The notes under the pieces: model-generated
What the model was told of the DNA's origin: nothing
Seen by the model: the letters and a program-made list of their open reading frames with translations, nothing else
Databases searched by the model: none
Source of the DNA: a virus
Lineage: Duplodnaviria > Heunggongvirae > Uroviricota > Caudoviricetes
DNA: 64,000 nt
Reading direction: 5' to 3' (one strand)
Virus record (IMG/VR): IMGVR_UViG_3300018475_001475
Made by a program: the position numbers and the translations under genes
In this document: one piece after another, positions 1 through 64,000 of the stretch
Layout of the letters: the number at the start of each line of letters is the position of its first letter
Position numbering within the stretch: the first letter of the stretch is position 1

Positions 1-126
1 AAAGAATATAACTGTGAAAACTGCGGATGCGATTTATATCTTGATGAAATTTATGACGACTTACACCACGATTATTTGTGTGAAGAATGTCTATTGCAAC
101 TTCATCGTAAACGCCTGTGGGAGTAA
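1..126 (+). CDS. 3' end of a CDS entering from upstream; Cys-rich zinc-ribbon-like C-terminus (CENCGC...CEEC)
   Basis: Open frame from window edge to TAA at 124-126; two CxxC pairs; no start codon inside window. Confidence 0.4.
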   Translation, partial: KEYNCENCGCDLYLDEIYDDLHHDYLCEECLLQLHRKRLWE

Positions 127-147
127 TCCTGCAGGCTATTTTTATAC

Positions 148-175
148 TTGACAAATTCAAAATATATGCTATAAT
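148..175 (+). promoter_or_regulatory. sigma-A-type promoter TTGACA-N16-TATAAT followed by leader ACAATACAAAATTAAT (177-192) and AAGGAGG
   Basis: Consensus hexamers read at 148-153 and 170-175; same architecture recurs at 7997, 13356 and 17794. Confidence 0.55.
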
Positions 176-326
176 AACAATACAAAATTAATGTAAGGAG
201 GTAATTCAAATACAAACTTTATATCATTATATATATTTAGGACTAATTAAGGTAATTGACAACATAGTTACTACGGAGAAATCCCTGTTAACGCACCAAA
301 ACAAAGCGCTCGCTGCATCAATTCTA

Positions 327-695
327 GTGGCAGTTTCGCAGTTTCTCTTCTACGTTCTTATCAAAGAGGTTGTAGCAGATAGTAATCTAATTTCTATGAT
401 AGTGGTATCAGTTGCGTCTGGCATTGGTAGTTATATTGCATTTGGTATCAACAACAAATTCTCAAAGGAAACCGTGTACATTAACATCGTTACATCTAAC
501 GATAAAAATCAGATGAAGAGTTTTGCTGATCATATGAGAGCGGAGGGCATTAAGGTGGTTACAGTGCCTACTTATGGCGACGATATTGAAAGAACACTAA
601 CTGCTCTTATTTTTGCTAATACACGGTATCAGTCAAAAATGATTGACAAATATGTTGAAAATCATGCAGAGCTTTTTAGGGAGGTAATAAATTAA
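327..695 (+). CDS. hypothetical protein with hydrophobic N-terminal segment; start uncertain (GTG, no SD)
   Basis: 122-aa ORF; in-frame stop at 288-290 upstream; no convincing RBS, so low confidence. Confidence 0.35.
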   Translation: MAVSQFLFYVLIKEVVADSNLISMIVVSVASGIGSYIAFGINNKFSKETVYINIVTSNDKNQMKSFADHMRAEGIKVVTVPTYGDDIERTLTALIFANTRYQSKMIDKYVENHAELFREVIN

Positions 696-1787
696 ATGGG
701 AATTTATATGGATCACGCCGCTACAACGCCAATTTGCGAGGCAGCGAAAAGGGTAATAATGACTTATATGAATGACTTCGGTAATCCGTCTAGTCAACAC
801 GAGCTTGGTAGACAGGCTAGAGTTCTAATTGAAGATGCCAGAGAAAGAATTGCTAAGTGTATTAACGCCGAACCAAACGAAATATACTTCACGAGTGGAG
901 GCTCTGAAGCCAATTCATTGGTTGTAAATAATTATATTACTTTGTCTTCAAATTTTGAGCATCATTCTTTAAATGCGCATTGTAAAAATGCATACATTGA
1001 TAAAAATGGTTTTGTTGATACACAATTTTTCAGCACTATTTGTCATCCAAATGCATCATATTTTGAATTAGAATCTTGTATGATGGTTAATAACGAAATT
1101 GGAACAATACAACCTATTAAAAATATTACAAACATTGCACATGGAAAACATATGCTATTCCACACTGATGCAGTACAAGCAGTAGGACACATTCCCATTG
1201 ACATTAAAGACATAAACTGTGATTTTCTCTCTGCCTCAGCCCACAAATTTGGTGGGCCAAAAGGTATTGGATTTATTTATATAAAAAATGGTGTAAAAAT
1301 TGAACCTATTATTCATGGTGGTAGGCAAGAATCTGGATTAAGAGGCGGAACAGAAAATGTTCTTGGTATTATTGCCATGGCTGCAGCACTTGAAGATGCA
1401 GTAGAACATATGGAAGAACGCAATGCATACATAAAAGACTTAAGAGACAGATTGTTAGATATGCTTCTACAAATCCCTGGTTCACATCTTAACGGTTCGC
1501 TTGAAAATCGTGTTCCTGGCAATATAAACATCCGTTTTTCAGGGGTTTCTGGAGCGAGATTGGTAACACTGTGTAGTTTGTATGGTATTTACATTTCCTC
1601 TGGATCGGCCTGCAATGAGGGGATTTCTGAGCCTAGTCATGTTCTTAAAGCAATCGGCTTGAACGACGAAGAAGCTCTGAGCAGTATCCGCATCACTCTT
1701 GGACATACAAATACAGAAGAAGAAATTAATACAGCAGCAAACATTCTTACATCATTAGTTGAAAGGATTAGAGATGAAAACACATAA
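696..1787 (+). CDS. cysteine desulfurase, NifS/IscS family (PLP-dependent class V aminotransferase fold)
   Basis: TSGGSEAN, PLP-lysine motif SAHKFGGPKGIG, catalytic-Cys loop SSGSACNEGISEPSHVL; GGGAGG RBS upstream. Confidence 0.85.
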   Translation: MGIYMDHAATTPICEAAKRVIMTYMNDFGNPSSQHELGRQARVLIEDARERIAKCINAEPNEIYFTSGGSEANSLVVNNYITLSSNFEHHSLNAHCKNAYIDKNGFVDTQFFSTICHPNASYFELESCMMVNNEIGTIQPIKNITNIAHGKHMLFHTDAVQAVGHIPIDIKDINCDFLSASAHKFGGPKGIGFIYIKNGVKIEPIIHGGRQESGLRGGTENVLGIIAMAAALEDAVEHMEERNAYIKDLRDRLLDMLLQIPGSHLNGSLENRVPGNINIRFSGVSGARLVTLCSLYGIYISSGSACNEGISEPSHVLKAIGLNDEEALSSIRITLGHTNTEEEINTAANILTSLVERIRDENT

Positions 1788-2475
1788 CGTACTTTGGAGC
1801 ATTATTATAGTAATCTGTATTGTCATTCCTTTAATGGCTTCAATCTATTGGGAAAAACAATGTCACATTATTGAAGCACAGCTGGTGGAGTCTCACAACA
1901 CTCATATCTCTGAACTTCATAAGTTAGATCAAAAATGTGATGGTCTGCTAGATGATATCAAGATTTTGGACGAACAGCTTATTGCTAAGAGCAACCTACT
2001 AAATGAAGTCCAAGAAAAGCTTGAACAGGCTAATATACTTATCGATGCATATAAATCGGAAAAATACTTCGTGTCTTATATAGTAACAGAACAAGAAATT
2101 GAAATGATTGCACAGACAATATGGGGCGAGGCTAGAGGGCTTAATACATATGAACAATCCTTGGTGATCTGGTGCATTTTAAATCGTGTAGATGATGGAA
2201 CATGGGGTAATACAGTTGCAGAGGTCGTCACGGCAAAGTCTCAGTTTCACGGGTATAGTAATAGCCATCCGATTACAGATGAACATAAAGCTCTAGCTCG
2301 GGACGTTGTAACACGGTGGCAGATGGAAAAATATTGCCAGGGCAATGTTGGAAGAACGCTTCCGCAAGAATACCTTTATTTCCATTCTGAACATGGACAT
2401 AATGTCTTTACAAGCAACTATCGTCGTCCGTACAACACTTATGATTACAGCTCTGGTTTTAATCCTTACTCTTGA
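1759..2475 (+). CDS. SleB/CwlJ-like cell wall hydrolase (Hydrolase_2) with N-terminal TM helix and coiled coil
   Basis: WGEARG...ILNRV motif typical of SleB-type hydrolases; TM segment WSIIIVICIVIPLMASIY; true start may be ATG 1774. Confidence 0.65.
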   Translation: MKGLEMKTHNVLWSIIIVICIVIPLMASIYWEKQCHIIEAQLVESHNTHISELHKLDQKCDGLLDDIKILDEQLIAKSNLLNEVQEKLEQANILIDAYKSEKYFVSYIVTEQEIEMIAQTIWGEARGLNTYEQSLVIWCILNRVDDGTWGNTVAEVVTAKSQFHGYSNSHPITDEHKALARDVVTRWQMEKYCQGNVGRTLPQEYLYFHSEHGHNVFTSNYRRPYNTYDYSSGFNPYS

Positions 2476-2500
2476 CAATACGAAATTAATGTGATATAAT
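2472..2500 (+). promoter_or_regulatory. sigma-A-type promoter TTGACA-N17-TATAAT; spacer contains ACGAAATTAAT variant of leader motif
   Basis: TTGACA 2472-2477 overlaps stop codon of upstream gene; TATAAT 2495-2500. Confidence 0.5.
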
Positions 2501-2521
2501 ATAAACACAAAAGACCACAGG

Positions 2522-2557
2522 GGCCAATATAGGAGAAATCTTATATTGGCCTTTTTT
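2522..2557 (+). terminator. hairpin GGCCAATAT-N12-ATATTGGCC + T6; intrinsic terminator or leader attenuator downstream of promoter
   Basis: 9-bp perfect inverted repeat with loop AGGAGAAATCTT followed by TTTTTT. Confidence 0.5.
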
Positions 2558-2569
2558 AAGGAGATTATT

Positions 2570-2713
2570 ATGGTAGATAAGAACAAGAAGAAGGAAGAAG
2601 CGAAGAGTCAGCGTAACTTGTGGACTATGAATCCTGTTACACGCATTGTTGAAAGCAGAAAGAAGTATAAACGCAGTAAGGATCGCAAAGATAGGAAGTT
2701 ATATGAGGATTAA
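2570..2713 (+). CDS. small Lys/Arg-rich protein (47 aa)
   Basis: AAGGAG RBS 7 nt upstream of ATG 2570; MVDKNKKKEEAKSQRNLW...; below ORF-track size cut-off. Confidence 0.3.
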   Translation: MVDKNKKKEEAKSQRNLWTMNPVTRIVESRKKYKRSKDRKDRKLYED

Positions 2714-2715
2714 TC

Positions 2716-3132
2716 ATGAAGCTTACAAAATCACATAGGGCTTATTTTAAGGCTGCAAAAAGCATGAGCGAATTGTCAGACTTTAAACAGCATCACATCG
2801 GAGCCGTCGCCGTATCTGGGCATAAAATTATTTCATCTGGATATAATTCTTATAAAACTAATCCAACACAGAAGCGTCTTAATGTTCATAGATTTAATGC
2901 AGATACTCCGGCTACGCTTCATGCTGAACTAAGTTGTCTTTTGCCGTTAATTAATCGTCGAGACATAGACTTTAGTGATGTGTCGATCTATGTTTATCGA
3001 GAATATAAAAATGGAGATCTGGCACTTGCAAAACCGTGTGCGTCGTGCATGGCACTATTGAGAAGCCTGAAAATTAGACACATATATTATACCGGAGACG
3101 GTAGCTATATTAACGAAGAAATTATTTATTAA
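2716..3132 (+). CDS. cytidine/deoxycytidylate deaminase family zinc enzyme (dCMP deaminase-like)
   Basis: Zinc-binding motifs LHAELS (HxE) and PCASCMALL (PCxxC). Confidence 0.7.
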   Translation: MKLTKSHRAYFKAAKSMSELSDFKQHHIGAVAVSGHKIISSGYNSYKTNPTQKRLNVHRFNADTPATLHAELSCLLPLINRRDIDFSDVSIYVYREYKNGDLALAKPCASCMALLRSLKIRHIYYTGDGSYINEEIIY

Positions 3133-3146
3133 AGGAGAATAAAAAA

Positions 3147-3308
3147 ATGAGCCAGCAAGATTATTTTGAAGACATGTGCAAACGTTGTTTTATTCGTAAC
3201 ACAAATCTCACTAAGAAAGAGATCAAAAAGATTGTTTTGAGCGAAGAGCGTTATCGGTGTAGTTGTTGCGGGAAAACAGATTTTATCGTTGAATATGTGG
3301 AGGAATGA
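3147..3308 (+). CDS. small zinc-ribbon protein (53 aa)
   Basis: AAGGAG RBS; CxxC...CxxC (CKRC...CSCC); below ORF-track cut-off. Confidence 0.35.
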   Translation: MSQQDYFEDMCKRCFIRNTNLTKKEIKKIVLSEERYRCSCCGKTDFIVEYVEE

Positions 3309-3311
3309 GTA

Positions 3312-3722
3312 ATGGCAGAAATTCTAGGACAGGGTACACTATATAAAGCATTTAAGGAACTTGGCATTGAGGCAACCAGAACATATAAGGGTAGCGAAAA
3401 GCCTTATTATCAGGTATGGGAGCTATCAAAGGAAGATTGTAAGAGACTTGAGTACGAATCTGAGTGGAATGACGAATGGGGTTGGTTTTGTTACTCTAAC
3501 GGCGAGCACCGCGGCACAGCTTACGATTTCCTAACTATTAATGGTGTTGATGTTATTGCGTGGCAGGAGGATTGCAAGAAAGATACTTTTGAATGCCTTA
3601 CTGATTATTTTAAGGATTGCCTTGGCGTTACCGACGGTAGACAGATGGCTTCGTATTCTGTGTATTTGGCAAAGACGAACGGTTGGTCATTAAGCGATTT
3701 ATGGAAGAAGCTAGAAAGTTAA
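3312..3722 (+). CDS. hypothetical protein
   Basis: 136-aa ORF with GGAGG-like RBS; no recognisable motif. Confidence 0.5.
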   Translation: MAEILGQGTLYKAFKELGIEATRTYKGSEKPYYQVWELSKEDCKRLEYESEWNDEWGWFCYSNGEHRGTAYDFLTINGVDVIAWQEDCKKDTFECLTDYFKDCLGVTDGRQMASYSVYLAKTNGWSLSDLWKKLES

Positions 3723-3737
3723 AGGAGTTATTATATT

Positions 3738-4193
3738 ATGACTACAGCAGAATGTAAGTTAGAAACAATTAAGCATATTGAAAATGTTAGAAAATATATT
3801 AGAATTTTCACAGATTCACTTACAAATCGTGGCATTAAGCATGATGCGTCTAAGTTGGAGAACCCTGAGGTAGAAGCGTTTACTAAATGCACTCCAAAGC
3901 TCGCTAAGTTAACTTATGGTACGCCCGAATACAATGAATCATTAAATGAATTAGATACTGCACTTCAGCATCATTACGCATGTAATCGCCATCATCCAGA
4001 ACATTTCAGTAAGGGCATTGATGATATGACTTTAATCGACATTGTAGAGATGTTATGCGACTGGAAGGCTGCAAGTATTAGACAGCATGATGGTAACTTA
4101 TTGAAATCCATTGAGATTAATGCACAAAGATTTGGTTATGACGATCAACTAAAACGGATTTTTATTAACACGGCTAAAATTTTGGATGAATAA
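3738..4193 (+). CDS. putative HD-domain-like metal-dependent phosphohydrolase
   Basis: Ordered H ... HD (IKHDASK) ... H (QHHYA) ... RHHPEH ... D pattern; AAGGAG RBS. Confidence 0.45.
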   Translation: MTTAECKLETIKHIENVRKYIRIFTDSLTNRGIKHDASKLENPEVEAFTKCTPKLAKLTYGTPEYNESLNELDTALQHHYACNRHHPEHFSKGIDDMTLIDIVEMLCDWKAASIRQHDGNLLKSIEINAQRFGYDDQLKRIFINTAKILDE

Positions 4194-4216
4194 AACAGTT
4201 AAATGGAGTGATAATT

Positions 4217-4777
4217 ATGGGAAAGCAGTTTTATATTGCTGATTGGCATTATGGGCACGCAAATTGTATTGCATTTGACAATAGGCCGTTCAAGAATGTT
4301 CAAGAAATGAACGAAGAACTCATTGAGCGTTGGAATAAGGCTGTTACTGATTATGACACTGTCTATATTCTTGGTGATATGTTTTGGTGCAATTGGAAGG
4401 ATGCACTACCTGTTTTGGACCAGTTACACGGTAGAAAGATCCTAATTAAGGGCAATCACGACAGATGTAACGAAAGCCAGTTTGTAAAAAAGTTTAGTAA
4501 GATTGTGGATTATTTGGAGATTAAGGATAATGATCGCAATGTCGTTCTTTGTCATTATCCAATTCCTTGTTTTAAGAATCACTTTTACGGCTGGTTTCAT
4601 GCATATGGGCATGTACATAATTCTTTTGAAGCAAATATGATGGAACACAATAAATATCTAATGGAAGAACTTTATGGCAAGCAGTGTCAAATGTTTAATG
4701 TCGGCGCAATGATGCCATATATGGACTATACGCCTCGAACTTTGGACGAGATTTTATCGGCACAGGAGGATAAATAA
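4217..4777 (+). CDS. calcineurin-like metallophosphoesterase
   Basis: Motifs DWHYGH, GDMF, GNHD, GHVH; GGAG RBS before ATG 4217. Confidence 0.7.
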   Translation: MGKQFYIADWHYGHANCIAFDNRPFKNVQEMNEELIERWNKAVTDYDTVYILGDMFWCNWKDALPVLDQLHGRKILIKGNHDRCNESQFVKKFSKIVDYLEIKDNDRNVVLCHYPIPCFKNHFYGWFHAYGHVHNSFEANMMEHNKYLMEELYGKQCQMFNVGAMMPYMDYTPRTLDEILSAQEDK

Positions 4778-5100
4778 TGTTGAATGTATATGATAGAATA
4801 AAAGAAATTGTTTTTGACAACGGAATAAATATTATTTGTGGACAGTGGCCTGTTGAAATTAAGGATTATGAAGATTATTTCATTATTGAAACACAGGCAG
4901 AAATTGGGGATATTTCTCGTGGATGGCTTGGTAATGTTAAGTTTATATTGACGGGTAATAGTTTTGATGAAACTTCTTGTATGTCAGAAAAAAGCGTTAG
5001 CAAAAAGGTTGAGTACAAAGATGTATTATGCGTTCGTTGTACTTTTGATTTGATATCCGATTGTGTAGTATCGTGGCAATATACTTTTAATAAATATTGA
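4777..5100 (+). CDS. hypothetical protein
   Basis: 107-aa ORF, AGGAGG RBS, start overlaps previous stop (ATAATG). Confidence 0.45.
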   Translation: MLNVYDRIKEIVFDNGINIICGQWPVEIKDYEDYFIIETQAEIGDISRGWLGNVKFILTGNSFDETSCMSEKSVSKKVEYKDVLCVRCTFDLISDCVVSWQYTFNKY

Positions 5101-5146
5101 CTAAAATTCACAAATGGCCAGGAGAAATCTTGGATATTTTGCCAAC

Positions 5147-5175
5147 TTGATTTTTGGAAAATATGTGGTATTATA
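5147..5175 (+). promoter_or_regulatory. promoter-like TTGATT-N16/17-TATTAT followed by leader variant ACAGTACAAAATGAATT
   Basis: Hexamers read at 5147-5152 and 5169-5174. Confidence 0.4.
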
Positions 5176-5195
5176 ACAGTACAAAATGAATTGAG

Positions 5196-5669
5196 GTGAT
5201 TGATGTGGGTACCAATTTCTATATGATTACTAAGAATAAAAAAATGGCAGAAAAATATGCACCATATTCTTATGAGCTGACAGACAGACCATATTTTGGT
5301 TATGAAATTCACGTAGCTAAGACTTCATGTGGTTGGCTTCCTCTTTTTCAAGGGCACAGGGATGGCATCAATTCTGTGCGTGAATATAAGACGGCGTACA
5401 AAACGGGCGAATTTGAAATCGTAGATGAATATGGCAACATTTATACATGGGAAGAATTTGATAAACGGGTGTTGCAGTTTAACGGCGGTATTCGAGGAGT
5501 TGCACCTATAATTACAATAGAAGTAGATAAAAATTCTAGATGGTATGATCCAAGAATGCCAGATTGCACTCCAGTAAGTCATTTTGAATATAAATATGGT
5601 TATTATTCTGCAAACGATTACTTTACAGACGAAGATGGATATGAATTTGACAGAAGGGAATTTTCATAA
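5196..5669 (+). CDS. hypothetical protein (GTG start; alternative starts 5205/5223)
   Basis: 157-aa ORF after GAGGTG. Confidence 0.45.
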   Translation: MIDVGTNFYMITKNKKMAEKYAPYSYELTDRPYFGYEIHVAKTSCGWLPLFQGHRDGINSVREYKTAYKTGEFEIVDEYGNIYTWEEFDKRVLQFNGGIRGVAPIITIEVDKNSRWYDPRMPDCTPVSHFEYKYGYYSANDYFTDEDGYEFDRREFS

Positions 5670-6781
5670 TGTACAAGCTTGAATTAAGAGACTTTATTCT
5701 GTCTCACGATAATTGGGAAGAACTTTTAACTGCAGAACCATATTATCTTAAGATTTCTCGTGATGACGGGTATATCATGTTTAAATATAATCAGGTGTTT
5801 TCTGATTTTAATATTCCTCTAGTTCGTGAATCACGAGGAATTATTTTCAGAGAAAGCGATTGGAAGTGTGTGTCTTATCCGTTTCGAAAATTCGGAAATT
5901 ATGGTGAGTCTTATTGCCCCGAAATCAACTGGGAAACTGCATCTGTTCAAGAAAAAGTCGATGGGTCATTAATTAAATTTTGGTATGATAACGGATGGCA
6001 TATTTCCACTAACGGCACAATTGATGCGTTTAAGGCTAATCTAAACGATGTTAAGTATGAAAACTTTGGACAACTTGTTGCTACTGCAATTCATAAAGTA
6101 TTTGAAGATGAGCACGATTTTTTCAACATGCTTGACCCAAAATGTACATATATGTTTGAACTAGTTTCTCCATACAACCGCATAGTTATCCCGTATGAGG
6201 AAGTTAAGCTATATTTCTTAGGAATTAGAGATATGAACGATGGAGAGGAATGGAATCCAGAAGAGTCTGACCTGTCTATGTTTTTCTCTATCCCTAAGCG
6301 TTATCCTCTACATTCTCTGGAAGGTGTACAAAAAGCAGCAAATGCGCTTTCTTGGGACGAGGAGGGTTATGTAGTTTGCGATGCAGATTTTAATAGAGTT
6401 AAAATTAAAAGCCCATCTTACGTAATGGCTCATTACGTGCGTAATAACAACACTATTAATACTGAGCGGTTAGTACATATTGTTCTTGATGGAGAGCAAG
6501 AAGAATTTCTAATTTATGCTTCTGACTATGCTGATGAGCTTCGTAACGTCGAGGATATTATGCATAATATTGCAAGCAAGTCAGTTGAAAGTATGAAGAT
6601 AATATTCGGCGCATCTTATGAATTTGCTAATCGTGGAGAATATGCACGAGAGGTAATGAAATATCCTGCATATATGAAAGACTTCCTATTCCGTTGTTTT
6701 GATGATAAGATTTTCTGGGATTATGCAAAGAGTTGGAGTATAGATAGATGGGTTAAAGCTATTAATGAATTTAAGGGATAA
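5669..6781 (+). CDS. RNA ligase, T4 Rnl1-like nucleotidyltransferase
   Basis: KxDG adenylation motif EKVDGS with Lys at about residue 96 (T4 Rnl1 K99); length 370 aa similar to Rnl1. Confidence 0.65.
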   Translation: MYKLELRDFILSHDNWEELLTAEPYYLKISRDDGYIMFKYNQVFSDFNIPLVRESRGIIFRESDWKCVSYPFRKFGNYGESYCPEINWETASVQEKVDGSLIKFWYDNGWHISTNGTIDAFKANLNDVKYENFGQLVATAIHKVFEDEHDFFNMLDPKCTYMFELVSPYNRIVIPYEEVKLYFLGIRDMNDGEEWNPEESDLSMFFSIPKRYPLHSLEGVQKAANALSWDEEGYVVCDADFNRVKIKSPSYVMAHYVRNNNTINTERLVHIVLDGEQEEFLIYASDYADELRNVEDIMHNIASKSVESMKIIFGASYEFANRGEYAREVMKYPAYMKDFLFRCFDDKIFWDYAKSWSIDRWVKAINEFKG

Positions 6782-6788
6782 AAAGAAA

Positions 6789-7064
6789 ATGAAACATAAT
6801 GTTGTTAAATCTATGATTGGAGGAATTATTACTATGATTATAGCAATTTTGATAATTATTTGCGCACCCGCTTTTTATTATTTTGGCGGCTGGATTACAG
6901 GCCATCTGCTTAGCTGGTTTATCGGTGACATTGTTGTAGATGGTATGAACTATCTGTTTAATACTACAAGATTTACAGTTGATATGTTGCCTACTATTTG
7001 TGGTACTCTTGGTGTAATTGGGTCTTTCTTTAAGAGTACAACTACGACAAGTTCTAAGAAGTAA
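6789..7064 (+). CDS. small membrane protein (2 predicted TM helices)
   Basis: Hydrophobic stretches IGGIITMIIAILIIICAPAFYYFGGWI and LPTICGTLGVIGSFF. Confidence 0.4.
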   Translation: MKHNVVKSMIGGIITMIIAILIIICAPAFYYFGGWITGHLLSWFIGDIVVDGMNYLFNTTRFTVDMLPTICGTLGVIGSFFKSTTTTSSKK

Positions 7065-7073
7065 GGTGATAAG

Positions 7074-7976
7074 ATGTATATCCCGAAGTTTATAATGATG
7101 GTAGGTTTGGTTGCGAGCGGCAAGTCTCATATGGCTCAAAAACTCGCTATCGAACACAATGCTACAATTTTTAGTTCGGATGAACTTCGAGAAGAAATGT
7201 TCAATAATGTCAACAACCAAGATCATAACCAAGAACTATTTGTAGAACTTCATAGGCGCATCAAGGACTGTCTTCGTAGTGGTAAAAGTGCCATTATGGA
7301 TTCTACAAACATTAACTACAAGCGTCGTATGGCATTCCTAGCTGAGCTTAAGAGCATTCCTTGTGAAAAGATTTGTGTGTTAATGGGAACTCCATATGAA
7401 GAATGTTTGAAGCGTAATGCTGAGCGTGAACGCAAAGTTCCAGAACATGTAATTTTAAGAATGTATAGCAATTTTAACATTCCTTATTGGTATGAAGGTT
7501 GGGACGACATTAAAGTTGAATATGGTGTGTTTAAAGGTTATTATGGCAAACTAGCAAGTTGGTATAACAATTATAAAGATTATAATCAATACAATTCTCA
7601 CCATACATTAACACTTGGAGAACATTGTTATAGGGCTGCATTAGAGTTAATTGGTAGCAATTCTGTCACGTTAGTACGTGCAGCATGGATGCATGATAAT
7701 GCGAAGCCAGAAACGGCAACATTTATCAACTCCAGGGGTGAGGTAACTACCGAATGTCATTATTACAACCACCAATATGTTTCTGGATACAAGGCACTCC
7801 TATTTGATTATAGCAATCTATTGGATGTTGCGATTATTGTAATGTGGCATATGCAACCTTATTTCTGGGAGAAAGATAATAATGAAAAGTTGCATAGTAA
7901 GTATCGTAAGTTATGGGGAGATAATTTGTATCAAGATATTATGCAACTCCATGCGGCGGATAAATTGTGGCATTGA
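7074..7976 (+). CDS. polynucleotide kinase-like P-loop kinase fused to HD-domain phosphohydrolase
   Basis: Walker A GLVASGKSH at N-terminus; C-terminal H...HD...H...H...D (SHHTLTLGEH, WMHDNAKP, HYYNHQ, MWHMQ, LHAADK). Confidence 0.6.
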   Translation: MYIPKFIMMVGLVASGKSHMAQKLAIEHNATIFSSDELREEMFNNVNNQDHNQELFVELHRRIKDCLRSGKSAIMDSTNINYKRRMAFLAELKSIPCEKICVLMGTPYEECLKRNAERERKVPEHVILRMYSNFNIPYWYEGWDDIKVEYGVFKGYYGKLASWYNNYKDYNQYNSHHTLTLGEHCYRAALELIGSNSVTLVRAAWMHDNAKPETATFINSRGEVTTECHYYNHQYVSGYKALLFDYSNLLDVAIIVMWHMQPYFWEKDNNEKLHSKYRKLWGDNLYQDIMQLHAADKLWH

Positions 7977-7996
7977 AAAAAAAATTAAAATACCTC

Positions 7997-8024
7997 TTGA
8001 CAAATTAAAAATTTGTGATATAAT
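7997..8024 (+). promoter_or_regulatory. sigma-A-type promoter TTGACA-N16-TATAAT followed by ACAATACAAAATTAAT (8043-8058) and AAGGAG
   Basis: Hexamers at 7997-8002 and 8019-8024. Confidence 0.55.
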
Positions 8025-8075
8025 ACACTCACAACAAGACAAACAATACAAAATTAATTAAGGAGATGCAACAAA

Positions 8076-8588
8076 ATGAAAACGCTAATTGTAGTAGACA
8101 TGCAAAATGATTTTATTGATGCCGCACTTGGCACACCTGAGGCGCAGGCAATAGTACCTAACGTTAAAAAGAAGATTGCAGAATATGACGCTCGTGAAGA
8201 CGCAATTGTTTTTACACGAGACACCCATTTTGAAGATTATCTTGAAACGAATGAAGGCAAGAACCTTCCTGTTAAGCATTGTATTATGGGAACTCATGGT
8301 TGGCAGATTGCAGATGACCTAGAAGTACCTTGTGCTAGATATCTAAATAAGCCTACTTTTGGTTGGCTTGGTTGGAAGTCATTTGATTTTGAAGACGATG
8401 ATGAAATTGAACTAGTTGGTCTTTGTACTGATATCTGCGTGGTGTCTAATGCACTAATTCTAAAGGCAATGTTCCCTGAAGTTAAGATTACAGTGGACGC
8501 AAGTTGCTGTGCAGGCGTTACTCCTGAAAGTCATAAGGCGGCACTGCAGACTATGAAGATGTGCCAGATTAATGTTATTGGAGAGTAA
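8076..8588 (+). CDS. pncA: nicotinamidase/isochorismatase-family cysteine hydrolase (PncA-like)
   Basis: VVDMQNDF N-terminal motif, conserved Lys, catalytic-Cys motif GLCTDICV. Confidence 0.7.
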   Translation: MKTLIVVDMQNDFIDAALGTPEAQAIVPNVKKKIAEYDAREDAIVFTRDTHFEDYLETNEGKNLPVKHCIMGTHGWQIADDLEVPCARYLNKPTFGWLGWKSFDFEDDDEIELVGLCTDICVVSNALILKAMFPEVKITVDASCCAGVTPESHKAALQTMKMCQINVIGE

Positions 8589-8591
8589 ATT

Positions 8592-9398
8592 ATGATTAAG
8601 TTAGATGGTAAAATAGTGCACCAAGAGCATTTTCCAGACAATTCGCTGAGAATTGAACCAATCAATGACAATAGTTTCGATCTATCTTTTATGGGAATGA
8701 CATCAATTCCTAAAAGAATTACTTGGCACTATGAAAGCGATGCTGAATTGTTCACTGTAATTTGTCTAAGAAAGCATTTTGCAAATAAGGAAATGATTTT
8801 GGAAATGCCTTATTGTCCGCACGCTCGCATGGATCGAGTAAAGAACAACAATGAATTCTTTACACTAAAGCATTTTGCAGACGTCATTAATAGTCTTGAC
8901 TTCTCTGAGGTAAAAATTTATGATCCTCACAGCAATGTATGTACTGCGCTAATTAATAATGTAAAAGTAATACCTACATATAATGAGGTTCAAAAAGCTC
9001 TTAAGACAATTGGCTCAACCAATTTAGTTGCATTTTATCCTGATGAAGGGGCCATGAAGCGTGGCACTAGCTATTTGACTGGAGCATATGCGTTTGGTAT
9101 TAAAAATCGTGATTGGCAGACCGGTAAGATTTTAGGACTAGAGCTAATAAATAAGGAAGTTGTAAATGCGAGAGATGTTTTGATTATTGATGATATCTGT
9201 TCTCGTGGAGGTACATTCCTACATTCTGCTAAGGCACTCAAAGAAGCCGGTGCCAGAAAAATTTACCTGTACGTAACTCACTGCGAAAATACAATCCTGG
9301 ATGGTGAGCTACTTACCAGCGGCCTAATTGAAAAGGTATACACAACAAATAGTATTTTTACCAAAGGACATGAAATGATTGAGGTATTCGAACTATGA
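8592..9398 (+). CDS. prs: ribose-phosphate pyrophosphokinase (PRPP synthetase)-like
   Basis: DPHS motif and PRPP-binding loop VLIIDDICSRGGT. Confidence 0.75.
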   Translation: MIKLDGKIVHQEHFPDNSLRIEPINDNSFDLSFMGMTSIPKRITWHYESDAELFTVICLRKHFANKEMILEMPYCPHARMDRVKNNNEFFTLKHFADVINSLDFSEVKIYDPHSNVCTALINNVKVIPTYNEVQKALKTIGSTNLVAFYPDEGAMKRGTSYLTGAYAFGIKNRDWQTGKILGLELINKEVVNARDVLIIDDICSRGGTFLHSAKALKEAGARKIYLYVTHCENTILDGELLTSGLIEKVYTTNSIFTKGHEMIEVFEL

Positions 9399-10879
9399 CA
9401 ATTAATATTATGATGATGCTTTTTTCGGATACATATAAGCACACTCATCCTCGTATGTATCCTCGTAAAGAACCATTTAAAATGAAGAAGCTAGTTTCTT
9501 ATTTAACAGCACGTAAGAATATGTCCCCTGCATTTCCTACAATGGTATTTGTTGGTATGCAGCCATTTCTAATGAATTATCTTATTGATGGTTTCAACAA
9601 TCAATTCTTTGATCGGCCTTTGTGTGATGTAGAAGCAGAATATAAGCATTACATGGACATCCAGGTTGGTGTTGCTAATGTTGAGTGGGATGAAATTGCA
9701 GCACTACACGAACTTGGCTATTTGCCTCTTGAGATTCGTGCTTTACCTGAGGGCTCTGTGGTAAACATGGGTATTCCTGTGGTTGAAATGACTAATACTC
9801 ATCCCGATTTCGCATGGGTTGTTCAGTGGGTTGAATGTATTTTGCAGGCTGAACTGTGGGCTCCCTGTGCATACGCAACTATCGGCAAGGCGTATCATGA
9901 GCTAGCTGATAAGTACTATAAGGATACCACAGATGGCGCTGACCCCTTCATGGCCATGGCAGACTTCGGTATGCGTGGCATGTCTTGTATCGAGGATTCT
10001 ATTCGAGCATCTGCATCGTGGCTGCTAAGTTTCAACAAAACTTCCACTATTCCCGCTCTGCCGTATATTGATAAATATTATCATGCTGATTGTGCAAAAA
10101 ATGGTATTGGACGTGGCGCTGTCTCTACGGAACATTCTGTCATGGGTGCCAACTTCGCTATCGATGGCGATGAGATCACTTTCGTCAAGAGACTACTAAC
10201 CGAACTCTATCCTAATACATCTTTCTCTATGGTATCCGATACATACGACTACTGGAATATGGTCAACAATATTATTCCTGCTTGTAAGGATGAAATCATG
10301 GCACATAATGGTAAACTGTTAATTAGACCCGACTCTGGTGATATGCTCACTATTTCTATTCGTACCATTGAGAAGCTGTGGGAAGTATTTGGAGGCAGTA
10401 TTAATGCTAAAGGCTATAAGGAACTTGATCCTCATATTGGCCTGATTTATGGTGACGGTTGTACATTGAACCGTGTAGCTGATATTTATCGAACTCTTAA
10501 GGAACGTGGCTTTGCAGCGAATAATGTCGTGTTTGGCGTTGGAGCCTTCTGTTTCCATGCCATGTTTGATGTTGGCGGCAAAATGACCGTTATTACACGT
10601 GATACTTTTGGTATGGCGATGAAGGCTACATACGGTGAATTTGGTGACAAGAAGTTGTTTATCTATAAGGATCCAAAGACCGACGAAGGTAATCTAAAGA
10701 AAAGTCATAAGGGATGTTGTATGGTTAGAATGGACAACAAAAACGGTAGATATTTGTGTATGGACAAATTCGAAGGTTGGGTTCCTGATCATATGACAGC
10801 CCTGGAGACGGTCTTTAAGGATGGTAAGATGATTAAGAGCTATGACTTTATGGACATTCGGAGGAGAATGTATGGTTAA
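9395..10879 (+). CDS. nadV: nicotinamide phosphoribosyltransferase (NadV/NAMPT family)
   Basis: Colinear matches to NAMPT blocks: IRPDSG, KGYK, GDG, VFGVGA, KDPKTDEGNLKKSHKG, VFKDGKMIKSYDFMDIRRR. Confidence 0.85.
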   Translation: MTINIMMMLFSDTYKHTHPRMYPRKEPFKMKKLVSYLTARKNMSPAFPTMVFVGMQPFLMNYLIDGFNNQFFDRPLCDVEAEYKHYMDIQVGVANVEWDEIAALHELGYLPLEIRALPEGSVVNMGIPVVEMTNTHPDFAWVVQWVECILQAELWAPCAYATIGKAYHELADKYYKDTTDGADPFMAMADFGMRGMSCIEDSIRASASWLLSFNKTSTIPALPYIDKYYHADCAKNGIGRGAVSTEHSVMGANFAIDGDEITFVKRLLTELYPNTSFSMVSDTYDYWNMVNNIIPACKDEIMAHNGKLLIRPDSGDMLTISIRTIEKLWEVFGGSINAKGYKELDPHIGLIYGDGCTLNRVADIYRTLKERGFAANNVVFGVGAFCFHAMFDVGGKMTVITRDTFGMAMKATYGEFGDKKLFIYKDPKTDEGNLKKSHKGCCMVRMDNKNGRYLCMDKFEGWVPDHMTALETVFKDGKMIKSYDFMDIRRRMYG

Positions 10880-11333
10880 GATTATTGACGGCAATGTATT
10901 TGACTCGACAGCAAATATCATTTGCCACCAGTGCAATTGCCAAGGTGTTATGGGCTCTGGAGTTGCCGCAGAAGTTAAGAAGAGATACCCGCATGTCTTT
11001 CAGAAGTATAGACAAGATTATCTTGATGGCAAACTAGAACTTGGATATGTATGCTTCGCAACAGCAAAACAAGATCAGGTAATTGCTAATATGTGCGGAC
11101 AGGATCTGTTTGGCTACAACGGTTCTATGTATACAAATTATGACAAGCTCCAGGATTGTCTTAATAGGGTCAAGGAGTACGCAATGTTTGATTATGATGT
11201 AAAACCTGTTATTGCACTACCGTACATGATGTCGTGCTGCAGAGGCGGAGGCGACTGGAATGTGGTATACAAGATGATCGAAGATACATTCGAGGATTTT
11301 GACGTTGAAATTTGGAGGTTTGACAATGGATAA
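10872..11333 (+). CDS. macrodomain protein (TARG1/OARD1-like ADP-ribose binding/hydrolase fold)
   Basis: GNVFD...ANIICHQCNCQGVMGSGVAAEV and C-terminal SCCRGGGDW parallel the TARG1-like gene at 13420; GGAGG RBS; overlaps nadV stop. Confidence 0.6.
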   Translation: MVKIIDGNVFDSTANIICHQCNCQGVMGSGVAAEVKKRYPHVFQKYRQDYLDGKLELGYVCFATAKQDQVIANMCGQDLFGYNGSMYTNYDKLQDCLNRVKEYAMFDYDVKPVIALPYMMSCCRGGGDWNVVYKMIEDTFEDFDVEIWRFDNG

Positions 11334-12075
11334 TTTTGATGCAATTAAAGTAAAAAACGATATTATTAAATGGATTTCAGATTGGTTCTCTATTAATGGT
11401 CCAGACTGTAATGTGGTATGTGGAATCAGTGGCGGAAAGGATAGTTCTGTTGTAGCGGCGTTATGTGTAGAGGCGCTTGGCAAAGATAGAGTAATCGGAG
11501 TTCTGATGCCGCAGAACACTCAGTCTGACATTGATGATAGCTATGCAGTAGTTAAACACTTAGGCATTAAGCATAAAGTAATTAATATTGGACCAGTTGT
11601 TGATATGATGCTACTTCAATTGTCTATGTTTGGCGAAATGGAAATCTCCGAACAGACAAAGATTAACCTACCTCCTAGAATCCGTATGACAACACTCTAT
11701 GCAGTGTCTCAGAGTGTGAACGGCAGAGTCGCCAATACTTGCAACCTGTCCGAAGATTATATTGGTTACAGCACTCGTTGGGGAGATAGTGTTGGAGATT
11801 TCGCACCTTTGGCAAATCTAACAAGCGAAGAAGTTGTTGCAATTGGAGACGCTTGTGGATTACCTTATGAACTCACTCACAAAACTCCTTCTGATGGTCT
11901 GTGCGGGAAAACCGATGAAGACAACTTCGGTTTTACATATGAAGCACTAAATAAGTATATTCGCACTGGGATTTGCGAAGATGAAGAGGTAAAGGCAAAG
12001 ATTGATGCTATGCATGAAAAGAACATATTCAAGTTGATGCCAATTCCGACCTTTAGCTACGAGGTGCATAAATGA
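11326..12075 (+). CDS. nadE: NH3-dependent NAD+ synthetase
   Basis: PP-loop GISGGKDSS; length and layout of NadE; GGAGG RBS. Confidence 0.85.
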   Translation: MDNFDAIKVKNDIIKWISDWFSINGPDCNVVCGISGGKDSSVVAALCVEALGKDRVIGVLMPQNTQSDIDDSYAVVKHLGIKHKVINIGPVVDMMLLQLSMFGEMEISEQTKINLPPRIRMTTLYAVSQSVNGRVANTCNLSEDYIGYSTRWGDSVGDFAPLANLTSEEVVAIGDACGLPYELTHKTPSDGLCGKTDEDNFGFTYEALNKYIRTGICEDEEVKAKIDAMHEKNIFKLMPIPTFSYEVHK

Positions 12076-12356
12076 CAACTAAAAGCTTTATCATTAAAAC
12101 CGTAACGAAAATTATCATATACGCGATCATCTCAACAATTGCACTAAGTATTCTAGAAAGTCCCATTATCACCAATGAAATTGCTATGGGCCAGATGGAA
12201 AACAGCAATGAGCTATATATGTTAATGGAAGCTTATAACAGGCTTCGCCACTTTATTTCAATCATTTATGGTTGTATCACCGCACTATTTGCAGGAACAA
12301 TCATTGGTGATACATACAAATTTCTTAAAACAAAAATCAACAAAGGAGAAAATTAA
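12072..12356 (+). CDS. small membrane protein
   Basis: Two hydrophobic helices; GAGGTG RBS; start overlaps nadE stop. Confidence 0.45.
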   Translation: MTTKSFIIKTVTKIIIYAIISTIALSILESPIITNEIAMGQMENSNELYMLMEAYNRLRHFISIIYGCITALFAGTIIGDTYKFLKTKINKGEN

Positions 12357-12358
12357 TT

Positions 12359-13300
12359 ATGAAGAAGATTATCGCACTCGTACTAATGCTTGCTCTGACC
12401 TGCTGCCTGTTTACCGGCTGTCGCAGACCTTATGACAAGCCCGAATTCGTCACCATTGAAGCATCTCAGACCGCATTCCTAGTGCCTCTAGTTGGTGATA
12501 GCTCCAATCAGTCTGCATTTGAATCCGAAGAAATGCTATTAGAAGCAAAAGTCGCCACCAAGGAAATCCAGATCCCTCACCGCTGGGTACAGACTGGTCG
12601 TCGCCACTGGATGGGCCATTGGCGTGCAAGCGCAACTCTAATTGTTGTTGAGCGTAAGCCCGTATCTCGTTCCTGGGAATCCGGTAGTTCTTCCGCCGAT
12701 TCCGCCAACCGCGCAATCTTTGGCGGCAGCTCTGACAATATTGGCATCTATGTTGGTATGAACTGCACCGCTATGATCGAGGAAAAGGACGCCGCAAAGT
12801 TCCTATATCGTTATAACAACACTCCCCTGGAAACTATCATTGACACCGACATTAAGAAACTGGTTGAAGATCGCTTTAATGTAGAGACTGCTAAGTATAC
12901 TTCTACTGAGCTGGGTGCTAAGAAGGGCGAGATTATGGAGGCCGTAAAGGCTTATGTGGTTCCTTACTTCAAGGAATATGGCATCACCATTACTGTTCTG
13001 GGTCTGAAGGAAGACATTTCTTATGAGAATCCTGAGATTCAAAAGGCCATTGATGCTAAGTTTGCATCTGAACAGGAACTAGTGATTCAGCAGAATAAGA
13101 ACGAAGCAAGCATTGCTAAGGCAGAAGCTGAAGCAAAGTCTATGATTATGCTTGCTCAAGCGCAGGCTGAGGCGAACGAACTGCTAGCAAATTCTATCAC
13201 CGATAAAATTCTTGCTAAGATGTATTACGAAAAGTGGAATGGCGTGCTGCCCCAGTTCTATGGTGCAGAAGACGCTCTAATTGAGATTCCCGCAGCGTAA
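12359..13300 (+). CDS. lipoprotein with SPFH/band-7-like C-terminal coiled coil
   Basis: Signal peptide + lipobox LFTGC; Ala/Glu-rich C-terminal heptads AKAEAEAKSMIMLAQAQAEANELLA. Confidence 0.5.
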   Translation: MKKIIALVLMLALTCCLFTGCRRPYDKPEFVTIEASQTAFLVPLVGDSSNQSAFESEEMLLEAKVATKEIQIPHRWVQTGRRHWMGHWRASATLIVVERKPVSRSWESGSSSADSANRAIFGGSSDNIGIYVGMNCTAMIEEKDAAKFLYRYNNTPLETIIDTDIKKLVEDRFNVETAKYTSTELGAKKGEIMEAVKAYVVPYFKEYGITITVLGLKEDISYENPEIQKAIDAKFASEQELVIQQNKNEASIAKAEAEAKSMIMLAQAQAEANELLANSITDKILAKMYYEKWNGVLPQFYGAEDALIEIPAA

Positions 13301-13310
13301 AAAAATATAC

Positions 13311-13341
13311 GGGCCACGGCAAAACTGTGGCCCGCTTTTTG
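13311..13341 (+). terminator. rho-independent terminator
   Basis: GGGCCAC-N9-GTGGCCC stem followed by GCTTTTT. Confidence 0.6.
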
Positions 13342-13355
13342 TTAATATTGCACAA

Positions 13356-13384
13356 TTGACAAATGAAGATTAGTATGATAATAT
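13356..13384 (+). promoter_or_regulatory. sigma-A-type promoter TTGACA-N17-TAATAT followed by ACGATACAAAATTAAT (13386-13401) and AAGGAAG
   Basis: Hexamers at 13356-13361 and 13379-13384. Confidence 0.55.
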
Positions 13385-13419
13385 AACGATACAAAATTAA
13401 TAAAAGGAAGAAACAACAT

Positions 13420-13845
13420 ATGACTATTACTATTGAAAAGAAGGATCTATTTACTGTGCCACAGGGCTACTATCTCGCCCATTGCGTATCGTCCGACTTT
13501 GCCCTTGGAGCTGGAATCGCAAAGGTTTTTGATGAGGTGTACAATATGCGGTCTAAGCTCTTTAAGAATTATCCAAACTATGTATACAGTGGCGGTGACG
13601 CTCTGCTGGTTGATAATGTTTTTAACCTTGTAACCAAACAGAAGTATTATCACAAACCCACTTACGAATCTCTGAGAGAGGCTCTTGAGACGATGAGAGA
13701 GCATCTAGAGCTCCTTGATGTGACGAAACTGGCAATGCCGAAGATTGCATCGGGCCTTGATCGTCTTAATTGGAATCTGGTATATGATATTATTTGCGAA
13801 ACTTTTGAAGAAACCGACATTGATATTGTGATTTGCGAACTTTAA
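13420..13845 (+). CDS. TARG1/OARD1-like macrodomain, putative ADP-ribosyl glycohydrolase
   Basis: Near-colinear with human TARG1 as I recall it: KDLF...YLAHCVSSDFALGAGIAKVF, HKPTYESL, LAMPKIASGLDRLNW, ETDIDIVICEL. Confidence 0.8.
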   Translation: MTITIEKKDLFTVPQGYYLAHCVSSDFALGAGIAKVFDEVYNMRSKLFKNYPNYVYSGGDALLVDNVFNLVTKQKYYHKPTYESLREALETMREHLELLDVTKLAMPKIASGLDRLNWNLVYDIICETFEETDIDIVICEL

Positions 13846-13860
13846 TTGGAGGCTATAACA

Positions 13861-15078
13861 ATGGAAGTACGGCCCACATATTTGATTATGACTACAGCAG
13901 CAAATAACAACAAATATTATAACATTTTTCCAGAGGGCGACAGACTTAGAGTGGAGTACGGAAGGATTGATGCAACCAAGACAACCACATATTATCCAAT
14001 TTCTAAATTTGAAACACAGGTGAAATCAAAGATCAAGAAAGGCTACGTTGACGTAACCGATTTGAAGAAAGACCTTGTGCAAGAAATCTCCACTGCAAAC
14101 CCTGAAAGTCCTTACAAAGAAATTGAGAACGCAGCAATTAAAGCAATTGTTGACAAGCTGCATGCTATGGCCCGTGAAACAATTCAGAAAAACTACACCG
14201 TTAAGGCTTCTGCGGTTACTCATGACATGGTTGATGCTGCACAGAAAATTATTGATGACCTAGCCAACAGCAGCTCAACCGTAGAAGAATTTAATGCGAA
14301 TCTACTAAAGCTGTTCACTGTAATTCCTAGAAAAATGGGCAACGTAAGAGACTATCTTTCTAACAAGGCGGAAGACTTTGCTCGCATTATTTCTAAGGAG
14401 CAGGATCTACTGGACGTTATGCGTGGCCAGATTTATGTTAAGCCCGACAACGAACCCGTTGAGGCTGTGGAGAAGAAGCAGCAGACTATTCTTGAAGAAC
14501 TTGGTCTTGTCATGGAAGAGACTACTGAAGATGATGTTGCTATGATTAAGAGTTTGATGAACGAGTCTGCTGGAAAGTTTAGAAAGGCTTGGAGAGTTAC
14601 TAATCTGAAGACCCAGGAGCGCTTTGATAAGTTTGTTCAGGAGAATGATATTAAGGACACGAGACTATTCTTCCATGGTAGTAGAAGTGAAAATTTCTGG
14701 TCAATTATCAAAATGGGTCTTGTATTAAGACCTACAAACGCCGTAATTACAGGAAAAATGTTTGGATTTGGTTCGTATTTTTCGAACAAGTGCGCAAAGA
14801 GTATTGGTTATACTTCACTGTCTGGTTCTTATTGGGCACATGGCGGAAACAACATCGCGTATATGGCATTGTTTGATGTAGCCTATGGTACTCCTTATGA
14901 TGTCTACAATTTTGACAGCAAGTATTACAACCTTGATTATAATAAGCTTCAGCAGTTTAAGCCTGGGGCTAACTGTCTGCACGCACATGCTGATAGAGGA
15001 ATGTTGAGAAACGATGAGATTGTTGTTTACAAGGAAGAGCAGATGACTATTAAGTATCTAATTGAGATTGGTAATTGA
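13861..15078 (+). CDS. PARP-like ADP-ribosyltransferase (WGR domain + helical region + H-Y-E catalytic domain)
   Basis: FFHGSRSENFWSIIKMGL...ITGKMFGFGSYFS...NDEIVVYKEEQMTIKYL matches PARP1 HGS/GxGxYFA/YNEYIVY blocks; N-terminal YGRIDA WGR-like segment; GGAGG RBS. Confidence 0.8.
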   Translation: MEVRPTYLIMTTAANNNKYYNIFPEGDRLRVEYGRIDATKTTTYYPISKFETQVKSKIKKGYVDVTDLKKDLVQEISTANPESPYKEIENAAIKAIVDKLHAMARETIQKNYTVKASAVTHDMVDAAQKIIDDLANSSSTVEEFNANLLKLFTVIPRKMGNVRDYLSNKAEDFARIISKEQDLLDVMRGQIYVKPDNEPVEAVEKKQQTILEELGLVMEETTEDDVAMIKSLMNESAGKFRKAWRVTNLKTQERFDKFVQENDIKDTRLFFHGSRSENFWSIIKMGLVLRPTNAVITGKMFGFGSYFSNKCAKSIGYTSLSGSYWAHGGNNIAYMALFDVAYGTPYDVYNFDSKYYNLDYNKLQQFKPGANCLHAHADRGMLRNDEIVVYKEEQMTIKYLIEIGN

Positions 15079-15090
15079 GGAGTGTTTTGA

Positions 15091-17046
15091 GTGAATAAAA
15101 TTGACAGAATTAAAGAACTTGTAGAACTATTAAATCATTACAGAAATGAGTATTATAATAATTCTAGGAGTGAGATCTCAGACTTTGAATACGACAAGCT
15201 ATTTGATGAGTTAACATCGCTAGAATATGAAACAGGATTTATTATGGCTGTGTCGCCTACACAGACAGTTGGCTACGAGGTTAAGTCAGAGTTAAAAAAA
15301 GTAAAGCATAATCACCCCATGCTGTCACTAGACAAAACTAAAAGCGTAGACGATGTAATTAAATTTTTAAATGGTAAAGACGGCGTTATTATGGCAAAAG
15401 CAGATGGCTTAACATGCTCGCTTAGATATGTTAATGGTCATTTAATTTCTGCAGAGACCAGAGGTAATGGCGAAGTTGGCGAAGACATTTTGCACTGTGC
15501 CAAAACTATTAAAAACCTTCCGATAGAAATCAATTGTCTAGATGAAGTTATTGTTGATGGCGAAGTAATTATTACATATGATGATTTTGAAAAAATCAAT
15601 GAGGCGTTACCAGAGGGTCAAAAGTATAAGCATCCTAGAAATCTAGCGTCTGGATCTATCAGACAGCTTGACAGCAGTATTGCCGCACAGCGCAGCATGC
15701 AGTTTATCGCGTGGAAATTAGTTAAAGGCGGTATATATGATTCGTTTTGTTTGAATATTTTTCATATGTATTATCTTGGCTTTGATGTCATTGACTATGC
15801 GCCTATATCACATCGGATTAGACCAAAAGACATTAACATCTATATTTCTTGCATTAAAGATCATGCAAAGAACGCGGGAATCCCAATCGATGGATGTGTG
15901 TTTGGCTATGATGATATAGCTTATGGTGAATCTCTTGGAGCAACCGGGCACCACCTGCGGAGTCAGCTCGCTTTCAAATTTTATGACGAACTGTATCCAA
16001 CTAAATTACAATATATTGACTGGACTGTTGGCAAGTCTTCCCAGTTAACTCCAACTGCTGTATTTGAGACAGTAGAAATTGATGGAACTGATGTGTCAAA
16101 GGCATCGCTGCATAATATTAGTATTATTAAAAATCTTGGACTTACAAATGGATGTACTGTGAATGTGTTCAAAGCAAATCAGATTATTCCACAAATTGAT
16201 TCCTGTGAAAATGACGGTAATGGGGACATTGAAATTCCTACAACATGTCCTATTTGCGGTGGTTTGACGGCCATTAAAAAAGATAACGAGTCAGAAGTGT
16301 TAGTCTGCACAAATTCTGAATGCGCTGGAAAAAAGCTTGCACAATTTACCCACTTCGTTTCCAAGAAGGGCATGGATATTAAAAACCTGTCTGAAGCAAC
16401 GCTAGAAGTACTAATCTCGCATGGTTTTATACGAAAATTCGATGATATTTATTATCTTTCCAACCACTATGGTGACCTTGTTCATCTTGACGGGTTTGGC
16501 AAAAAATCTATCGATAATCTACTAAAATCCATAGATGATTCAAAAAACGTTAAGCTTGAGAATTTCATTGCCGCATTGGGTATTACTAATATTGGATTAT
16601 CTGCGGCAAAGACTATTTCTAAGGCATGCGATGGTGACTGGAATAAATTATGGGACATGTGGAATTATGAATATGATTTTACCAAGTTGGATGACTTTGG
16701 AGAAGTAATGGCAAATAATTTTGTAAAATATTTTGACACATATATTAACGACATTTCCGCTCTTGCCGACAGAATGAATTTTATTGTTGAAGAAAATAAG
16801 CCTGCTAGTAACAGCGTATTCACAGGAAAAACAATTTGCGTTACCGGAAAGCTGAATCATTTCACCAGAGATTCTATCAACGAAAAGATTACTTCCCTTG
16901 GCGCAAAAACAGCAGGCTCTGTCTCCAAGAAAACTGATTACTTGGTAACAAATGAGACTAGTGGATCTTCTAAATATAAGAAGGCTGTTGAGCTTAATAT
17001 CCCAATTATTACAGAGGACGAGTTTATTAAAATGTTGGAGGATTAA
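15091..17046 (+). CDS. ligA: NAD+-dependent DNA ligase
   Basis: KxDG adenylation motif KADGLT, four-Cys zinc finger (CPICGG...CTNSEC), C-terminal BRCT (FTGKTICVTGKL); GTG start after GGAG. Confidence 0.9.
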   Translation: MNKIDRIKELVELLNHYRNEYYNNSRSEISDFEYDKLFDELTSLEYETGFIMAVSPTQTVGYEVKSELKKVKHNHPMLSLDKTKSVDDVIKFLNGKDGVIMAKADGLTCSLRYVNGHLISAETRGNGEVGEDILHCAKTIKNLPIEINCLDEVIVDGEVIITYDDFEKINEALPEGQKYKHPRNLASGSIRQLDSSIAAQRSMQFIAWKLVKGGIYDSFCLNIFHMYYLGFDVIDYAPISHRIRPKDINIYISCIKDHAKNAGIPIDGCVFGYDDIAYGESLGATGHHLRSQLAFKFYDELYPTKLQYIDWTVGKSSQLTPTAVFETVEIDGTDVSKASLHNISIIKNLGLTNGCTVNVFKANQIIPQIDSCENDGNGDIEIPTTCPICGGLTAIKKDNESEVLVCTNSECAGKKLAQFTHFVSKKGMDIKNLSEATLEVLISHGFIRKFDDIYYLSNHYGDLVHLDGFGKKSIDNLLKSIDDSKNVKLENFIAALGITNIGLSAAKTISKACDGDWNKLWDMWNYEYDFTKLDDFGEVMANNFVKYFDTYINDISALADRMNFIVEENKPASNSVFTGKTICVTGKLNHFTRDSINEKITSLGAKTAGSVSKKTDYLVTNETSGSSKYKKAVELNIPIITEDEFIKMLED

Positions 17047-17048
17047 TT

Positions 17049-17300
17049 ATGAATGAACTATATTTTATGGGCTTAGATGTGGCCGCAGAAACTAAAACAC
17101 TAGTTAACTTCACCACATCTACGTGTACAGAAGGTATGACGGAATCTGAACTCAAGGCATACAACCTTGGTGTCAAGAATACTCTTGCAGCACTAAAGTC
17201 CGCGCTGGAAGATGAGGCTATTGTTGTTAATATTGATGGAATGGAAATTCCAACCGAGATGAACTTTGAAGATCTGAAAGATTATTTTTGTGAGGATTAA
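17049..17300 (+). CDS. hypothetical small acidic protein
   Basis: 83 aa, GGAGG RBS, start coupled to ligA stop. Confidence 0.45.
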   Translation: MNELYFMGLDVAAETKTLVNFTTSTCTEGMTESELKAYNLGVKNTLAALKSALEDEAIVVNIDGMEIPTEMNFEDLKDYFCED

Positions 17301-17302
17301 TT

Positions 17303-17788
17303 ATGGGAAATAATAATATCGTAAATAACTACTGTAGCACATTTACCCAAATTCTGAACGACGTGGTTAAGAAGTATGAAACCAATGTAAGCGTCATTAA
17401 GCAAACCGAAGAAACACTTACCGATGTCGAACACGAAATTGAACTTGGGAAAAATCAAGATATGTATCATGGTTATTTGTTATATAAGCAAATCAAAGAC
17501 CTTCGGATGAAGCGCAGACAGGCAAAAGATGAAAATGCTCTACTACAAGACATGTACGAATATATTAAAAGTCAACAAGGGCAGGCATTTAAAAGCAAGG
17601 TTCAGTCTATTCAAGGAAATTCCGCAAAGGTATATGAAGCCCAGGCTCGTAGAACATATACGCCTCGACAACTAAACAATTTAACAATTACAGACAAAAC
17701 GTGTGAAGTGAACCGCCCATTCGAAGATCTTTTGCGAGATTTTAAAAAGGAAAAGGTGACCATGCAGGGAGGCAAGCTCCGCAAGTGA
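17303..17788 (+). CDS. hypothetical protein (coiled-coil-rich)
   Basis: 161-aa ORF with GAGGA RBS. Confidence 0.5.
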   Translation: MGNNNIVNNYCSTFTQILNDVVKKYETNVSVIKQTEETLTDVEHEIELGKNQDMYHGYLLYKQIKDLRMKRRQAKDENALLQDMYEYIKSQQGQAFKSKVQSIQGNSAKVYEAQARRTYTPRQLNNLTITDKTCEVNRPFEDLLRDFKKEKVTMQGGKLRK

Positions 17789-17793
17789 CCACT

Positions 17794-17821
17794 TGACAAA
17801 ACAAAATTAATGTGTTATAAT
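17794..17821 (+). promoter_or_regulatory. sigma-A-type promoter TTGACA-N16-TATAAT; spacer contains ACAAAATTAAT
   Basis: Hexamers at 17794-17799 and 17816-17821. Confidence 0.55.
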
Positions 17822-17854
17822 AACCACGATCAAAAATTGAAAGGAGCGATCCAT

Positions 17855-18169
17855 ATGGAAGAAGAAAACAAGAATGTAGAATTAGAAGAAGCTGTAGAAC
17901 CTCAGACTACTGCAGATGACGAACTAAAGGGTGCAATTGAGGATACGCTGTCAAAACTGCGTAGACAGTCAATGTTGCTAGGATTTCAAGTTGCATGTCA
18001 GACGGTTTTAGACAAGATTACTGCGTTTGAAAGAAAGCCTGGAAGTAAGTCTAATAATGATCACAAGCGACTAATCAAAGAGATCAAGCAGTTTGCTGAG
18101 CAGGGTCTTTCCAGAAAAGTTAACACCGATGGTGAGACTGAGCCTATTGAACAAACAGCACAAAATTAA
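17855..18169 (+). CDS. hypothetical acidic protein
   Basis: AAGGAG RBS 7 nt before ATG 17855; Glu/Asp-rich N-terminus. Confidence 0.45.
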   Translation: MEEENKNVELEEAVEPQTTADDELKGAIEDTLSKLRRQSMLLGFQVACQTVLDKITAFERKPGSKSNNDHKRLIKEIKQFAEQGLSRKVNTDGETEPIEQTAQN

Positions 18170-18181
18170 TGAGGTGATAGA

Positions 18182-18787
18182 ATGAGAGTAGAAATCAAAT
18201 GGCATGATGATATGTGGCAGGAGATTAAGGATAGTGCAATGTTTACAATCCACAAGTATAATGGTGGCAAATATCCTGATTCTAAGTGGAAAAGTGACCT
18301 TTTACTATCTGAGCATTCACCTATTAGGGTTGGGCATCTAATTATTAATTGTTATGATGTACCAACATTTGTTATCAATCATCTTGTTAGACATAATCAA
18401 GGATTTACTCCATTTGTATCTTCCTTGAGAGATGATAGAACAGAGTATGAAGACGGCAAAGTGCCGGATAGAAATACACCGAATGGCGTTCGTTTCGATG
18501 GCAATTTTCAGAGCTTTATCAACATCACAAGACGTAGAGAATGTACTTCTGCCTCTAAAGAAACAAGAGAATTCTGGAATGAAGTTCTTCTTGCTATTAA
18601 GGAATTTGAGCCGGAACTGTACAGTAGATGTGTTAGAGAATGTATTTATAGAGGTGGATGCCCAGAATACCCGACAACTTGTGGTTGGTGGGATGGGTTT
18701 TGCAAAAAACATCAGGACTGCAATCTGCTAAATATCCACGAAAGATACGACGTCTACAATAGGGATAGGGGTGGTTCCCATGAATGA
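18182..18787 (+). CDS. divergent ThyX-like (flavin-dependent thymidylate synthase family) protein
   Basis: PTFVINHLVRHNQGF...SSLRD resembles ThyX PIFVARQLLRHRxxSxxExSxRY, but RHR is replaced by RHN and the spacing is altered. Confidence 0.4.
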   Translation: MRVEIKWHDDMWQEIKDSAMFTIHKYNGGKYPDSKWKSDLLLSEHSPIRVGHLIINCYDVPTFVINHLVRHNQGFTPFVSSLRDDRTEYEDGKVPDRNTPNGVRFDGNFQSFINITRRRECTSASKETREFWNEVLLAIKEFEPELYSRCVRECIYRGGCPEYPTTCGWWDGFCKKHQDCNLLNIHERYDVYNRDRGGSHE

Positions 18788-19361
18788 TCCACTATATCTG
18801 TTCGTTGGTAGGTCGTCATGCGGAAAGACCACTGTCGCCAACGTGTTAGAAGATAAATTTGGATACAAGCAGGTATATTCATATTGCACACGTCAACCTC
18901 GTTTTGAAGGAGAGCCAGGACATATCTTCGTGAGCGAAGAGGAATTTAATAATCTGGGAGAACTAGCGGCATACACTTTTTATAACGGTAATCATTACGG
19001 CACGACCTTAGAGCAGTTAAATAAATGTAATATTTACGTAGTGGATATTCCCGGAGTAGAATCGCTTCTAAAAAAGCTAGTCAATGACACACGTCCAATT
19101 TGCATCTTTTACTTTGACGCATCTGTATATAATCGCATTCTTCGTATGGTCGAAAGAGGCGATAGCGATGGTATGATTCTGGCTAGACTGCTTGAAGACG
19201 AGAAATTTGACTGGTTTAAGAGACTAGATTCTTTGATATGGCACTATAACAATATTGTAGGGAAAAACATTGAACTATATAGTATTAATGCTAACAGTAG
19301 CCAGAAAGCTGTAACTGAGCTAGTGCTATATTATATGCGCAAACATGAAGGGTGGGTTTAA
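18780..19361 (+). CDS. guanylate-kinase-like P-loop nucleoside monophosphate kinase
   Basis: Walker A GRSSCGKTT; CTRQPRFEGEPGHIF resembles Gmk TTRxPRxGExxGxxYxF. Confidence 0.55.
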   Translation: MNDPLYLFVGRSSCGKTTVANVLEDKFGYKQVYSYCTRQPRFEGEPGHIFVSEEEFNNLGELAAYTFYNGNHYGTTLEQLNKCNIYVVDIPGVESLLKKLVNDTRPICIFYFDASVYNRILRMVERGDSDGMILARLLEDEKFDWFKRLDSLIWHYNNIVGKNIELYSINANSSQKAVTELVLYYMRKHEGWV

Positions 19362-19363
19362 GC

Positions 19364-19915
19364 ATGGCTGTTATATTAGTAGATATGGATAATGTCCTCT
19401 GTAATCTGCAGGAAGTTGTAGTTAAACTATTTAACAAGAGGTATGGAACGCACTATACACTAGAAGACTTCACAGATTATGATGTGGCCCAGAATTTGCC
19501 TAAAAATGAGGCTATTTTGATGAAAACTATGTATAGTGAGGACGATTTATATAGCTATGTTAAACCTCTTCCAGGTGCTCAAAAAACGGTAGAAAAACTG
19601 ATAAATGCGGGTCATCAGGTATATGTAGTCAGTGACGTTATTCCCAAGACTTATGCCGAAAAGGTTGAGTGGTTGAAGTTTTATTTTCCGCAGATTGATG
19701 AATCGCATATCGTGGCAATGAAACATAAACATCTTTTTAAATGCGATGTTATGATAGAGGACAATCTGCAGAACCTATTGGCAAAGCCTTATTATGAGCG
19801 TATTTGTTTTGACTATGCGTGGAATCGCAATGTAAGTGATTATGCTTATGGCATCCACAGAGTTTCTCACTGGAATGAAGTATTGGATGTTATAAATAAA
19901 TTAGATTTGGAGTGA
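19364..19915 (+). CDS. HAD-superfamily 5'(3')-deoxyribonucleotidase
   Basis: ILVDMDNVL (DxDxV nucleophile motif) at N-terminus; size and layout of the NT5C-like family. Confidence 0.65.
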   Translation: MAVILVDMDNVLCNLQEVVVKLFNKRYGTHYTLEDFTDYDVAQNLPKNEAILMKTMYSEDDLYSYVKPLPGAQKTVEKLINAGHQVYVVSDVIPKTYAEKVEWLKFYFPQIDESHIVAMKHKHLFKCDVMIEDNLQNLLAKPYYERICFDYAWNRNVSDYAYGIHRVSHWNEVLDVINKLDLE

Positions 19916-19921
19916 TGAAGA

Positions 19922-22171
19922 TTGGAAGTTAAAGAATGGCTAGGAGAAGACAATCAACTTGGAATTGATATTTGGGAGAAAAAGTATCGATATGAAAATG
20001 AAAATTTCGAAGAGTGGTTAGACAGAGTTAGCGGTGGCAATCAAACAATTAGAACATTAATCAAAGAGAAGAAATTTTTATTTGGTGGTAGAATTCTTGC
20101 AAATAGAAACATTCCCGGAAACAAAACATATAGTAATTGTTATGTAATTGCACAGCCAGAGGATAATCTTGAAAGTATTTTTGATGCCGCAAAGAAGCTA
20201 GCAAGAACTTTCTCTTATGGTGGTGGATGTGGTATTGATATTGGTAAGCTGTGCCCCAAGGACGCCAAAGTAAATAACACAGCAAAGAAATCTTCTGGTG
20301 CAGTAAGTTTCATGGATTTGTATAATCTGACAACGGCGCTGATCGGTCAGAACGGACGTAGAGGTGCGCTAATGCTCTCAATGCCTGTTAATCACCCTGA
20401 TATCGAAAATTTTATTTGCATTAAGTCTGATTTAAGTAAGATCACTAATGCCAATATTTCTGTTCGCGTCGATGACAAGTTTATGAATGCAGTTAAGAGC
20501 AATGAAAATTATGAACTAACCTTCACTCGTCCAGAAAGTGGCGAAGTAATTTCAAAAACTGTTAATGCCAAAGAACTATTTCACAAAATCTGCGAAATGA
20601 ACTGGAACTACGCAGAGCCAGGAGTCTTATTTTGGGATAGAATCACTAATCATAACCTGCTTGTTAATGATGATAGATTTGAGTATGCAGGTACTAATCC
20701 ATGTGCGGAAGAACCATTGCCTGCTGGTGGTAGCTGCTTGTTAGGTGCGCTCAACCTTGCTGCGTTCGTTAACAATCCATTTACGTCTGATGCATATTTT
20801 GCAATTAACGACTTTTCAGAAGCCGTAGTTGATGCAGTATACGCATTGAATGAAGTTCTAGATGAAGGTCTTGAGCTACATCCTCTAGAAGAGCAAAGAA
20901 ACTCTGTCAGAGATTGGAGACAAATTGGTCTTGGTATGATGGGCTTGGCTGATTGCCTAATTAAGCTTGGACTTGTCTACGGCTCAAAGCAAGCAAATGA
21001 ACTATGCGATCAGATTGCAAAAACTCTATTTGAAATGTCTATTAGAGCATCTGAAGACAGAAGCCATAACCATGGTAATTATCCAATGTTTGATACAGAC
21101 GTTGTTAATTCTTCTCCTATGATGCAAGCAATTGATTATCAAGTTAATGGCCTAAACAATTCTCAGTTGCTTACCATTGCACCAACTGGCAGCATCTCAA
21201 CAATGCTTGGTATTAGCGGAGGTATTGAGCCTATCTTTGCAAATTCTTACACTCGTAAGACTCAGTCTCTACATGGAGAAGATGTATTCTATAAGGTGTA
21301 TACACCAATTGTTAAGGCATACATGGATGCACATGGACTAAAAGACGAGTCTAAGCTGCCTAAGGAATTTGTTGTAGCATCTGACATTTCTCCTGAAAAT
21401 AGAATTAGATGTCAAGCTGCGTGGCAAAATTGGATTGATGCTAGTATTTCTTCTACTATCAATCTACCAAATGATGCAACTATTGAAGATGTCGAGAAAA
21501 TCTATATGCTTGCATGGGAATGTGGACTAAAGGGCGTTACTGTTTATCGTGCAGGATGTGCTAGAGAAGGCATCCTAGTTACTGATGAAACAAAAAATGC
21601 TAATCAAAAATCTGGTAGCGTAGGCAAATCAGTTAATGATCTGCCAAGAGGTTATGTCATCGATACGAGTGATGATTTAATTGGATACAAACGTAAACTA
21701 AATACTGGATGCGGTTCTGTACACATGGAAGTGTATTTTGACGAAATGTCTGGAGATCCGCAGGAAACATTTATTAATATTGGCAGTGGCGGTGGATGTG
21801 AAAGAAATTACCAGTTTATCTCTAGATTAATTTCTCTTGCTCTACGTGCAGGTGTTACTATTGAAGATATTATCGATCAGGCAAACAGCATTAGACCATG
21901 CACCGCATATGTCAACAGAACAAAGTCAAAGCGTGATACATCTCCTGGTACGTCATGCCCGTCTGCAATCGGCAAGGCACTACAAGATTTATGCGAAAAG
22001 ATGAGAGACAGGTGCTTTGATTGCAATGAAGAATACGATGCCAATACAGAAAATGTAAATCGTAATCTTAAATTAGACAACAAGTCTTTATGTCCAGATT
22101 GTGGTACAAAGCTGCACCAAGAGGGTGGATGCAATATCTGTAAAAATTGCGGATGGACCAAATGTGAATAG
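19922..22171 (+). CDS. ribonucleotide reductase, class II-like
   Basis: Active-site block TNPCAEEPLPAGGSCLLGALNLAAF; C-terminal CxxC...CxxC zinc ribbon; TTG start after GGAGTG; class assignment from motif only, so nrdJ is not asserted. Confidence 0.75.
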   Translation: MEVKEWLGEDNQLGIDIWEKKYRYENENFEEWLDRVSGGNQTIRTLIKEKKFLFGGRILANRNIPGNKTYSNCYVIAQPEDNLESIFDAAKKLARTFSYGGGCGIDIGKLCPKDAKVNNTAKKSSGAVSFMDLYNLTTALIGQNGRRGALMLSMPVNHPDIENFICIKSDLSKITNANISVRVDDKFMNAVKSNENYELTFTRPESGEVISKTVNAKELFHKICEMNWNYAEPGVLFWDRITNHNLLVNDDRFEYAGTNPCAEEPLPAGGSCLLGALNLAAFVNNPFTSDAYFAINDFSEAVVDAVYALNEVLDEGLELHPLEEQRNSVRDWRQIGLGMMGLADCLIKLGLVYGSKQANELCDQIAKTLFEMSIRASEDRSHNHGNYPMFDTDVVNSSPMMQAIDYQVNGLNNSQLLTIAPTGSISTMLGISGGIEPIFANSYTRKTQSLHGEDVFYKVYTPIVKAYMDAHGLKDESKLPKEFVVASDISPENRIRCQAAWQNWIDASISSTINLPNDATIEDVEKIYMLAWECGLKGVTVYRAGCAREGILVTDETKNANQKSGSVGKSVNDLPRGYVIDTSDDLIGYKRKLNTGCGSVHMEVYFDEMSGDPQETFINIGSGGGCERNYQFISRLISLALRAGVTIEDIIDQANSIRPCTAYVNRTKSKRDTSPGTSCPSAIGKALQDLCEKMRDRCFDCNEEYDANTENVNRNLKLDNKSLCPDCGTKLHQEGGCNICKNCGWTKCE

Positions 22172-22202
22172 TAACAATACAAAATTAATAGGAGGACGAA
22201 TT

Positions 22203-22499
22203 ATGGAAGAAAAGATTTATCAATGTGGCTTCTGTGGAAGCACATTTAACGAAATTCACGAAAGAATGAATTGCGAAGCGGCATGTCATAAAAAGCACGC
22301 AGAAGAAATTAAGGCCGCAGAAGAAGCAAAGAAGATTGAGGAAAAGAAGGCACGTAAAGCAGAAGTCGATGAAGCATTTGAAAATCTACATAGACTAGTT
22401 ACCGCATACGTTAAGGATTATGGTCACTATGAATATAGCGATGGTGGTGAAGATACTAATTTTCACTGGCCCAGTCGACTATGGCATAGTTTTTGGTAA
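22203..22499 (+). CDS. small zinc-finger protein with Lys/Glu-rich helix
   Basis: AGGAGG RBS; CGFCG...C...C motif. Confidence 0.45.
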   Translation: MEEKIYQCGFCGSTFNEIHERMNCEAACHKKHAEEIKAAEEAKKIEEKKARKAEVDEAFENLHRLVTAYVKDYGHYEYSDGGEDTNFHWPSRLWHSFW

Positions 22500-22510
22500 G
22501 GAGAAATAAT

Positions 22511-23056
22511 ATGGTAAATATTAAGTTTGCAAAAGTTAGATCTGACGCAATCATTCCTAGTAAGCGTGACGAAGATATGGGTTATGATATCTACGCTTGT
22601 TTTGACGAAGATTACATTGTAATTGAACCGCATGAAACAAAGCTAATTCCGACTGGTATTGCAAGTGCTTGCGATCCTGGATATGGATTTCTTCTATTCG
22701 AAAGAGGGAGCACTGGATCTAAGGGCATTGCAAGAAGATGTGGGGTTATTGATTCTGGTTATCGCAATGAGTGGTTTGTCGGTTTAACTAATACAACCAA
22801 TAGTAAACTATTTATTTCCAAGCTTAATTCTAAGGAGTTAGTAGAGGAGCTAGTTATTGATAAGGAAAATCCTATTGATTGGCATCTTGCAGAAAATGAA
22901 GTGCTTAATAGCATTGTTTATCCTTATTCAAAGGCTATTGTACAGGCCATTGTAACGCCTGTACTAGAAACCGATGAGCATGAACTATCTTATGAGGATC
23001 TAAAAGCTATTCCGTCTGAGCGAGGCATGGGGGCTCTTGGTAGTTCAAATAAGTAA
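22511..23056 (+). CDS. dut: dUTP diphosphatase
   Basis: dUTPase motifs ERGSTGSKGI and GVIDSGYRNEW; AAGGAGAAAT RBS. Confidence 0.85.
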   Translation: MVNIKFAKVRSDAIIPSKRDEDMGYDIYACFDEDYIVIEPHETKLIPTGIASACDPGYGFLLFERGSTGSKGIARRCGVIDSGYRNEWFVGLTNTTNSKLFISKLNSKELVEELVIDKENPIDWHLAENEVLNSIVYPYSKAIVQAIVTPVLETDEHELSYEDLKAIPSERGMGALGSSNK

Positions 23057-23071
23057 CAACTAAATAAAAAT

Positions 23072-23118
23072 TACGGAGTACTGAAATGAATCAAAAACCA
23101 GTGCTCCGTAAAATTTTT
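23072..23118 (+). terminator. rho-independent terminator at end of early operon
   Basis: 12-bp stem TACGGAGTACTG/CAGTGCTCCGTA (one mismatch) followed by AAATTTTT. Confidence 0.55.
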
Positions 23119-23202
23119 GTGTGAAGATATACGGCGAGGTATATCAATATTAAGTATGCTCACATATATCTAAAATATACATTAATTAAATTGGAGATTT
23201 AT

Positions 23203-23364
23203 ATGAAAGATGTAATTATAAGATATTTACCATACGGAACAACTCAAGAAGAATTAAAACAAATAAGGCATGAATTTAAGGATGAAAACACAACTCTTAT
23301 TTTGATAATTTCAGGTCAAGATAAACTATTGGATAACTTGCAATCTCTTGTGAATATTGACTAA
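23203..23364 (+). CDS. small hypothetical protein (53 aa) upstream of integrase
   Basis: GGAG RBS; MKDVIIRYLPYGTTQEELKQIRHEF... Confidence 0.35.
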   Translation: MKDVIIRYLPYGTTQEELKQIRHEFKDENTTLILIISGQDKLLDNLQSLVNID

Positions 23365-23419
23365 TTTTGCATTTCGAGTTACAATAAGGTATATAGAAAG
23401 TAACAATGAGGTGAATGCT

Positions 23420-25405
23420 ATGAACAAGAAAAAAGTAGAAATATTAATACAACAAGAACTGATCGAGGCTGTTGGTTATTTGCGTTTATCTAAAGATGAT
23501 GGAGATGACGAAAGTACATCAATAACAAATCAAAGGGCTATTATAGCAGATTGGGCGGCACAAAATGGATTTATAATTACTGACTGGTATGTTGACGACG
23601 GATATAGCGGATACAAAATGAACAGACCAGATTTTAATAGACTTAAAAATGATTTGAATGCAGGTAAGGTTAAAGTTGTTATAGCAAAACACTTATCACG
23701 TATCGGTAGAAGAGGATCTGAAGTAAATTTATTTTTAGAAAACATGCAAGAAGATGGTAATAGAGTAATTACCATAAGTGATGGATATGATACATTTGAT
23801 GAACGTACACATGATACTGTTGGAATTAACACTTGGGTAAATGAAAAATATGTTAGAGATACAAGTAAGAATGTAAGAGCGGCAATAGAAAGGATGCAAA
23901 AAGAAGGAAGATTTATTTGTCAAGTACCGTATGGATATGAATTAGATCCGTTTATTAAAGGAAAATATTATATAGATAAAACCTGCGCGATTCATGTACA
24001 AGAAATATTTGATATGTATTTAAACGGTTACGGAAGTAAAGCAATAGCAAAAATATTAACAGAACGTAAAATACCTACTTATTGGCAAAATGTTAAGACA
24101 AGGATGGAAAGACGTGGACAAATTTATCGTGGAAGAGATTTTGAAGGAATATGGACACCAAATACGATACTGAAAATACTAAGAAACGATTTTTATATCG
24201 GTGTATTAACACTTGGTAAAAGTAAAAGAAGAACAATCAATGGGAAAAAAGTTATGCAAAAAGATGAAGACTTAATAAGATTTGAAGATGCTCATGAACC
24301 ATTAATCGACAAACAAACATTTAAACTTGCGCAAGAAATTATGGCGGAAAGAACACATTCTAATTACAGAAGTTCAGAAAAGGGACCAACCATCTTCTCT
24401 GGAAAATTATACTGTGCTGACTGTGGAACCAGATTGACTCCAAGCACAAGTGCTAAAACACAAAGATATGTATGTCGTAAATATCACCTAGCAGGAACCG
24501 ATTATTGCACTAGTCACTCAACAAACGACAGAAACCTAACGGCTGCATTAATATACTTCCTTGAACATTGTAGGGATAATTTAGCAGAAGCGATATCTGA
24601 CTTAAAAATAGAATCCAGAAATAAAATGAAAGATTACCAAAAAGATAGTTTTGCAGTTTTACAAAAAGATAAAGAAAGAATAGAAAAAGAAATTGAAGTT
24701 CTGATAGAACAAAAAATGCGTGAAACTATTGCTAATCCAACAATGAAAGAATTCATAGATAAAACTTATGCTAATATGATTAATACAAAATATTCAGAAT
24801 TACAATCAGCAACTGCAAGAATTGATGAAATAGAAGAAGAGACATCTCAAAATGTAGATATGAAAAAAGAACTGACATCTGTATTAGATATATTTGACGA
24901 TATTATTTCAAGCAAAACATTAAGCCGTCGTCAAATTGAAACCATAGTTGAAAAAATTCTAGTTCATGAAGACGGTGGCATGGATATATTCCTTAAAGGA
25001 GATTTGCATGAATTGTGTACGAATTATATCCAATTTAAAAGTTCAAGCAAAGAAGCTATTGTTGAAAATATGATTAAATATATGGAAATGCACGCAGACG
25101 AACCAATCATTAAAAAGAAATGTGAAAAATATGTTAGAGCGCAAGGAGTAAGATTCGACACAAATATCTTTTCTAAACTATATCACAATATGATAGATTG
25201 TGGATACCTTGAGCCTATATCTCCCGTTAAGGGAAGTCGCAAAGGGAGCCGTGTAGTAGATGTTGACAAATTAAAACAAGCACTGAAAGATGACACCGTT
25301 ATGGCATACTCCCCAAGGTGTGAGAGAAGAAGTGTCACTATTCAATTCTTACATAAAGTATATAAATGGTATATTGGCACAAAGCCAAAATATAAAAAGT
25401 ATTAA
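23420..25405 (+). CDS. int: large serine recombinase (phage integrase)
   Basis: N-terminal resolvase domain with catalytic Ser in AVGYLRLSKDDGDDESTSITNQR; recombinase/zinc-ribbon region (CADCGTRL...YVCRKYH) and long coiled coil; GAGGTG RBS before ATG 23420. Confidence 0.85.
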   Translation: MNKKKVEILIQQELIEAVGYLRLSKDDGDDESTSITNQRAIIADWAAQNGFIITDWYVDDGYSGYKMNRPDFNRLKNDLNAGKVKVVIAKHLSRIGRRGSEVNLFLENMQEDGNRVITISDGYDTFDERTHDTVGINTWVNEKYVRDTSKNVRAAIERMQKEGRFICQVPYGYELDPFIKGKYYIDKTCAIHVQEIFDMYLNGYGSKAIAKILTERKIPTYWQNVKTRMERRGQIYRGRDFEGIWTPNTILKILRNDFYIGVLTLGKSKRRTINGKKVMQKDEDLIRFEDAHEPLIDKQTFKLAQEIMAERTHSNYRSSEKGPTIFSGKLYCADCGTRLTPSTSAKTQRYVCRKYHLAGTDYCTSHSTNDRNLTAALIYFLEHCRDNLAEAISDLKIESRNKMKDYQKDSFAVLQKDKERIEKEIEVLIEQKMRETIANPTMKEFIDKTYANMINTKYSELQSATARIDEIEEETSQNVDMKKELTSVLDIFDDIISSKTLSRRQIETIVEKILVHEDGGMDIFLKGDLHELCTNYIQFKSSSKEAIVENMIKYMEMHADEPIIKKKCEKYVRAQGVRFDTNIFSKLYHNMIDCGYLEPISPVKGSRKGSRVVDVDKLKQALKDDTVMAYSPRCERRSVTIQFLHKVYKWYIGTKPKYKKY

Positions 25406-25478
25406 CACTCCCCTATCAAATTTTGCATTGCATTGTAGTAAAACGCTCAAATTATGACTTCAAGTATATTGCAAAGCG

Positions 25479-25487
25479 TGGTATAAT
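25479..25487 (+). promoter_or_regulatory. extended -10 element TGGTATAAT upstream of RHH gene
   Basis: TGnTATAAT read directly; no good -35. Confidence 0.3.
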
Positions 25488-25510
25488 ATCCACGAAGGAG
25501 TGTGGATAAA

Positions 25511-25666
25511 ATGAAAGAAAGCAAGATAAATTTTACTCTTAGAATTGATCCAAGTCTTAAGTTTCAACTAGAGCGCATAGCTCGCAATGAAGATCGAACA
25601 CTTACAAATTTAATCAATATGGCTTTAAAAAGATATGTAGATGTCTATAATGGGGCAAAAAAATAA
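25511..25666 (+). CDS. ribbon-helix-helix (CopG/Arc-like) DNA-binding protein, 51 aa
   Basis: AAGGAG RBS; KINFTLRIDPSLKFQLERIARNEDRTLTNLINMALKRY fits RHH beta-strand + two helices. Confidence 0.55.
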   Translation: MKESKINFTLRIDPSLKFQLERIARNEDRTLTNLINMALKRYVDVYNGAKK

Positions 25667-25692
25667 GGACGCGGAAATTAATCCACGTCCTT
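25665..25692. terminator. bidirectional hairpin terminator between convergent early/integration and late units
   Basis: AAGGACG-N14-CGTCCTT stem with U-tracts on both strands. Confidence 0.5.
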
Positions 25693-25700
25693 AAATATTA

Positions 25701-28700
25701 TTAAGCAGTTCTTTCATATGCTTTTATACCAGCTAAACCAGTATCTGTTTTTTCTTCCCACGTACCTCCGAATAGGGCTCCGGGGTCATAAGAATTGGTA
25801 CTGCACATATATATACTGCCTACTGGATATATAGCATCAACCAATAATGGAACTTCTGATGAAAAATTAATACTGAAAACTCTAGTAATATCTCGTCCCC
25901 ACATGTTTGTTCCAGAAACTCTTACTAGATTATCTGGATCTCTTAAATTAACAGTTAATTCTATATCAGATTCTTGTTTCATGCTCCAATTGTCCCATGA
26001 TATGACATTTTGACCAGATGCCTCTTGTAAGGCTTGCATACCATCAAGATAAGTGACCTCTCCATCTGAATCAAAATCATACTTTTGCCATTCGTCATTT
26101 GGGAGAATTTCTAGCCCAACGGAGTGCCTCAACGCTTTCAACGCTTCTTCTTTTCCTGGTTTGATAAAAGCTTTTCCTGTTAATGTTACTTTGCCGGAAA
26201 TATCTAAATTTTTAGTACTAATTTTGATATTGTCTGGTTGCATATTTATTGCAGAAACAACATCGTCTGCGCTGACTTTTAACGCAATATTATCAGCATT
26301 CTGAATAATAGATGATTCATTTTTGGCAACTCTGTCATCTAAAGAAGCAACACTAGTTTTAATTTCATCAGTAGTCAATGTAAACTCAGCAGCAGCTTTA
26401 TCAATCGCATCGTCTAATTCATCACTAGCAAGATATCCATCAATTTTGGACGCTCGCATTGTAACATGACCATTTTGGTCTACTTCAAAAGCATACTGTT
26501 TATTACCTTCCGCATCAGTAAATTCACCAATTTGAATTACGCCGCCTTTGATAATAGAGCCTTCAATATAACCAGATAGTACCATCTCAGCAATCAGACC
26601 ATAGTAATTTTGGCCATCTATTGTAACTTGACCTAATGCGCTCCTGCTTGTCTTAAATCCATCGTCAGACATTAATATCATATTGTTTGTGAGCCATGTT
26701 TGATGGGGATCAATCTCTCCGGTTTCTGTATTTATTTTTTGAAGCTTAATTCCATACTTGTCGATTACTAGTCCTTGCGTCCCATCCATTGCTTTGATTT
26801 GTGTAGTAGCATCCAATAGACCTTGCTGTATCTTTAGATCAGTTGCAGTGGCAACGTCAGAACCTCTAGTCCAATAACTAGAATTTGTTGCAACAGATTT
26901 ACCAGCCGTTATTGCTTTTGAAAGCAAATCTGCATGAATATCAGACTGTGTTCTTAGATCTGTTAGTTCGCCAAACTCACATGTAAAATCAGAGAAATCA
27001 TCAAAATTAATATCAACTTGTAGTAATCTAGATTGTTTAATATAATCAGGTCTCAGAGCAACTCTAATTACTCTGCCAAGTTGGAATTGATGAATAATTG
27101 GTTCAAACTCCGGCAATGCATATATATTAGCCATCGTCATAGAAAACTGTAATTGTGGCTGACAGATTTTCTGCAATTCTATCCTGCCACTTTCCATTGC
27201 GTCTTGTTTAATCTTTAATGATTTAGATAAACTATCAATCTCAGTTTCAACAATGTCATCAATATGTAGTTTATCTTCACGTAAAAACGCACTCAGTCTA
27301 ATAAGCTGATTATCTGTAAAATTATTTTTCATCAACAGATCTTGACTAATTTCTGAATTTTTATTAACGAATACAGATTTTTGATTCTCGTATTCCTGAA
27401 TTTTCCTATCTCGCTGCGCTATTGCATCATCAATTGAAGCAATAAATAATATTACAGGATAATAATAGCCATAATTATCGTTATCTGGTTTTGACCATCC
27501 AGCTTTAATATTTTCTTCTTGCACCTGTTTATACGAAGCAAGATACAATGATTTTAATGGAGTACGACCAATTTCAGCCCACACCTCATTTAAAAATGAC
27601 TTTATAACATCATCTCTATCTTCGCTTGTTTTTGCATTTCTTAATCCATTTACCAGATCAGAAATTGTGTAGTGCTCCATAAATTTGAAACCATCGGACA
27701 GTTCGGTTAATGCGGTATAAGCTTCTTCAATTTTTGTAGCATTTCCAATAAAATAGGCGTAAAAATAATCTTTTAGAGCAGCATATAACTGATCAATTTT
27801 TTCTTCATTAACATTTGTAGTAACGTTAGAATAATAGTCTGTATTAACATTATACTCTGCTGGTAGCACAGCCTCAGAATAATAATAACTTCCATCTGCG
27901 TTTTTCTTACGTACATAATATGTACCAACGGTAGAACTATTGACTATCGCTAAAGAATATTCCAACGCAAGTCTGTTTTCCTCATAACTAATATGGTCAT
28001 TCCACACGGAAATTTGTTCCGCATTATGCGTATATTGAGCCTGTACCTGATTGTTTTTCTGTAAATATTTTGTATAGGCATTATATAAATCTTGGCCCAT
28101 CCAATCAACAGTATAATAATATGAGAGATCTGTTAAATACGGCAGACCAAGATTTACTTCTCTAATATCTAGATCGTCCCCATATGTTACAGTCAGCTTT
28201 GTTTTTATTGAATCGCTATCATAACTAATATTGATCTCTTGTGATAAGTTTTCAAAGCTTACAAAAACATCAGTCTCCCATTCGGTTAGTGCCCCATCAA
28301 CGATTTCAATGTGCTGTCCGTCCTCTGGAACATCTCCTAACACTAAGTATCCAGTCGCTGCATTATATTCCCACTTTGTTGTCTTATAGCCGTCAATAGA
28401 CACAGCTCCTATTTGAGCAAACGGCGGAGAAATAGTAAAAACACTTGTGTGTCCATCTCCAATAAATTTAGCAGTTAAAGATTCAGCATATACGTTAATT
28501 ATATTATTGATAGTATCAAAAATAATATAACAATTAAACTTCTCGCATACTTCATTCATTAAGAAGTCATAAACAGACTCTCTATCAACTTCAAATTGAC
28601 GACTTAGCGTCTGCAACGATGGATCAACATACCCAATCTTCCATCCATACACTTCTTCCAGAACAAGGTGCAATAGACTTAGGTGCGGGCTTGATGGATT

Positions 28701-29144
28701 ATATAAAGTTATTGGCCTAATATTATCTGCGGAAGATGCGTTGAGCACTTCTTTTGACTCCACTGTGCCCATGTTGATATAAAAATTATCTAAATATTTT
28801 TGCGCCAAAGTGTATTCCAAACTATATGCTGTACATATTTTCTTTTCTTCAATACCGTTACTAGTCAGCTCTGGTCCTTGCAACTCAAAATATCCAAACC
28901 CTTCAAGATATACAAGCCTGACAGCTTCAATTTTATTATAAAAAGGATTTACAAATGTTCCACCATTTATCGTATTATTATAAACACGAGGCGTCTCAAA
29001 CGATAATTCAGAATATGAATTAAACTTAAAAGAACCTTTTAGGCCGAACACCTCAAGTTGTGTAATTTTTGTTTTATCTGTCTCACATAAAAACAACTTT
29101 GGTGCCTTGTATGTGTTTGACATTAAATCTTTTGGGAGCTTCAA
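25701..29144 (-). CDS. tail tip protein Tal (prophage-endopeptidase-tail family), 1147 aa
   Basis: Size, position immediately after Dit; TTG start after GGAGGGAG. Confidence 0.65.
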   Translation of the reverse strand: MKLPKDLMSNTYKAPKLFLCETDKTKITQLEVFGLKGSFKFNSYSELSFETPRVYNNTINGGTFVNPFYNKIEAVRLVYLEGFGYFELQGPELTSNGIEEKKICTAYSLEYTLAQKYLDNFYINMGTVESKEVLNASSADNIRPITLYNPSSPHLSLLHLVLEEVYGWKIGYVDPSLQTLSRQFEVDRESVYDFLMNEVCEKFNCYIIFDTINNIINVYAESLTAKFIGDGHTSVFTISPPFAQIGAVSIDGYKTTKWEYNAATGYLVLGDVPEDGQHIEIVDGALTEWETDVFVSFENLSQEINISYDSDSIKTKLTVTYGDDLDIREVNLGLPYLTDLSYYYTVDWMGQDLYNAYTKYLQKNNQVQAQYTHNAEQISVWNDHISYEENRLALEYSLAIVNSSTVGTYYVRKKNADGSYYYSEAVLPAEYNVNTDYYSNVTTNVNEEKIDQLYAALKDYFYAYFIGNATKIEEAYTALTELSDGFKFMEHYTISDLVNGLRNAKTSEDRDDVIKSFLNEVWAEIGRTPLKSLYLASYKQVQEENIKAGWSKPDNDNYGYYYPVILFIASIDDAIAQRDRKIQEYENQKSVFVNKNSEISQDLLMKNNFTDNQLIRLSAFLREDKLHIDDIVETEIDSLSKSLKIKQDAMESGRIELQKICQPQLQFSMTMANIYALPEFEPIIHQFQLGRVIRVALRPDYIKQSRLLQVDINFDDFSDFTCEFGELTDLRTQSDIHADLLSKAITAGKSVATNSSYWTRGSDVATATDLKIQQGLLDATTQIKAMDGTQGLVIDKYGIKLQKINTETGEIDPHQTWLTNNMILMSDDGFKTSRSALGQVTIDGQNYYGLIAEMVLSGYIEGSIIKGGVIQIGEFTDAEGNKQYAFEVDQNGHVTMRASKIDGYLASDELDDAIDKAAAEFTLTTDEIKTSVASLDDRVAKNESSIIQNADNIALKVSADDVVSAINMQPDNIKISTKNLDISGKVTLTGKAFIKPGKEEALKALRHSVGLEILPNDEWQKYDFDSDGEVTYLDGMQALQEASGQNVISWDNWSMKQESDIELTVNLRDPDNLVRVSGTNMWGRDITRVFSINFSSEVPLLVDAIYPVGSIYMCSTNSYDPGALFGGTWEEKTDTGLAGIKAYERTA

Positions 29145-29171
29145 ACATCTCCCTCCCTTCTTAAACTACTA

Positions 29172-30218
29172 TCACGATAATATTTTGTTGAGCATCGCAT
29201 AAAGCTCTGCTTCGTTGACATAACATGAGTCAGTATTGCCGCCACCGCAATCGCAATTACCATTTTCGATTGCCTCATTAACATCTATAGCACAATCACC
29301 AATCTTAATCGGATAACGATAACTGAACCTTAGGTCTCCGCTTCCGGATCCGTTGATCACAAAATCATTAATACCTGGTTTAAGTCTTGGCCAAACAAAA
29401 TTAAAACTATTTCCAAAAACTTTATCTGTAAAACTAGATGTAATAAATTGCATAGAACTTAGCTTTATTGTTTCATTTAGGCCCATGCCATAAATAACTG
29501 TTTCTTCGTTCAAAGTAGTATTTTTAATAGACAAATAATCGCTGTTGTAATTATCAAATACGGTATCTATATAGATGTATGCATATAAATCATCTGTTTT
29601 ATTATCAATTTGCAATGCAACCGAGTTATCAATACCTACTATGCCGCTATCTGTAATATCTAGTACATCGGCTGTATTATATAAAACACCATTTTCATCT
29701 ATATTCAATGACGTTGTATCGTTAATTGGCTGAAGTATGCCGTCTGAGTCAATTGATAATAATTGCCCAAACGTACACGTAAAGGTTTGAATAGGCGAAT
29801 ATGCCCACGGGCTAATTGACTCAAAATATATAATCAATCCAACTGTTCTTGCGTCTAGTTTATATGGCTTAACATCTTGAACCGTTCCTAAAAATTCGTA
29901 TTGAACTGTGTCCCCTATATACAATTGCAGCCAATTAGCAGTTGGATTGCCAGTAAGCCATCTGTACGCATCACGACACTCTACAACTGAAAAATCATTA
30001 CCATTGCATTTAACAACTGTAATTTTAATAGTTGCCACAGTATCGTATTTGGTACCATATAAAAGCCTTTTTGTGCCCCTATATGAGTCCGTATAAATTT
30101 GTTCTTGCGATAAATAAGAATCCATTTCACCATTGTCTGGGTCAAAACTAGCGATAATCCATCCTTTATCTTTTGAGTCTTGATTTAAATATTTAAATCC
30201 GCTATGATATGAACTCAC
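29172..30218 (-). CDS. distal tail protein Dit with C-terminal extension
   Basis: Position directly downstream of TMP; about 350 aa; GTG start after AGGAGGTG. Confidence 0.6.
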   Translation of the reverse strand: MSSYHSGFKYLNQDSKDKGWIIASFDPDNGEMDSYLSQEQIYTDSYRGTKRLLYGTKYDTVATIKITVVKCNGNDFSVVECRDAYRWLTGNPTANWLQLYIGDTVQYEFLGTVQDVKPYKLDARTVGLIIYFESISPWAYSPIQTFTCTFGQLLSIDSDGILQPINDTTSLNIDENGVLYNTADVLDITDSGIVGIDNSVALQIDNKTDDLYAYIYIDTVFDNYNSDYLSIKNTTLNEETVIYGMGLNETIKLSSMQFITSSFTDKVFGNSFNFVWPRLKPGINDFVINGSGSGDLRFSYRYPIKIGDCAIDVNEAIENGNCDCGGGNTDSCYVNEAELYAMLNKILS

Positions 30219-30288
30219 ACTGGTTCACCTCCTATAAGATGTATTTAACATAATAGAGGAGAAGATTTCTCCTCTCCTCTATTTGCAA

Positions 30289-33200
30289 TTAGCCTCTCGT
30301 ATAACGTTTAAGGCTATTGTTAAGATTTTGCATATGTTTGTCAAATGCCTTGTTGACCATCTTTTCAAGATCAGGCAAAGTATTTTGATCGCAATGCTCG
30401 ATATTAACAAGTGTACCGACGCTACAATCTATCTTAGTCTCGGCGTTTACGACACTATTGCTCGGCGTAATTGCAGGTCTGTTTCTGTCTAACATATCTT
30501 GAGGATTTAATTCGCTCCAAGACATAAGATTGGCAGTTGCATCCGCAGGAATAATTCCAGTGCCTTTTTTAACATATTCTAGGCGACCATTCTTGCCTGG
30601 AACTAACTGTAACTCATCGCCAAGTTCATCAATAATCGCCCATTGATCTTTGCTTACGCCAGAAGAACCCTTAGCAAACTTATTAATATGGTACGGTGCG
30701 AGGTCTTTAATTCCGTGATACTTGCCTCTCCATGCGCTAGAGTGAACATAACCATCTCTGCCCATTTGATTAACAATTTGTTGAACTTTATTTGCATCAA
30801 AACCTTTTGCCGTTAAATTCTTAACTCTTGTGCTGCCATCGCCCCAACCATAACCACCGTTCCAAATAGCTAATGCAACACCATAATACTCTTGTTCTGT
30901 TCTGCCCTTAGGCGTCTGGTTCTGTTGCTCTTTAGATGTATCATCTTCTTTAGGTTTTTCTTGTGGTTTCTTATCCTTTGAATCCTGATAGTCTTTCATG
31001 GCCTGATTTACTTGGTCAACAGTCGCCTTGCTCTCGGCATTAATGCTGTCGAGTATTGTCTGGTACTCTTTTTCAAGAGCCTTTAACGCATCCACGGTTG
31101 CACTCATCGACAGGCCAAACGGGCTCATCATTTCCTGATACGTCATACCAAGTTTATTAGCCAATCCTTCGGTGCTAAGTCCAAATTTATTAGCAAGCTC
31201 TTCTACTGTAAGTCCCATGCTACCTGCAAATTGAGTCATTGTCATATCCAAATTACCGGCTAAACCAACGGTAATTGTACCTAGTTGTTCTGCTAATAAC
31301 GGAAGTGTAATACCCATATTTGCAGCGAGCTGCTGGATTGTCATATCCATCATGCCGCTAAGATCGGTTACAGTTAGTCCAAGTCTTGCAGCCATTTCTT
31401 CGTTAGTAAGACCAAGAGTTTCCGCCAATTGAGCCACAGTGATGTTCAGATTGCTAACCATCATTTCTGTGGTTATACCTAGTTTGTTTGCAAATTCGTC
31501 TACCGTTAGTCCGAACATAGCAGCCATCTCTGTTAGAGACATACCTAATTTCACGCCGTAGTTTTGAATTGCATATTCACCAGCTTGCCAAGGAGCGAGT
31601 AGTGAATTAGTTATATTTAGACTGTATTCAGCCTGCATGTTGGTTAGAGTTTGCAACACGGCGTTTGTATTCTCTTGAACCATTGCAAGACTATCTGCCA
31701 CAACACGCTCAATACTTTCTAGATATTTATCAAGCTCTTCCATTTCCTTGTTTTTTTCGTCTTGGAAGTGCTCAAGTTCTTTATCTAGTGCATTTTGTTG
31801 ATTCTCAATAGAGCGGTCATAATATGTTTCTTCTAGCTCTGCTTTTGCCTCATACAATTCGGCTTCTAACTTTGCACGTTGTGCTCTTGCTGATGCGGAA
31901 TTATCACCAGATAGAGCAGCAAGTTTGCGCTCGATGTCGGCAATATTCTTACTTTGATCCATGACGGTCTTTTGGAAGTCATGCAGGTCTTTTTCGGCGG
32001 AAAGAGCCTCTTTCTTTTTGTCAATTAACTCAGAATAAGCATCAATTTCTTCTTCTATACCTTTTTTAATCGCATCAACACGAGCTTTATTGAGGTCTAC
32101 AATAGCGTCTTTTGCATCGTGATAAGATTTAATTGCATCGTACTGACCTGACTTGAGTTCTTCAAGTTTATCGGTGTATTCTTCTAGAGTATACTCGCCT
32201 TCCTTGTATCCCTTTTCTAGTCTTTCAAATGCAACTTTATACTTTTCAACTTCTTTTTCGGCAACTTCCATTTGTTGTGCCAACAACCCAAGAGATGTTA
32301 TGCCTTCATCTGTCCAATTGCCAAGTTCATCAACCGCATCTTTTGTCGCAAGAATATCAAGTAGATTTTCCGCTTCGTCAGAAACTGCAGCAAATTGCTT
32401 CATTAGAAGGTCGAATTGGCCCCAATGCATTTCATTGATGCTGTCTTGTAGGTCTTCAATTTCGGTATTTAGATTAACGATTTCAGTATCAACTTCAGCA
32501 ATAGCATTAACAGCCTCATACCAAGCATCAGTGCCTTCTTTGATCTTACCGCTGTCTAACTCTGCCTGCATTGCTGCCGCTTGTTGTTTTAGAAGTTCGA
32601 CTTTAGCTTCGTTTTCGTCAATCATTGCCTGATAAATATCTTCTGCGCCAAAACCTTTATCAGTTTCTAGTAGACCATTTTCAGACTCAAGACGACCTAA
32701 TTTGCTGTCGTTGAGAGAAAGTTGATTTTCGAATTCGTTGACAATATTGTCAAAAGCTTGCTTGGCTAGGGATTGAATCTCTGTTAATACCTCTTCAGCT
32801 TGCTGTGTTGTATCTGCGCCTTTTTGTACCCAGTCACGATACTCTTGGATTGCTTCAAGAGTTTTTTCGTCAACTTCACCTACAAATTCTTCGATAGCTA
32901 TTGTTCCATCTTGGGCCGCTACTTGATACTCTGCCGGAACTTTAGCCAGTAAGGTCTTAGCGTATGAGTAGTATTCGTTTGCACCAGCGAGTAGATTATC
33001 ACGAAGTTCTTCATTGATCTTAATCATCTCGTTGATGATGTTGTTTTGTGAAGAAGAACCGACGGCGTTTTCAAGCTGAGCACCTTTGAGACTTAATTTT
33101 TCATTGATTTCTTCTAAGCGAACTTCTATCCAGTCAAAAACTTCACGGAATTCATCTGCCGCATCAGATAAAGAATCGGCTGCGTCTTTTTGGCTATCAG

Positions 33201-36200
33201 CAGCATCATCTAGTGCCTCTATAGGATCCCAAGTTGGATCGTCTGGCCCACTGTATCCAGTTCCTTCCCATTGTGTTTGAGAACTTTGATTTGGCCAAAT
33301 GGTTAAATGTGCATTACCTTCAGCATATGCTTTGCCACGAGAAGTTACATAACCATTTTTCAAAAGTCCTTCGGTTTGCTTGTGGTTAAAAATAATTGCT
33401 CCCTTAGGAAGATCTACCATTTCAGCGCCATTGTCACCAACGGTATAATATCTACCAGTCGAAGGATCCACAACCATTTCTGGACCAAGCTCACCAACAA
33501 GAGAGTTGTGTTCATTTTGTGGTAAACCCCAATCTCCAGATTTATGAGCCGTGCCACGCACATGAGCAGTTCCATTTACATTTTGTGCGCCAGAAGATCC
33601 CGGGTTGTATTTTCCACCTGATTTACCAGCCTTATATCCTGCGGTTAAATTCGACCAAATAGTTGCCGCTTTTTCTGCAATCCACGTAGTAATACTATCC
33701 CATAACCCATTAATAGCATTAGGAATTGTTACAGTAAAGAAAGTTGTAACACCTTCTTTAATTGTTTCAAGTGCAGTTGGTATAGTCTCTGTGATGAACG
33801 TCCCTACGCCATCCCAGAATTCGTTCCATTTTTCAGGAATTGCAACAGTAAAGAAATCTGTGAGCTTAGTTTTTAAGATTTTTGCCTGTTCTTTTAGTTC
33901 TTCTAATTTAACCCCTACCTCATCCCAAAAAGCATTCCATTTTTCTGGAATAGTAGATGTGAAGAAAGTTACAACTTTATCCTTTAATACCTTAGCGTCT
34001 GCTTTTAACTCTTCTAAATGAGTTCCAACAGCATCCCAGAATGAGTTCCATTTCTCGGGAATAGTAACGGTGAAGAAAGTTATAACCTTTTCTTTCAATA
34101 TCTCAGCATTTGCTTTAACTTCGTCAAATTTTGTCCTGACAGCATTCCAAAACTCATCCCATTTTTGTGGAACAGTTTCAGTGAAGAAGCGACTTATCGC
34201 ACCTGCGCTATAAGATATAGTGTAAGGTATTGTTTCAAATAAGAACTTATCCACTTCTGACCAGAATTCATCCCATTTTTTAGGGAGCGTCTCGGTAAAG
34301 AAAGTATTAACTTGTTCTTTCAGCTCACCGGCAAATTTTTTAATTTCGGTTACCTTTTCTCCAACATTATCCCAAAATTCTTCCCATTTTTCTGGCACTG
34401 TTGTTGTAAAGAAATCAGTAACTTTTTCTTTTAAAATATTTGCCTTTTCTTTAATCTCATCAAATTTCTTTCCAACATTCTCCCAGAATTCATTCCACTT
34501 ATCAGGGATTATTTCAGTAAAGAATGCATCAATAGTGCCCCACAATTCTTTTGCTTCCTCGGGAAGTGTAGTTGTAAAGAACTCTTTAAATCCATTTGTG
34601 TCAACACTCTCTGTTGCTCCGTCGGCATCATTTGTTGTGTTTGCGTCGGCAGGATCTCTACCACTCATTTTATCATATATATTTTGAAGTATATCTTCGA
34701 TGCTTTGTAACTGATCCTCATAGGTAACTACTTCATCGCCTAATGCTCCTTCAAAATTATACTTTGCATTAAGATCTTCTAGATACCCCTCTAGTTCCTT
34801 CTTTTCACTTTCATCTAATGCAATGCCGGCCTTAACATCATAATCAAATTCGCCACTCTCTGCATCTTGAACAATTTCGACCTTTGCAAGCAAAGTATCA
34901 TTATCTTTTTCAAAGGCATCTATCTCTGCCTGTGCATGATCAAGAGCAACCTGTAAAACAACCGGGTCCATAGTTTCCAACTCAGACAATTTTTCAACCG
35001 TCTTAGTTAAATCCTGTTTTGCTGCCTCTAATTCGTCGGTTTTTAATTTAATTTCCGCTTCGCTTGCTCCTTGCTCATACATAGTATCAAGTTCATCTGC
35101 AAGTGTCTGAACTTTATTTTTTGCCTCATCAACATCTTTGCTTGTTTCAATCCACGCGGTAGCATTTTCTCTTGCCTTTTGCGCATTTTCTTGCGAAGCT
35201 TTACTTAGTTCATTCCATTGACTGGTGTACTCTTCTGCTGTAATCTCACCGTTGGCTAACTGTACCGCAAGATCGGCCAAAGCAGATGTATTTTCATAAA
35301 TATCATTTGCTAAATTATCAGGAAGGAGATCCTCAAACATGCTAGAATAATCACCATTCAACCACTCAATATCGTGGTCTTCCATAGATTCAATGAATGC
35401 GAATGCAACCTCTTCTGTAACACCCATTGCGTCCTTGAACTTTTCTAAACTGTCTATGTCTTCAGATAAATCAAAGTGCTTCCAATCAGAGCCAATAAAT
35501 GTACCATTAGCCAAACCGTCTTCGATAAATTTACGCAAATTACCGAGCTTCATTTCTGCGCTTTCAATATTACCGTCTTCATCAAATGAGAGATCAAAAT
35601 ATTGAGCTATTTTACCAGTTTTAAAATAGTCGTAAATTGCGGCCATCTTTTCGTCAACAGTATCTAGGTCTTCATATACACTTTCTGGAACCAAGCCAGC
35701 AATTGCAACTTGTGCAGCTTCCGTTCCGAGTTCAGCAGTATTAAACGCCTCACCAAGGGCAGTAATCCATGTTTCAACAGAACTGATATAATCGGTTGCG
35801 CTGTCACTTTCTTGGGCTTTTTCGAATTCATTATAGGCGTTATTTGTATCAAGCAACTGCGCCTCAAGACGAGCGTATTTTGCTATTGTTTTCTCAAGAG
35901 CGTTCATTTCCTGGTATAGCGCAAGAATTTCTTGTTTCTTTCCTGCAATTACTACGCCTTCGGCTTTAATACAATTACGCATCTTTTGGAATAACTCATA
36001 ATACTGTAGTCTTGCTTGAGCTTTTGCGAGACTTGCATTTGCAGCCACGTTTTTCTTTGTTGCTTTAACTAAATTATTAAGACCTTTTGCATCTTTTACG
36101 ATTAATTTATTATTTTTGTCAAAATATTTATTAACTTCCGCTTCGCTGCCGACCAATGCAATGAGACTGTCTTTATAGTCTTCGGTTACCTTTGTATTGT

Positions 36201-38724
36201 CAACCACAATTTCTGAGGTTTCCAATAGTATTGCTTTATAAGTTTCTGCATCTTCTAATAAATCAGAATATGCTTTAACAGGAGTTACGTCGTCAACAGA
36301 AATGTTACTTGCAGCATCGCCAATCTGAGTAAAATAATCTTTGACGTTCTCTGCGCTTAAACCGACATACGTAAGAATATTACTTAATTCTTGAGAACCA
36401 TTAATTGCAGAATTAAAGTCGAATTCTTTGCCTGCGCTAACAGCATCTAAAATTTGTTGCTTGATCGATTGAATTTCGTCGCTTGCATTTTCACCAAAAA
36501 TACGGTCAAGTGCAGTTACCTCAGCACCAGAGGCACCCTCGCTAATAGAGAACTTATCTAGGAAATTATACCATCTATCTAGCTCGGCATTAAGTTCTTC
36601 GTCATCTCCATATTCGAGACTGCTGTAATACTGTTGCATTTGTGACAAATGATCATACATTTCAGTTTCGATTTCGGTTGTTCTTTGTTGTGCTTCTTGC
36701 CATTTGTCGAGTTTGTCAATATTACTTGAATCTTTTTGATATTTTTTAAGAGCTTTTTGTTCGTCTTCTCTTGCGGCGTCTAGAGCTTTGGTGTAAGTTT
36801 CATACCAAGAATCATATGATCCATCGTTGGCAGCAATACCAGATCCGGCTAATTCGCCAATCTTATTTCCGGCTAAACCACCTGCGGCACCGAGAGCTAC
36901 CCCTAACTTTAATGCTCCTGCGGCTCCTGCGGCTGCTGCACCACCGGCTGCTGCAGCACCTCCTGCGGCTCCTGCAGCTCCTGCACCCACAACTGGGGCG
37001 GCCGCACCACCAGTCAGTACTATTGCCGCAGCTCCTGCAATACCAAGTAATATACCGCCAATCGTACCCCATGTTTTTGCAGTTTGTTGTGTTTCTTCGG
37101 CACCCTGAGAAGCGGCTTTGGTATATGCTTTCATAGATGCGACAGCTTGTTTATTACTAGCGTCTTGTTGAAGCTCTAACAATTGTTGCTGTATCTTTAA
37201 AGAATGTTCTAATTCTTCTCTTTGCGCTTTAAGCTTTTCTAGTTCTTTATCATCAGCAAATGACGGTAGTTTTTTATCGTTTAATTCATCTATTCTACCT
37301 TGCAGAGTAGCAAGTTCACTCTCTAATTCTTGGATTGTAGACTTAGTAGAGTCTAAAACATTTTGTATTTCGTCAAACGCTTCTTTTGCTGCTTCCGCTG
37401 CCTCATGTGCTGTGGTTGTAAAAGCGTCTAAGGCCCATGCCGCTGCAGCAATACCTGCTGCAACAAGATACATTGGGTTCTTCAGCAAAATTCTACCTAA
37501 TGCTTGAAGTGCTGTTTTTAATCCCATTGCAGACATTGCTGCAAGATACTGTGACGCTGTAAGTTGATCAGTCACATATTTCTCGGTTAGTGTTGCTGCG
37601 GTTGCTTTAACCTGTTCTGCAGTCAATGCGGTTTTAACGCCTTTTAATCCAGCCTCTGCTATGATTTGTTCTTTCAAGCTACTAGTTAAACCTTTTGACG
37701 CCAGAGCTCTTGCAACATCGGCCTTTGTCGCAACTCCAGTTGCGGCTGTCATTTGTTGGATAGACGTTAATGTTTGCTGTATAGTAGTCGTTATACAACT
37801 AAACATCTCAGAAAATGTTTTTTCATCTTTGAATTTTTTATAGATCAGCAATGCGCCGACAATTGCAATGATTTTGCCATGTATTGTATCTAATTGTTTC
37901 ACTAAAAATGTTCCAATATCAACAACGCCCTTAACAGTCTCAGAATCTATTAAATTCATCCACATAGTTTGGATGGTGTTATTAAAGATGTCAACGCGGC
38001 CCTGGATTGAGTCTAGGTATGTATTTAACTCACTCATTGCAGAGCCTGAAGCGCCAACAGCAGAATCATAAGCATCTTCAAGCACATCGCCGTTCTGGAA
38101 TAGTGCAGCAACGACGCTACCACGCGTCTTGCCAGCTACAAGTTCTAAAAGTGCGGCTTGTGAAACGTCATCCATTTCTTTCCAAACTTTTGAAATGGCA
38201 AGCAAAATATCATACGTCGACTTAAAATCTCCAGACTCCGTTAAAATATTGACACCGCCTTTGCCGTCAATATTAGTAAGAGCCATAATTTTTTCTTGTA
38301 ATTTGGAGGTGTTCTCCGCCATTCCTTCGGTTTCTAAACCGGCCTCTTCCAATTCCGTTTTAACACCACGAATACGCATTGAGACAGTTTTCAACGCATT
38401 ACCAACAGACTCAGGATCCTGAATCGTTGTGTTTGCAGCAGCAGTCATTGCAATGGACTGCTCAAGTGAGTTGTTTGCGGCAACAAGAGCGGCTGAAGAA
38501 CGTGTTAAACTATCTGCGAGATCACTAGTACTGATTGCGTAGTTGTTACCAACTTCGTTGTATTTGTCGATAATTTGCATACTGAAAGTACCGACATCTT
38601 GGCCTTCTTTTTTGAAAGCCTGTAGTGATGAAATTAATGTATCCGTTGCTTTGTTAACGTCATCAAACTCAGATACATTCATTAAAATTGAAGTATTTTT
38701 TGCAAGCTCGCCAGCTTCTTGCAT
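30289..38724 (-). CDS. tail tape measure protein, TP901-type core, 2811 aa as called
   Basis: TMP core-like segment, Gly/Ala-rich TM segment, long coiled coils; ATG has no SD and an in-frame stop 12 nt upstream, so the N-terminus is probably not the true protein N-terminus. Confidence 0.85.
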   Translation of the reverse strand: MQEAGELAKNTSILMNVSEFDDVNKATDTLISSLQAFKKEGQDVGTFSMQIIDKYNEVGNNYAISTSDLADSLTRSSAALVAANNSLEQSIAMTAAANTTIQDPESVGNALKTVSMRIRGVKTELEEAGLETEGMAENTSKLQEKIMALTNIDGKGGVNILTESGDFKSTYDILLAISKVWKEMDDVSQAALLELVAGKTRGSVVAALFQNGDVLEDAYDSAVGASGSAMSELNTYLDSIQGRVDIFNNTIQTMWMNLIDSETVKGVVDIGTFLVKQLDTIHGKIIAIVGALLIYKKFKDEKTFSEMFSCITTTIQQTLTSIQQMTAATGVATKADVARALASKGLTSSLKEQIIAEAGLKGVKTALTAEQVKATAATLTEKYVTDQLTASQYLAAMSAMGLKTALQALGRILLKNPMYLVAAGIAAAAWALDAFTTTAHEAAEAAKEAFDEIQNVLDSTKSTIQELESELATLQGRIDELNDKKLPSFADDKELEKLKAQREELEHSLKIQQQLLELQQDASNKQAVASMKAYTKAASQGAEETQQTAKTWGTIGGILLGIAGAAAIVLTGGAAAPVVGAGAAGAAGGAAAAGGAAAAGAAGALKLGVALGAAGGLAGNKIGELAGSGIAANDGSYDSWYETYTKALDAAREDEQKALKKYQKDSSNIDKLDKWQEAQQRTTEIETEMYDHLSQMQQYYSSLEYGDDEELNAELDRWYNFLDKFSISEGASGAEVTALDRIFGENASDEIQSIKQQILDAVSAGKEFDFNSAINGSQELSNILTYVGLSAENVKDYFTQIGDAASNISVDDVTPVKAYSDLLEDAETYKAILLETSEIVVDNTKVTEDYKDSLIALVGSEAEVNKYFDKNNKLIVKDAKGLNNLVKATKKNVAANASLAKAQARLQYYELFQKMRNCIKAEGVVIAGKKQEILALYQEMNALEKTIAKYARLEAQLLDTNNAYNEFEKAQESDSATDYISSVETWITALGEAFNTAELGTEAAQVAIAGLVPESVYEDLDTVDEKMAAIYDYFKTGKIAQYFDLSFDEDGNIESAEMKLGNLRKFIEDGLANGTFIGSDWKHFDLSEDIDSLEKFKDAMGVTEEVAFAFIESMEDHDIEWLNGDYSSMFEDLLPDNLANDIYENTSALADLAVQLANGEITAEEYTSQWNELSKASQENAQKARENATAWIETSKDVDEAKNKVQTLADELDTMYEQGASEAEIKLKTDELEAAKQDLTKTVEKLSELETMDPVVLQVALDHAQAEIDAFEKDNDTLLAKVEIVQDAESGEFDYDVKAGIALDESEKKELEGYLEDLNAKYNFEGALGDEVVTYEDQLQSIEDILQNIYDKMSGRDPADANTTNDADGATESVDTNGFKEFFTTTLPEEAKELWGTIDAFFTEIIPDKWNEFWENVGKKFDEIKEKANILKEKVTDFFTTTVPEKWEEFWDNVGEKVTEIKKFAGELKEQVNTFFTETLPKKWDEFWSEVDKFLFETIPYTISYSAGAISRFFTETVPQKWDEFWNAVRTKFDEVKANAEILKEKVITFFTVTIPEKWNSFWDAVGTHLEELKADAKVLKDKVVTFFTSTIPEKWNAFWDEVGVKLEELKEQAKILKTKLTDFFTVAIPEKWNEFWDGVGTFITETIPTALETIKEGVTTFFTVTIPNAINGLWDSITTWIAEKAATIWSNLTAGYKAGKSGGKYNPGSSGAQNVNGTAHVRGTAHKSGDWGLPQNEHNSLVGELGPEMVVDPSTGRYYTVGDNGAEMVDLPKGAIIFNHKQTEGLLKNGYVTSRGKAYAEGNAHLTIWPNQSSQTQWEGTGYSGPDDPTWDPIEALDDAADSQKDAADSLSDAADEFREVFDWIEVRLEEINEKLSLKGAQLENAVGSSSQNNIINEMIKINEELRDNLLAGANEYYSYAKTLLAKVPAEYQVAAQDGTIAIEEFVGEVDEKTLEAIQEYRDWVQKGADTTQQAEEVLTEIQSLAKQAFDNIVNEFENQLSLNDSKLGRLESENGLLETDKGFGAEDIYQAMIDENEAKVELLKQQAAAMQAELDSGKIKEGTDAWYEAVNAIAEVDTEIVNLNTEIEDLQDSINEMHWGQFDLLMKQFAAVSDEAENLLDILATKDAVDELGNWTDEGITSLGLLAQQMEVAEKEVEKYKVAFERLEKGYKEGEYTLEEYTDKLEELKSGQYDAIKSYHDAKDAIVDLNKARVDAIKKGIEEEIDAYSELIDKKKEALSAEKDLHDFQKTVMDQSKNIADIERKLAALSGDNSASARAQRAKLEAELYEAKAELEETYYDRSIENQQNALDKELEHFQDEKNKEMEELDKYLESIERVVADSLAMVQENTNAVLQTLTNMQAEYSLNITNSLLAPWQAGEYAIQNYGVKLGMSLTEMAAMFGLTVDEFANKLGITTEMMVSNLNITVAQLAETLGLTNEEMAARLGLTVTDLSGMMDMTIQQLAANMGITLPLLAEQLGTITVGLAGNLDMTMTQFAGSMGLTVEELANKFGLSTEGLANKLGMTYQEMMSPFGLSMSATVDALKALEKEYQTILDSINAESKATVDQVNQAMKDYQDSKDKKPQEKPKEDDTSKEQQNQTPKGRTEQEYYGVALAIWNGGYGWGDGSTRVKNLTAKGFDANKVQQIVNQMGRDGYVHSSAWRGKYHGIKDLAPYHINKFAKGSSGVSKDQWAIIDELGDELQLVPGKNGRLEYVKKGTGIIPADATANLMSWSELNPQDMLDRNRPAITPSNSVVNAETKIDCSVGTLVNIEHCDQNTLPDLEKMVNKAFDKHMQNLNNSLKRYTRG
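31090..31600 (-). repeat. in-frame tandem 39-bp repeats (about 12 copies) encoding GLTV(D/E)E(F/L)ANKLG-like units in TMP
   Basis: Periodic protein motif LGxTxxEhAxxhGhT read in the TMP translation. Confidence 0.6.
33690..34610 (-). repeat. in-frame tandem about 111-bp repeats (about 8 copies) encoding FFT.T(I/V)PEKW.EFWD.VG... units in TMP
   Basis: Eight near-identical 37-aa units in the translation. Confidence 0.7.
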
Positions 38725-38747
38725 ACTATCTATTTGTTACTCTTTTG

Positions 38748-38784
38748 CATAAAAGCAAAAGGGGTAAGCGATTTCTCCTTACCT
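38748..38784 (-). terminator. hairpin + U-tract downstream of HEG, immediately upstream of TMP-part ATG
   Basis: minus-strand GGUAAG-GAGAAAUCG-CUUACC then CCUUUUGCUUUU. Confidence 0.4.
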
Positions 38785-38891
38785 CTGCACTTTCATTATT
38801 AGATTATATGTGCAGAACAGAGTACATCATCATCCTATGTTTTAGGGTGGTTGGCGTGCAAATATGTGTCACCACATATAAGACTTACTCG

Positions 38892-39800
38892 TTACGGATT
38901 CCAAATATTTAAGACTGTTTTTCTTACCTCTTCTTCTGATAAAGTATAAGGCAAGCGTATTAATTGAATGTTGTTTTTTATACAATATTGAGTTTTAATA
39001 TCATCATTCACTTTTCTTCTGTTAAACTCTTTTTCCCCGCCAAAATATTCAATTGGTTGAAAATGTTGAATACCATCATATTCAATACAAGTATTATAAG
39101 TTGGTAAATAAAAATCAAATGGTAATGGCAATATATTTCTACAATCACCAAATCTATGATTATAAATATATGTTATATTATTGTCGTTTAAAATATTTTT
39201 AATTAAATTTTCTCCAACAGAATCATGCTCGCCACATCCACACGAATGCGTAAATCCTTGAAGTAAATTGCCCATATATACAATAGAAGTGTTTCCGCAA
39301 TCACAAGAACATTTACAATATGTTTGTTGATTTTTATATCCATAAAGCATTTCATCTACAACTAATTTACCGAATTTCATACCAAGCAAATCAGTTCTTC
39401 TGCCGTCCCAACCCTTTTCATAGGAATTGCATCCACAAGAAGTTGTATGTCCAGAAATTAAATTTGATAAAGAACAAATGTGTTCATTATTACAATCACA
39501 ATCGCATAAACAATAAGTTCTTTCATTTTTGTAGTTGTACAACATTTTCTTAACAACAAGATTGCCAAATCGATCTCCAACTATGTCACTTCTATAATGT
39601 TCTTGTGATAATTCTTTTCTTAAGCATCCACATGATTGAGATTCTCCTATTAATAACGAGTTTTTATAAACCATTTTTATTGTTTGTTTTTCACATAAAC
39701 ATTGACATTTACAATATGTTTTTCCATTTTTATATTTTGGAATAACATCTAGCACAATCCACCGGCCAAACTGTCTGCCAACCATTTCTTCATTAGTCAT
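38892..39800 (-). CDS. free-standing homing-endonuclease-like protein
   Basis: Three about 50-aa repeats FG(R/N/K)hhV...NG/ER/QQTYC.C.C.C...SCGC; C-terminal FDFYLP...IEYDGIQHF resembles Vsr/DUF559-type PD-(D/E)xK nucleases; preceded by GGAGG and the early leader motif. Confidence 0.6.
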   Translation of the reverse strand: MTNEEMVGRQFGRWIVLDVIPKYKNGKTYCKCQCLCEKQTIKMVYKNSLLIGESQSCGCLRKELSQEHYRSDIVGDRFGNLVVKKMLYNYKNERTYCLCDCDCNNEHICSLSNLISGHTTSCGCNSYEKGWDGRRTDLLGMKFGKLVVDEMLYGYKNQQTYCKCSCDCGNTSIVYMGNLLQGFTHSCGCGEHDSVGENLIKNILNDNNITYIYNHRFGDCRNILPLPFDFYLPTYNTCIEYDGIQHFQPIEYFGGEKEFNRRKVNDDIKTQYCIKNNIQLIRLPYTLSEEEVRKTVLNIWNP

Positions 39801-39824
39801 ATATTCACCTCCATACTTGTTTAA

Positions 39825-39840
39825 ATTAATTTTGTATTGT
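39825..39840 (-). promoter_or_regulatory. copy of leader motif ACAATACAAAATTAAT upstream of HEG RBS
   Basis: Exact 16-mer on minus strand, same position relative to RBS as in early genes. Confidence 0.4.
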
Positions 39841-39921
39841 TAACTTAATGTCCTAAATATTTAGTCTTGTCCTCGGAATTGCCCATCTCTGGGGATTTCC
39901 CGATAAAAGCCAACTTTTCAT

Positions 39922-42900
39922 TTATGTATCACTACATAAAGGGGCTGATTTTACAATCGACCCAAGTCTCGCCCAGTCTGCTGCTGAGCTTGTTAAATCC
40001 TTAACTGTCGCACCAATAACTGCACCAGTCTTTGACATGTCTTGCAAGAAGCTTCTATAACTTGCATCAGTTTCATCGGTAACTTTCTTCAACTCGGTCA
40101 AAGCGCTGTCAATTTCTCTTACGTACTGTACACCTTGTCTAATAACAGACCATACTTCATGGAAGCTAAAAGAAGCAATCAAATAAGCACCAATTGATTT
40201 AAACTTACCCTTTAATTCATCAAAGAATGCACCGAATGCGCCTTGCACCTTTTTTGTATCTCCGGCCATTGCAACAATTTCATTTCTTGCATCTGTAAAT
40301 TTTGCTGTCATTTTGGTAAACGTACCATCGCCATTATCGACAGCAAATACGGCTTCATTAAAATTCTTTTTGAAATCTTCTGCGCTTAAACTAACTCCAT
40401 ACATTTCCTTTGCGAAATTAGCAAGGGCTTCTTTCCTTCCATTTGCATCATCAATAAAGTCTGATCCCAACATGTAATCGTCTGGATTAACTTTTTCATT
40501 ATGAAGCTTTAAAGAATTTTTAATTAATTTGTCTAAAGCCTTGGCGTATTCATTACATTCTGTTGTTGCTACTTTAAATTTCTCTTTATCGTCAGTTGTA
40601 ATGTCAGCCTGATTATTTAAATCATTGCGAATGTTTTGCATTTTTGTATATGCTTGATCATATGCTTCTAGCGCTTTAGAAATTTCTGAAGAATTAACAA
40701 ACTGATCACTTTTCGAAATCTGACTTAAACGATTATGTTTTGCCGTAGCGTTGATCATGGCTGTATCGCCAAACTTAGAATTCTTCTTCTGAGATTTTGC
40801 GGCGTCTTTTGCAATTTGATTTGCTTCGATTTGTTTGTTTATTTTTTCTTGTAATGCAGCAGTTATCTGTTCGAGGCCTGCCAATTCGACCGCATGTCCT
40901 TCTTTGACTTCTTGTTTTTGCTTATTTAAAAGGATAAGAGCTTCTGAGTATTTATCAAATAATCCTTTTCTTTGTGGGAAAGTTAATTTATTAAAGCTGT
41001 TTGTTAACTCTTTTTGATACAAGTTAATCTTTCCAAAATTCTCTTGTTCAAAAACAGACTTAGCAACTTTAATATTATCCTTTAAATCGTTAAACTTCTT
41101 AGCCCAACCAGTTAAATCTCCTTGAGTAGTAACTTGATGTAACTCGGTTCCAAGTTTGTCGAGTTCATCTCGTAAAGATCTAGAAACGTATTCTACATTC
41201 TCTAAATCTTTTCTATACTTATTAAACGAATGGGTTTGATTATATAGGTTTTTCTTGAAAGGATCTTCAGGGGTTGCATCTTGTATTTGCTTTGGCTCTT
41301 GTGGCTTTTGTGCTTCTATCGAACCTTTGCTACCTTCAGTTTGTGTTGCAGTTAGAATATTGCCTAGAATGCTATTTGTTTGCTGAAGTGTTGATTCTAG
41401 AGCATAGTCACCACCAACAATTTTACCAGCACCAGTATCTAATTTAGGACTTTGTTCGACTTTAACATTTTCATCCTTTTTGGCTGCATCTTCAAGTTGA
41501 TCTTGCAATTCTTTTTGTTGTTCTTTTTCTGCAGTAATTTGCTGCTCAAGCTTAAGTTCTTCACCAAGCTTTAATAAATAATCATTTAAAGAATTCGACG
41601 CATCATCTGCAATCATTGCATTAAATTCATCGCTGGTCGCATCATACATCTTATCGGTTTTTGTATTGTATTCTGCTGATAAATTTTTATATAAATCGTA
41701 TACATCTGGCCCATTAACAAGATCATTTAATAGTACGGCGTCATCATAAGATAGATTAAACGCTTCGTCATAACCTTGAGGGTTATACTTGCTTAACTTA
41801 ACACTGCTTAATTTATTCTGTAGATTAATAGCCTCCGCTTGTAGCTCTTGAAGTTTTTCAACATCGTCTTCTGTTTTAACAATTGGGAGATTTGCAATCT
41901 CTTGTTTTTTTGCTTTAAATGCTTCTAATGTTTGTTGAACTTCAGCAATTTCACTAGGTATTGCATTATCAGGAGAAATCAAGAAATCTATAGGATCGTC
42001 AGCAAACATCTTACCTTGTAAATTTGTATATTTCTGATAAAATGTAGCCATATCCTTAATTGCATTCTGTGCATTGGATGATTGAGATTTATATGCGTTT
42101 TCATAGTCTTCAACAGAATATCTCTTAGATTGGAATGCTAAGGTTTCACCATATTCATTTGTTGGTAAATCATCATCGACGCTAGGTTCTAGTAACTCTC
42201 GGTCAATTTTATTATTATATGCTTCATAAACCTGATTTAAATAATCCTTAACATACTCTAAGTTAATACCATATTGTTTCTGGATACATTCAACTAAACC
42301 ATAAACCTGTTCAATATCATATGAAGAATCGTTTAACAAATCTTCAACCTTGCCATCGTCAATTAAATCTTGAGAAGATAAATTAACATCGGATAAATTG
42401 GATAACAATGTTTTTAATTTTTCATCCGCATCTTCATCATGTATGGCAAAAACCTCATCAAATAATTTGTCCTTTACACCCCAATAATCAATTTTGTCAG
42501 CTGATGCTGTTGGTGATAATTCAGTTTGAGCCGTTGCTGTCTTTTTGTTATATTCCTCAAAGACCTGATCTAAATAATATTTAACATCGCTCAAATCTGT
42601 GGAATGTTTATTTTGTATTTCATCAACTAAAGCATAAACATCCTCAATTTTTGCAGTTTCACCTTCGACACCAAGCTGGATTTCGCCATCATCGATAGAT
42701 TCTTGCTCTGTTACCTGCACCTCTTTAAGATATTCGATTAACTTATTTAACTTTTCTTCTTTCTTACCAGTAGCAGACGCATATTCGCTAAGAGCTTGAT
42801 TGAACGCATTATTATACGCAGCTATGTTATCTACTGGTTGATCATTGATATCATCCAAATCAAAATCATCCAAATCAAGGATAAGATCTTCGTCAAGTCT

Positions 42901-45900
42901 ATAACCTTCTTGTTGATTTTGATTGTATTTTGCAAAAACTTTATTTAAATAGTCTTTAACTTCTATTAAATTTGTGCCCCATTTTTGCTTAATCTCATCA
43001 ATAAAAGCGTATAATTCTGATACATCTTTGAATTCGCCATTAAAAGTACTATAGTACTTTCCGTTATTAATGTCATCCTCAAGTGCGCCATTCTGTGCAG
43101 TCCAATCCACATGCTTAAGCTGATGCCACACATGAGCCAACATATTAAACTCTTCGCTGCCAGCCTGTTTGGAGTCAACTAAGCGTTTTAGATTATCAGA
43201 CACTATATCATAATCAGACTTTGGATCAACACTCATTACTCCGTTAAAAGCTTTATCGATGCCGTCTAAGTCTGCATTTTTATATATCTCAGATATATAA
43301 TCTTGAACATAAGATAAGTCGATACCTGTATTTGCAGCAACACTATTAAGTTTATCAATAAAGTCTTTAACTTTCTCAATTTCTCCTGTTGCCTGATTGA
43401 GATATCCGCCAATATCAATGAGATTTGGATCCGCATATGGCCCATCAATTGTCTTGTAGATATTATTTACGCCATCCCAAACATCACTAATGTCTTGGAC
43501 AACTGGATCATCTTTGTTTTCAGCATCTTTATGTAGTTTATCGGATACGCCGCTAAACATTTGCCACGCTTTATCTTTTTCTCGATTCAAGCCTTGTTGG
43601 GCCTGCTTCTCTTCCTCAATTGCCTGAGTATTCATCTTATGCATATTTGCTTCTAGATTAATACCCTGTGCATTTTGTCCGAGAATTCCAAACTTAGATT
43701 CACCGGTTAGATTTGCTACGTGCTTCTGTACGCCAGTTGGATCGTTTAAAACAGCGTTAAATAACTTTGCGTCTTCACCGACCATTTTCTTAGACGATTC
43801 AGTTCCATATTGCGAAATAGAAAACTGATCCGGCAGTGTATTACTTATAGCTTCCAAATTTGCATAATATGCAACTAATTTTTTATCAATGTCAGATAAC
43901 CCATTATAGGCCGCAGCAAACTGATCTGCGATAGTACCGTCACCCACAACATCAAGAGAGTCTGGTATAGATCCTTGCTGGAATTGTTTTAATGCACCGT
44001 TTTGGAAATTTGTATCTTTACCAGCTTTATGCGTAAGCTTGCTAATGTTTTCATCTAACAAATCCTGTATTCTTCGTTTCTCAAGATTAACCAATCCGGC
44101 ATTTATCTCATCTTGCATCTCTTTTGTCTGTTTATTATAAAAGTCCTCAAATGTTTCATTGGTTTCTTTAAACCACGAAGTATCAGCGGATTTCATGCCA
44201 AATATTTCAACTTCGCTCTCAATATGAGAACCTGCATTGCCTATGGTGTCTTTTGGTTTTACTTTTACAGTGCCTATATTGGAACTGAAGTTCTCAGCCT
44301 TTTCTTTACTAAATGAGAATGACATCTTAGATTCGTCGCCATAGACTAAAGGAGAATCATCGCCACGATATAATGTAAATTCCGTATTTAAGAAATCTTC
44401 AAAACTATTAACATTTGGATTCTTATACGTACTAGGAAGCCAATTTTTATACAGATGATACATATAGCTCAAAGCTGCATTTCTGACTTCGTCATCTTGT
44501 AAGATTTCATTTTCAAGTTGATCTTTAACTGGGAATTTTTGAGGGCCATACCATTGAGATGCAAGACCAGGGGTGAGTTTATTATTAAATATTTTGTGCG
44601 CTTCGCTCTCACTAATCTCATGGAAATCTATTTTCTTATCATATCTTGCCTGTTTCCAAAATTTTTCTAACTGAGATATAGATGTAAATCCTGCAATATC
44701 TTTTAATCCAGCCAAAGACTCATCTTTTGCAAAGTCTTTCCACTTCATATTTTGAGCTTTTGTTTTTAACTGAATAAGTGCTTCAAGCGCAGCCTTTTCT
44801 TCGTCTATCGCATCAGCGTTCTGTTCATGTGCGGATTCTTCGGCTTTAGTTGCTGCAATTATTCTTTTATTAGAATCAATTTGCTGTTTACTTAGACCAT
44901 TAGGATTAATAATATTAGCGTCTACACCATGTGCAATATCATACAATGTATCTGCAAGCATGGTTTGAATATCTGCGTGCATACTGCTTGGAGCAAACTT
45001 AAAATACTCTTTAATAAATCTATCAAGATTTTCTTGTAGAGTATTCTGGCTGCTAACAGTATGGTACTGATCACCAACTAGTCCAAGATCAATAATAGAA
45101 AATCCCTTATCTTTATCATAAAGAATATTATCTCCGCCAAAATCAATAAACAGACCATTATCGCTAAGTGCTTTCATTGTGTGTACTAGGTCGCTTAGTT
45201 GGTCTTTACTTGCTTTTAACACATCAGCGTTAACATCCATTTTGTGATGACTAAATGCTGCCTCGCCAGGAACAGTATTTTGAATCTCATAGAATAAGCC
45301 GTGCGCTTCGTCTTTGATTAAATCAAAAATCGCTCCAATTTGTGCGCCAGCCTGTTTGGCACTTGCAAGTTGTGCCTGTAATTTTTCAGATTTGCCTAAA
45401 TAATCTTGACCATACTGTCCGGTAATACGTCTCGCAATCATAGTATATTGATCAGAAACGAAACCACCCTTATTTGTAAATCCAGATTTAATTGATGACA
45501 GATTAATATTGCCGGATGAATCAATTAAATTAAGTGATTGCAATATACTATTTAGTTCGTCATCAACACTTTGAGCTCCAGACTCTAACTTGTCAAAAAA
45601 TTTAGCAGGTTTGTCGCCAGACTGAGATATATAGTTAACTAGATTTTGGAATGCAGTTTGTGTATCAACAACTTGGCTTTCAGCATTATTTAGTGCATCT
45701 GTTGTTTGTCCAATATCACCACTCATGTCATCTAACGACTTGTTAGCATCTCCAGTCATATCTTCGATAGGAATATTAAAGGTTATGCCGTGCTGCTTAA
45801 TTAATTTATCTATTTCTTTTTCTATACCACCTGCATCAATATCACCATCAGCAATAGCATCAGCAAGATCTAGATCAACTTTTACACCCCATTTTGAAGG

Positions 45901-47517
45901 ATTTGTAGCAACTACTCCCCATGAATCGATTTTTTTATCGATAGAAGCTTTAATCTTATCCATCTCTGGTGATGTTTCGCCATCTTCAATTATTAATCCA
46001 TAATCATCTGCAGCTTGCTGTGCAACTCTATAATATTCTTGCCATGCTTTGGTTAGTTCTTTCTTGGCATAATCAATTGCTGAAACAGTTTCTTTAACAT
46101 CTTCTGTGATATTATCTCCACTATGCGCAACACCAGTAGTAACGATACCAGAATTACTACCGCCTACCGCTTTTAATACATCTTCAGCCTTTTGTGCGGC
46201 CTTAGGAATTTCTACACCCAATAATTTACAAAACTCCTCTGCGGCTGCAAGGCCACCCATGCCGTCAAATGTTACACTAGTAAGTATTTTCTGAATATCA
46301 TTTTTCTTATCCCCTACTTGATCTAGGGCAAATAAATACTTTTCAAGTTCTTGTATTTTCGCATCTATCGCATTAATTTCATCTTCTGAAAAACGTTCCT
46401 CATGATTCATTTTATTTTGTAAATCGGCGTATTCCTCCATTTTACTTTTTAAAGTATCATATGGTTTTTCTAAAAATGATATTTGTGCGCCGATATTATG
46501 GATCTTGCCTGTATACATATTGACAACTTTATCCATTAAATCTTTGTTTTGCACAAAAAATTTGTCAAGAACATTGTCTGCATCTTGTAATACGCCAAGC
46601 CCACTAGACATAATCCATTCATTGCCGGCCTTTGTTAATTTAGTGCTTTCAAATGCAGACTTCAGTTCTGCAGCCGCCTGAACATATTTGGCTACAGAGT
46701 TCAAATATTCAGGTGTTCCAGTCATTTGGTTTGTTTCAAGCTGTTGTTTAGCGACCGAGGCGGATATAAAGGCGTCTTTCAGATTTTTTAACTGTTCAAC
46801 CTGATTCTCTGACTGCTGAGCTAGCGTTACTTTAACTTTTTTAGGATTATTAATAACATCAACAATATTCTTAATTTCCTCTGCCTGCTTTTTTAATATA
46901 TCAATTTCACTTTGCACTTCTTGACTCAACCCAGAAATACTACCAAAGCCACTTCCTCCAACGCCAAAACCTTTAGCAATTTGAGCGTTTACATCCTTCC
47001 ATACAGTTGCAAAATTTGCAAGCTGTGAAGTTAATTTCTCAATATGTTTAGCCTTAGCCTCTTTATTAAATTCCTTAAATTCATTTTCAATATCTGCAAA
47101 TGGAGTTTTGAGTCCAACACCCTCATATATTTCATTTAAGGATTTTGCAAATTCTCTAATTTCTTTAATGCTAGCCTTTGTTGTTAAATTATTCAGAGTA
47201 TCTCTGAGAACATCTAATTGTCCAAGCTTAACACCATCAATACCAAAAATACCTTCTAATTGTTTCTTTAAGTTAATATCTAAACCATCAAACATGCTAT
47301 TAAATGCATCTTTATTGTTTGCTTTTAATGCAGAAAGCGCCTTATCTACCTGTGCGATATATCCAACCATGTCTTTAAACACGGTCATCTTATCTGCAGC
47401 AGTTTCAATATCGGCTAACTTCTGCTTTAAATCGTCAATAAATACTTGTGCGTCTTTTTTAGCATTTTTAGTATTTAAAAACAACTCAGCAGTAGCCATA
47501 AGCTTTTTATGTGCCAT
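39922..47517 (-). CDS. giant virion/tail-associated protein (2531 aa), coiled-coil-rich with internal repeats; C-terminus resembles TMP N-terminal region
   Basis: AAAGGTGGTG RBS; three about 33-aa repeats (VYALVDEIQNKHSTDLSDVKYYLDQVFEEYNKK-like); C-terminal ...YRSFLQDMSKTGAVIGATVKDLTSSAADWARLG. Confidence 0.7.
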   Translation of the reverse strand: MAHKKLMATAELFLNTKNAKKDAQVFIDDLKQKLADIETAADKMTVFKDMVGYIAQVDKALSALKANNKDAFNSMFDGLDINLKKQLEGIFGIDGVKLGQLDVLRDTLNNLTTKASIKEIREFAKSLNEIYEGVGLKTPFADIENEFKEFNKEAKAKHIEKLTSQLANFATVWKDVNAQIAKGFGVGGSGFGSISGLSQEVQSEIDILKKQAEEIKNIVDVINNPKKVKVTLAQQSENQVEQLKNLKDAFISASVAKQQLETNQMTGTPEYLNSVAKYVQAAAELKSAFESTKLTKAGNEWIMSSGLGVLQDADNVLDKFFVQNKDLMDKVVNMYTGKIHNIGAQISFLEKPYDTLKSKMEEYADLQNKMNHEERFSEDEINAIDAKIQELEKYLFALDQVGDKKNDIQKILTSVTFDGMGGLAAAEEFCKLLGVEIPKAAQKAEDVLKAVGGSNSGIVTTGVAHSGDNITEDVKETVSAIDYAKKELTKAWQEYYRVAQQAADDYGLIIEDGETSPEMDKIKASIDKKIDSWGVVATNPSKWGVKVDLDLADAIADGDIDAGGIEKEIDKLIKQHGITFNIPIEDMTGDANKSLDDMSGDIGQTTDALNNAESQVVDTQTAFQNLVNYISQSGDKPAKFFDKLESGAQSVDDELNSILQSLNLIDSSGNINLSSIKSGFTNKGGFVSDQYTMIARRITGQYGQDYLGKSEKLQAQLASAKQAGAQIGAIFDLIKDEAHGLFYEIQNTVPGEAAFSHHKMDVNADVLKASKDQLSDLVHTMKALSDNGLFIDFGGDNILYDKDKGFSIIDLGLVGDQYHTVSSQNTLQENLDRFIKEYFKFAPSSMHADIQTMLADTLYDIAHGVDANIINPNGLSKQQIDSNKRIIAATKAEESAHEQNADAIDEEKAALEALIQLKTKAQNMKWKDFAKDESLAGLKDIAGFTSISQLEKFWKQARYDKKIDFHEISESEAHKIFNNKLTPGLASQWYGPQKFPVKDQLENEILQDDEVRNAALSYMYHLYKNWLPSTYKNPNVNSFEDFLNTEFTLYRGDDSPLVYGDESKMSFSFSKEKAENFSSNIGTVKVKPKDTIGNAGSHIESEVEIFGMKSADTSWFKETNETFEDFYNKQTKEMQDEINAGLVNLEKRRIQDLLDENISKLTHKAGKDTNFQNGALKQFQQGSIPDSLDVVGDGTIADQFAAAYNGLSDIDKKLVAYYANLEAISNTLPDQFSISQYGTESSKKMVGEDAKLFNAVLNDPTGVQKHVANLTGESKFGILGQNAQGINLEANMHKMNTQAIEEEKQAQQGLNREKDKAWQMFSGVSDKLHKDAENKDDPVVQDISDVWDGVNNIYKTIDGPYADPNLIDIGGYLNQATGEIEKVKDFIDKLNSVAANTGIDLSYVQDYISEIYKNADLDGIDKAFNGVMSVDPKSDYDIVSDNLKRLVDSKQAGSEEFNMLAHVWHQLKHVDWTAQNGALEDDINNGKYYSTFNGEFKDVSELYAFIDEIKQKWGTNLIEVKDYLNKVFAKYNQNQQEGYRLDEDLILDLDDFDLDDINDQPVDNIAAYNNAFNQALSEYASATGKKEEKLNKLIEYLKEVQVTEQESIDDGEIQLGVEGETAKIEDVYALVDEIQNKHSTDLSDVKYYLDQVFEEYNKKTATAQTELSPTASADKIDYWGVKDKLFDEVFAIHDEDADEKLKTLLSNLSDVNLSSQDLIDDGKVEDLLNDSSYDIEQVYGLVECIQKQYGINLEYVKDYLNQVYEAYNNKIDRELLEPSVDDDLPTNEYGETLAFQSKRYSVEDYENAYKSQSSNAQNAIKDMATFYQKYTNLQGKMFADDPIDFLISPDNAIPSEIAEVQQTLEAFKAKKQEIANLPIVKTEDDVEKLQELQAEAINLQNKLSSVKLSKYNPQGYDEAFNLSYDDAVLLNDLVNGPDVYDLYKNLSAEYNTKTDKMYDATSDEFNAMIADDASNSLNDYLLKLGEELKLEQQITAEKEQQKELQDQLEDAAKKDENVKVEQSPKLDTGAGKIVGGDYALESTLQQTNSILGNILTATQTEGSKGSIEAQKPQEPKQIQDATPEDPFKKNLYNQTHSFNKYRKDLENVEYVSRSLRDELDKLGTELHQVTTQGDLTGWAKKFNDLKDNIKVAKSVFEQENFGKINLYQKELTNSFNKLTFPQRKGLFDKYSEALILLNKQKQEVKEGHAVELAGLEQITAALQEKINKQIEANQIAKDAAKSQKKNSKFGDTAMINATAKHNRLSQISKSDQFVNSSEISKALEAYDQAYTKMQNIRNDLNNQADITTDDKEKFKVATTECNEYAKALDKLIKNSLKLHNEKVNPDDYMLGSDFIDDANGRKEALANFAKEMYGVSLSAEDFKKNFNEAVFAVDNGDGTFTKMTAKFTDARNEIVAMAGDTKKVQGAFGAFFDELKGKFKSIGAYLIASFSFHEVWSVIRQGVQYVREIDSALTELKKVTDETDASYRSFLQDMSKTGAVIGATVKDLTSSAADWARLGSIVKSAPLCSDT

Positions 47518-47532
47518 TATATTTCACCACCT

Positions 47533-48114
47533 TTAAAAATACAGTTTTACTAAATCTAGTAAATTTTGATTCATATAATTCATAACTAAATCGCCTAATT
47601 CTTTATCAAAAAAGTTTTGCATTTTTTCATCAGGAGATTGCGGATCTTTTACACCGCCGTCGTCACCCAATTTTCCGCTAGGGTGAATACCCTCTAAAAA
47701 TTTATTAGTAATCCACGTTGCTTCAGGGATACCATTATCTCCTTTATCAAAATGGAATAAGTCAGAATCATTTCTTCTAGAAATCCATTTTGTACCACTC
47801 TTATGGTACGGAGAATAACTCTTATGAATACCATAAATCTTCGAAGGAGTATATTGAATACCAAATTCAATAACAATACCTTTTTTTGTTTGAGTTTCTT
47901 GATAATATTTTTGAACTAACTTATACAAAGCCTTCTTACGATTTTTCCCGTACCACTTTGGTTTAAAGGCATAATATTCATCAATAAATTTATCAGCCTT
48001 TTCCTTAATATCTTTTTGCGCTTTAGTGGCCGCATTTCTAGCTGCTGTTTTAGATAGTTCTACGAAATCTTTTTCGATCTGCTCAAACACTTTATTAATG
48101 TCCGTAGCCGCCAT
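47533..48114 (-). CDS. hypothetical protein
   Basis: AAGGAG RBS 8 nt before ATG (MAATDINKV...). Confidence 0.5.
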   Translation of the reverse strand: MAATDINKVFEQIEKDFVELSKTAARNAATKAQKDIKEKADKFIDEYYAFKPKWYGKNRKKALYKLVQKYYQETQTKKGIVIEFGIQYTPSKIYGIHKSYSPYHKSGTKWISRRNDSDLFHFDKGDNGIPEATWITNKFLEGIHPSGKLGDDGGVKDPQSPDEKMQNFFDKELGDLVMNYMNQNLLDLVKLYF

Positions 48115-48130
48115 AAAGCTCACTCCTTAT

Positions 48131-48691
48131 TTACTTTTTCTGAGAGTTTACAAACTCCATTAATTTCCCAATATCCTCCATCTTAATATGAAGGTTCTTA
48201 AGGTCAAAATTACTCACTGCATTAGATAAAGCACCAGACAGGTCGTCTACTTTATCTAGAATGTTAGTTAAAAACTTTCCAAATTGCGCCTCGATATTAT
48301 TGCTGCTTAAAATATAGTCAGTTCTCATTTGCAGTAGTAGATTGACATTTTCATATTCACCACCAAAAGTATCAATTACAGCATTTAATAATCCTGCTTC
48401 GCATAAAATGTCGTAGTCGTTTTCAATATCATTTGACATCTCTAGATTGGTATACGCCTCGATTGTCTTCATAGTAAAAGCAATATATTTATCAATATCA
48501 TCAAACTTATATACACCGTCTTCATATAGAATACAGCTATTAATAATATCCTCAATTAGTACTTTTTTTTCTTTAATACCGATATACTTCTTAGTTTCAA
48601 TTACTTTTGCGATAGATTGTTGAAGTTGCTCACCCTTGAGCATTTTGTTCCTACTATTGTTTGTCCACTCAACTAATTCATTAATTTTCAT
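48131..48691 (-). CDS. hypothetical protein
   Basis: AAGGAGAAAT RBS; 186 aa. Confidence 0.5.
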   Translation of the reverse strand: MKINELVEWTNNSRNKMLKGEQLQQSIAKVIETKKYIGIKEKKVLIEDIINSCILYEDGVYKFDDIDKYIAFTMKTIEAYTNLEMSNDIENDYDILCEAGLLNAVIDTFGGEYENVNLLLQMRTDYILSSNNIEAQFGKFLTNILDKVDDLSGALSNAVSNFDLKNLHIKMEDIGKLMEFVNSQKK

Positions 48692-48752
48692 TTTTTATTT
48701 CTCCTTTTAATCATAAATTTTTATATAAAACCACACCACGGTGGCATAATTT

Positions 48753-49238
48753 TCAGTTTGTCCATTTATAAACTTTATGTGCAGCCTCATTAATACAAAT
48801 AGCTTCACACTCATCTTCGGACAACACCAAGTCATACACATATTTTACATGTTGCATTGCTTGCTCTTTCAGCTCAGCCCTTTTTACACCCGATCCTATC
48901 TTAAATTTTAAAACAGAACGCCATTTGCTCGGCTCAATAATATATGTATCAATATTATGAGCCGCGCAAAATCCTATGATTACCCCTTGAATTCGTGCTA
49001 GAAGCTTCAGGGTTAGGGGGTTGCTTTGCTGGGCTACTTCTTCCATGACCACTTTAGTTGGATTGTATTTTTCAATTATTTTACATAGCTCAACTCCCAT
49101 AGCACGAACACGTTCAGATGTATCCTTCATTTTATGCAAATCTATAGTGCCACACTCAACATATTTTCCATCAATAAATACGGAATACGCTGAAATTTTT
49201 GTGCTTTGATCAAATGCTAATATCTGCATATTCATCAC
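48753..49238 (-). CDS. RuvC-like Holliday junction resolvase
   Basis: ILAFDQSTKISAYSVF N-terminal Asp motif, MEEV (Glu), C-terminal DECEA; RNase-H-fold resolvase pattern. Confidence 0.6.
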   Translation of the reverse strand: MMNMQILAFDQSTKISAYSVFIDGKYVECGTIDLHKMKDTSERVRAMGVELCKIIEKYNPTKVVMEEVAQQSNPLTLKLLARIQGVIIGFCAAHNIDTYIIEPSKWRSVLKFKIGSGVKRAELKEQAMQHVKYVYDLVLSEDECEAICINEAAHKVYKWTN

Positions 49239-49324
49239 ATCCTTTCCTAAAACATAAAAAATAGGGAGCGGCCATTTAGACCACTCCCCATAACAAATTA
49301 AAACTACTACATGTTACGGGAATA

Positions 49325-49645
49325 TTATTCCTTCGGAACGTTGACCTTTTTACTCATTTTGCATAGGTCGTCAATAAGTGCACCAATCTGCTCTAAATCA
49401 ATTGGATAATTGATTGTCTTAGCGCTAGCCTCAATCATGCTAAGCACCCATTGCTTACGATCTGCACCGTTGTCAAACTTGCCTTCAGCCTCAGCCATTA
49501 AATTCATCACTAAACCAATAAGTTGCTGCCAATTCTTTTCACGAATCGCTTGTCTGATATACTTCACAAGACCAACAACTAAAGGAATAATAATTATTAG
49601 TGTCTTTAAGATTTCAATGATAATTTCATACCATTCCATATTCAT
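49325..49645 (-). CDS. holin (phiLC3/LL-H-like family)
   Basis: MEWYEIIIEILKTLIIIIPLVVGLVKYIRQAI TM + charged C-terminus; adjacent to endolysins. Confidence 0.65.
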   Translation of the reverse strand: MNMEWYEIIIEILKTLIIIIPLVVGLVKYIRQAIREKNWQQLIGLVMNLMAEAEGKFDNGADRKQWVLSMIEASAKTINYPIDLEQIGALIDDLCKMSKKVNVPKE

Positions 49646-49653
49646 ATCTCCTT

Positions 49654-49923
49654 TTAATCATCACCATATAAATCAGCAACATTCTGTTTATACGGATTTC
49701 CTTCATCGTCAACGCCAAATTTATTTCGACTGTTCTTAAGTCCAAATTGATACAGCAAGTAGCTCATATATCCACCAATTATAGTAGTGACAGACTGAAC
49801 TGCGAGTGCTGCATCAGGAACCTTGTCCATAAAAACGGCAATATTATATAGCACGCCATTGGCGATACCATATAAAATAATCACACCGCAAATAAACTTG
49901 GACCACTCAAACTTTTTACGCAT
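49654..49923 (-). CDS. holin-like membrane protein (2 TM)
   Basis: Start at MRKKFEW after AAGGAG RBS; two hydrophobic helices. Confidence 0.5.
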   Translation of the reverse strand: MRKKFEWSKFICGVIILYGIANGVLYNIAVFMDKVPDAALAVQSVTTIIGGYMSYLLYQFGLKNSRNKFGVDDEGNPYKQNVADLYGDD

Positions 49924-49936
49924 GAGCTTCACTCCT

Positions 49937-50710
49937 TTATAAGAGTTCATTTACTTTGTTTTGCACCTCGGCATAATTATATCCAGCAGATTCTAGTCTC
50001 TTCTTCCTATCATCGCCATTGCCCCATTTGCCTTGAATCACTTCTCTCGCAATAGTATCGATGGATTGTTTAGACAACAACTCGTTCACCTTATCTTGAA
50101 CGATTGCATAATCATATCCTGCTGCTTTTAATTTTGCCTTTCTAATTGCGCCATTCCCCCATTTGCCACCAATTACCTCTTTGGCAATATCAGTGATGGA
50201 TTTTTTGGCGCTCAATCTTTTATTAACTTGCTCCGCTATCCATGGGAACTTACTTTGTAAATACGGGCCGGGGCAGCATGTATTCGAAAACATGTTGTGC
50301 CTAGTTAAATTTCCACTTGTGTCATATGTATAATTAAGTTTTTCAATGCCATTTCTCTTACAAATATCAACACATAACTCGACCAACTTCTCTAAAGCCT
50401 TGTCACTTACATGCCAGTCTGGTGCACAACCATCGTTCGCAACCTCAATTGTTATAGATTGATTATCATTATAAAAACTTGAGCTTGTCCACGCCCTATT
50501 CTTTTCTTCGACATATAGGCCAATCAGTCCCTCAGAATCGATCCCATAATTGGCACTTGCCTCACATGCAGGATCTTGAAACACATTCCCCAAAGTTTGG
50601 ACAGATAAATTACCAGCCGCATGATGAATAGTAATTTTCTTAATTTTTGCTGTTCTTGGATTATAATTTGGTGATAATTTCACAAAATTTACTAATAGAC
50701 TATTTGACAT
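49937..50710 (-). CDS. endolysin: N-acetylmuramoyl-L-alanine amidase (Amidase_2/PGRP) + two CW_7 (Cpl-7) repeats
   Basis: KITIHHAAG...CPGP amidase_2 zinc motifs; duplicated IA(K/R)EVI(G/Q)GKWGNG...AGY.YA.VQ.KVNELL. Confidence 0.85.
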   Translation of the reverse strand: MSNSLLVNFVKLSPNYNPRTAKIKKITIHHAAGNLSVQTLGNVFQDPACEASANYGIDSEGLIGLYVEEKNRAWTSSSFYNDNQSITIEVANDGCAPDWHVSDKALEKLVELCVDICKRNGIEKLNYTYDTSGNLTRHNMFSNTCCPGPYLQSKFPWIAEQVNKRLSAKKSITDIAKEVIGGKWGNGAIRKAKLKAAGYDYAIVQDKVNELLSKQSIDTIAREVIQGKWGNGDDRKKRLESAGYNYAEVQNKVNELL

Positions 50711-50728
50711 ATATGTTCCCCCTTTAAT

Positions 50729-51484
50729 TTAAACGACTAATTCTAATAATTTCTTCCAGGTTCTGCCTTCCTCTTCTGCAATGCCAGTAGGAGTACAGCC
50801 GTTCTTATTCTGGAAGTCGGTAAGTGCTTTTTTGAACATTGCGCCAGCTACTCCATCAGCAGTTCCGATTTCATCATAACCGAGCGCCAGTAGTCTTTTT
50901 TGAACTGCCTTAATAACCTTATGTTTCCTATTAATATTATTTGAAATCGTAACTGTTTTATTAAGCGTTGCAACGTCAGCTTTACCTGTGACTGGTGCCC
51001 CGCAGGCAGTTTGTACATCTCGTACAAATTGTTCTAAGGTATATTGTATATCAACAGATGCACCAAAAGTAGTTACTTTAACTTGTGCATGACCACGCCA
51101 GAAAGACTTAACTGTACGCGTATCGATATGTACGAAATAACCATCTTTATCTGTGTTATACAGGCCGATCCCAAGAATTCCTATACTCTCACAATACTTT
51201 GCGACCTCTTCAGGCATATGTCCCTTGACAACAATATCAGCTGCTTCTCCACCTTTGGTGTGTCTAGATTGAGGTGCGCCGCCAATTTTTTTATTATGTT
51301 TCGCACAGCGATATCCAGAATTAATTGTAATGGGCGCATCAAAATGCTCTCTAATCCGTTGTACGTATTCCACTAACTTCGGATCAATAATAGTTTCGGA
51401 GCAACAACCAACACCATGGCAATCAAATTCGGTTGAGCTAAAATTCTTAGATAATTTAGTCGGCTTTCCTTTCGTATAAACCAT
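50729..51484 (-). CDS. endolysin: peptidase M15 + C-terminal PG_binding_1 domain
   Basis: SGYRCAKHNKKIGGAPQSRHTKGGEAADI zinc-peptidase motif; C-terminal VIKAVQKRLLALGYDEIGTADGVAGAMFKKALTDFQ. Confidence 0.75.
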   Translation of the reverse strand: MVYTKGKPTKLSKNFSSTEFDCHGVGCCSETIIDPKLVEYVQRIREHFDAPITINSGYRCAKHNKKIGGAPQSRHTKGGEAADIVVKGHMPEEVAKYCESIGILGIGLYNTDKDGYFVHIDTRTVKSFWRGHAQVKVTTFGASVDIQYTLEQFVRDVQTACGAPVTGKADVATLNKTVTISNNINRKHKVIKAVQKRLLALGYDEIGTADGVAGAMFKKALTDFQNKNGCTPTGIAEEEGRTWKKLLELVV

Positions 51485-51511
51485 TTTGATTTACCCCTTT
51501 CTAATTTTGCA

Positions 51512-52030
51512 TTATAAAAAACTATCTTCATCTAGATGCTTATCGTACATGTGTTTAATATGTTTAATGGTAGCCTTTGCTACATTATTCATATAATGTG
51601 GATGATCATCACAATAATGTTCATACTCAGAACAATCTATAAGCACAGAGTCCCAATGTTCTTTGCTATAATTATCACCATGTAAAATATTATCGCCAAA
51701 CTCTAAGATACGAGCTCTGCGATTCGTAGCCTCTCTCTCTTTGGCCTCTTCTCTTATATCAGAAACATCTTTCTTAATTCCTTGTACTTCTTTATTTACA
51801 TTGCCCATTTCAGTTTTTAAGGTCCCAATCTTGTTGTCCATATTTGTTTCTAAATTACTAATTTTGTTCATAACTTCGCCATTAAAAGCGGCTCCAATTT
51901 TTTTAGCAAGCCAACTCCATGGGTTGAACTTAATTGGAGTGATTTCAATCAGCAACGACAACACAACTAATACTACAAGCCAAAAACTGCTATGGTCTTT
52001 AAATAGACACATTATTTCATGAAGCGTCAA
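51512..52030 (-). CDS. membrane-anchored coiled-coil protein; start ambiguous (TTG 52030 / GTG 52039 / ATG 52012)
   Basis: N-terminal TM WLVVLVVLSLLIEI then heptad-rich region. Confidence 0.45.
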   Translation of the reverse strand: MTLHEIMCLFKDHSSFWLVVLVVLSLLIEITPIKFNPWSWLAKKIGAAFNGEVMNKISNLETNMDNKIGTLKTEMGNVNKEVQGIKKDVSDIREEAKEREATNRRARILEFGDNILHGDNYSKEHWDSVLIDCSEYEHYCDDHPHYMNNVAKATIKHIKHMYDKHLDEDSFL

Positions 52031-52087
52031 CAGATTCACCTCCTAAAATGTAATATATCCTCTTGTAAGGTAGAGGCAAACCATAAA

Positions 52088-52735
52088 TTATTTTCCAAAA
52101 TTGCGCTTACGAGTGCTATACTCGTGTAAAACTTGACCTAAAATAAACTCATCAAGATCCGGGAATAAATTATCTACAAACATTAACTCTGCATATGCAG
52201 ACTGCCAAAGAAGAAAGTTAGACAATCTCATATCTCCACCAGTACGCAGAATCATATCTGGTTCCGGTGCATATCTAGTAAGATGCGCAGTAATTCCTTC
52301 CTCTGTTCTAGCGCCAGCCTCAATAGCTCTTATAATTTCATCCCGTCCGCCGTAGTCTAGACACAAAACTAGCGTTAACGCATTTCCATTTTCCGTAGCG
52401 TTTTCAAATTTAATCATGGCGTTAATCAGACTTTCATCCAATCTGTCACGCCGACCAGAAAATTGTACTTTGATACCTTGATTTACATACCAATCTAAGC
52501 GCTCATCAAAATACCAACGGCCAAGGCCAATCAACATATCAACTTCCGTTTTTGCGCGCCCCCAGTTCTCAGTAGAGAAGCAATACACGGTAAGATACTC
52601 AATGTTGTTCTCTATGGCCCAGTCGCAACAGTTCTCGACGGTAATGAGCCCTTGTAAATATCCTGACTTAATCGGTAGGCTGTTATGATGCGCCCACCTA
52701 CGATTACCATCTGCTATAATTGCTAAATGTTTCAT
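52088..52735 (-). CDS. uppS: undecaprenyl pyrophosphate synthase (cis-prenyltransferase)
   Basis: HLAIIADGNRRWA, TVYCFSTENW, RTGGDMRLSNFLLWQSAYAE colinear with E. coli UppS as I recall it; ATG overlaps upstream stop (ATGA). Confidence 0.85.
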   Translation of the reverse strand: MKHLAIIADGNRRWAHHNSLPIKSGYLQGLITVENCCDWAIENNIEYLTVYCFSTENWGRAKTEVDMLIGLGRWYFDERLDWYVNQGIKVQFSGRRDRLDESLINAMIKFENATENGNALTLVLCLDYGGRDEIIRAIEAGARTEEGITAHLTRYAPEPDMILRTGGDMRLSNFLLWQSAYAELMFVDNLFPDLDEFILGQVLHEYSTRKRNFGK

Positions 52736-53898
52736 TGCATCATCTCTTTTTCGTATAATTCTATGTATGGCAATTTACGTGTCTTCCAAGAGAAGTCTTG
52801 CTCCATACACAACTTGCGCTTTGCGGATAACTCTTCCTCATCGTAGTACAGCATAGCTGCTTTTGAAATAGCATCAGCCATGTTATTCTTATACACCACG
52901 ATGGCGTTGTCGTCGTTAAAATTATCGGCCAAACCACCATTTAAGGTCACAATCGGAATAGCGCCATAATGGCTCGCTGTCATAGGCATAAGACCACACG
53001 ACTCCATAAGGCTCGGTTGCAAATAAAAGTCTGCGCCAGCAGTCATAGGAGCTGCCTGTACCGGAGATGCTCTTCGATTCATAAATATGACTCCGTCAGA
53101 GCGCTTATAAGAACGTAGTTTCTGCTCATACTGTGGTGCACCCTTGCCCACAACAAGAAGAATACCTCCGGTTTCCTTAATGATAGGTATGGCCCTAATG
53201 ATAGCTTCAATATTCTTCTCTCTAATTAGCCTACACATTGTAAGACATATATAAGGATCTCCTTGGATTCCATATGTTTGCTTTAATCTTTCCTTGCACA
53301 CTTGCTTGCCAGCCATGTCGTTTGGTGAGAATTTTGCAGGCAATAACACACCTCTTTCAGGTGCCAAAACAGTATCAAGAATACCATCAGGAACGCCATG
53401 AAAATCCACTTTTGTCAAAACTTCGGATAGCGCATCACCATTTTCCAGAACAACCTTTGCGAAATTCTTTGAATTCGTAGTCACACTATCATATTCTAAC
53501 AAAAGATTTTCTTTGCCGCGAAGCACTTTAGGATTGTCAAAACTGTAGATTACTTTTGATGGTCTAGTTGTAAGCATACTTAAAATCTCTGGCTCTGCCA
53601 TATTATGAAGAATATCTGGGCCAATAAAGTTTATCACATTAGCAACAAGTGTACGCCATGATGATCTAGCAATCAAGTAGTACGTGACATTAGAAAACTT
53701 ACAACTCCTAACACCATCAGATATTTGTGTAAATGTAGAGGCGGTTTTAGCTATAACGCCATCACCATCAGGGCATACAACAAAAACATTGTAATCAAGA
53801 CTTAATGCATTTGCTAGACTGTCAGTAACTTCGGCCACGCCACACTTGACTATGCCTGAGAAAACGCTCTCGTTTGATACTATTACTAGCTTTTTCAC
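52732..53898 (-). CDS. GlgA-like (GT5/GT4-type) glycosyltransferase
   Basis: N-terminal VSNESVFSGIVKCGVAEVTDSLANAL and C-terminal GADFYLQPSLMESCGLMPMTASHYGAIPIV resemble glycogen-synthase blocks; GTG start overlaps upstream stop (GTGA). Confidence 0.6.
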   Translation of the reverse strand: MKKLVIVSNESVFSGIVKCGVAEVTDSLANALSLDYNVFVVCPDGDGVIAKTASTFTQISDGVRSCKFSNVTYYLIARSSWRTLVANVINFIGPDILHNMAEPEILSMLTTRPSKVIYSFDNPKVLRGKENLLLEYDSVTTNSKNFAKVVLENGDALSEVLTKVDFHGVPDGILDTVLAPERGVLLPAKFSPNDMAGKQVCKERLKQTYGIQGDPYICLTMCRLIREKNIEAIIRAIPIIKETGGILLVVGKGAPQYEQKLRSYKRSDGVIFMNRRASPVQAAPMTAGADFYLQPSLMESCGLMPMTASHYGAIPIVTLNGGLADNFNDDNAIVVYKNNMADAISKAAMLYYDEEELSAKRKLCMEQDFSWKTRKLPYIELYEKEMMQ

Positions 53899-55583
53899 AC
53901 CATGGCACCTCCCAACCCTATAAGTTGAAGAATCTTTTCTTCTTCTGCGGATAACATCATATCAACTGCTTGCTCAGCGGTAGCATTCTCCAAAAGTTCT
54001 TTATTGCAGTATGCTGCGCCGGATAACAGCCCGTTTGCGAAATATGTCCCATCTTCCGTCTCGATGCCGAACATTTCAGCAGGCTCGTTAATACATTCCT
54101 TAGAAACTAAAGCCACATAATCACCATTTTGATTCACGGCATGATCACCAACATTCCAGTATTTAAGCCTCTGCCAAAAACCTTGTTCGACATTATAGAA
54201 TCTATGGTCGTGAGTCTCGTCGATTACTGCACCATCTTCGAATCGATACAAAACATGATGTTGATTGAATTTTCCTCTAGCAATCTTATTTACTCTTACC
54301 GCTTTGCCAGACTTGGATACAACCATATCTCCAACAGCAATGTTTTGCATTTGTTTAACCGTCCCACCAGCCATTGTTATGTTGGTATCGCCGGAAAGGC
54401 ATACTTCTGCGTCTGAATAATTACGATATATATCATCAACCGTTAGAGACTCGTCGGTATTAGTATAGCACCATACAAATACACGCTGCAGCCCTGCTTC
54501 GTCCACCTTATAGTCTAATGAATAAATGAGATCAGATGGCGTGGTGTTGTTTTGAACATTCGTGATGAGATCATGCTCATCAGGTTCATCTTCTCCGTCA
54601 TAAAAACTCACTCGAACTCTCGCAACGTCTGACGGACATACTCCAGTTACAGATAAAGTAGTGCCACCTTCAGTGAAGTCATAATCACATCCAGAGCCGT
54701 AACAACTGTCACATATTGTAACTGTATCTATATATCCTTTTCCATTACAAGACTCGCACGTATCCCATATGCGTCCCGTACCATCACAAGTTGGACAAGT
54801 CGCGCTCATATCAACACCAAGGCCGCCACACACCTCACATACCTCAGCATAGCCCTTGCCAAAACAACTAGGACAAGATGTACCTGTGTTTTCTCCATTA
54901 CACTCTGGGCAAACACCTGTGCCGCCTTTTCCATTACATGCAGAACATGCTACGCTGCCAAACAAGCAGTCATCACAGGAGGTGTCACTCTCGCCATCGC
55001 CAAGACATTCGTCGCAGCGAGCCTCATACCAGCCGCCCGTTCCATCGCAAACCGAGCACGCGTGACAAAAATCCTTAGGCTTTGCTTCAGCATAAACAAG
55101 AACGCCAAAATCTTCCGGCACGTCAATCTCAGTAATTTCAATAGTACCGCTCACGTAACCAGTATTGACATGCTCTGCGGATACGCATATCCATAACAAT
55201 ATATCGCCTGCGGGTACTTCAATATTTGTAAACGAAAAATTCCCTTCTTCATCAGACTTGGTACTGGATATAATAGACGATTCTGGCCATCTTTTATACG
55301 CTTCGTCGCTGTCTTCACTGGGCACTCCGATATATACAGTAGAAGATACTGGAGCACACATTCCCGTAACATTACATATCGATGCACCATTAACAAAGAA
55401 CCTGTCGGTTATATAACAAACAACGTCATCGTATACATATACAACTTGACACTCATGTGGGGTTCCATTAGCATCAATACAAACCGACTTAGAATGTGCT
55501 GGCGGTGTCCCGTTGTCTATCATAGGTACAAAACAAACACTCGTAGTGGCACCGTGAACTATAACGTTGTTAGAAGTAATCAT
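53895..55583 (-). CDS. Cys-repeat (CxxCxGxG x about 8) protein with C-terminal Hint / bacterial-intein-like domain
   Basis: Repeats CSACNGKGG, CPECNGENTG, CPSCFGKGY, CEVCGGLG, CPTCDGTGR, CESCNGKGY; Hint blocks CLSGDTNITMAGG, VIDETHDHRFY, GTYFANGLLSGAAYC. Confidence 0.6.
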   Translation of the reverse strand: MITSNNVIVHGATTSVCFVPMIDNGTPPAHSKSVCIDANGTPHECQVVYVYDDVVCYITDRFFVNGASICNVTGMCAPVSSTVYIGVPSEDSDEAYKRWPESSIISSTKSDEEGNFSFTNIEVPAGDILLWICVSAEHVNTGYVSGTIEITEIDVPEDFGVLVYAEAKPKDFCHACSVCDGTGGWYEARCDECLGDGESDTSCDDCLFGSVACSACNGKGGTGVCPECNGENTGTSCPSCFGKGYAEVCEVCGGLGVDMSATCPTCDGTGRIWDTCESCNGKGYIDTVTICDSCYGSGCDYDFTEGGTTLSVTGVCPSDVARVRVSFYDGEDEPDEHDLITNVQNNTTPSDLIYSLDYKVDEAGLQRVFVWCYTNTDESLTVDDIYRNYSDAEVCLSGDTNITMAGGTVKQMQNIAVGDMVVSKSGKAVRVNKIARGKFNQHHVLYRFEDGAVIDETHDHRFYNVEQGFWQRLKYWNVGDHAVNQNGDYVALVSKECINEPAEMFGIETEDGTYFANGLLSGAAYCNKELLENATAEQAVDMMLSAEEEKILQLIGLGGAMV

Positions 55584-55618
55584 TATTCATACACCAACTT
55601 TCTAATTTTTTTGTATTA

Positions 55619-55909
55619 TTATATGCGAGACTGCACCTGATAAGCTAAGACAATGTCTCCCGCCTTAAATGCGCTAAAATCCATCGTTAACACATCAGCA
55701 ATATCTTCATATTCTTTTATATGAATTTTTGGATTTGTACATGCTACAGTGTTGTTGTTGACCTCTGATCTAATTTGTTGTAGTGCATCACCAACAGCTT
55801 TTGCGTCAGCAGCGATATTTTCTTTGGATAAAGTTTTATCTATTTCAATTGTCTGTGAGGTACCAGATTGAGCTACCCACTGACCATTTACTTTTATTTT
55901 TACGCTCAT
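55619..55909 (-). CDS. small protein carrying the shared tail-fibre anchor motif
   Basis: IEIDKTLSKENIAADAKAVGDALQQ parallels motifs in the genes at 59058 and 61020; AAGGAGG RBS. Confidence 0.45.
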   Translation of the reverse strand: MSVKIKVNGQWVAQSGTSQTIEIDKTLSKENIAADAKAVGDALQQIRSEVNNNTVACTNPKIHIKEYEDIADVLTMDFSAFKAGDIVLAYQVQSRI

Positions 55910-56017
55910 TTACATACCTCCTTTGAAATATGATTTTAATATGTTATTTGGTTTATTCATATACAGGCACCGACTCAGATGCCGCAATGTAGGCGGTCAT
56001 TCGTACACGGGTACGGG

Positions 56018-57694
56018 TTATGTGTTTTCAAGGGAAACAGTGCCGTCACGGCAAACAACTTCCGTTGCAGGTATGTTGGTATTCCAATCGAATCCAAAAG
56101 TAATGGCATTCCACTGTTCCATGGTCCCGTCGAATACGATTTCTTCAAGAGAGGTGCAGTCGAAAAATGCTACAGATCGAATTTCTGTTACACCTCCAGG
56201 TATTGTGATATGTTTTAAGGCAATACACTCTTGACACATGTTACTCGGAATAACAGTTACTTTTTTCGGTATTGTGATGCGTTCCAAAGTCCTACAAAAA
56301 CGAAATGCATCGCTTCCGATTACTGTTACACTTTCGGGAATGTCAATACTTGTTAGGCTACTGCACTCATGAAATGTCCCGTATGATATTTCCGCTATAC
56401 CATCGGGGATATTAACAGCTGTTAAATTTGTGCAATAACCGAACGCACGGCTTCCGATTACCGTCACACTTTCGGGAACATTAACAATCTTTAGACTGAG
56501 ACAATCCCAAAACGCCAATCGTTCAATGACGGTCACGCTAGAAGGAATAAAAACATTATTAATGGCTTCGCAATAGATAAAGGCACGCTCTCCAACATTT
56601 GTCACTTCATAAGGCAACACCAAATCTCCCGCAAGGATGTCCGCACTTGAGTTTGTATTGGTATCGGCATCATAGTTCCCCGTCAGTACCCCATCCGTCA
56701 CATGGACAACGCCGCCCTCAAGGATTTCATCACCCAAAAGCTGATCCCACGAATAAATAAGATTGTCTGTGCCTGTTTCATACAAACCAGCCACAGGTTT
56801 TTTCTGCCCTCTCATTCTGCGGATGGCCTGGCCAATGAAGAATCCTTGCATTAAAGATACGGGATCAATCTTGGATACCGGGGAATCCTCCACCCACACA
56901 GCAGTCAGCACAGTGTCGGCAGATATCGCTTGCCCGGCAGAGATAATTTCACCATTGATCGCCCAGCCGCCGAAGATGTAGCCGTCTGCGGAAAGGATGG
57001 GTAAATCGTCAGCCGTCAGTGCGTAGCTTTCGCCCTCGTTGACGGTTACGGTCTTGCTTGTGGGTGCTGTGCTGTGGGCGGTCTGGTAGTTAATGGTGTA
57101 GTCTACATTGGTTACTTCCCAATCCGCAACCAATGTCACATCGCCAGAAACCGCAATCCCTTCATCGACAGTAACACCATCAAGCATCCAACCCTTGAAT
57201 GTGGCGTTATCCGCTGTCAGCACAGGCAAATCATCGGCAGTCAAAAAGTATTCGGTATATATATAGCTTGTTTTCTCCTTTGCCACCGGAGCCAACCCAT
57301 ATTCGGAACTGTAGCCGATGGCTACCGTATTCAACGGATATTGAGTCGTATAGTATTGCCCTTCAAAAGCGAAAGAACCGTCACTTGCAATATGCGTAGT
57401 AAAACCAGTCAGTGCCTCTCTCTGATTACACACATGCATAATCTCAAGAATAAGCTCATCCGTAGAGCTAAAGGGATTATTGGATGAGCTATAATCGGAA
57501 AGCATACCGGAGACAGTATCGATAACCTCCTTTAGGTTAGTGAACTCATCTTCAAGGTCAGCCGCGTGCAGCAGTCTCTCCATCTCATTAGGAGCATAAC
57601 CAAAAAGAATTCTTTCATCGGTAAAAACGGTTTGCTCGGCAAGCATAGCTTGTGCCTGGTCAAACAATTCCTGTTCGCCATCAGAAATAGCCAT
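56018..57694 (-). CDS. surface-adhesin-like protein: Flg_new (Listeria-Bacteroides repeat) + BspA-type leucine-rich repeats
   Basis: N-terminal TFKGWMLDG... repeats; C-terminal repeated IP.SVTVIG..AF..C.SL units. Confidence 0.65.
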   Translation of the reverse strand: MAISDGEQELFDQAQAMLAEQTVFTDERILFGYAPNEMERLLHAADLEDEFTNLKEVIDTVSGMLSDYSSSNNPFSSTDELILEIMHVCNQREALTGFTTHIASDGSFAFEGQYYTTQYPLNTVAIGYSSEYGLAPVAKEKTSYIYTEYFLTADDLPVLTADNATFKGWMLDGVTVDEGIAVSGDVTLVADWEVTNVDYTINYQTAHSTAPTSKTVTVNEGESYALTADDLPILSADGYIFGGWAINGEIISAGQAISADTVLTAVWVEDSPVSKIDPVSLMQGFFIGQAIRRMRGQKKPVAGLYETGTDNLIYSWDQLLGDEILEGGVVHVTDGVLTGNYDADTNTNSSADILAGDLVLPYEVTNVGERAFIYCEAINNVFIPSSVTVIERLAFWDCLSLKIVNVPESVTVIGSRAFGYCTNLTAVNIPDGIAEISYGTFHECSSLTSIDIPESVTVIGSDAFRFCRTLERITIPKKVTVIPSNMCQECIALKHITIPGGVTEIRSVAFFDCTSLEEIVFDGTMEQWNAITFGFDWNTNIPATEVVCRDGTVSLENT

Positions 57695-58207
57695 TTATAT
57701 CACCTCTCCATAACAAATGATTTTTGGGTCGGTCAGCTCCCGCACTCGCTGTGCAACCGCTCCACCCTCGTGTTTTTCAAAAACACCGCTCGGATCAACG
57801 GTGTTCCCCTCGACGGTAATTACCATATCTCGCTCCAAGTAGACAACAATGCCACAGTGGTCAACTCTACCACTGCCGTTGGTGAGGAAAATAAGGTCGC
57901 CTTCTTTGGGCGTATCCGTCAATCTGTCTTTGCGCTTCAAGCGGCGATAAAGCACCCTTGTTCCGGGATGGGGCTTGCCAAGCATCTTCCTTGCCTTCTC
58001 CTTGCTCAAAGCCTCTATAAACACGGCATGGACAAAGGTAGCGCACCAGGGCAGGCCGGAGAAATTACGCCAACGATATGACTTGTTGATCAGATAGGCA
58101 AAGATCGTACAGCCGCCCTTCCCGGAGTTGGCGGTAAATACGCCCAACAAATCGTTGTCAAGGTGTTCCAGGTAGCCGATATATTTCTGCGCTGTCTTTA
58201 CTATCAT
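57695..58207 (-). CDS. CHAP-domain peptidoglycan hydrolase
   Basis: Cys in GLPWCATFV and His in VDHCGIVVY spaced as in CHAP domains; GGGAG RBS before ATG 58207. Confidence 0.6.
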   Translation of the reverse strand: MIVKTAQKYIGYLEHLDNDLLGVFTANSGKGGCTIFAYLINKSYRWRNFSGLPWCATFVHAVFIEALSKEKARKMLGKPHPGTRVLYRRLKRKDRLTDTPKEGDLIFLTNGSGRVDHCGIVVYLERDMVITVEGNTVDPSGVFEKHEGGAVAQRVRELTDPKIICYGEVI

Positions 58208-58212
58208 TGCTA

Positions 58213-58830
58213 TCACTCCCGGAATTTGAACGTCATAGAGATCAGCGTACTGTCATTATTGAAAAGGTCGATCATGCACGCAAAGCTGGTATCACCTGTC
58301 TTAAAGTTTGGCATATTCAGACTGGAATCTTCCAACGCTGTAATCAGCACGTCAAGGAAATCGACAAAGCTACCCCCAGCCATGGCGGTAAAATCTGGAG
58401 CACCAATCTGTGTGCTGCTTCCTCCGATGGGCTTAATGTATGCCGTGCATTTACTTACCACTATTTTGGGGTAGCTACCACTCTCGTAAACCCAACCTGC
58501 GAACCTGTCCCATGAAGGAATAGGATTTTCTGCAAGTTTGGTACGCACTGCGGACAGGGCCTCACTGAGGGTCATGTTGGTGTAGCCTTCAAAGTCCAGC
58601 CGGTCATCGGGAGCAATAAACTCCCAGCCGGTGTAATTATTGGCGAAAATGACTGCGCCACCCTCAGCGGTTTTGCGGAAGTCATAGGTCACGGAATTGT
58701 AAATCATTTTCAGGAGCGTATGGACAGTACCCAGCTTGTCCTTAAAGAACGCTTTTTTTACGGAGTAGATCGGTACATGGTTAAACAGAAAGGTGGTCTT
58801 TCCCTCGCTGTCAAAGTATGTTGTCCCCAT
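58213..58830 (-). CDS. hypothetical protein
   Basis: AAAGGAGG RBS 9 nt upstream; 205 aa. Confidence 0.5.
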   Translation of the reverse strand: MGTTYFDSEGKTTFLFNHVPIYSVKKAFFKDKLGTVHTLLKMIYNSVTYDFRKTAEGGAVIFANNYTGWEFIAPDDRLDFEGYTNMTLSEALSAVRTKLAENPIPSWDRFAGWVYESGSYPKIVVSKCTAYIKPIGGSSTQIGAPDFTAMAGGSFVDFLDVLITALEDSSLNMPNFKTGDTSFACMIDLFNNDSTLISMTFKFRE

Positions 58831-58863
58831 TTTCGTGTGCCTCCTTTCCTGTTTTGTGCTTAG

Positions 58864-59076
58864 TCATCGTGTTGCCTCCACATCCATCTGCATGGCATCC
58901 CAGTCCCATCCAAAGCTCAGTGAACCGTCGTCCTCATTGACAGAAAGGGTTTGCGTTTCCGCATCATGAAGATACGCCACAGGTTCACGGTGGGGGAATT
59001 GGCCTCGGGATACCAACCCCAAAATCATGCCCTTGACCCGGCTAATCATTTCTTCCGTCATTCGCTCACCGCCCAT
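58864..59076 (-). CDS. hypothetical small protein
   Basis: 70-aa ORF overlapping end of upstream gene; poor RBS. Confidence 0.3.
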   Translation of the reverse strand: MGGERMTEEMISRVKGMILGLVSRGQFPHREPVAYLHDAETQTLSVNEDDGSLSFGWDWDAMQMDVEATR

Positions 59077-60026
59077 TCGATCGGGATAGACACACCATTA
59101 TATGTCACCGATGCAGGTTTATCTCCTGCTGCAAGCACAATAGTTTCTGTTCCTCCACCATCGAAGGTATTTACCATAGTCACACTACCATCTGCATTTT
59201 CTGTTATCTTTATCCCCATAATTGTTTCGTCGGTAGAATCTACTGGCACCATTGTGAACACCTCTACTGAAACTTCTTTTGTATCTCCAACTGTGTACAA
59301 TAGAATTTCAGATGTAACACTAACATTCAACTCATAAAAAATCACATTGCCTAAAGCAACACTATGAAGCTGCGCATATCCGTGGCCGCGACTATTGCCT
59401 GAGAACTTCATAATTACACTACCGCCATTGTCTAAATGAGTTATGATTTCCGACGCACTGTGACTTGCCACGTTGCTATCGTCTACCATTACTTCCAAAG
59501 GTTTTTGCTTGGACATTACAGCACGAATATCTGCATGGGCGTTAGTGTCAGAGTTATGTTCCCCGATAGCTACGCCCGCTGTTCCGCTAGGATCTGCGCC
59601 AACTTCCAAAGCTGTATATGTAGGTTTTGTTGCGCTTTTTGCCCAATCTGGAACTTCAGGAATATCACCGACCAATGCATACTCTCCTACTGGTTGTTTT
59701 CCAGCAAGTGCCTCGCCAACAACTTTTGCATCAGCAGCACACCCTTCTTTGGTAAGTGTTTTATCTATTTCAAAATCTTCGCCAACTGTCTCTTCATCAA
59801 TCCATATATCACCATCTACTGCACCTTCTGGTTCTTCATTTTGAACATAGATACCCATATTGTTCTTTGCAATATACTTTGCATCTTCACTTAGTGCCTG
59901 CATTTGGCTGTGGGATATAGTATTATTATCAGTATAATCTTTTGCCTCTCTTAACTTTGTATTTGTATATTCTTTAATTGCTATAGTTGTAACCTCTAGT
60001 GCTTCTAAAACTTTCATATCTGCCAT
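59058..60026 (-). CDS. tail fibre-like protein with shared N-terminal anchor motif
   Basis: EIDKTLTKEGCAADAKVVGEALAGKQPVGEYALVGD; AAGGAGG RBS. Confidence 0.55.
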   Translation of the reverse strand: MADMKVLEALEVTTIAIKEYTNTKLREAKDYTDNNTISHSQMQALSEDAKYIAKNNMGIYVQNEEPEGAVDGDIWIDEETVGEDFEIDKTLTKEGCAADAKVVGEALAGKQPVGEYALVGDIPEVPDWAKSATKPTYTALEVGADPSGTAGVAIGEHNSDTNAHADIRAVMSKQKPLEVMVDDSNVASHSASEIITHLDNGGSVIMKFSGNSRGHGYAQLHSVALGNVIFYELNVSVTSEILLYTVGDTKEVSVEVFTMVPVDSTDETIMGIKITENADGSVTMVNTFDGGGTETIVLAAGDKPASVTYNGVSIPIEWAVSE

Positions 60027-60079
60027 TATGTAAGCACCTCCTTTATATAAAATTCATATTTATTGAATTAAAATTCAAA

Positions 60080-60113
60080 GTTATTAAAATAAGGAGCCCA
60101 AAATAGGGCCCCT
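60080..60113 (-). terminator. rho-independent terminator after receptor-binding gene
   Basis: minus-strand AGGGGCCC-UAUUUU-GGGCUCCU (one G-U) followed by UAUUUUAAUAA. Confidence 0.45.
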
Positions 60114-60116
60114 GTA

Positions 60117-60965
60117 TTAATAAATTTCTGCATCTAAACTCATATACGTGAGTTCAACATCATCATAGTCACCAGCAATGTTAAAATGTTTGGCGCAAAA
60201 TTCGTCGTGAGTCAAACCTAGTTTTCCTGTAAGTACTTCACTTGTTTCAGAAGTTTTACTTTCATACGTAACACCTGGCAAAGTTCTCATAACATTTGGA
60301 TATGGGAATCCAGCAAAATATGAATTAACGCCATCAAATCTTTGTCTGGAAAGCAACATCAAGCTTGGCACTACAACACAGAAATATCTACGACAAAGTA
60401 GTAATTCTTCAGCATACGGCTTTGGGATAAATTGTGTTGCAACCGCACCATATTCCAACTTTGCCCATGATAACGTAATATCAGAGCTAGGAGATACTTC
60501 AATGCGCACAGCAGTTATAGTAGCATCGGTCAGTGTTAAAGTATTCACTCCAACATGCAAGTTCTTTTTAGTAGAACCGTGTGAGCCAGTACAATAAAAG
60601 ATGCCACCGCCGTTTAGTGACATTACATTAACGCTAAGAGTATAAGTTCCCTGAGGAAATGGTTTTTCAAAAATCTGTTGGAAAGTACCATTATATGTTG
60701 CGTTTGGGTTTGTAATTTTAACTCCACCGGCAACAAGGCTAACGGTACGGCTATAATCTTGGTCACCCATGCACCATCTGTCAATAGTATAATATTTACG
60801 GTCGCCGCCAGTATAGGTCATTTGGCCTCTCTGGTTAATAGGATTGCTGAAATCACCGTTCATCAAAAGGTTTGGATTACTAAACATCGGTAAATTCGCA
60901 AGAGCATTATAGTCTACTGGCAAATCTCCCTGCTCAGTTCTAATTTTAGTTACATATTGAGACAT
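60117..60965 (-). CDS. tail fibre / receptor-binding protein
   Basis: N-terminal LPVDYNALANLP matches common phage tail-fibre DYNxLxNxP start; AAAGGAG RBS. Confidence 0.6.
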   Translation of the reverse strand: MSQYVTKIRTEQGDLPVDYNALANLPMFSNPNLLMNGDFSNPINQRGQMTYTGGDRKYYTIDRWCMGDQDYSRTVSLVAGGVKITNPNATYNGTFQQIFEKPFPQGTYTLSVNVMSLNGGGIFYCTGSHGSTKKNLHVGVNTLTLTDATITAVRIEVSPSSDITLSWAKLEYGAVATQFIPKPYAEELLLCRRYFCVVVPSLMLLSRQRFDGVNSYFAGFPYPNVMRTLPGVTYESKTSETSEVLTGKLGLTHDEFCAKHFNIAGDYDDVELTYMSLDAEIY

Positions 60966-61019
60966 TTTTAATCTCCTTTAATACACCACCTTCGTGGGCG
61001 AGAAAGGTTTATAAACGTA

Positions 61020-61409
61020 CTAGACAGACACAACGCCGTTTTCATCTACGGAGAGACTTAGGGCGACGAGCTGTAGTTTGCCATTAACCACCATGAGAAC
61101 CTTGCCTTCGTCGGCTTCTGTGATGGTTGGGATGGCGGCGATAATTGCTTCATTTACGTAAGTTTCGGAAGCTAGACCAACTAGATCACTCGCAAGCGCA
61201 TAGTCACCTGCTGGTTGTTTTCCCGCTAGAGCTTCACCTACTGCCTTAGAATCCGCAGGACGACCATCAACAGACAGCGTAGTGTCTGGTGCCTCATCTG
61301 GGGTGAGATATATAGCCGTTGGAACTAGATTACCAGCGTCTTTTTCGCGCTTAAATTGGTCTTGTGTTAATTTGTGTATTTGCAAGGTTGATAAATTTTC
61401 TGTAATCAT
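61020..61409 (-). CDS. small tail-fibre-associated protein with shared anchor motif
   Basis: TTLSVDGRPADSKAVGEALAGKQPAGDYALASD; AAAGGAGG RBS. Confidence 0.45.
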   Translation of the reverse strand: MITENLSTLQIHKLTQDQFKREKDAGNLVPTAIYLTPDEAPDTTLSVDGRPADSKAVGEALAGKQPAGDYALASDLVGLASETYVNEAIIAAIPTITEADEGKVLMVVNGKLQLVALSLSVDENGVVSV

Positions 61410-61612
61410 TGAAATAATTTACCTCCTTTTGTTGTTATAAAAATATTTTTTTGTATGATTTCATTCAGAGCATAACTCCATGTATGGTAGTGGATATTTA
61501 ATTAATAAAAACATAAACACCACATAGTTATGTAAATAGTGTATGTGTTCGTATAATAGGAAAATACCCCTTTCGGCGTTTAAGCTTACTCGGGGCTCCA
61601 TTTTGAAATTGG

Positions 61613-64000
61613 TTAGGACAGAGTATTTATTTCATCCACAAATTGTGACGGCATCAATCCGGTATTTTTACCAGTTTTACTTCTAAGAGTTTCTGCAATC
61701 TTCAATAGTGTACCATTCTTTACAAGTACCATTTTGTTGCAATCTTCCTCCATTGCACTGTTGGAAGCGTAGTATGTACGTGCTACATTACTGACAATAC
61801 TAGAAGGAGCATACACATTACCCAGCACGTCTCGCCAATTCCCGTCTGCTCCTTCGATATAGTCAGCGCTTGGGGTTGGGACAGAAACGTTAATCGGAGT
61901 TGTACTGGTGCAATATTTGAACTGACTGCCTATCGATAGTTTTTCAAGTCGGTCCATGTTATACAGCATATTTTGTGTAGTCTTTACGCTCGAATTATTC
62001 CACTTAGAAAAATCTAAAGCTTTTATACTGTCGCAATTTCCGAACATATCTTTCATCGTGGTTACGGATGTTACATCCCAATTAGAAACATCAATATCAC
62101 TTAGAGCATGACACTCTTTAAAAGCCGACTGCATGTTTGTAACACTACCAGTTTCCCAATGAGAAACGTCTACAGTAATCAACGCTTTACAGTTATTGAA
62201 CATCGTCTGCATACTGGTTGCAGAGCTAACATCCCAACCAGAAACATCTCCAATGGTCTCTAGAGATTTACATGCCTGAAACATTCCCGCGAACGTAGTT
62301 ACATGAGACACATCCCAACCAGACAAGTCAAGTCTCGGTAGACTATGACATTGATTGAACATTAGATATGTGGAAGTAAGTTTACGAGTATTCCACCTAC
62401 TAACATCGAGTTCTGTTACATAGTTACAGTTCTGGAATGTACCGGTCATATTGGTGCAAGACGAAACATCCCAGTTCGCAACGTCTAGCGTTTCGAACTT
62501 CATTCCGCCCACGTTGTCAGCAGCGGCAAACACTGTAGTCATATTGCCGACATTAGTGGTATCGAAATTACCAACGTCTAGCGATAGCAAAGCACGTGCA
62601 TCTCTGAACATTCCGCTCATATCGAACGCACTACTAGTGTTGAGTAACCTTAAACCATTCAGCGAAGTTAATGCCGTAAAATAGTCTGTCTTATTATGGT
62701 CGCTAAACATATACGTGGAATCGGAATTGGTGAGAATGATACCAGAACCATTGCCAGATAGTGTTAATTTAGTACCCTCGACGTAAGCCGTTAAACTACC
62801 GTCTTCATCAGCGGAAGCATCCCACGAATCAGTAATGGTTCCCGTAGGAGTATACATATCTTCAATGGCTATTTCCGTGATGGAACTTCTAGCAATAGAC
62901 GACACGTTAGGGTTAAACCAAGTATCGCCAGGCGCGAAACGCGGAATATTATAGTCTACCACTCGAATACTGTCATATACATTTCCGTCAGTAAACAGGT
63001 CTTCGAAATAAACCCAGGACACGTATCCCTTATTTCCAGCGTTAGTAGCGGATGAGTCAACAACAGCAAGCTTGTGAGTTTCCGCATCACATCCGACTAT
63101 TGTAAGCGCATGCGTCTTTCCAGCTACACTAGTGGAACGAATAACAGCATACGTAGGATAACCAAGCATCAATCTATCGATTATAGTCTGTAGGGCAGAG
63201 CTATCGTTTACATTCGTTTTACCATGGTCTGTCCACCCCAACGCGGTTATGGTCTCAGACTCCGTCGCAGTTGTCATGTCGTTGTTTTCCGCAAACATAC
63301 CGTCGCTGTTTAACGTTGCATTAAACCAGTCGAGCCAGTTATTATACTGTTTTTGGGTTCCAGCATAAAAGTGATTCCATATGTGATAACATGCAAAGGT
63401 TACGCACCCGTAATCCGCATAATATACCGTACCGTCAGATGCGGTCCCATATACAATATCAGGATAATTGAACTGATTATCTGCATTTGGGACTTTTAAA
63501 TAAACCGACCTCGGAAACGTAATGTTACGAATGGCCGATAATGCAGCATCACTCCATCTTTTACTTCTAGTAGCAAGTGTGCCAATATTGTCATTTTGAA
63601 TTACGGTCAGGTCGATACAATCTTCGACACCAGAAAGTCTAAACGCAGACTGTCCGATGCTGGTGATGTTAGAAGGAACTAAATCGATTGACGTGATATT
63701 GGGGGTATAGCAGAATGCGAATTCGCCTACGATAGTTACAGATCCGAGACCAGTTACTCTTTCAAGAGAAAGGAACTTCAAGAACATCTTGTTCTGTATG
63801 GAAGTAACCGTAGAACATACTATGATAACTTTTGTTCCGATGCGATAACACATCACACTTCTGTCTTGATCCAACGATCCGTCCCACGATTCGTTTTCTT
63901 TTCCGGTGACCGCGTATTCGGATACGATATCAATCTCGGTGATCAAATGCTGAGCAATACTACCCTTATACCAATTGTTCTCTATGACGAAATTTACCAT
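61613..64000 (-). CDS. large DUF285-repeat surface/tail protein with possible N-terminal papain-like peptidase domain; 5' end beyond window
   Basis: More than 8 tandem about 26-aa units (...WDVSSVT.M..MF..C..L..ID...W...); ORF open to window edge. Confidence 0.6.
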   Translation of the reverse strand: MVNFVIENNWYKGSIAQHLITEIDIVSEYAVTGKENESWDGSLDQDRSVMCYRIGTKVIIVCSTVTSIQNKMFLKFLSLERVTGLGSVTIVGEFAFCYTPNITSIDLVPSNITSIGQSAFRLSGVEDCIDLTVIQNDNIGTLATRSKRWSDAALSAIRNITFPRSVYLKVPNADNQFNYPDIVYGTASDGTVYYADYGCVTFACYHIWNHFYAGTQKQYNNWLDWFNATLNSDGMFAENNDMTTATESETITALGWTDHGKTNVNDSSALQTIIDRLMLGYPTYAVIRSTSVAGKTHALTIVGCDAETHKLAVVDSSATNAGNKGYVSWVYFEDLFTDGNVYDSIRVVDYNIPRFAPGDTWFNPNVSSIARSSITEIAIEDMYTPTGTITDSWDASADEDGSLTAYVEGTKLTLSGNGSGIILTNSDSTYMFSDHNKTDYFTALTSLNGLRLLNTSSAFDMSGMFRDARALLSLDVGNFDTTNVGNMTTVFAAADNVGGMKFETLDVANWDVSSCTNMTGTFQNCNYVTELDVSRWNTRKLTSTYLMFNQCHSLPRLDLSGWDVSHVTTFAGMFQACKSLETIGDVSGWDVSSATSMQTMFNNCKALITVDVSHWETGSVTNMQSAFKECHALSDIDVSNWDVTSVTTMKDMFGNCDSIKALDFSKWNNSSVKTTQNMLYNMDRLEKLSIGSQFKYCTSTTPINVSVPTPSADYIEGADGNWRDVLGNVYAPSSIVSNVARTYYASNSAMEEDCNKMVLVKNGTLLKIAETLRSKTGKNTGLMPSQFVDEINTLS

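Follow-up and report, generated by a model that had tools for sequence, protein, structure and literature searches.

A predicted five-gene operon in the 64,000-nt viral sequence analysed here (the window) probably encodes a deamidated variant of NARP1 that would rebuild NAD+ via nicotinic acid, a reading to which we give a probability of roughly 0.55. NARP1, which consists of Adps and Namat, converts ADP-ribose, nicotinamide and ATP to NAD+ without an NMNAT (Osterman et al. 2024, bioRxiv 10.1101/2024.02.11.579819), and structures are available (PMC12774641, PMC13586617). The searchable literature contains no paper linking NARP1, Namat or ADPR-PP to NadE, PncA or NaAD, and no description there of NAD+ rebuilding by this route through nicotinic acid was found. 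The carrier would be a temperate phage, or a prophage, whose hosts are gut Clostridia of the Lachnospiraceae type. The operon and its downstream neighbours comprise the following features.

7997-8024, + strand: predicted operon promoter (TTGACA, 16 nt, TATAAT, with an extended -10 TG)
8076-8588, + strand: PncA-like nicotinamidase, 170 aa (isochorismatase/PncA-like, PF00857, 95.8 bits)
8592-9398, + strand: Adps-like PRPS-fold enzyme, 268 aa (Prs-like; phage Adps clade)
9395-10879, + strand: Namat-family transferase, 494 aa, with a remodelled base pocket
10872-11333, + strand: macro-domain protein, candidate Adpp, 153 aa (PF01661)
11326-12075, + strand: NH3-dependent NAD+ synthetase NadE, 249 aa from the ATG at 11326 (TIGR00552, PF02540)
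12072-12356, + strand: 94-aa membrane protein, within the predicted operon transcript
12359-13300, + strand: SPFH/Band_7 lipoprotein-like protein, within the predicted operon transcript
13310-13334, + strand: intrinsic terminator at the operon end (10-bp stem with 8 G-C, then CTTTTTGTT)
13846-15078, + strand: PARP (Pfam scan)
15091-17046, + strand: NAD-dependent LigA (Pfam scan)

The promoter is the sole 12/12 consensus match within positions 5000-17500, and the ATG at 8076 follows an AAGGAGA ribosome-binding site by 8 nt. Neighbouring genes of the operon are 3 nt apart or share 4-8 nt, every one has its own ribosome-binding site, and the five cassette genes (PncA-like, Adps-like, Namat-family transferase, macro and NadE, in that order on the + strand) are predicted to be read from this one promoter. 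Translation of nadE likely starts at the ATG at 11326, with its GGAGG ribosome-binding site, and not at the ORF-opening TTG at 11299. The gene pair at 12072-13300 lies outside the conserved cassette and is kept only in the nearest relatives (L008, L204). Profile searches (Pfam, TIGR/NCBIfam) confirm the four gene families that a first-pass annotation had named here, with their coordinates and + strand, and the promoter, terminator and tight gene spacing support its proposal of a co-transcribed phage NAD+ module. The four genes are not consecutive, as that annotation had it: the macro ORF, which overlaps both the NAMPT-like gene and nadE by 8 nt, stands between them.

The PncA-like protein falls under the NCBIfam PncA cut-off (32.5 vs 174 bits); among solved structures, P. 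horikoshii PncA (1ilw/1im5) is its closest relative, and 98 homologues share without exception the catalytic D8/K92/C121 and the metal-binding D49/H51/H68. NadE scores 168 bits against TIGR00552 (cut-off 63.65) and 168.8 bits against PF02540, with the NH3-dependent enzymes 2e18 and 3fiu as closest solved relatives. All of 94 homologues carry its SGGxDS motif, and the protein is without a glutaminase domain.

The second gene had been read as Prs, a PRPP synthetase, which its affinities do not bear out. Its product reaches only 87 bits against TIGR01251 (cut-off 113), and its matches to phage Adps (97-144 bits) outscore those to cellular Prs (27-57 bits). In a neighbour-joining tree, it clusters with phage Adps, the validated ICP1 enzyme among them (bootstrap 96/100), while E. 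coli, B. subtilis and archaeal Prs fall separately. The protein retains the ICP1 Adps residues R87, H121, D161, K185, D212 and D213 and lacks the C-terminal Prs module. SpβL1 Adps, a validated member of this clade, yielded no product when assayed as Prs.

The macro gene, overlooked in the earlier reading, is a candidate match to the accessory phosphatase Adpp of NARP1-AP, the Adps-Adpp-Namat system of Vibrio phage Gary (bioRxiv 10.64898/2026.01.28.702374). Its product matches phrog_335 'phosphatase' (136.6 bits) and, among PDB entries, yeast Poa1p (6lfq) and DarG macro domains. It is also 31% identical (E 2e-15) to gp167 of Vibrio phage Brizo, which sits between the Adps and Namat genes.

What is new in the operon lies in the transferase. 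It matches NF006629 at 433 bits, along with PF18127 and PF04095, and nests within the Namat radiation, outside the clade of KVP40 NadV (26% identity). The previous assignment to an NMN-making "NadV/NAMPT" is not supported, as the best match of known structure is to SpβL1 Namat (9w5x), with 335 bits, compared with 183 for human NAMPT and 158 for KVP40 NadV. The catalytic core is retained (DF..R, TEHS, IRPDSG, GDG, TRD), and the base pocket reads K215-T-S217-T versus G-T-D-T, with Ser at the position of SpβL1 Ala242. Here, Ser is the equivalent of D215 in SpβL1 Namat and D219 in human NAMPT, and Lys replaces SpβL1 Gly213 two residues ahead. The selectivity-clamp helix consists of GAFCFHA, a 10-residue insertion and then ITRD. 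Besides this insertion, the adenine clamp of the window clade lacks an aromatic at motif position 7 and has Met at the SpβL1 R40 site, which together make ADPR-PP use less certain than in the clade of phage phAss-1 (OQ749652). Khan et al. are said to have found in 2006 that D219S in NAMPT lets nicotinate in. In SpβL1 Namat, D215 hydrogen-bonds nicotinamide and D215A lowers activity 8-fold (PMC12774641), while Asp219 sets the substrate specificity of human NAMPT (PMC7096376, PMC9322656). The counter-case named with the original assignment, a nicotinate rather than a nicotinamide transferase, applies in part: the enzyme does not belong to the PncB family, but it has lost the amide-specifying Asp to Ser; from three pocket residues, we infer its choice of substrate.

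That this pocket goes with deamidation is supported by a comparison of 203 loci, of which 114 have Ser/Ala and 89 have Asp/Glu at the transferase amide site. PncA and/or NadE lies beside the transferase in 114/114 Ser/Ala-type loci (both in 103) and in 0/89 Asp/Glu-type loci, a contrast that overstates the number of independent events, as the non-acidic type may have only one or two origins. Residues 215 and 242 co-vary without exception among 191 proteins. The phAss-1 clade, with a transferase at 31% identity and a tree position apart from the window clade, has the same PncA...NadE cassette with an R-T-A-T and Ser242 switch, and it retains the full adenine-clamp motif. Among the exceptions to the full gene set, PncA and/or Adps is absent within the flanks of L094, L095 and L110, one of which has an NMNAT-like gene beside the transferase and would fit a PRPP/NaMN route; L100 has no NadE within 8 kb. 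Relatives' cassettes also include NADAR, SIR2-like and macro genes, pointing to heavy ADP-ribose traffic.

A possible but clearly less probable explanation is that the operon is a canonical NARP1-AP plus independent helpers. Adps and Namat would rebuild NAD+ directly, as in SpβL1 and Bas63, and PncA and NadE would boost the two ends of host Preiss-Handler salvage, with PncB and NadD provided by the host; this second route would recover nicotinamide or NMN from phage ADP-ribosyltransferases and LigA when free ADPR is absent. The family membership of the Adps, Namat and macro proteins is consistent with such an arrangement, as are the adjoining PARP, TARG1-like macro protein and NAD-dependent LigA, the ADP-ribose traffic in relatives' cassettes and the fact that the loss in SpβL1 D215A is not total. 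However, it leaves unexplained why the amide-binding Asp is lost only in the company of PncA/NadE and why that loss comes together with Lys/Arg for Gly and Ser for Ala242, and Namat would face competition for its substrate from the operon's own nicotinamidase. Furthermore, Pfam scans of the + strand ORFs at 1-25.7 kb detect neither PncB nor NadD.

The same scans detect no NMNAT, Nudix or PnuC/NadR, and no NMNAT was found when two NMNAT-like proteins from relatives were run by tblastn against the whole window or when its six frames were scanned for an HxGH-type motif, in agreement with the first-pass annotation. In the minus-strand stretch at 25.7-64 kb, sampling with PHROGs shows what look like virion/tail genes. 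The earlier reading compared the module with NARP2-type sets only and took an NMNAT step to be lacking; NARP1 builds NAD+ straight from ADPR-PP, and thus no NMNAT is needed. We consider unlikely an account near the original view that would amount to a phage Preiss-Handler pathway minus only NadD: PRPP would come from the Prs-like enzyme and a mononucleotide (NaMN from nicotinate or NMN from nicotinamide) from the transferase, after which a NadD or NMNAT, supplied by the host or encoded distally, would form the dinucleotide and NadE would act last. In its favour, Namat can still use PRPP for NMN synthesis in vitro, the window clade has an altered adenine clamp, NCBIfam calls the family 'nicotinate phosphoribosyltransferase', and an NMNAT-like gene (F/GRFQxFHxGH) lies near or directly upstream of the transferase in L011, L012, L084 and L094. 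Such a gene is nevertheless present in only ~5/114 Ser/Ala-type loci, whereas Adps and transferase genes are adjacent in ~110/114, the linkage that defines NARP1. The full clamp motif of the phAss-1 clade and the placement of the Prs-like protein in a clade whose SpβL1 member gave no Prs product likewise argue against PRPP, and this route has one step missing where the ADPR-PP route has none.

The neighbouring PARP and LigA are real, as named, and a TARG1-like macro protein also adjoins the cassette alongside them. That the operon is a housekeeping NAD+ supply for phage PARP, LigA and sirtuin-like enzymes, with no role against immunity, is very improbable. The adjacency of PARP and LigA to the cassette speaks for it but is confined to the window and its nearest relatives; the two genes form a separate predicted transcription unit, and most of the 114 loci have neither within 10 kb; the suggestion that the module feeds them is weak. 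Homologous Adps/Namat pairs counter SIR2-HerA, Thoeris, DSR1/2 and SEFIR in experiments, and the substrate of Adps is free ADPR, which comes from NADases and not from transferases or a ligase. The view that the module is of the kind that counters NAD+-depleting immunity is supported.

In the deamidated NARP1 that we favour, for which we infer both the enzymatic activities and the anti-defence role, host NADase defences would split NAD+ into ADP-ribose and nicotinamide. The Adpp-like macro protein would convert ADPR-1''-phosphate to ADPR where a RES-type system had made it, and the Adps homologue, judging by its family, would convert ADPR and ATP to ADPR-PP and AMP. The nicotinamidase, with its intact catalytic and metal sites, would release nicotinate and NH3 from nicotinamide. 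In the new step, the transferase would join nicotinate and ADPR-PP to give NaAD, as suggested by a base pocket with Asp replaced by Ser/Ala next to Lys/Arg, and NadE would convert NaAD, ATP and NH3 to NAD+. By established enzymology, the stoichiometry closes, as NH3 from PncA covers the need of a glutaminase-less NadE. The five proteins would form a closed route from NADase products to NAD+, with host enzymes and NMNAT unneeded. What the phage gains from paying for two extra steps is not obvious.

When compared to NARP1, the window has the same adjacent phage PRPS-like and NAMPT-like genes in that order, the same Adps and Namat clades, conserved catalytic cores and no requirement for NMNAT. 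It differs in the three transferase substitutions (D215 and Ala242 to Ser, Gly213 to Lys), the 10-residue insertion in the clamp helix and a predicted transferase product of NaAD rather than NAD+. Cassettes of this type also add a nicotinamidase upstream and an NH3-dependent NadE downstream, with rare loci lacking one, and this addition of PncA and NadE upholds the earlier claim that the set differs from those described. As in NARP1-AP, a macro gene of the Poa1p/DarG class lies within the operon, resembling its equivalent in the Gary-like phage Brizo, but the order is Adps-transferase-macro rather than Adps-macro-Namat. A macro gene is found in 65/114 cassettes of the window type (31 others have a small HAD-like protein instead) versus 15% reported for NARP1.

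With NARP2 (KVP40 NadV plus the NatV Nmnat/Nudix), the window shares a phage NAMPT-family enzyme for NAD+ rebuilding. Unlike NARP2, its transferase is outside the NadV clade, Nmnat/Nudix was not found in the window, and an Adps gene is present; the NARP authors found no phage with both NARP1 and NARP2. A further parallel is phAss-1, with the same cassette and the same pocket switch, although its transferase has RTAT rather than KTST and a canonical clamp helix, and a HAD-like protein replaces the macro protein. The phAss-1 genes are annotated as nicotinamidase, ribose-phosphate pyrophosphokinase and nicotinamide phosphoribosyltransferase, and the paper merely lists the nicotinamidase without pathway analysis (PMC10607447); two more cassette genes are annotated as hypothetical, one of which is NadE. 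Finally, the operon resembles the bacterial Preiss-Handler pathway (PncA, PncB, NadD, NadE) in its first enzyme, PncA, its last, NadE, and its route through nicotinate and a deamido-dinucleotide, but in place of the absent PncB and NadD, the proposed substitutes are Adps and a Namat-family transferase, which would re-use the ADP-ribose moiety.

All four gene families that the first-pass annotation had placed at 8076-12075 are present there, although they are not consecutive as it had stated: the NAMPT-like gene is separated from nadE by a macro-domain gene that it had overlooked. The resulting five-gene cassette opens an operon in which successive genes are separated by 3-nt gaps or overlap by 4-8 nt, each with its own Shine-Dalgarno sequence, and in which the PRPP-synthetase-like gene ends with a stop codon that overlaps the transferase start codon (9395-9398). 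The layout of this operon and of the unit that follows it is:

7997-8024, predicted promoter (TTGACA, 16 nt, TATAAT, extended -10 TG), the sole perfect sigma-70 match in 5-17.5 kb
8076-8588, + strand, isochorismatase/PncA-like protein
8592-9398, + strand, PRPP-synthetase-like (Adps-like) protein
9395-10879, + strand, NAMPT-like transferase
10872-11333, + strand, macro-domain protein (PF01661)
11326-12075, + strand, NadE (249 aa)
12072-12356, + strand, small membrane protein
12359-13300, + strand, SPFH/Band_7 protein
13310-13334, strong intrinsic terminator 3′ of the SPFH gene
13356-13384, second promoter-like site, heading a separate predicted transcription unit (13356-17046)
13420-13845, TARG1/OARD1-like macro protein (94 bits against human TARG1), second unit
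13846-15078, PARP catalytic-domain protein, second unit
15091-17046, NAD-dependent LigA, second unit

In the second unit, the PARP and the TARG1-like macro protein resemble a writer and an eraser of ADP-ribosylation, and among relatives this pair is kept beside the cassette only in the nearest one, L007.

The PRPP-synthetase-like protein is a predicted Adps, which would act on ADP-ribose (ADPR) rather than ribose-5-phosphate. In a neighbor-joining (NJ) tree, it groups with the Adps of ICP1 (validated), Brizo, Team1 (K-like), EC106 (Felix O1-like, of the group of Bas63) and NotTheCreek (bootstrap 96/100), and this phage clade lies apart from the Prs of E. coli, B. subtilis, M. jannaschii and S. 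solfataricus. Its matches to phage Adps reach 97-144 bits, those to Prs only 27-57 bits, and it falls under every NCBIfam Prs cut-off. At 268 aa, it ends level with phage Adps, without the C-terminal α11-α12 module of Prs. All six of the ICP1 Adps residues R87, H121, D161, K185, D212 and D213 are kept, F92 is replaced by Lys, and D216 by Ser, which also varies in Team1 and NotTheCreek. In the phage pathway NARP1, Adps pyrophosphorylates ADPR, and Namat joins the resulting ADPR-PP with nicotinamide to give NAD+ directly; phage "Prs + Nampt" pairs are Adps and Namat, and a Namat homologue lies close by in 97% of the Adps clade (Osterman et al., bioRxiv 10.1101/2024.02.11.579819). The first-pass annotation had proposed profile searches for NadM, NadD and Nudix proteins in the rest of the phage genome; within the window, Pfam scans of + strand genes in 1-25.7 kb and a sample of minus-strand genes, with a search of the whole window for NMNAT, found no NMNAT, NadD, Nudix, PncB or PnuC/NadR. 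The missing NMNAT, which it had treated as an anomaly, is explained by NARP1, where this enzyme is dispensable because Namat yields NAD+ directly from ADPR-PP.

The NAMPT-like transferase belongs with Namat by score (335 bits against its best solved relative, the crystallised SpβL1 Namat, 9w5x, 183 against human NAMPT and 158 against KVP40 NadV, with 26% identity to the last) and by its placement among Adps-linked Namats in an NJ tree built with the annotated ICP1 CDS and an enlarged sample. We equate 9w5x with the SpβL1 Namat of PMC12774641 from its residue numbering (D13, Y15, R40, F392, Y396). The Nampt-like catalytic core, scored at F189, R192, the catalytic His, R306, D308, GD and TRD, is intact (DFGMRG, TEHS, IRPDSG, YGDG, TRD). 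The nicotinamide pocket of SpβL1 is formed by F189, R192, D215, A242, R306, D13′ and Y15′, of which D215 hydrogen-bonds nicotinamide, with an 8-fold drop in activity in D215A (PMC12774641); its counterpart in human NAMPT, Asp219, is recognised as the determinant of substrate specificity (PMC7096376, PMC9322656). The DFGxRG motif holds F193 and R196, and the amide-specifying position lies some 25 residues further on, in G-T-D-T. This motif is K-T-S-T in the window (S217 for Asp215) between flanks that align without gaps (LLSF....TIPA), Ala242 (PATEHS) is replaced by Ser (VSTEHS), and the canonical pocket of Asp215 with Ala242 is not matched. Replacement of the acidic, amide-reading residue by Ser or Ala, together with the gain of a Lys or Arg two positions from it, is what one would expect of an enzyme that has turned from nicotinamide, which is neutral, to nicotinate, which is anionic. 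Khan and colleagues (2006) reportedly found that NAMPT carrying D219S accepts nicotinate.

The adenine clamp is a weak point in assigning ADPR-PP as a likely substrate in the window clade. Scored as GSX.X.X.TRD with aromatics at 3 and 7 plus the stacking residue of the clamp loop (R40), it is altered in the window transferase, where the clamp helix reads GAFCFHA, a 10-residue insertion and ITRD, with aromatics at 3 and 5 and none at 7, and where Met stands at the position of R40. Near the clamp loop, at about residues 25-28, the window protein also carries a 4-residue insertion (YPRKEPFKMKK versus YPQ----NLNK in L007) that is absent even from its closest relatives.

We scored pocket type and gene neighborhood in the window's relatives, 80 profile-retrieved canonical Namat loci, 11 relatives of the code-15 gut phage phAss-1 and reference phages. 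Asp215 is replaced by Ser or Ala in 114 loci, an acidic residue (Asp or Glu) is retained there along with Ala242 in 89 canonical loci, and positions 215 and 242 co-vary without exception (191 proteins). PncA and/or NadE stand beside the transferase in 114/114 Ser/Ala-type loci (both in 103) and in 0/89 Asp/Glu-type loci, where Adps is found in 79/89, although these counts may be inflated by shared ancestry and overstate the association if independent origins were few. Most of the Ser/Ala-type loci without both genes are cut by contig ends, and three have no Adps and/or PncA nearby. Among the matches listed in a search of 5.8 billion proteins, all of the 120 best cluster representatives are of the Ser type. 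The order PncA-Adps-transferase-(macro)-NadE is kept in essentially all 80 IMG/VR relatives and 17/20 genome loci, and it recurs on a 165-kb JGI contig whose genes were called and Pfam-labelled independently, on GenBank contig MT835544 and in phAss-1. Within GenBank phage records, Namat/Nampt homologues number 2021, NadE 49 and PncA-like proteins 10, and the rarity of the combination may explain why surveys of that collection missed it.

These neighborhoods bear on three other readings of the cassette. That it is a canonical NARP1-AP, the form of NARP1 with the macro phosphatase Adpp, in which PncA and NadE are helpers that just boost the Preiss-Handler route of the host, is doubtful, as it leaves unexplained both the pocket switch and the exclusive link of that switch to PncA and NadE. 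A pure housekeeping role, supplying NAD+ to the PARP and LigA, is highly improbable, since neither is found in the neighborhoods of most relatives. The remaining reading, PRPP-based salvage completed by a host adenylyltransferase, could apply to L094, a short contig with an NMNAT-like gene directly upstream of a Ser-type transferase, which would suit a PRPP/NaMN route and could be such a version of the deamidated route. For the cassette as a whole we judge it improbable, because it conflicts with the membership of the Prs-like protein in the Adps clade, with the near-universal adjacency of Adps and transferase, and with the clamp that the phAss-1 clade retains intact. About 5 of the 114 relatives have an NMNAT-like gene (FRAQPFHxGH or GRFQTFHKGH) near the cassette. 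Examples of these and of other accessory genes in the relatives are:

L094, 624-1187, NMNAT-like gene upstream of the transferase, no Adps or PncA on the contig
L011, 14234-14812, NMNAT-like gene near the cassette
L084, 16017-16667, NMNAT-like gene near the cassette
L016, 11457-11864, HAD-like gene
L112, 4784-5203, minus strand, HAD-like gene
L084, 11451-11939, HAD-like gene
L015, 11909-12325, and L034, 11913-12326, NADAR gene between the macro gene and NadE
L011, 12804-13319, and L204, 12667-13119, NADAR gene just 3′ of NadE
L011, 8488-9261, SIR2-family (sirtuin-like) gene between Adps and transferase, also in L012 and 7 other loci

The flanking enzymes retain their active sites. Aligned to P. 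horikoshii PncA, the PncA-like protein has the triad D8, K92 and C121 and the metal site D49, H51 and H68, all invariant among 98 homologues, and it is a predicted nicotinamidase that falls short of the NCBIfam PncA equivalog cut-off. NadE scores 168 bits against TIGR00552 (cut-off 63.65), has no glutaminase domain and carries SGGKDS, a SGGxDS P-loop that is invariant in 94 homologues; among its close solved relatives is 3fiu (Francisella), which we take to be an NMN synthetase.

The macro protein is of the Poa1p/DarG class, matching Poa1p (6lfq, E 5e-5) over its N-terminal 44 residues, and is 31% identical (E 2e-15) to Vibrio phage Brizo gp167, which is encoded between Adps and Namat. Because the class also holds DarG-type DNA de-ADP-ribosylases, and NCBIfam DarG matches the window protein, we considered a role as an anti-DarT DNA de-ADP-ribosylase. 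Its place within an operon of the NARP1 kind and its relatedness to the gene of the Brizo/Gary type, with likeness to the Gary protein judged via Brizo gp167, favor a candidate Adpp instead. The Gary-type Adpp of NARP1-AP, described in the same arrangement as Brizo gp167, converts ADPR-1′′-phosphate, from aRES, to ADPR (bioRxiv 10.64898/2026.01.28.702374). In 31/114 Ser/Ala-type cassettes, a HAD-like protein (~135 aa, DxDxT) is encoded between transferase and NadE, almost mutually exclusively with the macro gene (only 2 loci have both), and it also occurs in 31/90 canonical NARP1 loci. We found no description of such a NARP1-associated protein, which may be an alternative phosphatase. In 37 relatives, the cassette has a NADAR (DUF1768) gene next to NadE; the window has none. 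The SIR2-like insertion places a NAD+-consuming enzyme inside a NAD+-rebuilding cassette.

Our preferred model is a deamidated form of NARP1, to which we assign a probability of roughly 55% from the sequence comparisons. In cassettes with a macro gene, Adpp would convert ADPR-1′′-phosphate to ADPR, which Adps would turn into ADPR-PP; PncA would hydrolyse nicotinamide to nicotinate and NH3; the transferase would then join nicotinate and ADPR-PP to form NaAD, a new reaction; and NadE would complete NAD+ from NaAD, NH3 and ATP. With nicotinate as the base, the pathway would be closed, with no missing step. We give even odds to the fuller claim of a yet-undescribed phage pathway, in which a Namat-derived transferase makes NaAD from nicotinate and ADPR-PP, flanked by a phage nicotinamidase and NadE and independent of host enzymes. 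As guesses at its advantage, nicotinate could suit Clostridia that deamidate nicotinamide rapidly, its charge could help to retain the base, or removal of nicotinamide could relieve inhibition of phage ADP-ribosyltransferases.

The element encodes further functions that include ribonucleotide reductase, dUTPase, dCMP deaminase and tail-fibre-like proteins. Its other features are:

696-1787, class-V aminotransferase/cysteine-desulfurase-like gene (PF00266, 227 bits), kept in relative L204
4208-4777, metallophosphatase, RNA-repair-like set
5669-6781, Rnl1/gp63-type RNA ligase (phrog_562), RNA-repair-like set
7074-7976, polynucleotide-kinase-like AAA_33 protein with a C-terminal extension, RNA-repair-like set
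23357-25405, large serine recombinase (phrog_95 integrase, 334 bits)
30289-38724 and 39922-47517, minus strand, two giant ORFs (2811 and 2531 aa) in the virion/tail region

The RNA-repair-like set (4208-7976) lies directly upstream of the operon, and relatives L013 and L204 have Thg1-like genes at the equivalent position. The serine recombinase points to a temperate, SPβ-like lifestyle. No close DNA match was returned when the region was compared by megablast with 50,697 GenBank phage records, so the phage itself is absent from that set. Relatives of the NAMPT-like protein are encoded on viral contigs 60-400 kb long, most of them of gut origin, and in genomes and MAGs of Faecalimonas, Agathobacter, Roseburia and Lachnospiraceae; in the isolates Ruminococcus sp. 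AM36-2AA and Lachnospiraceae bacterium A4, the gene sits inside contigs of 499 kb and 792 kb, respectively. From these contigs, genomes and isolates, we conclude that the window element, a temperate phage or a prophage, has gut Clostridia as its hosts. The cassette is widespread in phages and prophages of these bacteria.

NAD+ depletion is one of the antiviral strategies that bacteria use most often, and the chief countermeasure known in phages is NARP1. If the deamidated model is correct, the cassette would add a new reaction, nicotinate ADP-ribosyl transfer, and a fourth route of viral NAD+ reconstitution, and would show how three substitutions in the pocket can turn an enzyme of the NAMPT fold from amide to carboxylate recognition. 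The contest in gut Clostridia would then also involve the nicotinamide portion of NAD+: nicotinamide may be stripped by hosts or by their defences, and phages may answer via nicotinate. For the many metagenomic "nicotinamide phosphoribosyltransferases", the motif offers an annotation rule, G-T-D/E-T versus K/R-T-S/A-T, the latter type having PncA and NadE as neighbours. Should the enzyme prove to use nicotinamide, the conserved five-gene cassette would still extend NARP1 in a new way.

When compared to known systems, the core of the module (Adps, a Namat-family transferase and the macro protein) is that of NARP1, for which the accessories described are Adpp, a macro phosphatase, and RyDEP, a glycosidase. 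PncA and NadE lie outside these known parts, which bears out the earlier claim that the set differs from those described; they have no role in NARP1, where a nicotinamidase would be expected to draw on the nicotinamide that Namat needs. In the searchable literature, we found no paper linking NARP1, Namat or ADPR-PP with NadE, PncA or NaAD, and the main text of a survey of viral NAD+/ADPr systems (PMC9503650) has no NadE, PncA, PRPP or NAMPT. NARP2 pairs a KVP40-type Nampt with an Nmnat; the window transferase falls outside the KVP40 clade, and no Nmnat was found in the window. NARP3 is a different gene set, a PnuC-like transporter and a NadR-like kinase/adenylyltransferase, neither of which was seen in Pfam scans of + strand genes in 1-25.7 kb and a sample of minus-strand genes. 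A parallel is the phAss-1 clade, for which the phAss-1 paper merely lists a nicotinamidase (PMC10607447). Its transferase is only 31% identical to that of the window, is separate in the NJ tree and, unlike the window protein, has the full adenine-clamp motif GAYTYQYVTRD, yet it shares the pocket switch (R-T-A-T, Ser242) and the same flanking genes, and the cassette may have arisen twice, once in the window clade and once in the phAss-1 clade.

Follow-up and report, generated by a model that had tools for sequence, protein, structure and literature searches.

[quoted passage not shown] What the genes encode, which catalytic residues they keep, how they are split into operons and how far their neighbourhoods are conserved were observed directly, and all genes described below are encoded on the + strand. 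The phage genome is about 170 kb long, occurs in many metagenomes and encodes a large serine recombinase.

The initial annotation had grouped two TARG1-like macrodomains, the PARP and LigA into one writer/eraser set within a single early operon. The ORF coordinates of the four genes were correct, with the same boundaries in the JGI gene calls for an identical 170,224-bp contig, and the genes do share one strand within 6.2 kb, but an intrinsic terminator (13310-13334, + strand) and a promoter-like site (13356-13384, + strand) divide the region into two transcription units. The terminator ends operon 1 with a 10-bp stem, 8 of whose pairs are G-C, and a T-run after it; its folding energy is -20 kcal/mol (z = -4.5), and none of 200 shuffles was equally stable. 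The promoter-like site reads TTGACA-17-TAATAT with a TG element and, together with a Shine-Dalgarno sequence, AAAGGAAG, precedes Macro-2. Operon 1 is headed by a sigma70-type promoter (7997-8024, + strand; TTGACA-16-TATAAT with TG, 12/12 consensus match), 52 nt downstream of which PncA starts, and has the order PncA-Adps-Namat-Macro1-NadE, followed by two membrane genes (12072-13300) encoding a 94-aa membrane protein and an SPFH/Band-7 lipoprotein (Band_7 1.3e-10; phrog_200 lipoprotein), both absent from the NAD cassette in other phages. Operon 2 has the order Macro2-PARP-LigA-p83-p161, with gaps of 15 and 12 nt between the first three genes, all in the same orientation, and the next consensus promoter lies after it, at 17793-17821. 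The tightly spaced small proteins p83 and p161 (17049-17788; phrog_4039/2717, unknown function) close this operon; p161 is 59% identical in loci L010-L015, at a distance of 8.3-8.8 kb downstream from where PARP starts, and relatives keep it downstream of PARP at no more than about 9 kb.

The tight, same-strand adjacency of PARP, TARG1-type eraser and LigA is thus retained from the original grouping, whereas Macro-1, which is not of the TARG1 type, belongs to the separate upstream operon as the fourth gene of the NAD cassette. The two modules are also distributed independently. The cassette recurs in about 80 IMG/VR contigs, the order PncA-Adps-Namat-(Macro1)-NadE being found without PARP nearby in about 77 of 82 cassette loci and also in MT835544.1. 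PARP is present in just two of the 82, namely L004, which is the contig of the window, and L073. The 58 IMG/VR loci that the PARP alignment yielded all lack cassette genes within 10 kb. Operon structure and independent distribution contradict the single-operon reading, and a single set comprising all four genes is scarcely credible.

The product of 13861-15078 is a PARP with WGR, helical (regulatory) and ART domains. It matched Pfam PARP with 81.8 bits (cut-off 26.7; E 6e-23), and a phmmer search against the PDB matched the helical and catalytic domains of PARP1 at 1e-12, aligning LFFHGSR, GSYFSN and NDEIVVY to PARP1 H862, Y896 and E988. These profile searches bear out the placement in the PARP family and the H-Y-E signature proposed originally, and the corresponding residues, H272, Y306 and E386, show no variation among diverse relatives, in sets of 30 and of 75. 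The window's PARP itself has no Pfam WGR match; this domain is matched by 21 of 30 relatives, and the family profile (positions 10-398) aligns to PARP2 WGR-HD-CAT at 1e-45. A confident AlphaFold model (pLDDT 91.2, pTM 0.87) has as its best structural match PARP1 WGR-HD-CAT on a DNA break (8g0h_D, E 1.7e-20), in agreement with the WGR-like N-terminus that had been suspected.

The same WGR-helical-ART order is seen in human PARP1/2/3 and in the characterised PARPs of the bacteria Herpetosiphon aurantiacus and Clostridioides difficile CD160. With clade-1 PARPs the phage protein shares the H-Y-E residues plus the equivalents of G863, K903, S904 and Y907, and its size, about 400 aa, is reminiscent of the minimal bacterial form (PMC4245714, PMC8120803). 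Unlike clade-1 PARPs it has no zinc fingers or BRCT domain, Tyr takes the place of Trp in its WGR motif (EYGR), and its partner is a TARG1-type hydrolase, whereas bacterial PARPs are usually found with PARG; it also differs from the human and bacterial clade-1 enzymes in being phage-encoded, and its activity is predicted from sequence. The annotated phage PARPs (Cellulophaga phi4:1 gp031, Xanthomonas XacN1 ORF414 and Klebsiella FBKp34 gp111) belong to the same WGR-(HD)-PARP family, with 25-32% identity to the window's PARP, but lack an adjacent macrodomain, several having a gp030-like or vWA protein instead.

Directly upstream of PARP, Macro-2 (13420-13845) is a predicted TARG1/OARD1-type ADP-ribosyl hydrolase. 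It matches human TARG1/OARD1 (PDB 4j5r) at 4.5e-26 and, as first noted from its sequence, is colinear with it (residues 3-139 versus 8-144, 42% identity), with K73 and D114 aligned to the catalytic residues K84 and D125; both are retained in all PARP-adjacent relatives of the TARG1 type. Its phage-encoded, PARP-adjacent setting differs from that of the Fusobacterium mortiferum TARG1 (FmTARG1), which is found in a polymorphic-toxin/immunity context. The gene at 15091-17046 encodes, as originally called, a full-length NAD+-dependent DNA ligase, in which domain Ia and the adenylation, OB, Zn finger, HhH and BRCT domains were all found; it scores 534 bits against the NCBIfam LigA equivalog (cut-off 369), and the lysine of the KxDG motif in the adenylation domain is K103.

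From these assignments we infer the substrates, DNA dependence and order of events of module B as follows. The PARP would bind phage DNA at nicks or ends and, with NAD+ as substrate, modify itself, partner proteins and/or the DNA ends with ADP-ribose; this mark would then be taken off by the TARG1-type hydrolase, freeing ADP-ribose, and LigA, which also uses NAD+, would seal the break. Precedents exist in the ADP-ribosylation of phosphorylated DNA ends by PARP3 and PARP2, reversed by TARG1 (PMC5725667, PMC5861426), and in telomeric DNA-ADPr, on which PARP1 and TARG1 act (PMC11102865).

Conservation of the neighbourhood in related phages is in agreement with this arrangement. Five PARP clusters (70% identity) share 46% identity or more with the window's protein, and four of them have a macrodomain gene within 1.6 kb of PARP, and in most such loci (PARP identity 46-100%) it lies directly upstream; this macrodomain is mostly of the TARG1 type, and of the Macro-1 type in L019, L020 and L031. 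In the same identity range a DNA ligase, NAD- or ATP-dependent, usually lies within 5 kb. By tblastn, LigA or an ATP-dependent ligase is found within this distance in 8/34 clusters, to which BLASTP adds more, and both ligase classes occur near PARP in several gene orders. In a clade of 59% identity the genes run primase - PD-(D/E)XK nuclease - Pol III alpha - ERCC4 - LigA - macro - PARP, so that the trio sits within a replication block. Only a single PARP subclade shows the macro-PARP adjacency; other genes flank the more distant phage PARPs (Cellulophaga phi4:1, XacN1, FBKp34). Ligase proximity may partly reflect inherited synteny inside replication modules. The upstream macrodomain, the nearby ligase and the replication-block trio lead us to favour DNA nick or break signalling by reversible ADP-ribosylation.

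These neighbours also bear on a different role, in which the PARP modifies host proteins (RNA polymerase, translation apparatus or defence proteins) in the manner of T4 Alt/ModA/ModB or AcrIF11, with Macro-2 limiting collateral modification of phage proteins. Host-reprogramming phage ARTs are well established (PMC8120803; PMC12421852), such a role has been put forward for phage PARPs by Iyer et al. (PMC7824862), and the consensus sigma70 promoter suggests transcription by the host RNA polymerase. We regard this role as unlikely, considering that the full WGR-HD-ART architecture is that of DNA-break-activated PARPs, that the best structural matches are DNA-bound PARP1/2, and that the recurrent PARP neighbours are ligases and replication/repair genes and not host-takeover genes.

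Alternatively, the adjacency to PARP could mean little, with Macro-2, and possibly Macro-1, clearing the ADP-ribose placed on phage nucleic acids by host toxins (DNA ARTs of the DarT type, RNA ARTs of the CmdT type). TARG1 does reverse thymidine ADP-ribosylation by DarT (PMC8501950), and models of the DarG macrodomain pick up both proteins (PADLOC 1e-21 and 5e-11; NCBIfam 5e-18 and 5e-8). TARG1-type macrodomains also stand alone in many phages, with 35 phage records, none bearing a PARP, and 10 cassette loci containing one without PARP, and for this reason Macro-2 may have a PARP-independent role. Counter-defence is nevertheless an improbable explanation of the locus: nearly every locus of the PARP subclade has a macrodomain immediately upstream of PARP, in a position that is kept when the subtype swaps, which argues for a PARP-linked role, and Macro-1, a member of the NAD cassette, carries Gln in place of DarG K80.

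A writer beside an eraser recalls DarT-DarG, in which an ART likewise lies beside a macrodomain hydrolase, and the PARP could be an NAD+-consuming or DNA-modifying toxin restrained by the macrodomain, serving superinfection exclusion or abortive infection by a possibly temperate phage. The large serine recombinase, and the pattern whereby the PARP needs a macrodomain neighbour while macrodomains do not need a PARP, are compatible with this. The locus differs from DarT-DarG in that the writer is a PARP, no DarT or DarG C-terminal domain is present, and Macro-1 lacks the catalytic K80 lysine. Such a toxin-antitoxin module is very improbable, however, as the PARP has no PADLOC match and the pair shares a transcript with LigA and is surrounded in relatives by polymerase, primase and nuclease genes; prophage copies were absent from 185,579 representative genomes, except for one 12-kb contig binned into a MAG.

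The NAD+ synthesis genes of operon 1, absent from the initial annotation, are central to the reading of module A. The first encodes a PncA-like nicotinamidase of the isochorismatase family (8076-8588; Pfam Isochorismatase 4e-27). Of the PDB entries it matches the P. horikoshii nicotinamidase 1ilw best (9e-14), in an alignment that pairs the catalytic Asp/Cys and the metal ligands, and it is co-conserved with the cassette. It is followed by a Prs-family, Adps-like predicted ADP-ribose pyrophosphokinase (8592-9398; phrog_619 1e-66), 36% identical (4e-54) to the Prs-like gene beside the canonical Namat of phage KKP_3916 and matching true Prs structures at only 1e-9 to 1e-14. Its end overlaps the start of a Namat-like transferase (9395-10879), closest to PDB 9w5x/9w5w, which contain the Namat motif GSFTYQYNTRD (5.5e-99, versus 1e-53 for human NAMPT). 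NadE (11326-12075, start as in the JGI call), an NH3-dependent synthetase converting NaAD to NAD+, matches Pfam NAD_synthase (1.5e-49) and TIGR00552 nadE (168 bits, cut-off 63.65).

The cassette resembles NARP1/NARP1-AP (Osterman et al. 2024; bioRxiv 10.64898/2026.01.28.702374) in its adjacent Adps-like and Namat-like genes and in having a macrodomain in the operon, and differs in that PncA and NadE are fixed members and in its Namat nicotinamide pocket, where Asp215 is replaced by Ser (Ser217 in the window's protein) and Ala242 likewise by Ser. The structure of SpbetaL1 Namat shows a hydrogen bond between Asp215 and nicotinamide, and D215A lowers activity 8-fold (PMC12774641); in NAMPT, substrate specificity is defined by Asp219 (PMC7096376). 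Ser or Ala occupies this position in all 82 cassettes carrying PncA and/or NadE, whereas canonical Namat loci have Asp or Glu in 83/83 and NadE or PncA in 0/83. Because the Asp-to-Ser change always co-occurs with PncA and NadE, the sequences suggest a nicotinic-acid-dependent NARP1 variant, of which we found no description in the literature, the NARP1 reports consulted making no mention of NadE, nicotinamidase or nicotinic acid. All Ser-type loci fall into one clade (49-100% identity), and the association could thus go back to one inherited event and not to repeated selection.

In module A the Adps-like enzyme would pyrophosphorylate ADP-ribose, and the Namat-like enzyme would link the product to a pyridine base. 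The fixed PncA and NadE and the loss of the amide-binding Asp make a route via nicotinic acid and NaAD likely, and we infer from them the nicotinic acid specificity: PncA would convert nicotinamide to nicotinic acid, the Namat-like enzyme would join this with ADPR-PP to give NaAD, and NadE would yield NAD+. Use of ADPR-PP over PRPP is a prediction only, since a 10-aa insertion in the clamp helix of the Namat-like protein interrupts the clamp motif.

Much of this gene set belongs to kinds already described. Phage PARPs have been reported from genomics (Perina 2014, PMC4245714; Iyer 2021, PMC7824862), as has the joint presence of NAD synthesis genes, LigA and PARP in the "NAD synthesis and utilisation" repertoires of gut jumbo phages (PMC11662467), a survey with no mention of macrodomains or PARP-eraser pairing. 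The original remark that this is not a characterised configuration is therefore fair as regards experiments and too broad as regards genomics; what appears to be undescribed is the conserved eraser-PARP(-ligase) link and the apparent nicotinic-acid version of the NAD pathway.

Macro-1 (10872-11333; Pfam Macro 26 bits, cut-off 22; phrog_335 2.5e-39) is indeed a macrodomain, although of another subtype than the TARG1-like one first assigned: it is 18% identical to Macro-2, has Gln and Gly at the TARG1 K84 and D125 positions, and so lacks the catalytic Lys of TARG1 and DarG. Its PDB relatives are BT1257 (6.5e-10), DarG (1.3e-7) and Poa1p (2.7e-5), as well as SCO6735. A macrodomain follows Namat in most NAD cassettes, and in NARP1-AP a macrodomain ADPR-1''-phosphate phosphatase feeds NARP1 (bioRxiv 10.64898/2026.01.28.702374). 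Macro-1 is accordingly labelled Adpp-like and predicted to free ADP-ribose from ADPR-1''-phosphate or a similar derivative, and the cassette containing it fits NAD+ reconstitution of the NARP1-AP type.

The plus strand of the window carries a dense array of co-oriented genes between 7.0 and 17.8 kb, whose identities were taken from profile searches with the window ORFs. A promoter matching the consensus at 12 of 12 positions (7997-8024) precedes an isochorismatase-family nicotinamidase (PncA-like, 8076-8588), a Prs-family protein (Adps-like, 8592-9398), a NAMPT-family protein (Namat-like, 9395-10879), the macrodomain Macro-1 (10872-11333), NadE (11326-12075), a 94-residue membrane protein (TM94, 12072-12356) and an SPFH/Band-7 lipoprotein (12359-13300). 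These are followed by a second macrodomain, the TARG1 homologue Macro-2 (13420-13845), PARP (13861-15078), LigA (15091-17046) and two small ORFs, p83 (17049-17300) and p161 (17303-17788), with the next consensus promoter at 17793-17821. The sole sizeable intergenic gap of the region, 13301-13419, contains a 10-bp G+C-rich hairpin and then a T-run (folding energy -20 kcal/mol, z = -4.5, none of 200 shuffles being equally stable); 3' of the hairpin lies a promoter-like TTGACA-17-TAATAT that also has an extended -10 TG, and Macro-2 is preceded by a strong Shine-Dalgarno sequence. On either side of this gap, adjoining genes overlap or are separated by 2-15 nt. Considering the terminator hairpin, the promoters and this tight spacing, we assign PncA-Adps-Namat-Macro1-NadE-TM94-SPFH to a first operon and Macro2-PARP-LigA-p83-p161 to a second one, which contradicts the single operon that the initial annotation had drawn for the two macrodomains, PARP and LigA.

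The membrane protein and the SPFH lipoprotein (12072-13300), which close the first operon before the terminator, are missing from the corresponding cassette in most other phages. Just 5' of this operon, an Rnl1-like RNA ligase (5669-6781; phrog_562, 3e-51) and a plus-strand polynucleotide kinase (7074-7976; match to the Clostridium thermocellum Pnkp kinase domain, 7e-10) form an RNA (tRNA) repair pair. A polynucleotide kinase is also found near PARP in several relatives (recovered contig loci L010-L015, L051, L055 and L068).

The assignment of the 13861-15078 product as a PARP, with an H-Y-E triad behind a WGR-like segment, was confirmed. Its Pfam PARP domain scores 81.8 bits (gathering score 26.7, E-value 6e-23), and the HGS, YFS and NDEIVVY motifs fall on His862, Tyr896 and Glu988 of human PARP1 in the alignment. 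The residue pairs are H272/G273, Y306, K313/S314, Y317 and E386 with PARP1 H862/G863, Y896, K903/S904, Y907 and E988. H272, G273, Y306, K313, Y317 and E386 are invariant both in an alignment of 30 sequences, containing relatives 23-78% identical to the window PARP, and in one of 75 sequences representing 50%-identity clusters; S314, likewise invariant in the former, shows conservation of 90% or more in the latter. Pfam detected no WGR domain in the window PARP itself, where the motif reads Y-G-R instead of W-G-R; nevertheless, 21 of the 30 relatives match WGR (PF05406), and the family profile aligns end to end with the WGR-HD-CAT region of PARP2 (1e-45), placing YGRVG on WGRVG. Residues ~125-250 align to the helical regulatory domain (HD) of PARP1, and PARP_reg is matched in 4 of the 30 relatives. 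A first AlphaFold model, built on a shallow two-clade alignment, was discarded (pLDDT 54). The AF2 model obtained with the 75-sequence alignment (pLDDT 91.2, pTM 0.87) shows helices at 91-190, and the structures that match it best are WGR-HD-CAT chains of PARP1 bound to a DNA double-strand break and of break-bridging PARP2/HPF1, with TM-scores of 0.62-0.65 over the full length. Domain content and catalytic triad together give a solid prediction of an ARTD clade 1 member with the WGR-HD-ART order.

The call of a TARG1-like protein at 13420-13845 was likewise borne out. Macro-2 aligns with TARG1 at 4.5e-26, colinearly (3-139 against 8-144) and with 42% identity, and its K73 and D114 correspond to the catalytic Lys84 and Asp125; it falls under the Pfam Macro cut-off (17.7 against 22 bits). 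By these alignments, it is a true TARG1/OARD1 homologue. LigA is also as annotated, since the Ia, adenylation (KxDG), OB, zinc finger, HhH and BRCT domains were all found and the NCBIfam equivalog threshold was passed. For the 10872-11333 product, described as a second, related TARG1-like macrodomain, only the fold stands: Macro-1 reaches 26 bits with Pfam Macro, is just 18% identical to Macro-2 and shows Gln and Gly in place of the two TARG1 catalytic residues, and for that reason it does not belong to the TARG1/OARD1 family. Among solved structures it is closest to BT1257, DarG macrodomains, SCO6735 and yeast Poa1p. An identity as a DarG antitoxin was rejected for the macrodomains: the DarG models were matched in their macrodomain portion alone (1-141 of 329), with scores well under the cut-off (65 against 250 bits), the catalytic Lys80 of DarG is Gln in Macro-1, and no adjacent DarT was found.

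To examine the genomic context of PARP we used 58 loci from an IMG/VR scan with the PARP alignment, in which the PARPs were clustered at 70% identity. Of the five clusters sharing 46% identity or more with the window PARP, four have a macrodomain gene within 1.6 kb upstream of PARP; in most such loci the two gene starts are only 410-480 nt apart, so that the macrodomain gene is the adjacent one. Most of these macrodomains are TARG1-type, all of them with the Lys and Asp retained, and three loci (L019, L020 and L031) have a Macro-1-type protein in the same slot. The position of a macrodomain beside PARP is thus conserved and its subtype is exchanged. A DNA ligase was found by tblastn within 5 kb of PARP in 8 of 34 clusters, with further cases by BLASTP; for one ligase at a random position in a genome of 150 kb, the chance of lying this close is ~7%. 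Some of these ligases are LigA and others ATP-dependent, and they lie either upstream or downstream. In a clade at 59% identity the order is DnaG-type primase, PD-(D/E)XK nuclease, Pol III alpha, ERCC4 nuclease, LigA, macrodomain and PARP.

More distant phage PARPs have no macrodomain neighbor. Several of these loci adjoin a family of 150-270 residues without Pfam or PDB match, and XacN1 has a vWA protein; hidden macrodomains beside PARP in phi4:1 and FBKp34 were considered and rejected, the neighbors giving no Pfam match. This family of 150-270 residues, A3 (gp030-like), is found next to PARP in phi4:1 (gp030, L001:9157-9621), L032, L043, L045-L048, L050 and L067, and its conserved N-terminal domain of ~65 residues (…TVTTLEIKNELR…DNGTYRxYS) resembles a winged helix by eye. 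The A3 proteins may represent another kind of PARP partner or target. Another family of ~100 residues without known domain (190 residues in L051) is encoded immediately 3' of PARP in L018, L019, L020, L022, L031 and L051, recurring among relatives with PARPs of 49-56% identity.

Stand-alone erasure by the macrodomains, directed against DarT, is a decidedly improbable explanation. TARG1-type macrodomains do occur without PARP, in 35 phage records (none with PARP) and near 10 NAD cassettes without ART, and around one such macrodomain (L120) the search for another ART returned only methylases and unknown genes. In the window PARP subclade, then, PARP comes with an eraser and the eraser does not need PARP. 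That this pairing works as a toxin-antitoxin-like exclusion module is very unlikely, and PADLOC defence models gave no match for PARP, the SPFH protein, p83 or p161.

We favor the view that PARP helps to deal with nicks or ends of the phage's DNA, because its predicted domain order matches that of PARPs activated by DNA breaks, and its hydrolase and nick-sealing partners stand in replication or repair blocks. The WGR segment would recognize a DNA nick or end and autoinhibition by the helical domain would be released, after which PARP would ADP-ribosylate itself, its partners or DNA termini; the TARG1-type Macro-2 would then remove the mark, allowing ligation to follow. There are direct eukaryotic parallels for these steps: PARP2 and PARP3 modify phosphorylated DNA ends, a modification reversed by TARG1 (PMC5725667, PMC5861426), and PARP1 and TARG1 control telomeric DNA-ADPr (PMC11102865). 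The same transferase might instead modify host proteins in the manner of T4 Alt/Mod, which we consider unlikely beside this architecture and these partners.

The first operon corresponds to a different system. Its Adps-like and Namat-like genes overlap, and Macro-1 overlaps the Namat stop. The Namat-like protein matches PDB entries 9w5x, 9w5w and 9ke8 at 1e-90 to 1e-99 (best 5.5e-99) and human NAMPT at 1e-53; 9w5x and 9w5w, the top two, for which alignments were displayed, bear GSFTYQYNTRD, the published Namat signature (PMC12774641). The Adps-like protein is distant from real Prs enzymes and 36% identical to the Prs-like gene product adjoining the canonical Namat of phage KKP_3916. By homology, the pair is the predicted counterpart of the Adps and Namat genes of NARP1, the phage NAD+ reconstitution pathway of Osterman et al. 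(2024). In 15% of NARP1 operons there is also a macrodomain, Adpp, which dephosphorylates ADPR-1''-phosphate and lets NARP1 overcome RES-domain NADases (bioRxiv 10.64898/2026.01.28.702374). Macro-1, a predicted phosphatase, occupies such a place within the operon, as in this Adpp-containing form, NARP1-AP. Kinship to Macro-1 alone was rejected as a NARP1 marker: phage FADO has a relative of it without adjoining NARP1, so that position in the cassette, and not family membership alone, defines the role.

For comparison we assembled 82 cassette loci, namely 80 from IMG/VR (60-82% identity to the window Namat), MT835544.1 and the window's own contig. The arrangement PncA-Adps-Namat-(Macro1)-NadE is present in ~77 of the 82, and PARP lies within 7 kb in only two of them, L073 and the window's own contig; conversely, of the 58 IMG/VR loci from the scan with the PARP alignment, not one has the cassette genes within 10 kb. 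We therefore regard the modules as separate units that are neighbors by chance in the window phage, and this contradicts the inclusion of Macro-1 in a PARP/eraser set, as it belongs to the NAD+ cassette. The Namat of phage records H93, H95-H107, H109, H110 and H117 (e.g., Bacillus phages KLEB27-3, Kirov, Izhevsk, Tsamsa and MrDarsey) was matched in two pieces, the split genes spanning ~1,690 nt against ~1,480 nt, which suggests an intron or intein inside the Namat genes of these records.

The nicotinamide pocket in the crystal structure of SpbetaL1 Namat is formed by F189, R192, D215, A242, R306, D13' and Y15', with D215 hydrogen-bonding nicotinamide and D215A lowering activity 8-fold (PMC12774641); the equivalent Asp219 of human NAMPT is reported to set substrate specificity (PMC7096376). 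The window protein has Ser217 in place of this nicotinamide-binding Asp, and the equivalent of Ala242 is also Ser. At the D215 position, 81 of the 82 cassette loci have Ser and one (MT835544.1) Ala, these Ser/Ala loci being one clade, against Asp in 75 and Glu in 8 of 83 canonical Namat loci. In work by Khan et al. from 2006, NAMPT D219S reportedly admits nicotinic acid. The canonical loci contain Adps in 81 cases and a Macro-1-type gene in 12, the order Adps-Macro-Namat included, and NadE or PncA within 7 kb in none of the 83. An NMNAT seed, which is blind to NadD-type enzymes, found no match in the 64-kb window or in the flanks of 7 kb around the 82 cassette loci, and no adenylyltransferase family is among the precomputed JGI Pfam calls for L004, a window-identical locus of 21 kb. 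We did not count the NCBIfam name of the Namat-like protein, "nicotinate phosphoribosyltransferase" (PRK09198), toward nicotinate use, as it is a generic NadV/NAMPT family label.

The simplest reading of a Ser variant accompanied by PncA and NadE suggests a nicotinic-acid-dependent ("deamidated") NARP1 that proceeds via NaAD. PncA would convert nicotinamide to nicotinic acid, the Ser-variant Namat would join nicotinic acid to ADPR-PP, the product that the Adps-like enzyme would make from ADP-ribose, yielding NaAD, and NadE would amidate NaAD to NAD+. The clamp motif GSX-phi-X-phi-X-phi-TRD is broken in the window protein, which reads GAFCFH, a 10-residue insertion and ITRD, and the donor could consequently still be PRPP. 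Such a nicotinic-acid branch of phage NAD+ reconstitution would withstand hosts that remove or withhold nicotinamide, and would add a new enzymatic reaction, ADPR-PP + nicotinate to NaAD. In the NARP1 literature examined we found no mention of NadE, nicotinamidase or nicotinic acid, and no paper pairing NARP1 with them.

In the window lineage specifically, the adjacent cassette could recycle the ADP-ribose and nicotinamide freed by a PARP/TARG1 cycle, a coupling that we infer. Taken further, and as a tentative proposal, the 9.7-kb locus might be a closed ADP-ribose economy composed of a phage-DNA-break PARP, a TARG1-type eraser and a deamidated NARP1 refeeding PARP and LigA. PARP, triggered by nicks or ends in phage DNA, would mark proteins or DNA ends and free nicotinamide; the TARG1-type enzyme would free ADP-ribose, which the Adps-like enzyme would turn into ADPR-PP; nicotinic acid made by PncA would be combined with ADPR-PP to NaAD by the Ser-variant Namat and converted to NAD+ by NadE; and the new NAD+ would again supply PARP and LigA. 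If true, this would hold two things for which we found no description, a deamidated NARP1 and a phage DNA-break ADP-ribosylation signaling like eukaryotic PARP-TARG1-ligase repair.

Lists that include phage PARP genes go back to 2014 (PMC4245714), such genes have been discussed for jumbo phages (PMC7824862), and a 2024 survey of gut jumbo phages described NAD-synthesis clusters with LigA and PARP, suggesting self-repair and leaving macrodomains unmentioned (PMC11662467). NARP1 with an associated macrodomain is already published (bioRxiv 10.64898/2026.01.28.702374), and only two active bacterial PARPs have been demonstrated, each reversed by its own PARG (PMC8120803). Three features appear undescribed: the conserved pair of PARP with a TARG1-type (or exchangeable) macrodomain, its association with ligases using either cofactor, and the Ser-variant Namat cassette, in which PncA and NadE are obligatory. 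DNA-break PARP signaling is viewed as essentially eukaryotic. With a compact PARP linked to both an eraser and a ligase, phages present in many metagenomes would offer a simple system for probing what a PARP of the prokaryotic world does.

An identical locus, with the same gene boundaries, is present on a 170,224-bp JGI metagenome contig. The exact PARP protein occurs on at least 22 contigs, and PARP matches extend to more than 4,000 protein clusters at 90% identity, on contigs of up to ~170 kb, with 633 clusters at 50% identity for E-values up to 1e-30; the window therefore represents a large phage lineage that many metagenome assemblies contain. No match to the 8.8-kb region was found by megablast among 50,697 phage records, and thus no close cultured relative. 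A scan of 185,579 genomes with a 4-sequence PARP alignment returned a single close match (83% identity), located on a contig of 12 kb that had been binned into a MAG of an uncultured Clostridium, and hence no evidence of prophage or bacterial copies. This Clostridium-binned contig, the sigma70-type consensus promoters and the strong Shine-Dalgarno sites weakly suggest a Firmicutes host.

Downstream of the second operon, 17810-22499 is a nucleotide-metabolism block with a weak ThyX-like match, a P-loop kinase, an NT5C 5'-nucleotidase and an RNR large subunit, to which the JGI Pfam calls for the window's own contig add a dUTPase and a TSCPD domain in RNR. A large serine recombinase (23357-25405; phrog_95, 4e-99) lies where, at ~25.5 kb, gene orientation turns from plus to minus and the cumulative GC skew peaks, and the site may mark a temperate phage or a module boundary. 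On the minus strand, giant ORFs of 2811 and 2531 residues flank an HNH/homing endonuclease gene (38892-39800), and 30289-47517 may be one giant gene region split by this mobile endonuclease.

Follow-up and report, generated by a model that had tools for sequence, protein, structure and literature searches.

Why does a large phage carry a UppS-type cis-prenyltransferase, a GlgA-like glycosyltransferase (GT) and a protein ending in a Hint domain as three overlapping genes? The locus lies within a stretch of 64,000 nucleotides (hereafter the window), which is phage DNA belonging to a ~170-kb contig recovered from many samples, and which represents a large gut or rumen phage. The original prediction held that the three genes are translationally coupled, that they reside in the late region of the phage, and that such a unit had not been described. 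We likewise found no description of a Hint-tail/GT/UppS module in the literature.

Both predicted stop/start overlaps are present on the minus strand (Table 1) and bear out the proposed coupling, and the Shine-Dalgarno sequence of the GT gene, GGGAGGTG, is embedded in the end of the Hint gene, among the last codons of its tail. This cassette is not a chance arrangement, because its open reading frames are long, its profile matches are strong, and proteins identical to those it encodes are found on 14-18 independent contigs. Its late-region setting also proved to be as first described: the neighboring genes are phage tail-fibre-like and lysis genes rather than host genes or transposase remnants, and holin and endolysin genes are located just downstream of the module in the window and in two other loci (L015 and L039).

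Table 1. Positions of the module genes and their parts within the window.
Feature	Position	Strand	Basis
Gene 1, 562-aa cargo-Hint-tail protein (range includes stop TGA, 53895-53897)	53895..55583	-	ORF, Pfam, family alignment
Cargo, residues 1-394	54402..55583	-	Family alignment consensus
Eight CxxCxGxG units and three CxxC pairs, DnaJ-type zinc-ribbon repeats, residues 173-298	54690..55067	-	Regex, Pfam PF00684, PDB matches
Hint core, residues 395-526	54006..54401	-	Invariant columns, AF2, Foldseek
Acidic tail, residues 527-562, NKELLENATAEQAVDMMLSAEEEKILQLIGLGGAMV	53898..54005	-	Family conservation, AF2 helices
Gene 2, compact GlgA-like GT-B glycosyltransferase, 388 aa, GTG start	52732..53898	-	Profiles, AF2, Foldseek
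Gene 3, UppS-type cis-prenyltransferase, 215 aa	52088..52735	-	Profiles, PDB alignment
GTGA overlap, Hint-tail stop/GT start	53895..53898	-	Read from sequence
ATGA overlap, GT stop/UppS start	52732..52735	-	Read from sequence

Profile searches and structure comparisons uphold the identities originally proposed for all three genes. The gene 3 protein matches Prenyltransf (PF01255; 7e-64, 215.8 bits versus a cut-off of 27) and passes the uppS model TIGR00055 (197 bits versus 109.55), although it falls below the cut-off of every organism-specific PRK equivalog, and it aligns end to end with a solved UPPS structure (PDB 1f75; 2e-44). The catalytic Asp and Arg residues to which the prediction had tied this assignment are in place: the window protein has D26 (in DGNxRWA), S71, N74, R77, R194, R200, S202 and E213, none of which varies among the 120 relatives examined. 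These and the following positions are numbered after an E. coli UppS reference sequence that is consistent with PDB 1jp3 in its length and in the range aligned. The H43 position is Tyr in the window (84 Tyr and 36 His among the 120 family members), and R242, the arginine of the C-terminal RxG, is replaced by Asn in 108/120, flanked by invariant R241 and G244. The phage enzymes form a distinct clade, marked by the fixed substitutions G29R, A69C, A92Y, S99W and R242N and by a 12-aa deletion relative to the bacterial enzyme. The bulky A92Y and S99W substitutions fall in the tunnel helix, where they could shift the chain length of the product.

Most database matches to this UppS that are labelled 'phage' are plain bacterial contigs that have been mislabelled. 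They speak for a cassette made of recently captured host genes, of passengers without function, or of a misassembled bacterial fragment, an explanation that we consider hardly credible. Even the nearest bacterial UppS with a solved structure or an annotation shares only ~35-40% identity with the gene 3 protein; UppS, GT and Hint each have a large phage clade that is under purifying selection and in which the catalytic residues never vary; and the same arrangement recurs on many contigs of 90-250 kb that carry phage capsid, portal and terminase genes. These observations effectively refute all three variants of this explanation. The large phages that bear the module have Firmicutes-type hosts, and contigs related to them have been binned with Lachnospiraceae and Oscillospiraceae.

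The gene 2 protein matches Glycos_transf_1 (7e-15) and, over model positions 208-476 only (the C-terminal half), the glgA model TIGR02095 (5e-41; 140.8 bits versus a cut-off of 328.45). An AF2 model of the protein (pLDDT 93) most closely matches E. coli GlgA (PDB 2qzs; Foldseek 1e-22, TM 0.85), followed by starch synthases. R223, K228 and E299 correspond to GlgA R300, K305 and E377, and the first two are nearly invariant in the family whereas E299 is entirely so. The N-domain is ~90 aa shorter than that of GlgA (388 versus about 477 aa overall). When the consensus of 41 family sequences was compared by eye with the N-terminal motif of GlgA, G20, E23 and D26 were found to be conserved, but the lysine of KTGGL (K15) was variable. 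As judged by sequence and model, gene 2 encodes a predicted retaining, GT5-like enzyme whose GT-B fold is nearest those of GlgA and starch synthases.

The cargo portion of the gene 1 protein consists of a family-conserved N-terminal region, a zinc-ribbon array, and a second conserved region ahead of the Hint Cys. The array, initially described as about eight repeats, has exactly eight CxxCxGxG units, at residues 176, 190, 213, 237, 249, 263, 276 and 291, and it matches the zinc fingers of DnaJ and Ydj1 in the PDB. Pfam searches place DnaJ_CXXCXGXG (PF00684; 1e-7) and Hom_end_hint (1e-5) on this protein just under their gathering scores. Among relatives, the cargo ranges from 250 to 1080 aa, with LRR_5, PKD or Big_3 domains and with 0-12 zinc units. 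It resembles a structural or fibre protein and stands among tail-fibre-like genes, and none of 34 cargos has a signal peptide or transmembrane segment; the gene 1 protein likewise has neither.

The predicted C-terminal Hint domain is also present. It begins with Cys395 (54399-54401) in CLSGDT, which occupies the invariant nucleophile position, carries a block-B His460 (in ETHDHRFYN) that is invariant across the family alignment, and has YFANGLLSG as the last strand of its core. With Pfam Hint models the window protein scores 26.2 against a gathering score of 32.1, and 26 of 34 relatives are matched; PF01079 matches 14 of the 34 family members. The assignment is secured by an AF2 model (pLDDT 91.6) and its Foldseek matches, with probability 1.0, to BIL domains (BIL2 6y75, 9e-11; C. 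thermocellum 2lwy), mini-inteins, the gp41-1 intein and Hedgehog (1at0, 2e-7). The domain looks catalytically competent.

The distribution of the three genes reveals which of them belong together. The Hint domain plus tail occurs in ~120 representative protein clusters, every time at the extreme C-terminus and behind a variable fibre-like cargo, and a clean score gap separates tail-bearing from tail-less forms. A GT family member follows the tail-bearing Hint protein in all 12 phage lineages that were sampled (window/L001-6, L007, L009 type, L011, L013/L028, L014, L016, L017, L027/L038, L039, L040 and L041), regardless of whether loci were chosen via UppS (5/5), via the GT (3/3) or via the Hint profile. 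The 4-nt overlap between the two genes is kept in eight of nine gene-called loci, and the genes flanking the module differ among phages. Neither a GT nor a UppS gene is adjacent to any of the 10 tail-less Hint relatives examined. UppS follows in 9/11 lineages; it is absent from L027/L038, L039 and L015, although L016, a close relative of L015, has it. Some lineages have an FPP-synthase-like insert (polyprenyl_synt, 1.5e-40), and L007 alone has a GtrB-like insert (4e-71; PDB 5ekp, 2e-42). Since the pairing of Hint-tail and GT is universal among the 12 lineages whereas UppS is missing from some, the former two constitute the invariant core of the module, and polyprenyl-phosphate supply is an accessory in which UppS is dispensable. 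The trio turns up in many uncultured phages that are unrelated to each other, and therefore it probably forms one pathway that links protein self-processing to the synthesis of lipid-linked sugars.

These findings alter the emphasis of the original prediction, which named the genes and their setting correctly but saw UppS and the GT as the main point and the Hint protein as a neighbor. By that account, UppS and the GT would be auxiliary enzymes that remodel the host undecaprenyl phosphate (Und-P) pool or envelope glycans for receptor masking, superinfection exclusion or lysis timing, and the Hint protein would merely be an adjoining structural gene. It has precedent in phage Gtr-type glucosylation of surface polymers via Und-P-glucose, which is established, and it agrees with the GtrB-like gene of one lineage and with the position of the module just upstream of lysis genes. 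However, the perfect adjacency of Hint-tail and GT, their kept overlap and the restriction of the tail to GT-linked proteins would be very surprising for unrelated neighbors, the GT is soluble and acidic, and none of the three proposed roles accounts for a GT tied to the C-terminal tail of a self-processing protein. Moreover, the ORF list and profile searches of the window cassette revealed no flippase, no GT-C or other membrane transferase, and no GT2 or multi-pass membrane gene. We consider this account unlikely. Nor is the cassette a Gtr seroconversion cluster, given that it carries no GT2 or multi-pass membrane gene and that a GtrB-like gene occurs in L007 only.

What, then, might couple the GT to the Hint protein? 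The tail is a conserved, clade-specific element of ~35 aa at the extreme C-terminus, opens with the invariant Asn527, and is predicted by AF2 to form three short helices. It is restricted to GT-linked Hint proteins and tracks perfectly with the GT/UppS genes, and its sequence is unrelated to the SRR of Hedgehog. Both the tail (mean net charge -4.3) and the GT N-domain (-5.7) are acidic, and neither resembles a typical lipid- or membrane-binding element.

An invariant Asn at the border between Hint core and tail fits C-terminal cleavage of the intein or BIL type better than it fits a Hedgehog-type domain. A canonical intein can be dismissed: the residue after Asn527 is Lys, Gln, Arg, Leu or another rather than a fixed Cys, Ser or Thr, nothing but a 35-aa stretch comes after it, and the cargo ahead of the Hint core varies. 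In a BIL-type reaction, the Hint core might excise itself via Cys395 and Asn527 and the cargo be joined directly to the tail by aminolysis; the resulting cargo-tail protein would then bind the GT. BIL domains are among the nearest structures, the two residues concerned are both invariant, and A-type BIL domains reportedly can splice even where no Cys, Ser or Thr occupies the +1 position, a finding attributed to Dassa et al. in 2004. However, Asn527 is predicted to reside within a helix, five residues past the last strand rather than at the strand end, and the penultimate position holds Cys or Ala in place of His. In addition, no Hint-less cargo-tail protein is seen upstream of the GT in the 12 lineages, and splicing offers no evident benefit to the phage. 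We therefore judge this route to be very unlikely.

The reading that we favor, at a probability of roughly one in three, would have the GT docked by the tail and the Hint thioester resolved by a glucoside or glycolipid product of this enzyme, by analogy with Hedgehog processing. The case for such cooperation is drawn from the linkage of the genes. Polyprenyl phosphate or polyprenyl-phosphate-glucose would come from UppS together with a phosphatase of the host and a GtrB of either host or phage, and with an NDP-glucose as donor the GT would build or lengthen an alpha-glucoside on the polyprenyl lipid. This step would be chemically analogous to that of GlgM acting on glucose-1-phosphate. The tail would then hold the GT beside the Hint active site, much as glycogen synthase is recruited by the C-terminal ~34 residues of glycogenin, a conserved helix-turn-helix called GN34 (PMC9188544). 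Cys395 would turn the peptide bond that joins it to the cargo into a thioester, and a hydroxyl of the GT product would resolve it, freeing Hint plus tail and leaving the cargo esterified at its C-terminus to a glucan or glycolipid. This exchange has two precedents: BIL2, the top structural match, couples the partner at its N-terminus to external nucleophiles (PMC8616854), and Hedgehog adds a lipid via its Hint domain and a C-terminal recognition region (PMC2362128). A fibre-like protein capped in this manner might serve in virion decoration, in membrane tethering during assembly or lysis, or in surface modification.

The main rival to thioester transfer, in our view a real though doubtful possibility, is that the Hint-tail unit is simply a removable C-terminal maturation module. 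The tail would recruit the GT, which would glycosylate the cargo or act as an assembly partner, and Hint would subsequently hydrolyse itself off; UppS and the accessory enzymes would be a separate supply of lipid carrier. By default, C-terminal Hint and BIL domains act by autoproteolysis, and the auto-cleaving intramolecular chaperones of phage tail fibres and spikes offer a model for such maturation of a fibre-like cargo encoded among tail-fibre-like genes. The acidic tail resembles a protein-docking peptide, some lineages do without UppS, and tail-less relatives share the Hint core without any GT. Simple self-cleavage leaves unexplained, however, why UppS, FPPS-like and GtrB-like genes have repeatedly been recruited into the same string of overlapping genes. 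A GlgA-like enzyme would also be unusual as a protein O-glycosyltransferase, and, given that GT-B enzymes do not take polyprenyl-phosphate-sugars as donors, a connection between the lipid and protein glycosylation is not obvious.

A bolder version of thioester transfer, which we hold only tentatively and consider unlikely, is that phages of gut Firmicutes encode their own Hedgehog- or GPI-like lipidation, in which a polyprenyl-phosphate-linked glucoside resolves the thioester. The GlgA-like GT and UppS would build this adduct, with an FPPS or GtrB in some lineages, and the docking tail would stand in for a sterol-recognition region. Several observations, among them the acidity of the tail and the GT N-domain and the invariant Asn527, weigh against the favored reading as well as this version of it. 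With UppS missing from L027/L038 and L039, the adduct may be something other than the lipid, and we could not find by eye an obvious equivalent of the Hedgehog general base Asp46 in the phage Hint domain. To our knowledge GT5 enzymes extend soluble glucans and not lipid-linked acceptors. Since the cargos have neither signal peptides nor transmembrane segments, a lipidated product would face the cytoplasmic side of the membrane. If lipidation does occur, it would be the first Hint-mediated transfer of a lipid or glycolipid outside eukaryotes, and the first adduct pathway to be encoded beside its Hint protein.

The known systems nearest the module each differ from it. Phage Gtr seroconversion clusters are likewise phage-encoded and use polyprenyl-phosphate-glucose, and L007 shares a GtrB homologue with them, but GtrB, the GtrA flippase and GtrC are all missing from the window, and the clusters have no counterpart of the Hint protein and GT-B core. 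Gene 3 passes the TIGR00055 cut-off and has the full set of core catalytic and IPP-binding residues of bacterial UppS, from which its clade is set apart by an identity of at most about 40%, fixed substitutions and the 12-aa deletion. GlgA and starch synthases (GT5) are the nearest folds to the module GT, which retains R300, K305, E377 and the GGLADxx motifs; the phage enzyme is shorter, falls below the TIGR02095 cut-off (141 versus 328 bits), does not conserve the KTGGL lysine and lies in a genomic context unrelated to glycogen metabolism. The glycogenin-glycogen synthase pair similarly combines a helical C-terminal peptide of ~34-35 residues with a glycogen-synthase-like GT-B partner. This likeness is an analogy only, as the module has no GT8 glycogenin domain, the tails are not homologous, and the module GT is GT5-like rather than GT3.

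BIL domains (C. thermocellum 2lwy and Tetrahymena BUBL BIL2 6y75) match the module Hint best in both structure and sequence and share with it Cys1, a C-terminal Asn and the lack of a +1 nucleophile, whereas the module Hint is always C-terminal and is followed by its conserved tail alone. We know of no coupling of BIL domains to glycosyltransferases or lipid synthesis. Hedgehog/Hog proteins (1at0 and 6tyy, Foldseek ~1e-7) resemble the module in having a variable N-terminal cargo, a C-terminal Hint domain with Cys and block-B His, a conserved C-terminal extension and an involved lipid pathway, the last by genetic association in the phages. The Hedgehog cargo is secreted whereas that of the module is not, and the module has an invariant Asn527 at the Hint border and a tail that is 35 aa long, acidic and without sequence similarity to the SRR. 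By analogy, the proposed scheme shares the logic of Hedgehog cholesterol transfer and of BIL2-mediated conjugation, in this case within a prokaryotic virus that encodes the putative adduct-making enzymes alongside.

The cassette predicted in the late region of this phage is real: its three open reading frames, the GTGA and ATGA overlaps of stop and start codons (genes 1/2 and genes 2/3, respectively) and the family profile matches were all recovered. Gene 1 encodes a cargo (residues 1-394), a Hint domain and an acidic tail of ~35 amino acids (the 'Hint-tail' protein), gene 2 a glycosyltransferase (GT) and gene 3 an undecaprenyl-PP synthase (UppS). The Shine-Dalgarno sequence of the GT gene, GGGAGGTG, lies within the final codons of gene 1, and no convincing internal promoter or terminator divides the cassette, where counts of such signals are at shuffle level. 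From this layout, the three genes are predicted to be co-transcribed and translationally coupled.

Features of the window and of related uncultured contigs (L numbers) that carry Hint homologues or the module
Sequence	Feature	Coordinates	Strand	Type
window	gene 1, cargo-Hint-tail protein, 562 aa	53895-55583	minus	ORF
window	gene 2, GT, 388 aa, GTG start	52732-53898	minus	ORF
window	gene 3, UppS, 215 aa	52088-52735	minus	ORF
window	175-aa protein directly after UppS	51512-52039	minus
window	two distinct tandem endolysins (M15 peptidase/PG_binding_1; Amidase_2/CW_7) and a CHAP-domain wall hydrolase	49937-51484; 57695-58216	minus
window	three giant ORFs, 1147, 2811 and 2531 aa	25701-47517	minus	ORF
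window	HNH/homing endonuclease	38892-39800		ORF
window	large serine recombinase/integrase	23357-25405	plus
window	NAD+ salvage genes (PRPP synthase, nicotinamide phosphoribosyltransferase) and NAD-dependent DNA ligase	8592-10879; 15091-17046	plus
window	RNA ligase and PNK-like kinase	5669-7976
L027	ORF in UppS place, after GT	9707-10408		ORF
L038	ORF in UppS place, after GT	9231-9902		ORF
L017	255-aa hydrophobic ORF	8497-9264		ORF
L011/L012	module genes with in-frame TAG	6715-10648
L040	module genes with in-frame TAG	2038-6971
L041	module genes with in-frame TAG	1052-4227

The DNA that carries the cassette is phage DNA. Genes for LRR_5/BspA-like, CHAP and tail-fibre-like proteins lie upstream; downstream are a phrog_37604 protein, the M15-peptidase and Amidase_2+CW_7 endolysins, a RuvC-like resolvase and small ORFs of holin size. 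In the opposite half of the window are genes for NAMPT, PRPP synthase, an NAD-dependent ligase, ribonucleotide reductase, RNA ligase and the large serine recombinase. An identical UppS is present on at least 24 contigs of up to ~170 kb with unchanged gene order. With tail-fibre-like and lysis genes as its flanks, rather than host sequence or the remnants of a transposase or recombinase, and with the nearest recombinase, the large serine one, ~27 kb away, an origin as a host fragment or transposon is ruled out, and it is most improbable that these are passenger genes or host DNA.

Several other features of this genome were observed. The large serine recombinase (phrog_95, 4e-99) sits where transcription direction and GC skew switch, and therefore the ~170-kb phage may be temperate. 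The HNH ORF lies between the two largest of the giant ORFs, which have almost no family matches, and the NAD+ salvage pair is near the NAD-dependent DNA ligase. A third wall hydrolase, with a CHAP domain, is found among the tail-fibre-like genes. The 175-aa protein has an N-terminal hydrophobic segment and a sole match, phrog_37604, of unknown function; in L015 the corresponding position, just ahead of the endolysin, is occupied by a DUF2951-like protein that also resembles Listeria phage A118 gp23.

UppS matches Prenyltransf at 7e-64, scores 197 bits with TIGR00055 (cut-off 109.55), and aligns over its full length with solved UPP synthases (1f75, 2e-44). Residues were numbered by what we take to be the E. 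coli UppS reference, whose length and aligned range agree with PDB 1jp3. Across an alignment of 120 relatives, D26, N28, R30, S71, N74, R77, R194, R200, S202 and E213 are invariant, so the catalytic Asp and Arg residues are in place and the original identification of the enzyme as UppS is borne out. It conforms to its family apart from H43, which is Tyr or His in this clade, and R242; the clade also shares a 12-aa deletion and the fixed differences G29R, A69C, A92Y, S99W and R242N (R241 is kept). With this invariant core and these fixed differences, UppS appears to be an active cis-prenyltransferase that belongs to a clade of its own.

Scans of IMG/VR with single proteins yielded no match, and relatives in that database were detected by profile. 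The UppS search revealed a tight family of 215-223 aa on contigs of up to 195 kb. Five contigs chosen by UppS (58-63% identical, with differing flanking genes) were inspected, and all five have the order 427-711-aa protein, GT of ~385 aa, an optional gene, and UppS. At every such locus a Hint-tail HMM matches directly upstream of the GT, even in proteins that lack a Pfam label. Hint-tail and GT also occur together at three of three loci chosen by GT, and the GT is again linked at loci chosen via the most divergent Hint-tail proteins. Overall the pair is found in 12 of 12 lineages; the two genes abut in all except L017, and a 4-nt overlap joins Hint stop and GT start at 8 of 9 gene-called loci. 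Of the 11 lineages with enough sequence, nine have UppS after the GT. It is absent from L027/L038 and L039, and also from L015, whose near relative L016 has it. One widespread lineage has a trans-polyprenyl synthase (PF00348, 1.5e-40) inserted between GT and UppS, and another has an inserted GtrB-type polyprenyl-phosphate hexosyltransferase (phrog_841, 4e-71; PDB 5ekp, 2e-42). Because UppS is sometimes missing and the extra genes vary, the invariant core of the module is Hint-tail plus GT, and the supply of polyprenyl-phosphate(-glucose) is a frequent accessory that has been repeatedly reinforced.

At the loci examined, the tail is confined to proteins linked to a GT. When 1.84 billion representatives were searched exhaustively by profile, ~120 clusters with Hint plus tail were recovered, the region always at the extreme C-terminus of proteins of up to 1250 aa, and a clear score gap separates them from tail-less Hint forms. 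Ten loci with a tail-less homologue (ending 'YFANGLLSGNR…') have no GT or UppS nearby. This perfect, tail-specific linkage contradicts a reading of the cassette in which UppS and GT remodel the host Und-P pool or envelope, as first proposed, and the Hint gene is a bystander. The original interpretation is partly supported: its phage setting and gene identities stand; we consider remodelling with a bystander Hint gene unlikely.

Some lineages show further variation. The ORF in the UppS place of L027 and L038 (223-233 aa) belongs to no Pfam family and has a marginal match (E 1e-3) to a PHROG of unknown function. In L017, a high-GC contig from an Oscillospiraceae bin, the hydrophobic ORF lies between the Hint-tail gene and the GT, overlapping the stop of the former and, by 4 nt, the start of the latter; it could be a membrane component of that lineage's module. 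Tail-less relatives with this Hint core (L018-L026, L036) are found on MAG contigs from Alphaproteobacteria, Bacilli and 'Tenericutes', and some of the proteins (L021, L023) contain additional partial Hint repeats. Late module genes in L011/L012, L040 and L041 are read through in-frame TAG codons; for example, L011 has 10 in the Hint gene, four in the GT and one in UppS, whereas L040 has 30 in its Hint gene, which encodes 1250 aa. The TAG at UppS position 169 falls opposite Met, Tyr, Lys, Arg or Gln in the alignment. By these codons, the contigs are identified as stop-codon-recoded phages.

The cargo of gene 1 contains exactly eight CxxCxGxG units by regular expression, the number originally estimated, plus three extra CxxC pairs; DnaJ_CXXCXGXG and Hom_end_hint match just below Pfam thresholds. 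The Hint assignment was upheld by the predicted model (pLDDT 91.6), which matches Tetrahymena BUBL BIL2, mini-inteins, the C. thermocellum BIL domain and the Hedgehog C-terminal domain. The domain has the features of the Hint superfamily and does not qualify as a canonical intein or Hog domain, and a BFVD fold search returned only Hint-core matches, none with the tail. On the five contigs chosen by UppS, the Hint proteins upstream of the GT share homology solely in their final ~170 residues, which carry an invariant CLSGDT start, ETHxHRFYN, YANGLLSG, an invariant Asn and the tail consensus LLxxATAEQAVDMxLSxxExxLLxLxGLEGxLP. Cargos of relatives have a loosely conserved N-terminal region, a second conserved region ahead of the Cys, and 0-12 zinc-ribbon units or LRR_5, PKD or Big_3 domains; none has a signal peptide or TM segment.

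The GT matches Glycos_transf_1 at 7e-15, and its C-terminal half matches glgA (TIGR02095) at 5e-41, a strong but sub-threshold score. The folds closest to its model (pLDDT 93) are starch synthases and the GlgA proteins of E. coli and Agrobacterium (E 1e-22, TM 0.85); the GT4 enzymes BshA, MshA, PimB' and GlgM rank lower. Equivalents of GlgA R300, K305 and E377 are retained, in agreement with the predicted GlgA-like identity. The acceptor-side N-domain is ~90 aa shorter than that of GlgA, and the family lacks a conserved KTGGL lysine. The protein thus falls outside the GlgA equivalog but still appears GT5-like.

All three proteins appear to carry residues expected of active enzymes, and we infer that they work together. 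The most economical scheme, which uses every part and to which we assign a probability of roughly one in three, is conjugation of the cargo to the GT product. UppS, with or without FPPS and GtrB, would make polyprenyl-P or polyprenyl-P-Glc, to which the GlgA-like GT would add alpha-glucose. The tail would dock the GT next to the Hint active site, and a hydroxyl of the GT product would resolve the Cys395 thioester, moving the cargo onto a glucan or glycolipid. Against this scheme, UppS is missing in some lineages, the cargo is cytoplasmic, and Asn527, at the Hint/tail border, is invariant, a trait shared with inteins and A-type BILs. Furthermore, neither the tail nor the GT N-domain, both of them acidic, has a lipid-binding appearance; because of this acidity, membrane binding by tail or GT is unsupported. 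An almost equally probable rival is simple maturation by autoproteolysis, in which the tail would recruit the GT for another purpose, and BIL-type splicing that joins cargo to tail seems quite unlikely.

C-terminal Hint domains release or transfer the upstream protein, and to our knowledge the acceptor is known only for Hedgehog (cholesterol) and a few BIL cases. Here a candidate acceptor pathway, a glycogen-synthase-like transferase with polyprenyl-phosphate synthesis, adjoins the Hint gene in at least 12 phage lineages and ~120 protein clusters. With three small genes, a long-standing question becomes directly testable, namely which acceptors receive the cargo of bacterial and viral Hint domains. 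An abundant unannotated module is revealed in large gut and rumen phages, stop-codon-recoded ones included, and carrier-lipid synthesis (UppS, FPPS-like) can be added to the functions that phages encode. If the conjugation model is true, the module would be a self-contained enzymatic route to C-terminal glycolipid tagging of proteins, and adduct transfer, if true, would be categorically new for viruses and prokaryotes.

The module is real, conserved and undescribed, as originally suspected. Our literature searches returned no paper joining phage, Hint and undecaprenyl, none on phage-encoded UppS, and none combining BIL, phage and glycosyltransferase; phage Hint domains in the literature are terminase inteins. 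The proteins have no public names except an automated 'glycogen synthase [Bacteriophage sp.]' on one relative. The phages deposited in GenBank hold no close relative of the region by blastn and none of Hint-tail by tblastn, and their best match to the GT is 29% identical. UppS matches among deposited phages are mostly bacterial contigs wrongly labelled as phage. Streptomyces phage Gilgamesh was rejected as a carrier, its UppS-like gene sitting amid membrane-protein and ParA genes. No PHROGs family covers UppS, the Hint protein or the adjoining small genes, and PADLOC defence-system profiles gave no match except to an intein-like N-terminus.

Among known systems, the Gtr seroconversion cluster is set apart by the absence of GtrA and GtrC from the phage module and by the restriction of GtrB to one lineage. 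Identification as a Hedgehog-type protein, an intein or a glycogen operon was likewise rejected. By analogy, the proposed docking of the GT resembles glycogenin, in which a C-terminal helix-turn-helix of ~34 residues recruits glycogen synthase (PMC9188544). Hedgehog, which couples Hint to a sterol- or adduct-recognition region (PMC2362128), would follow the same logic, as would BIL2, the top structural match of the phage Hint domain, which attaches the partner upstream of it to external nucleophiles (PMC8616854). Every component is a member of a known superfamily, and the whole, in which C-terminal Hint autoprocessing appears to be hard-wired to a glucosyltransferase and carrier-lipid synthesis, matches no described system.
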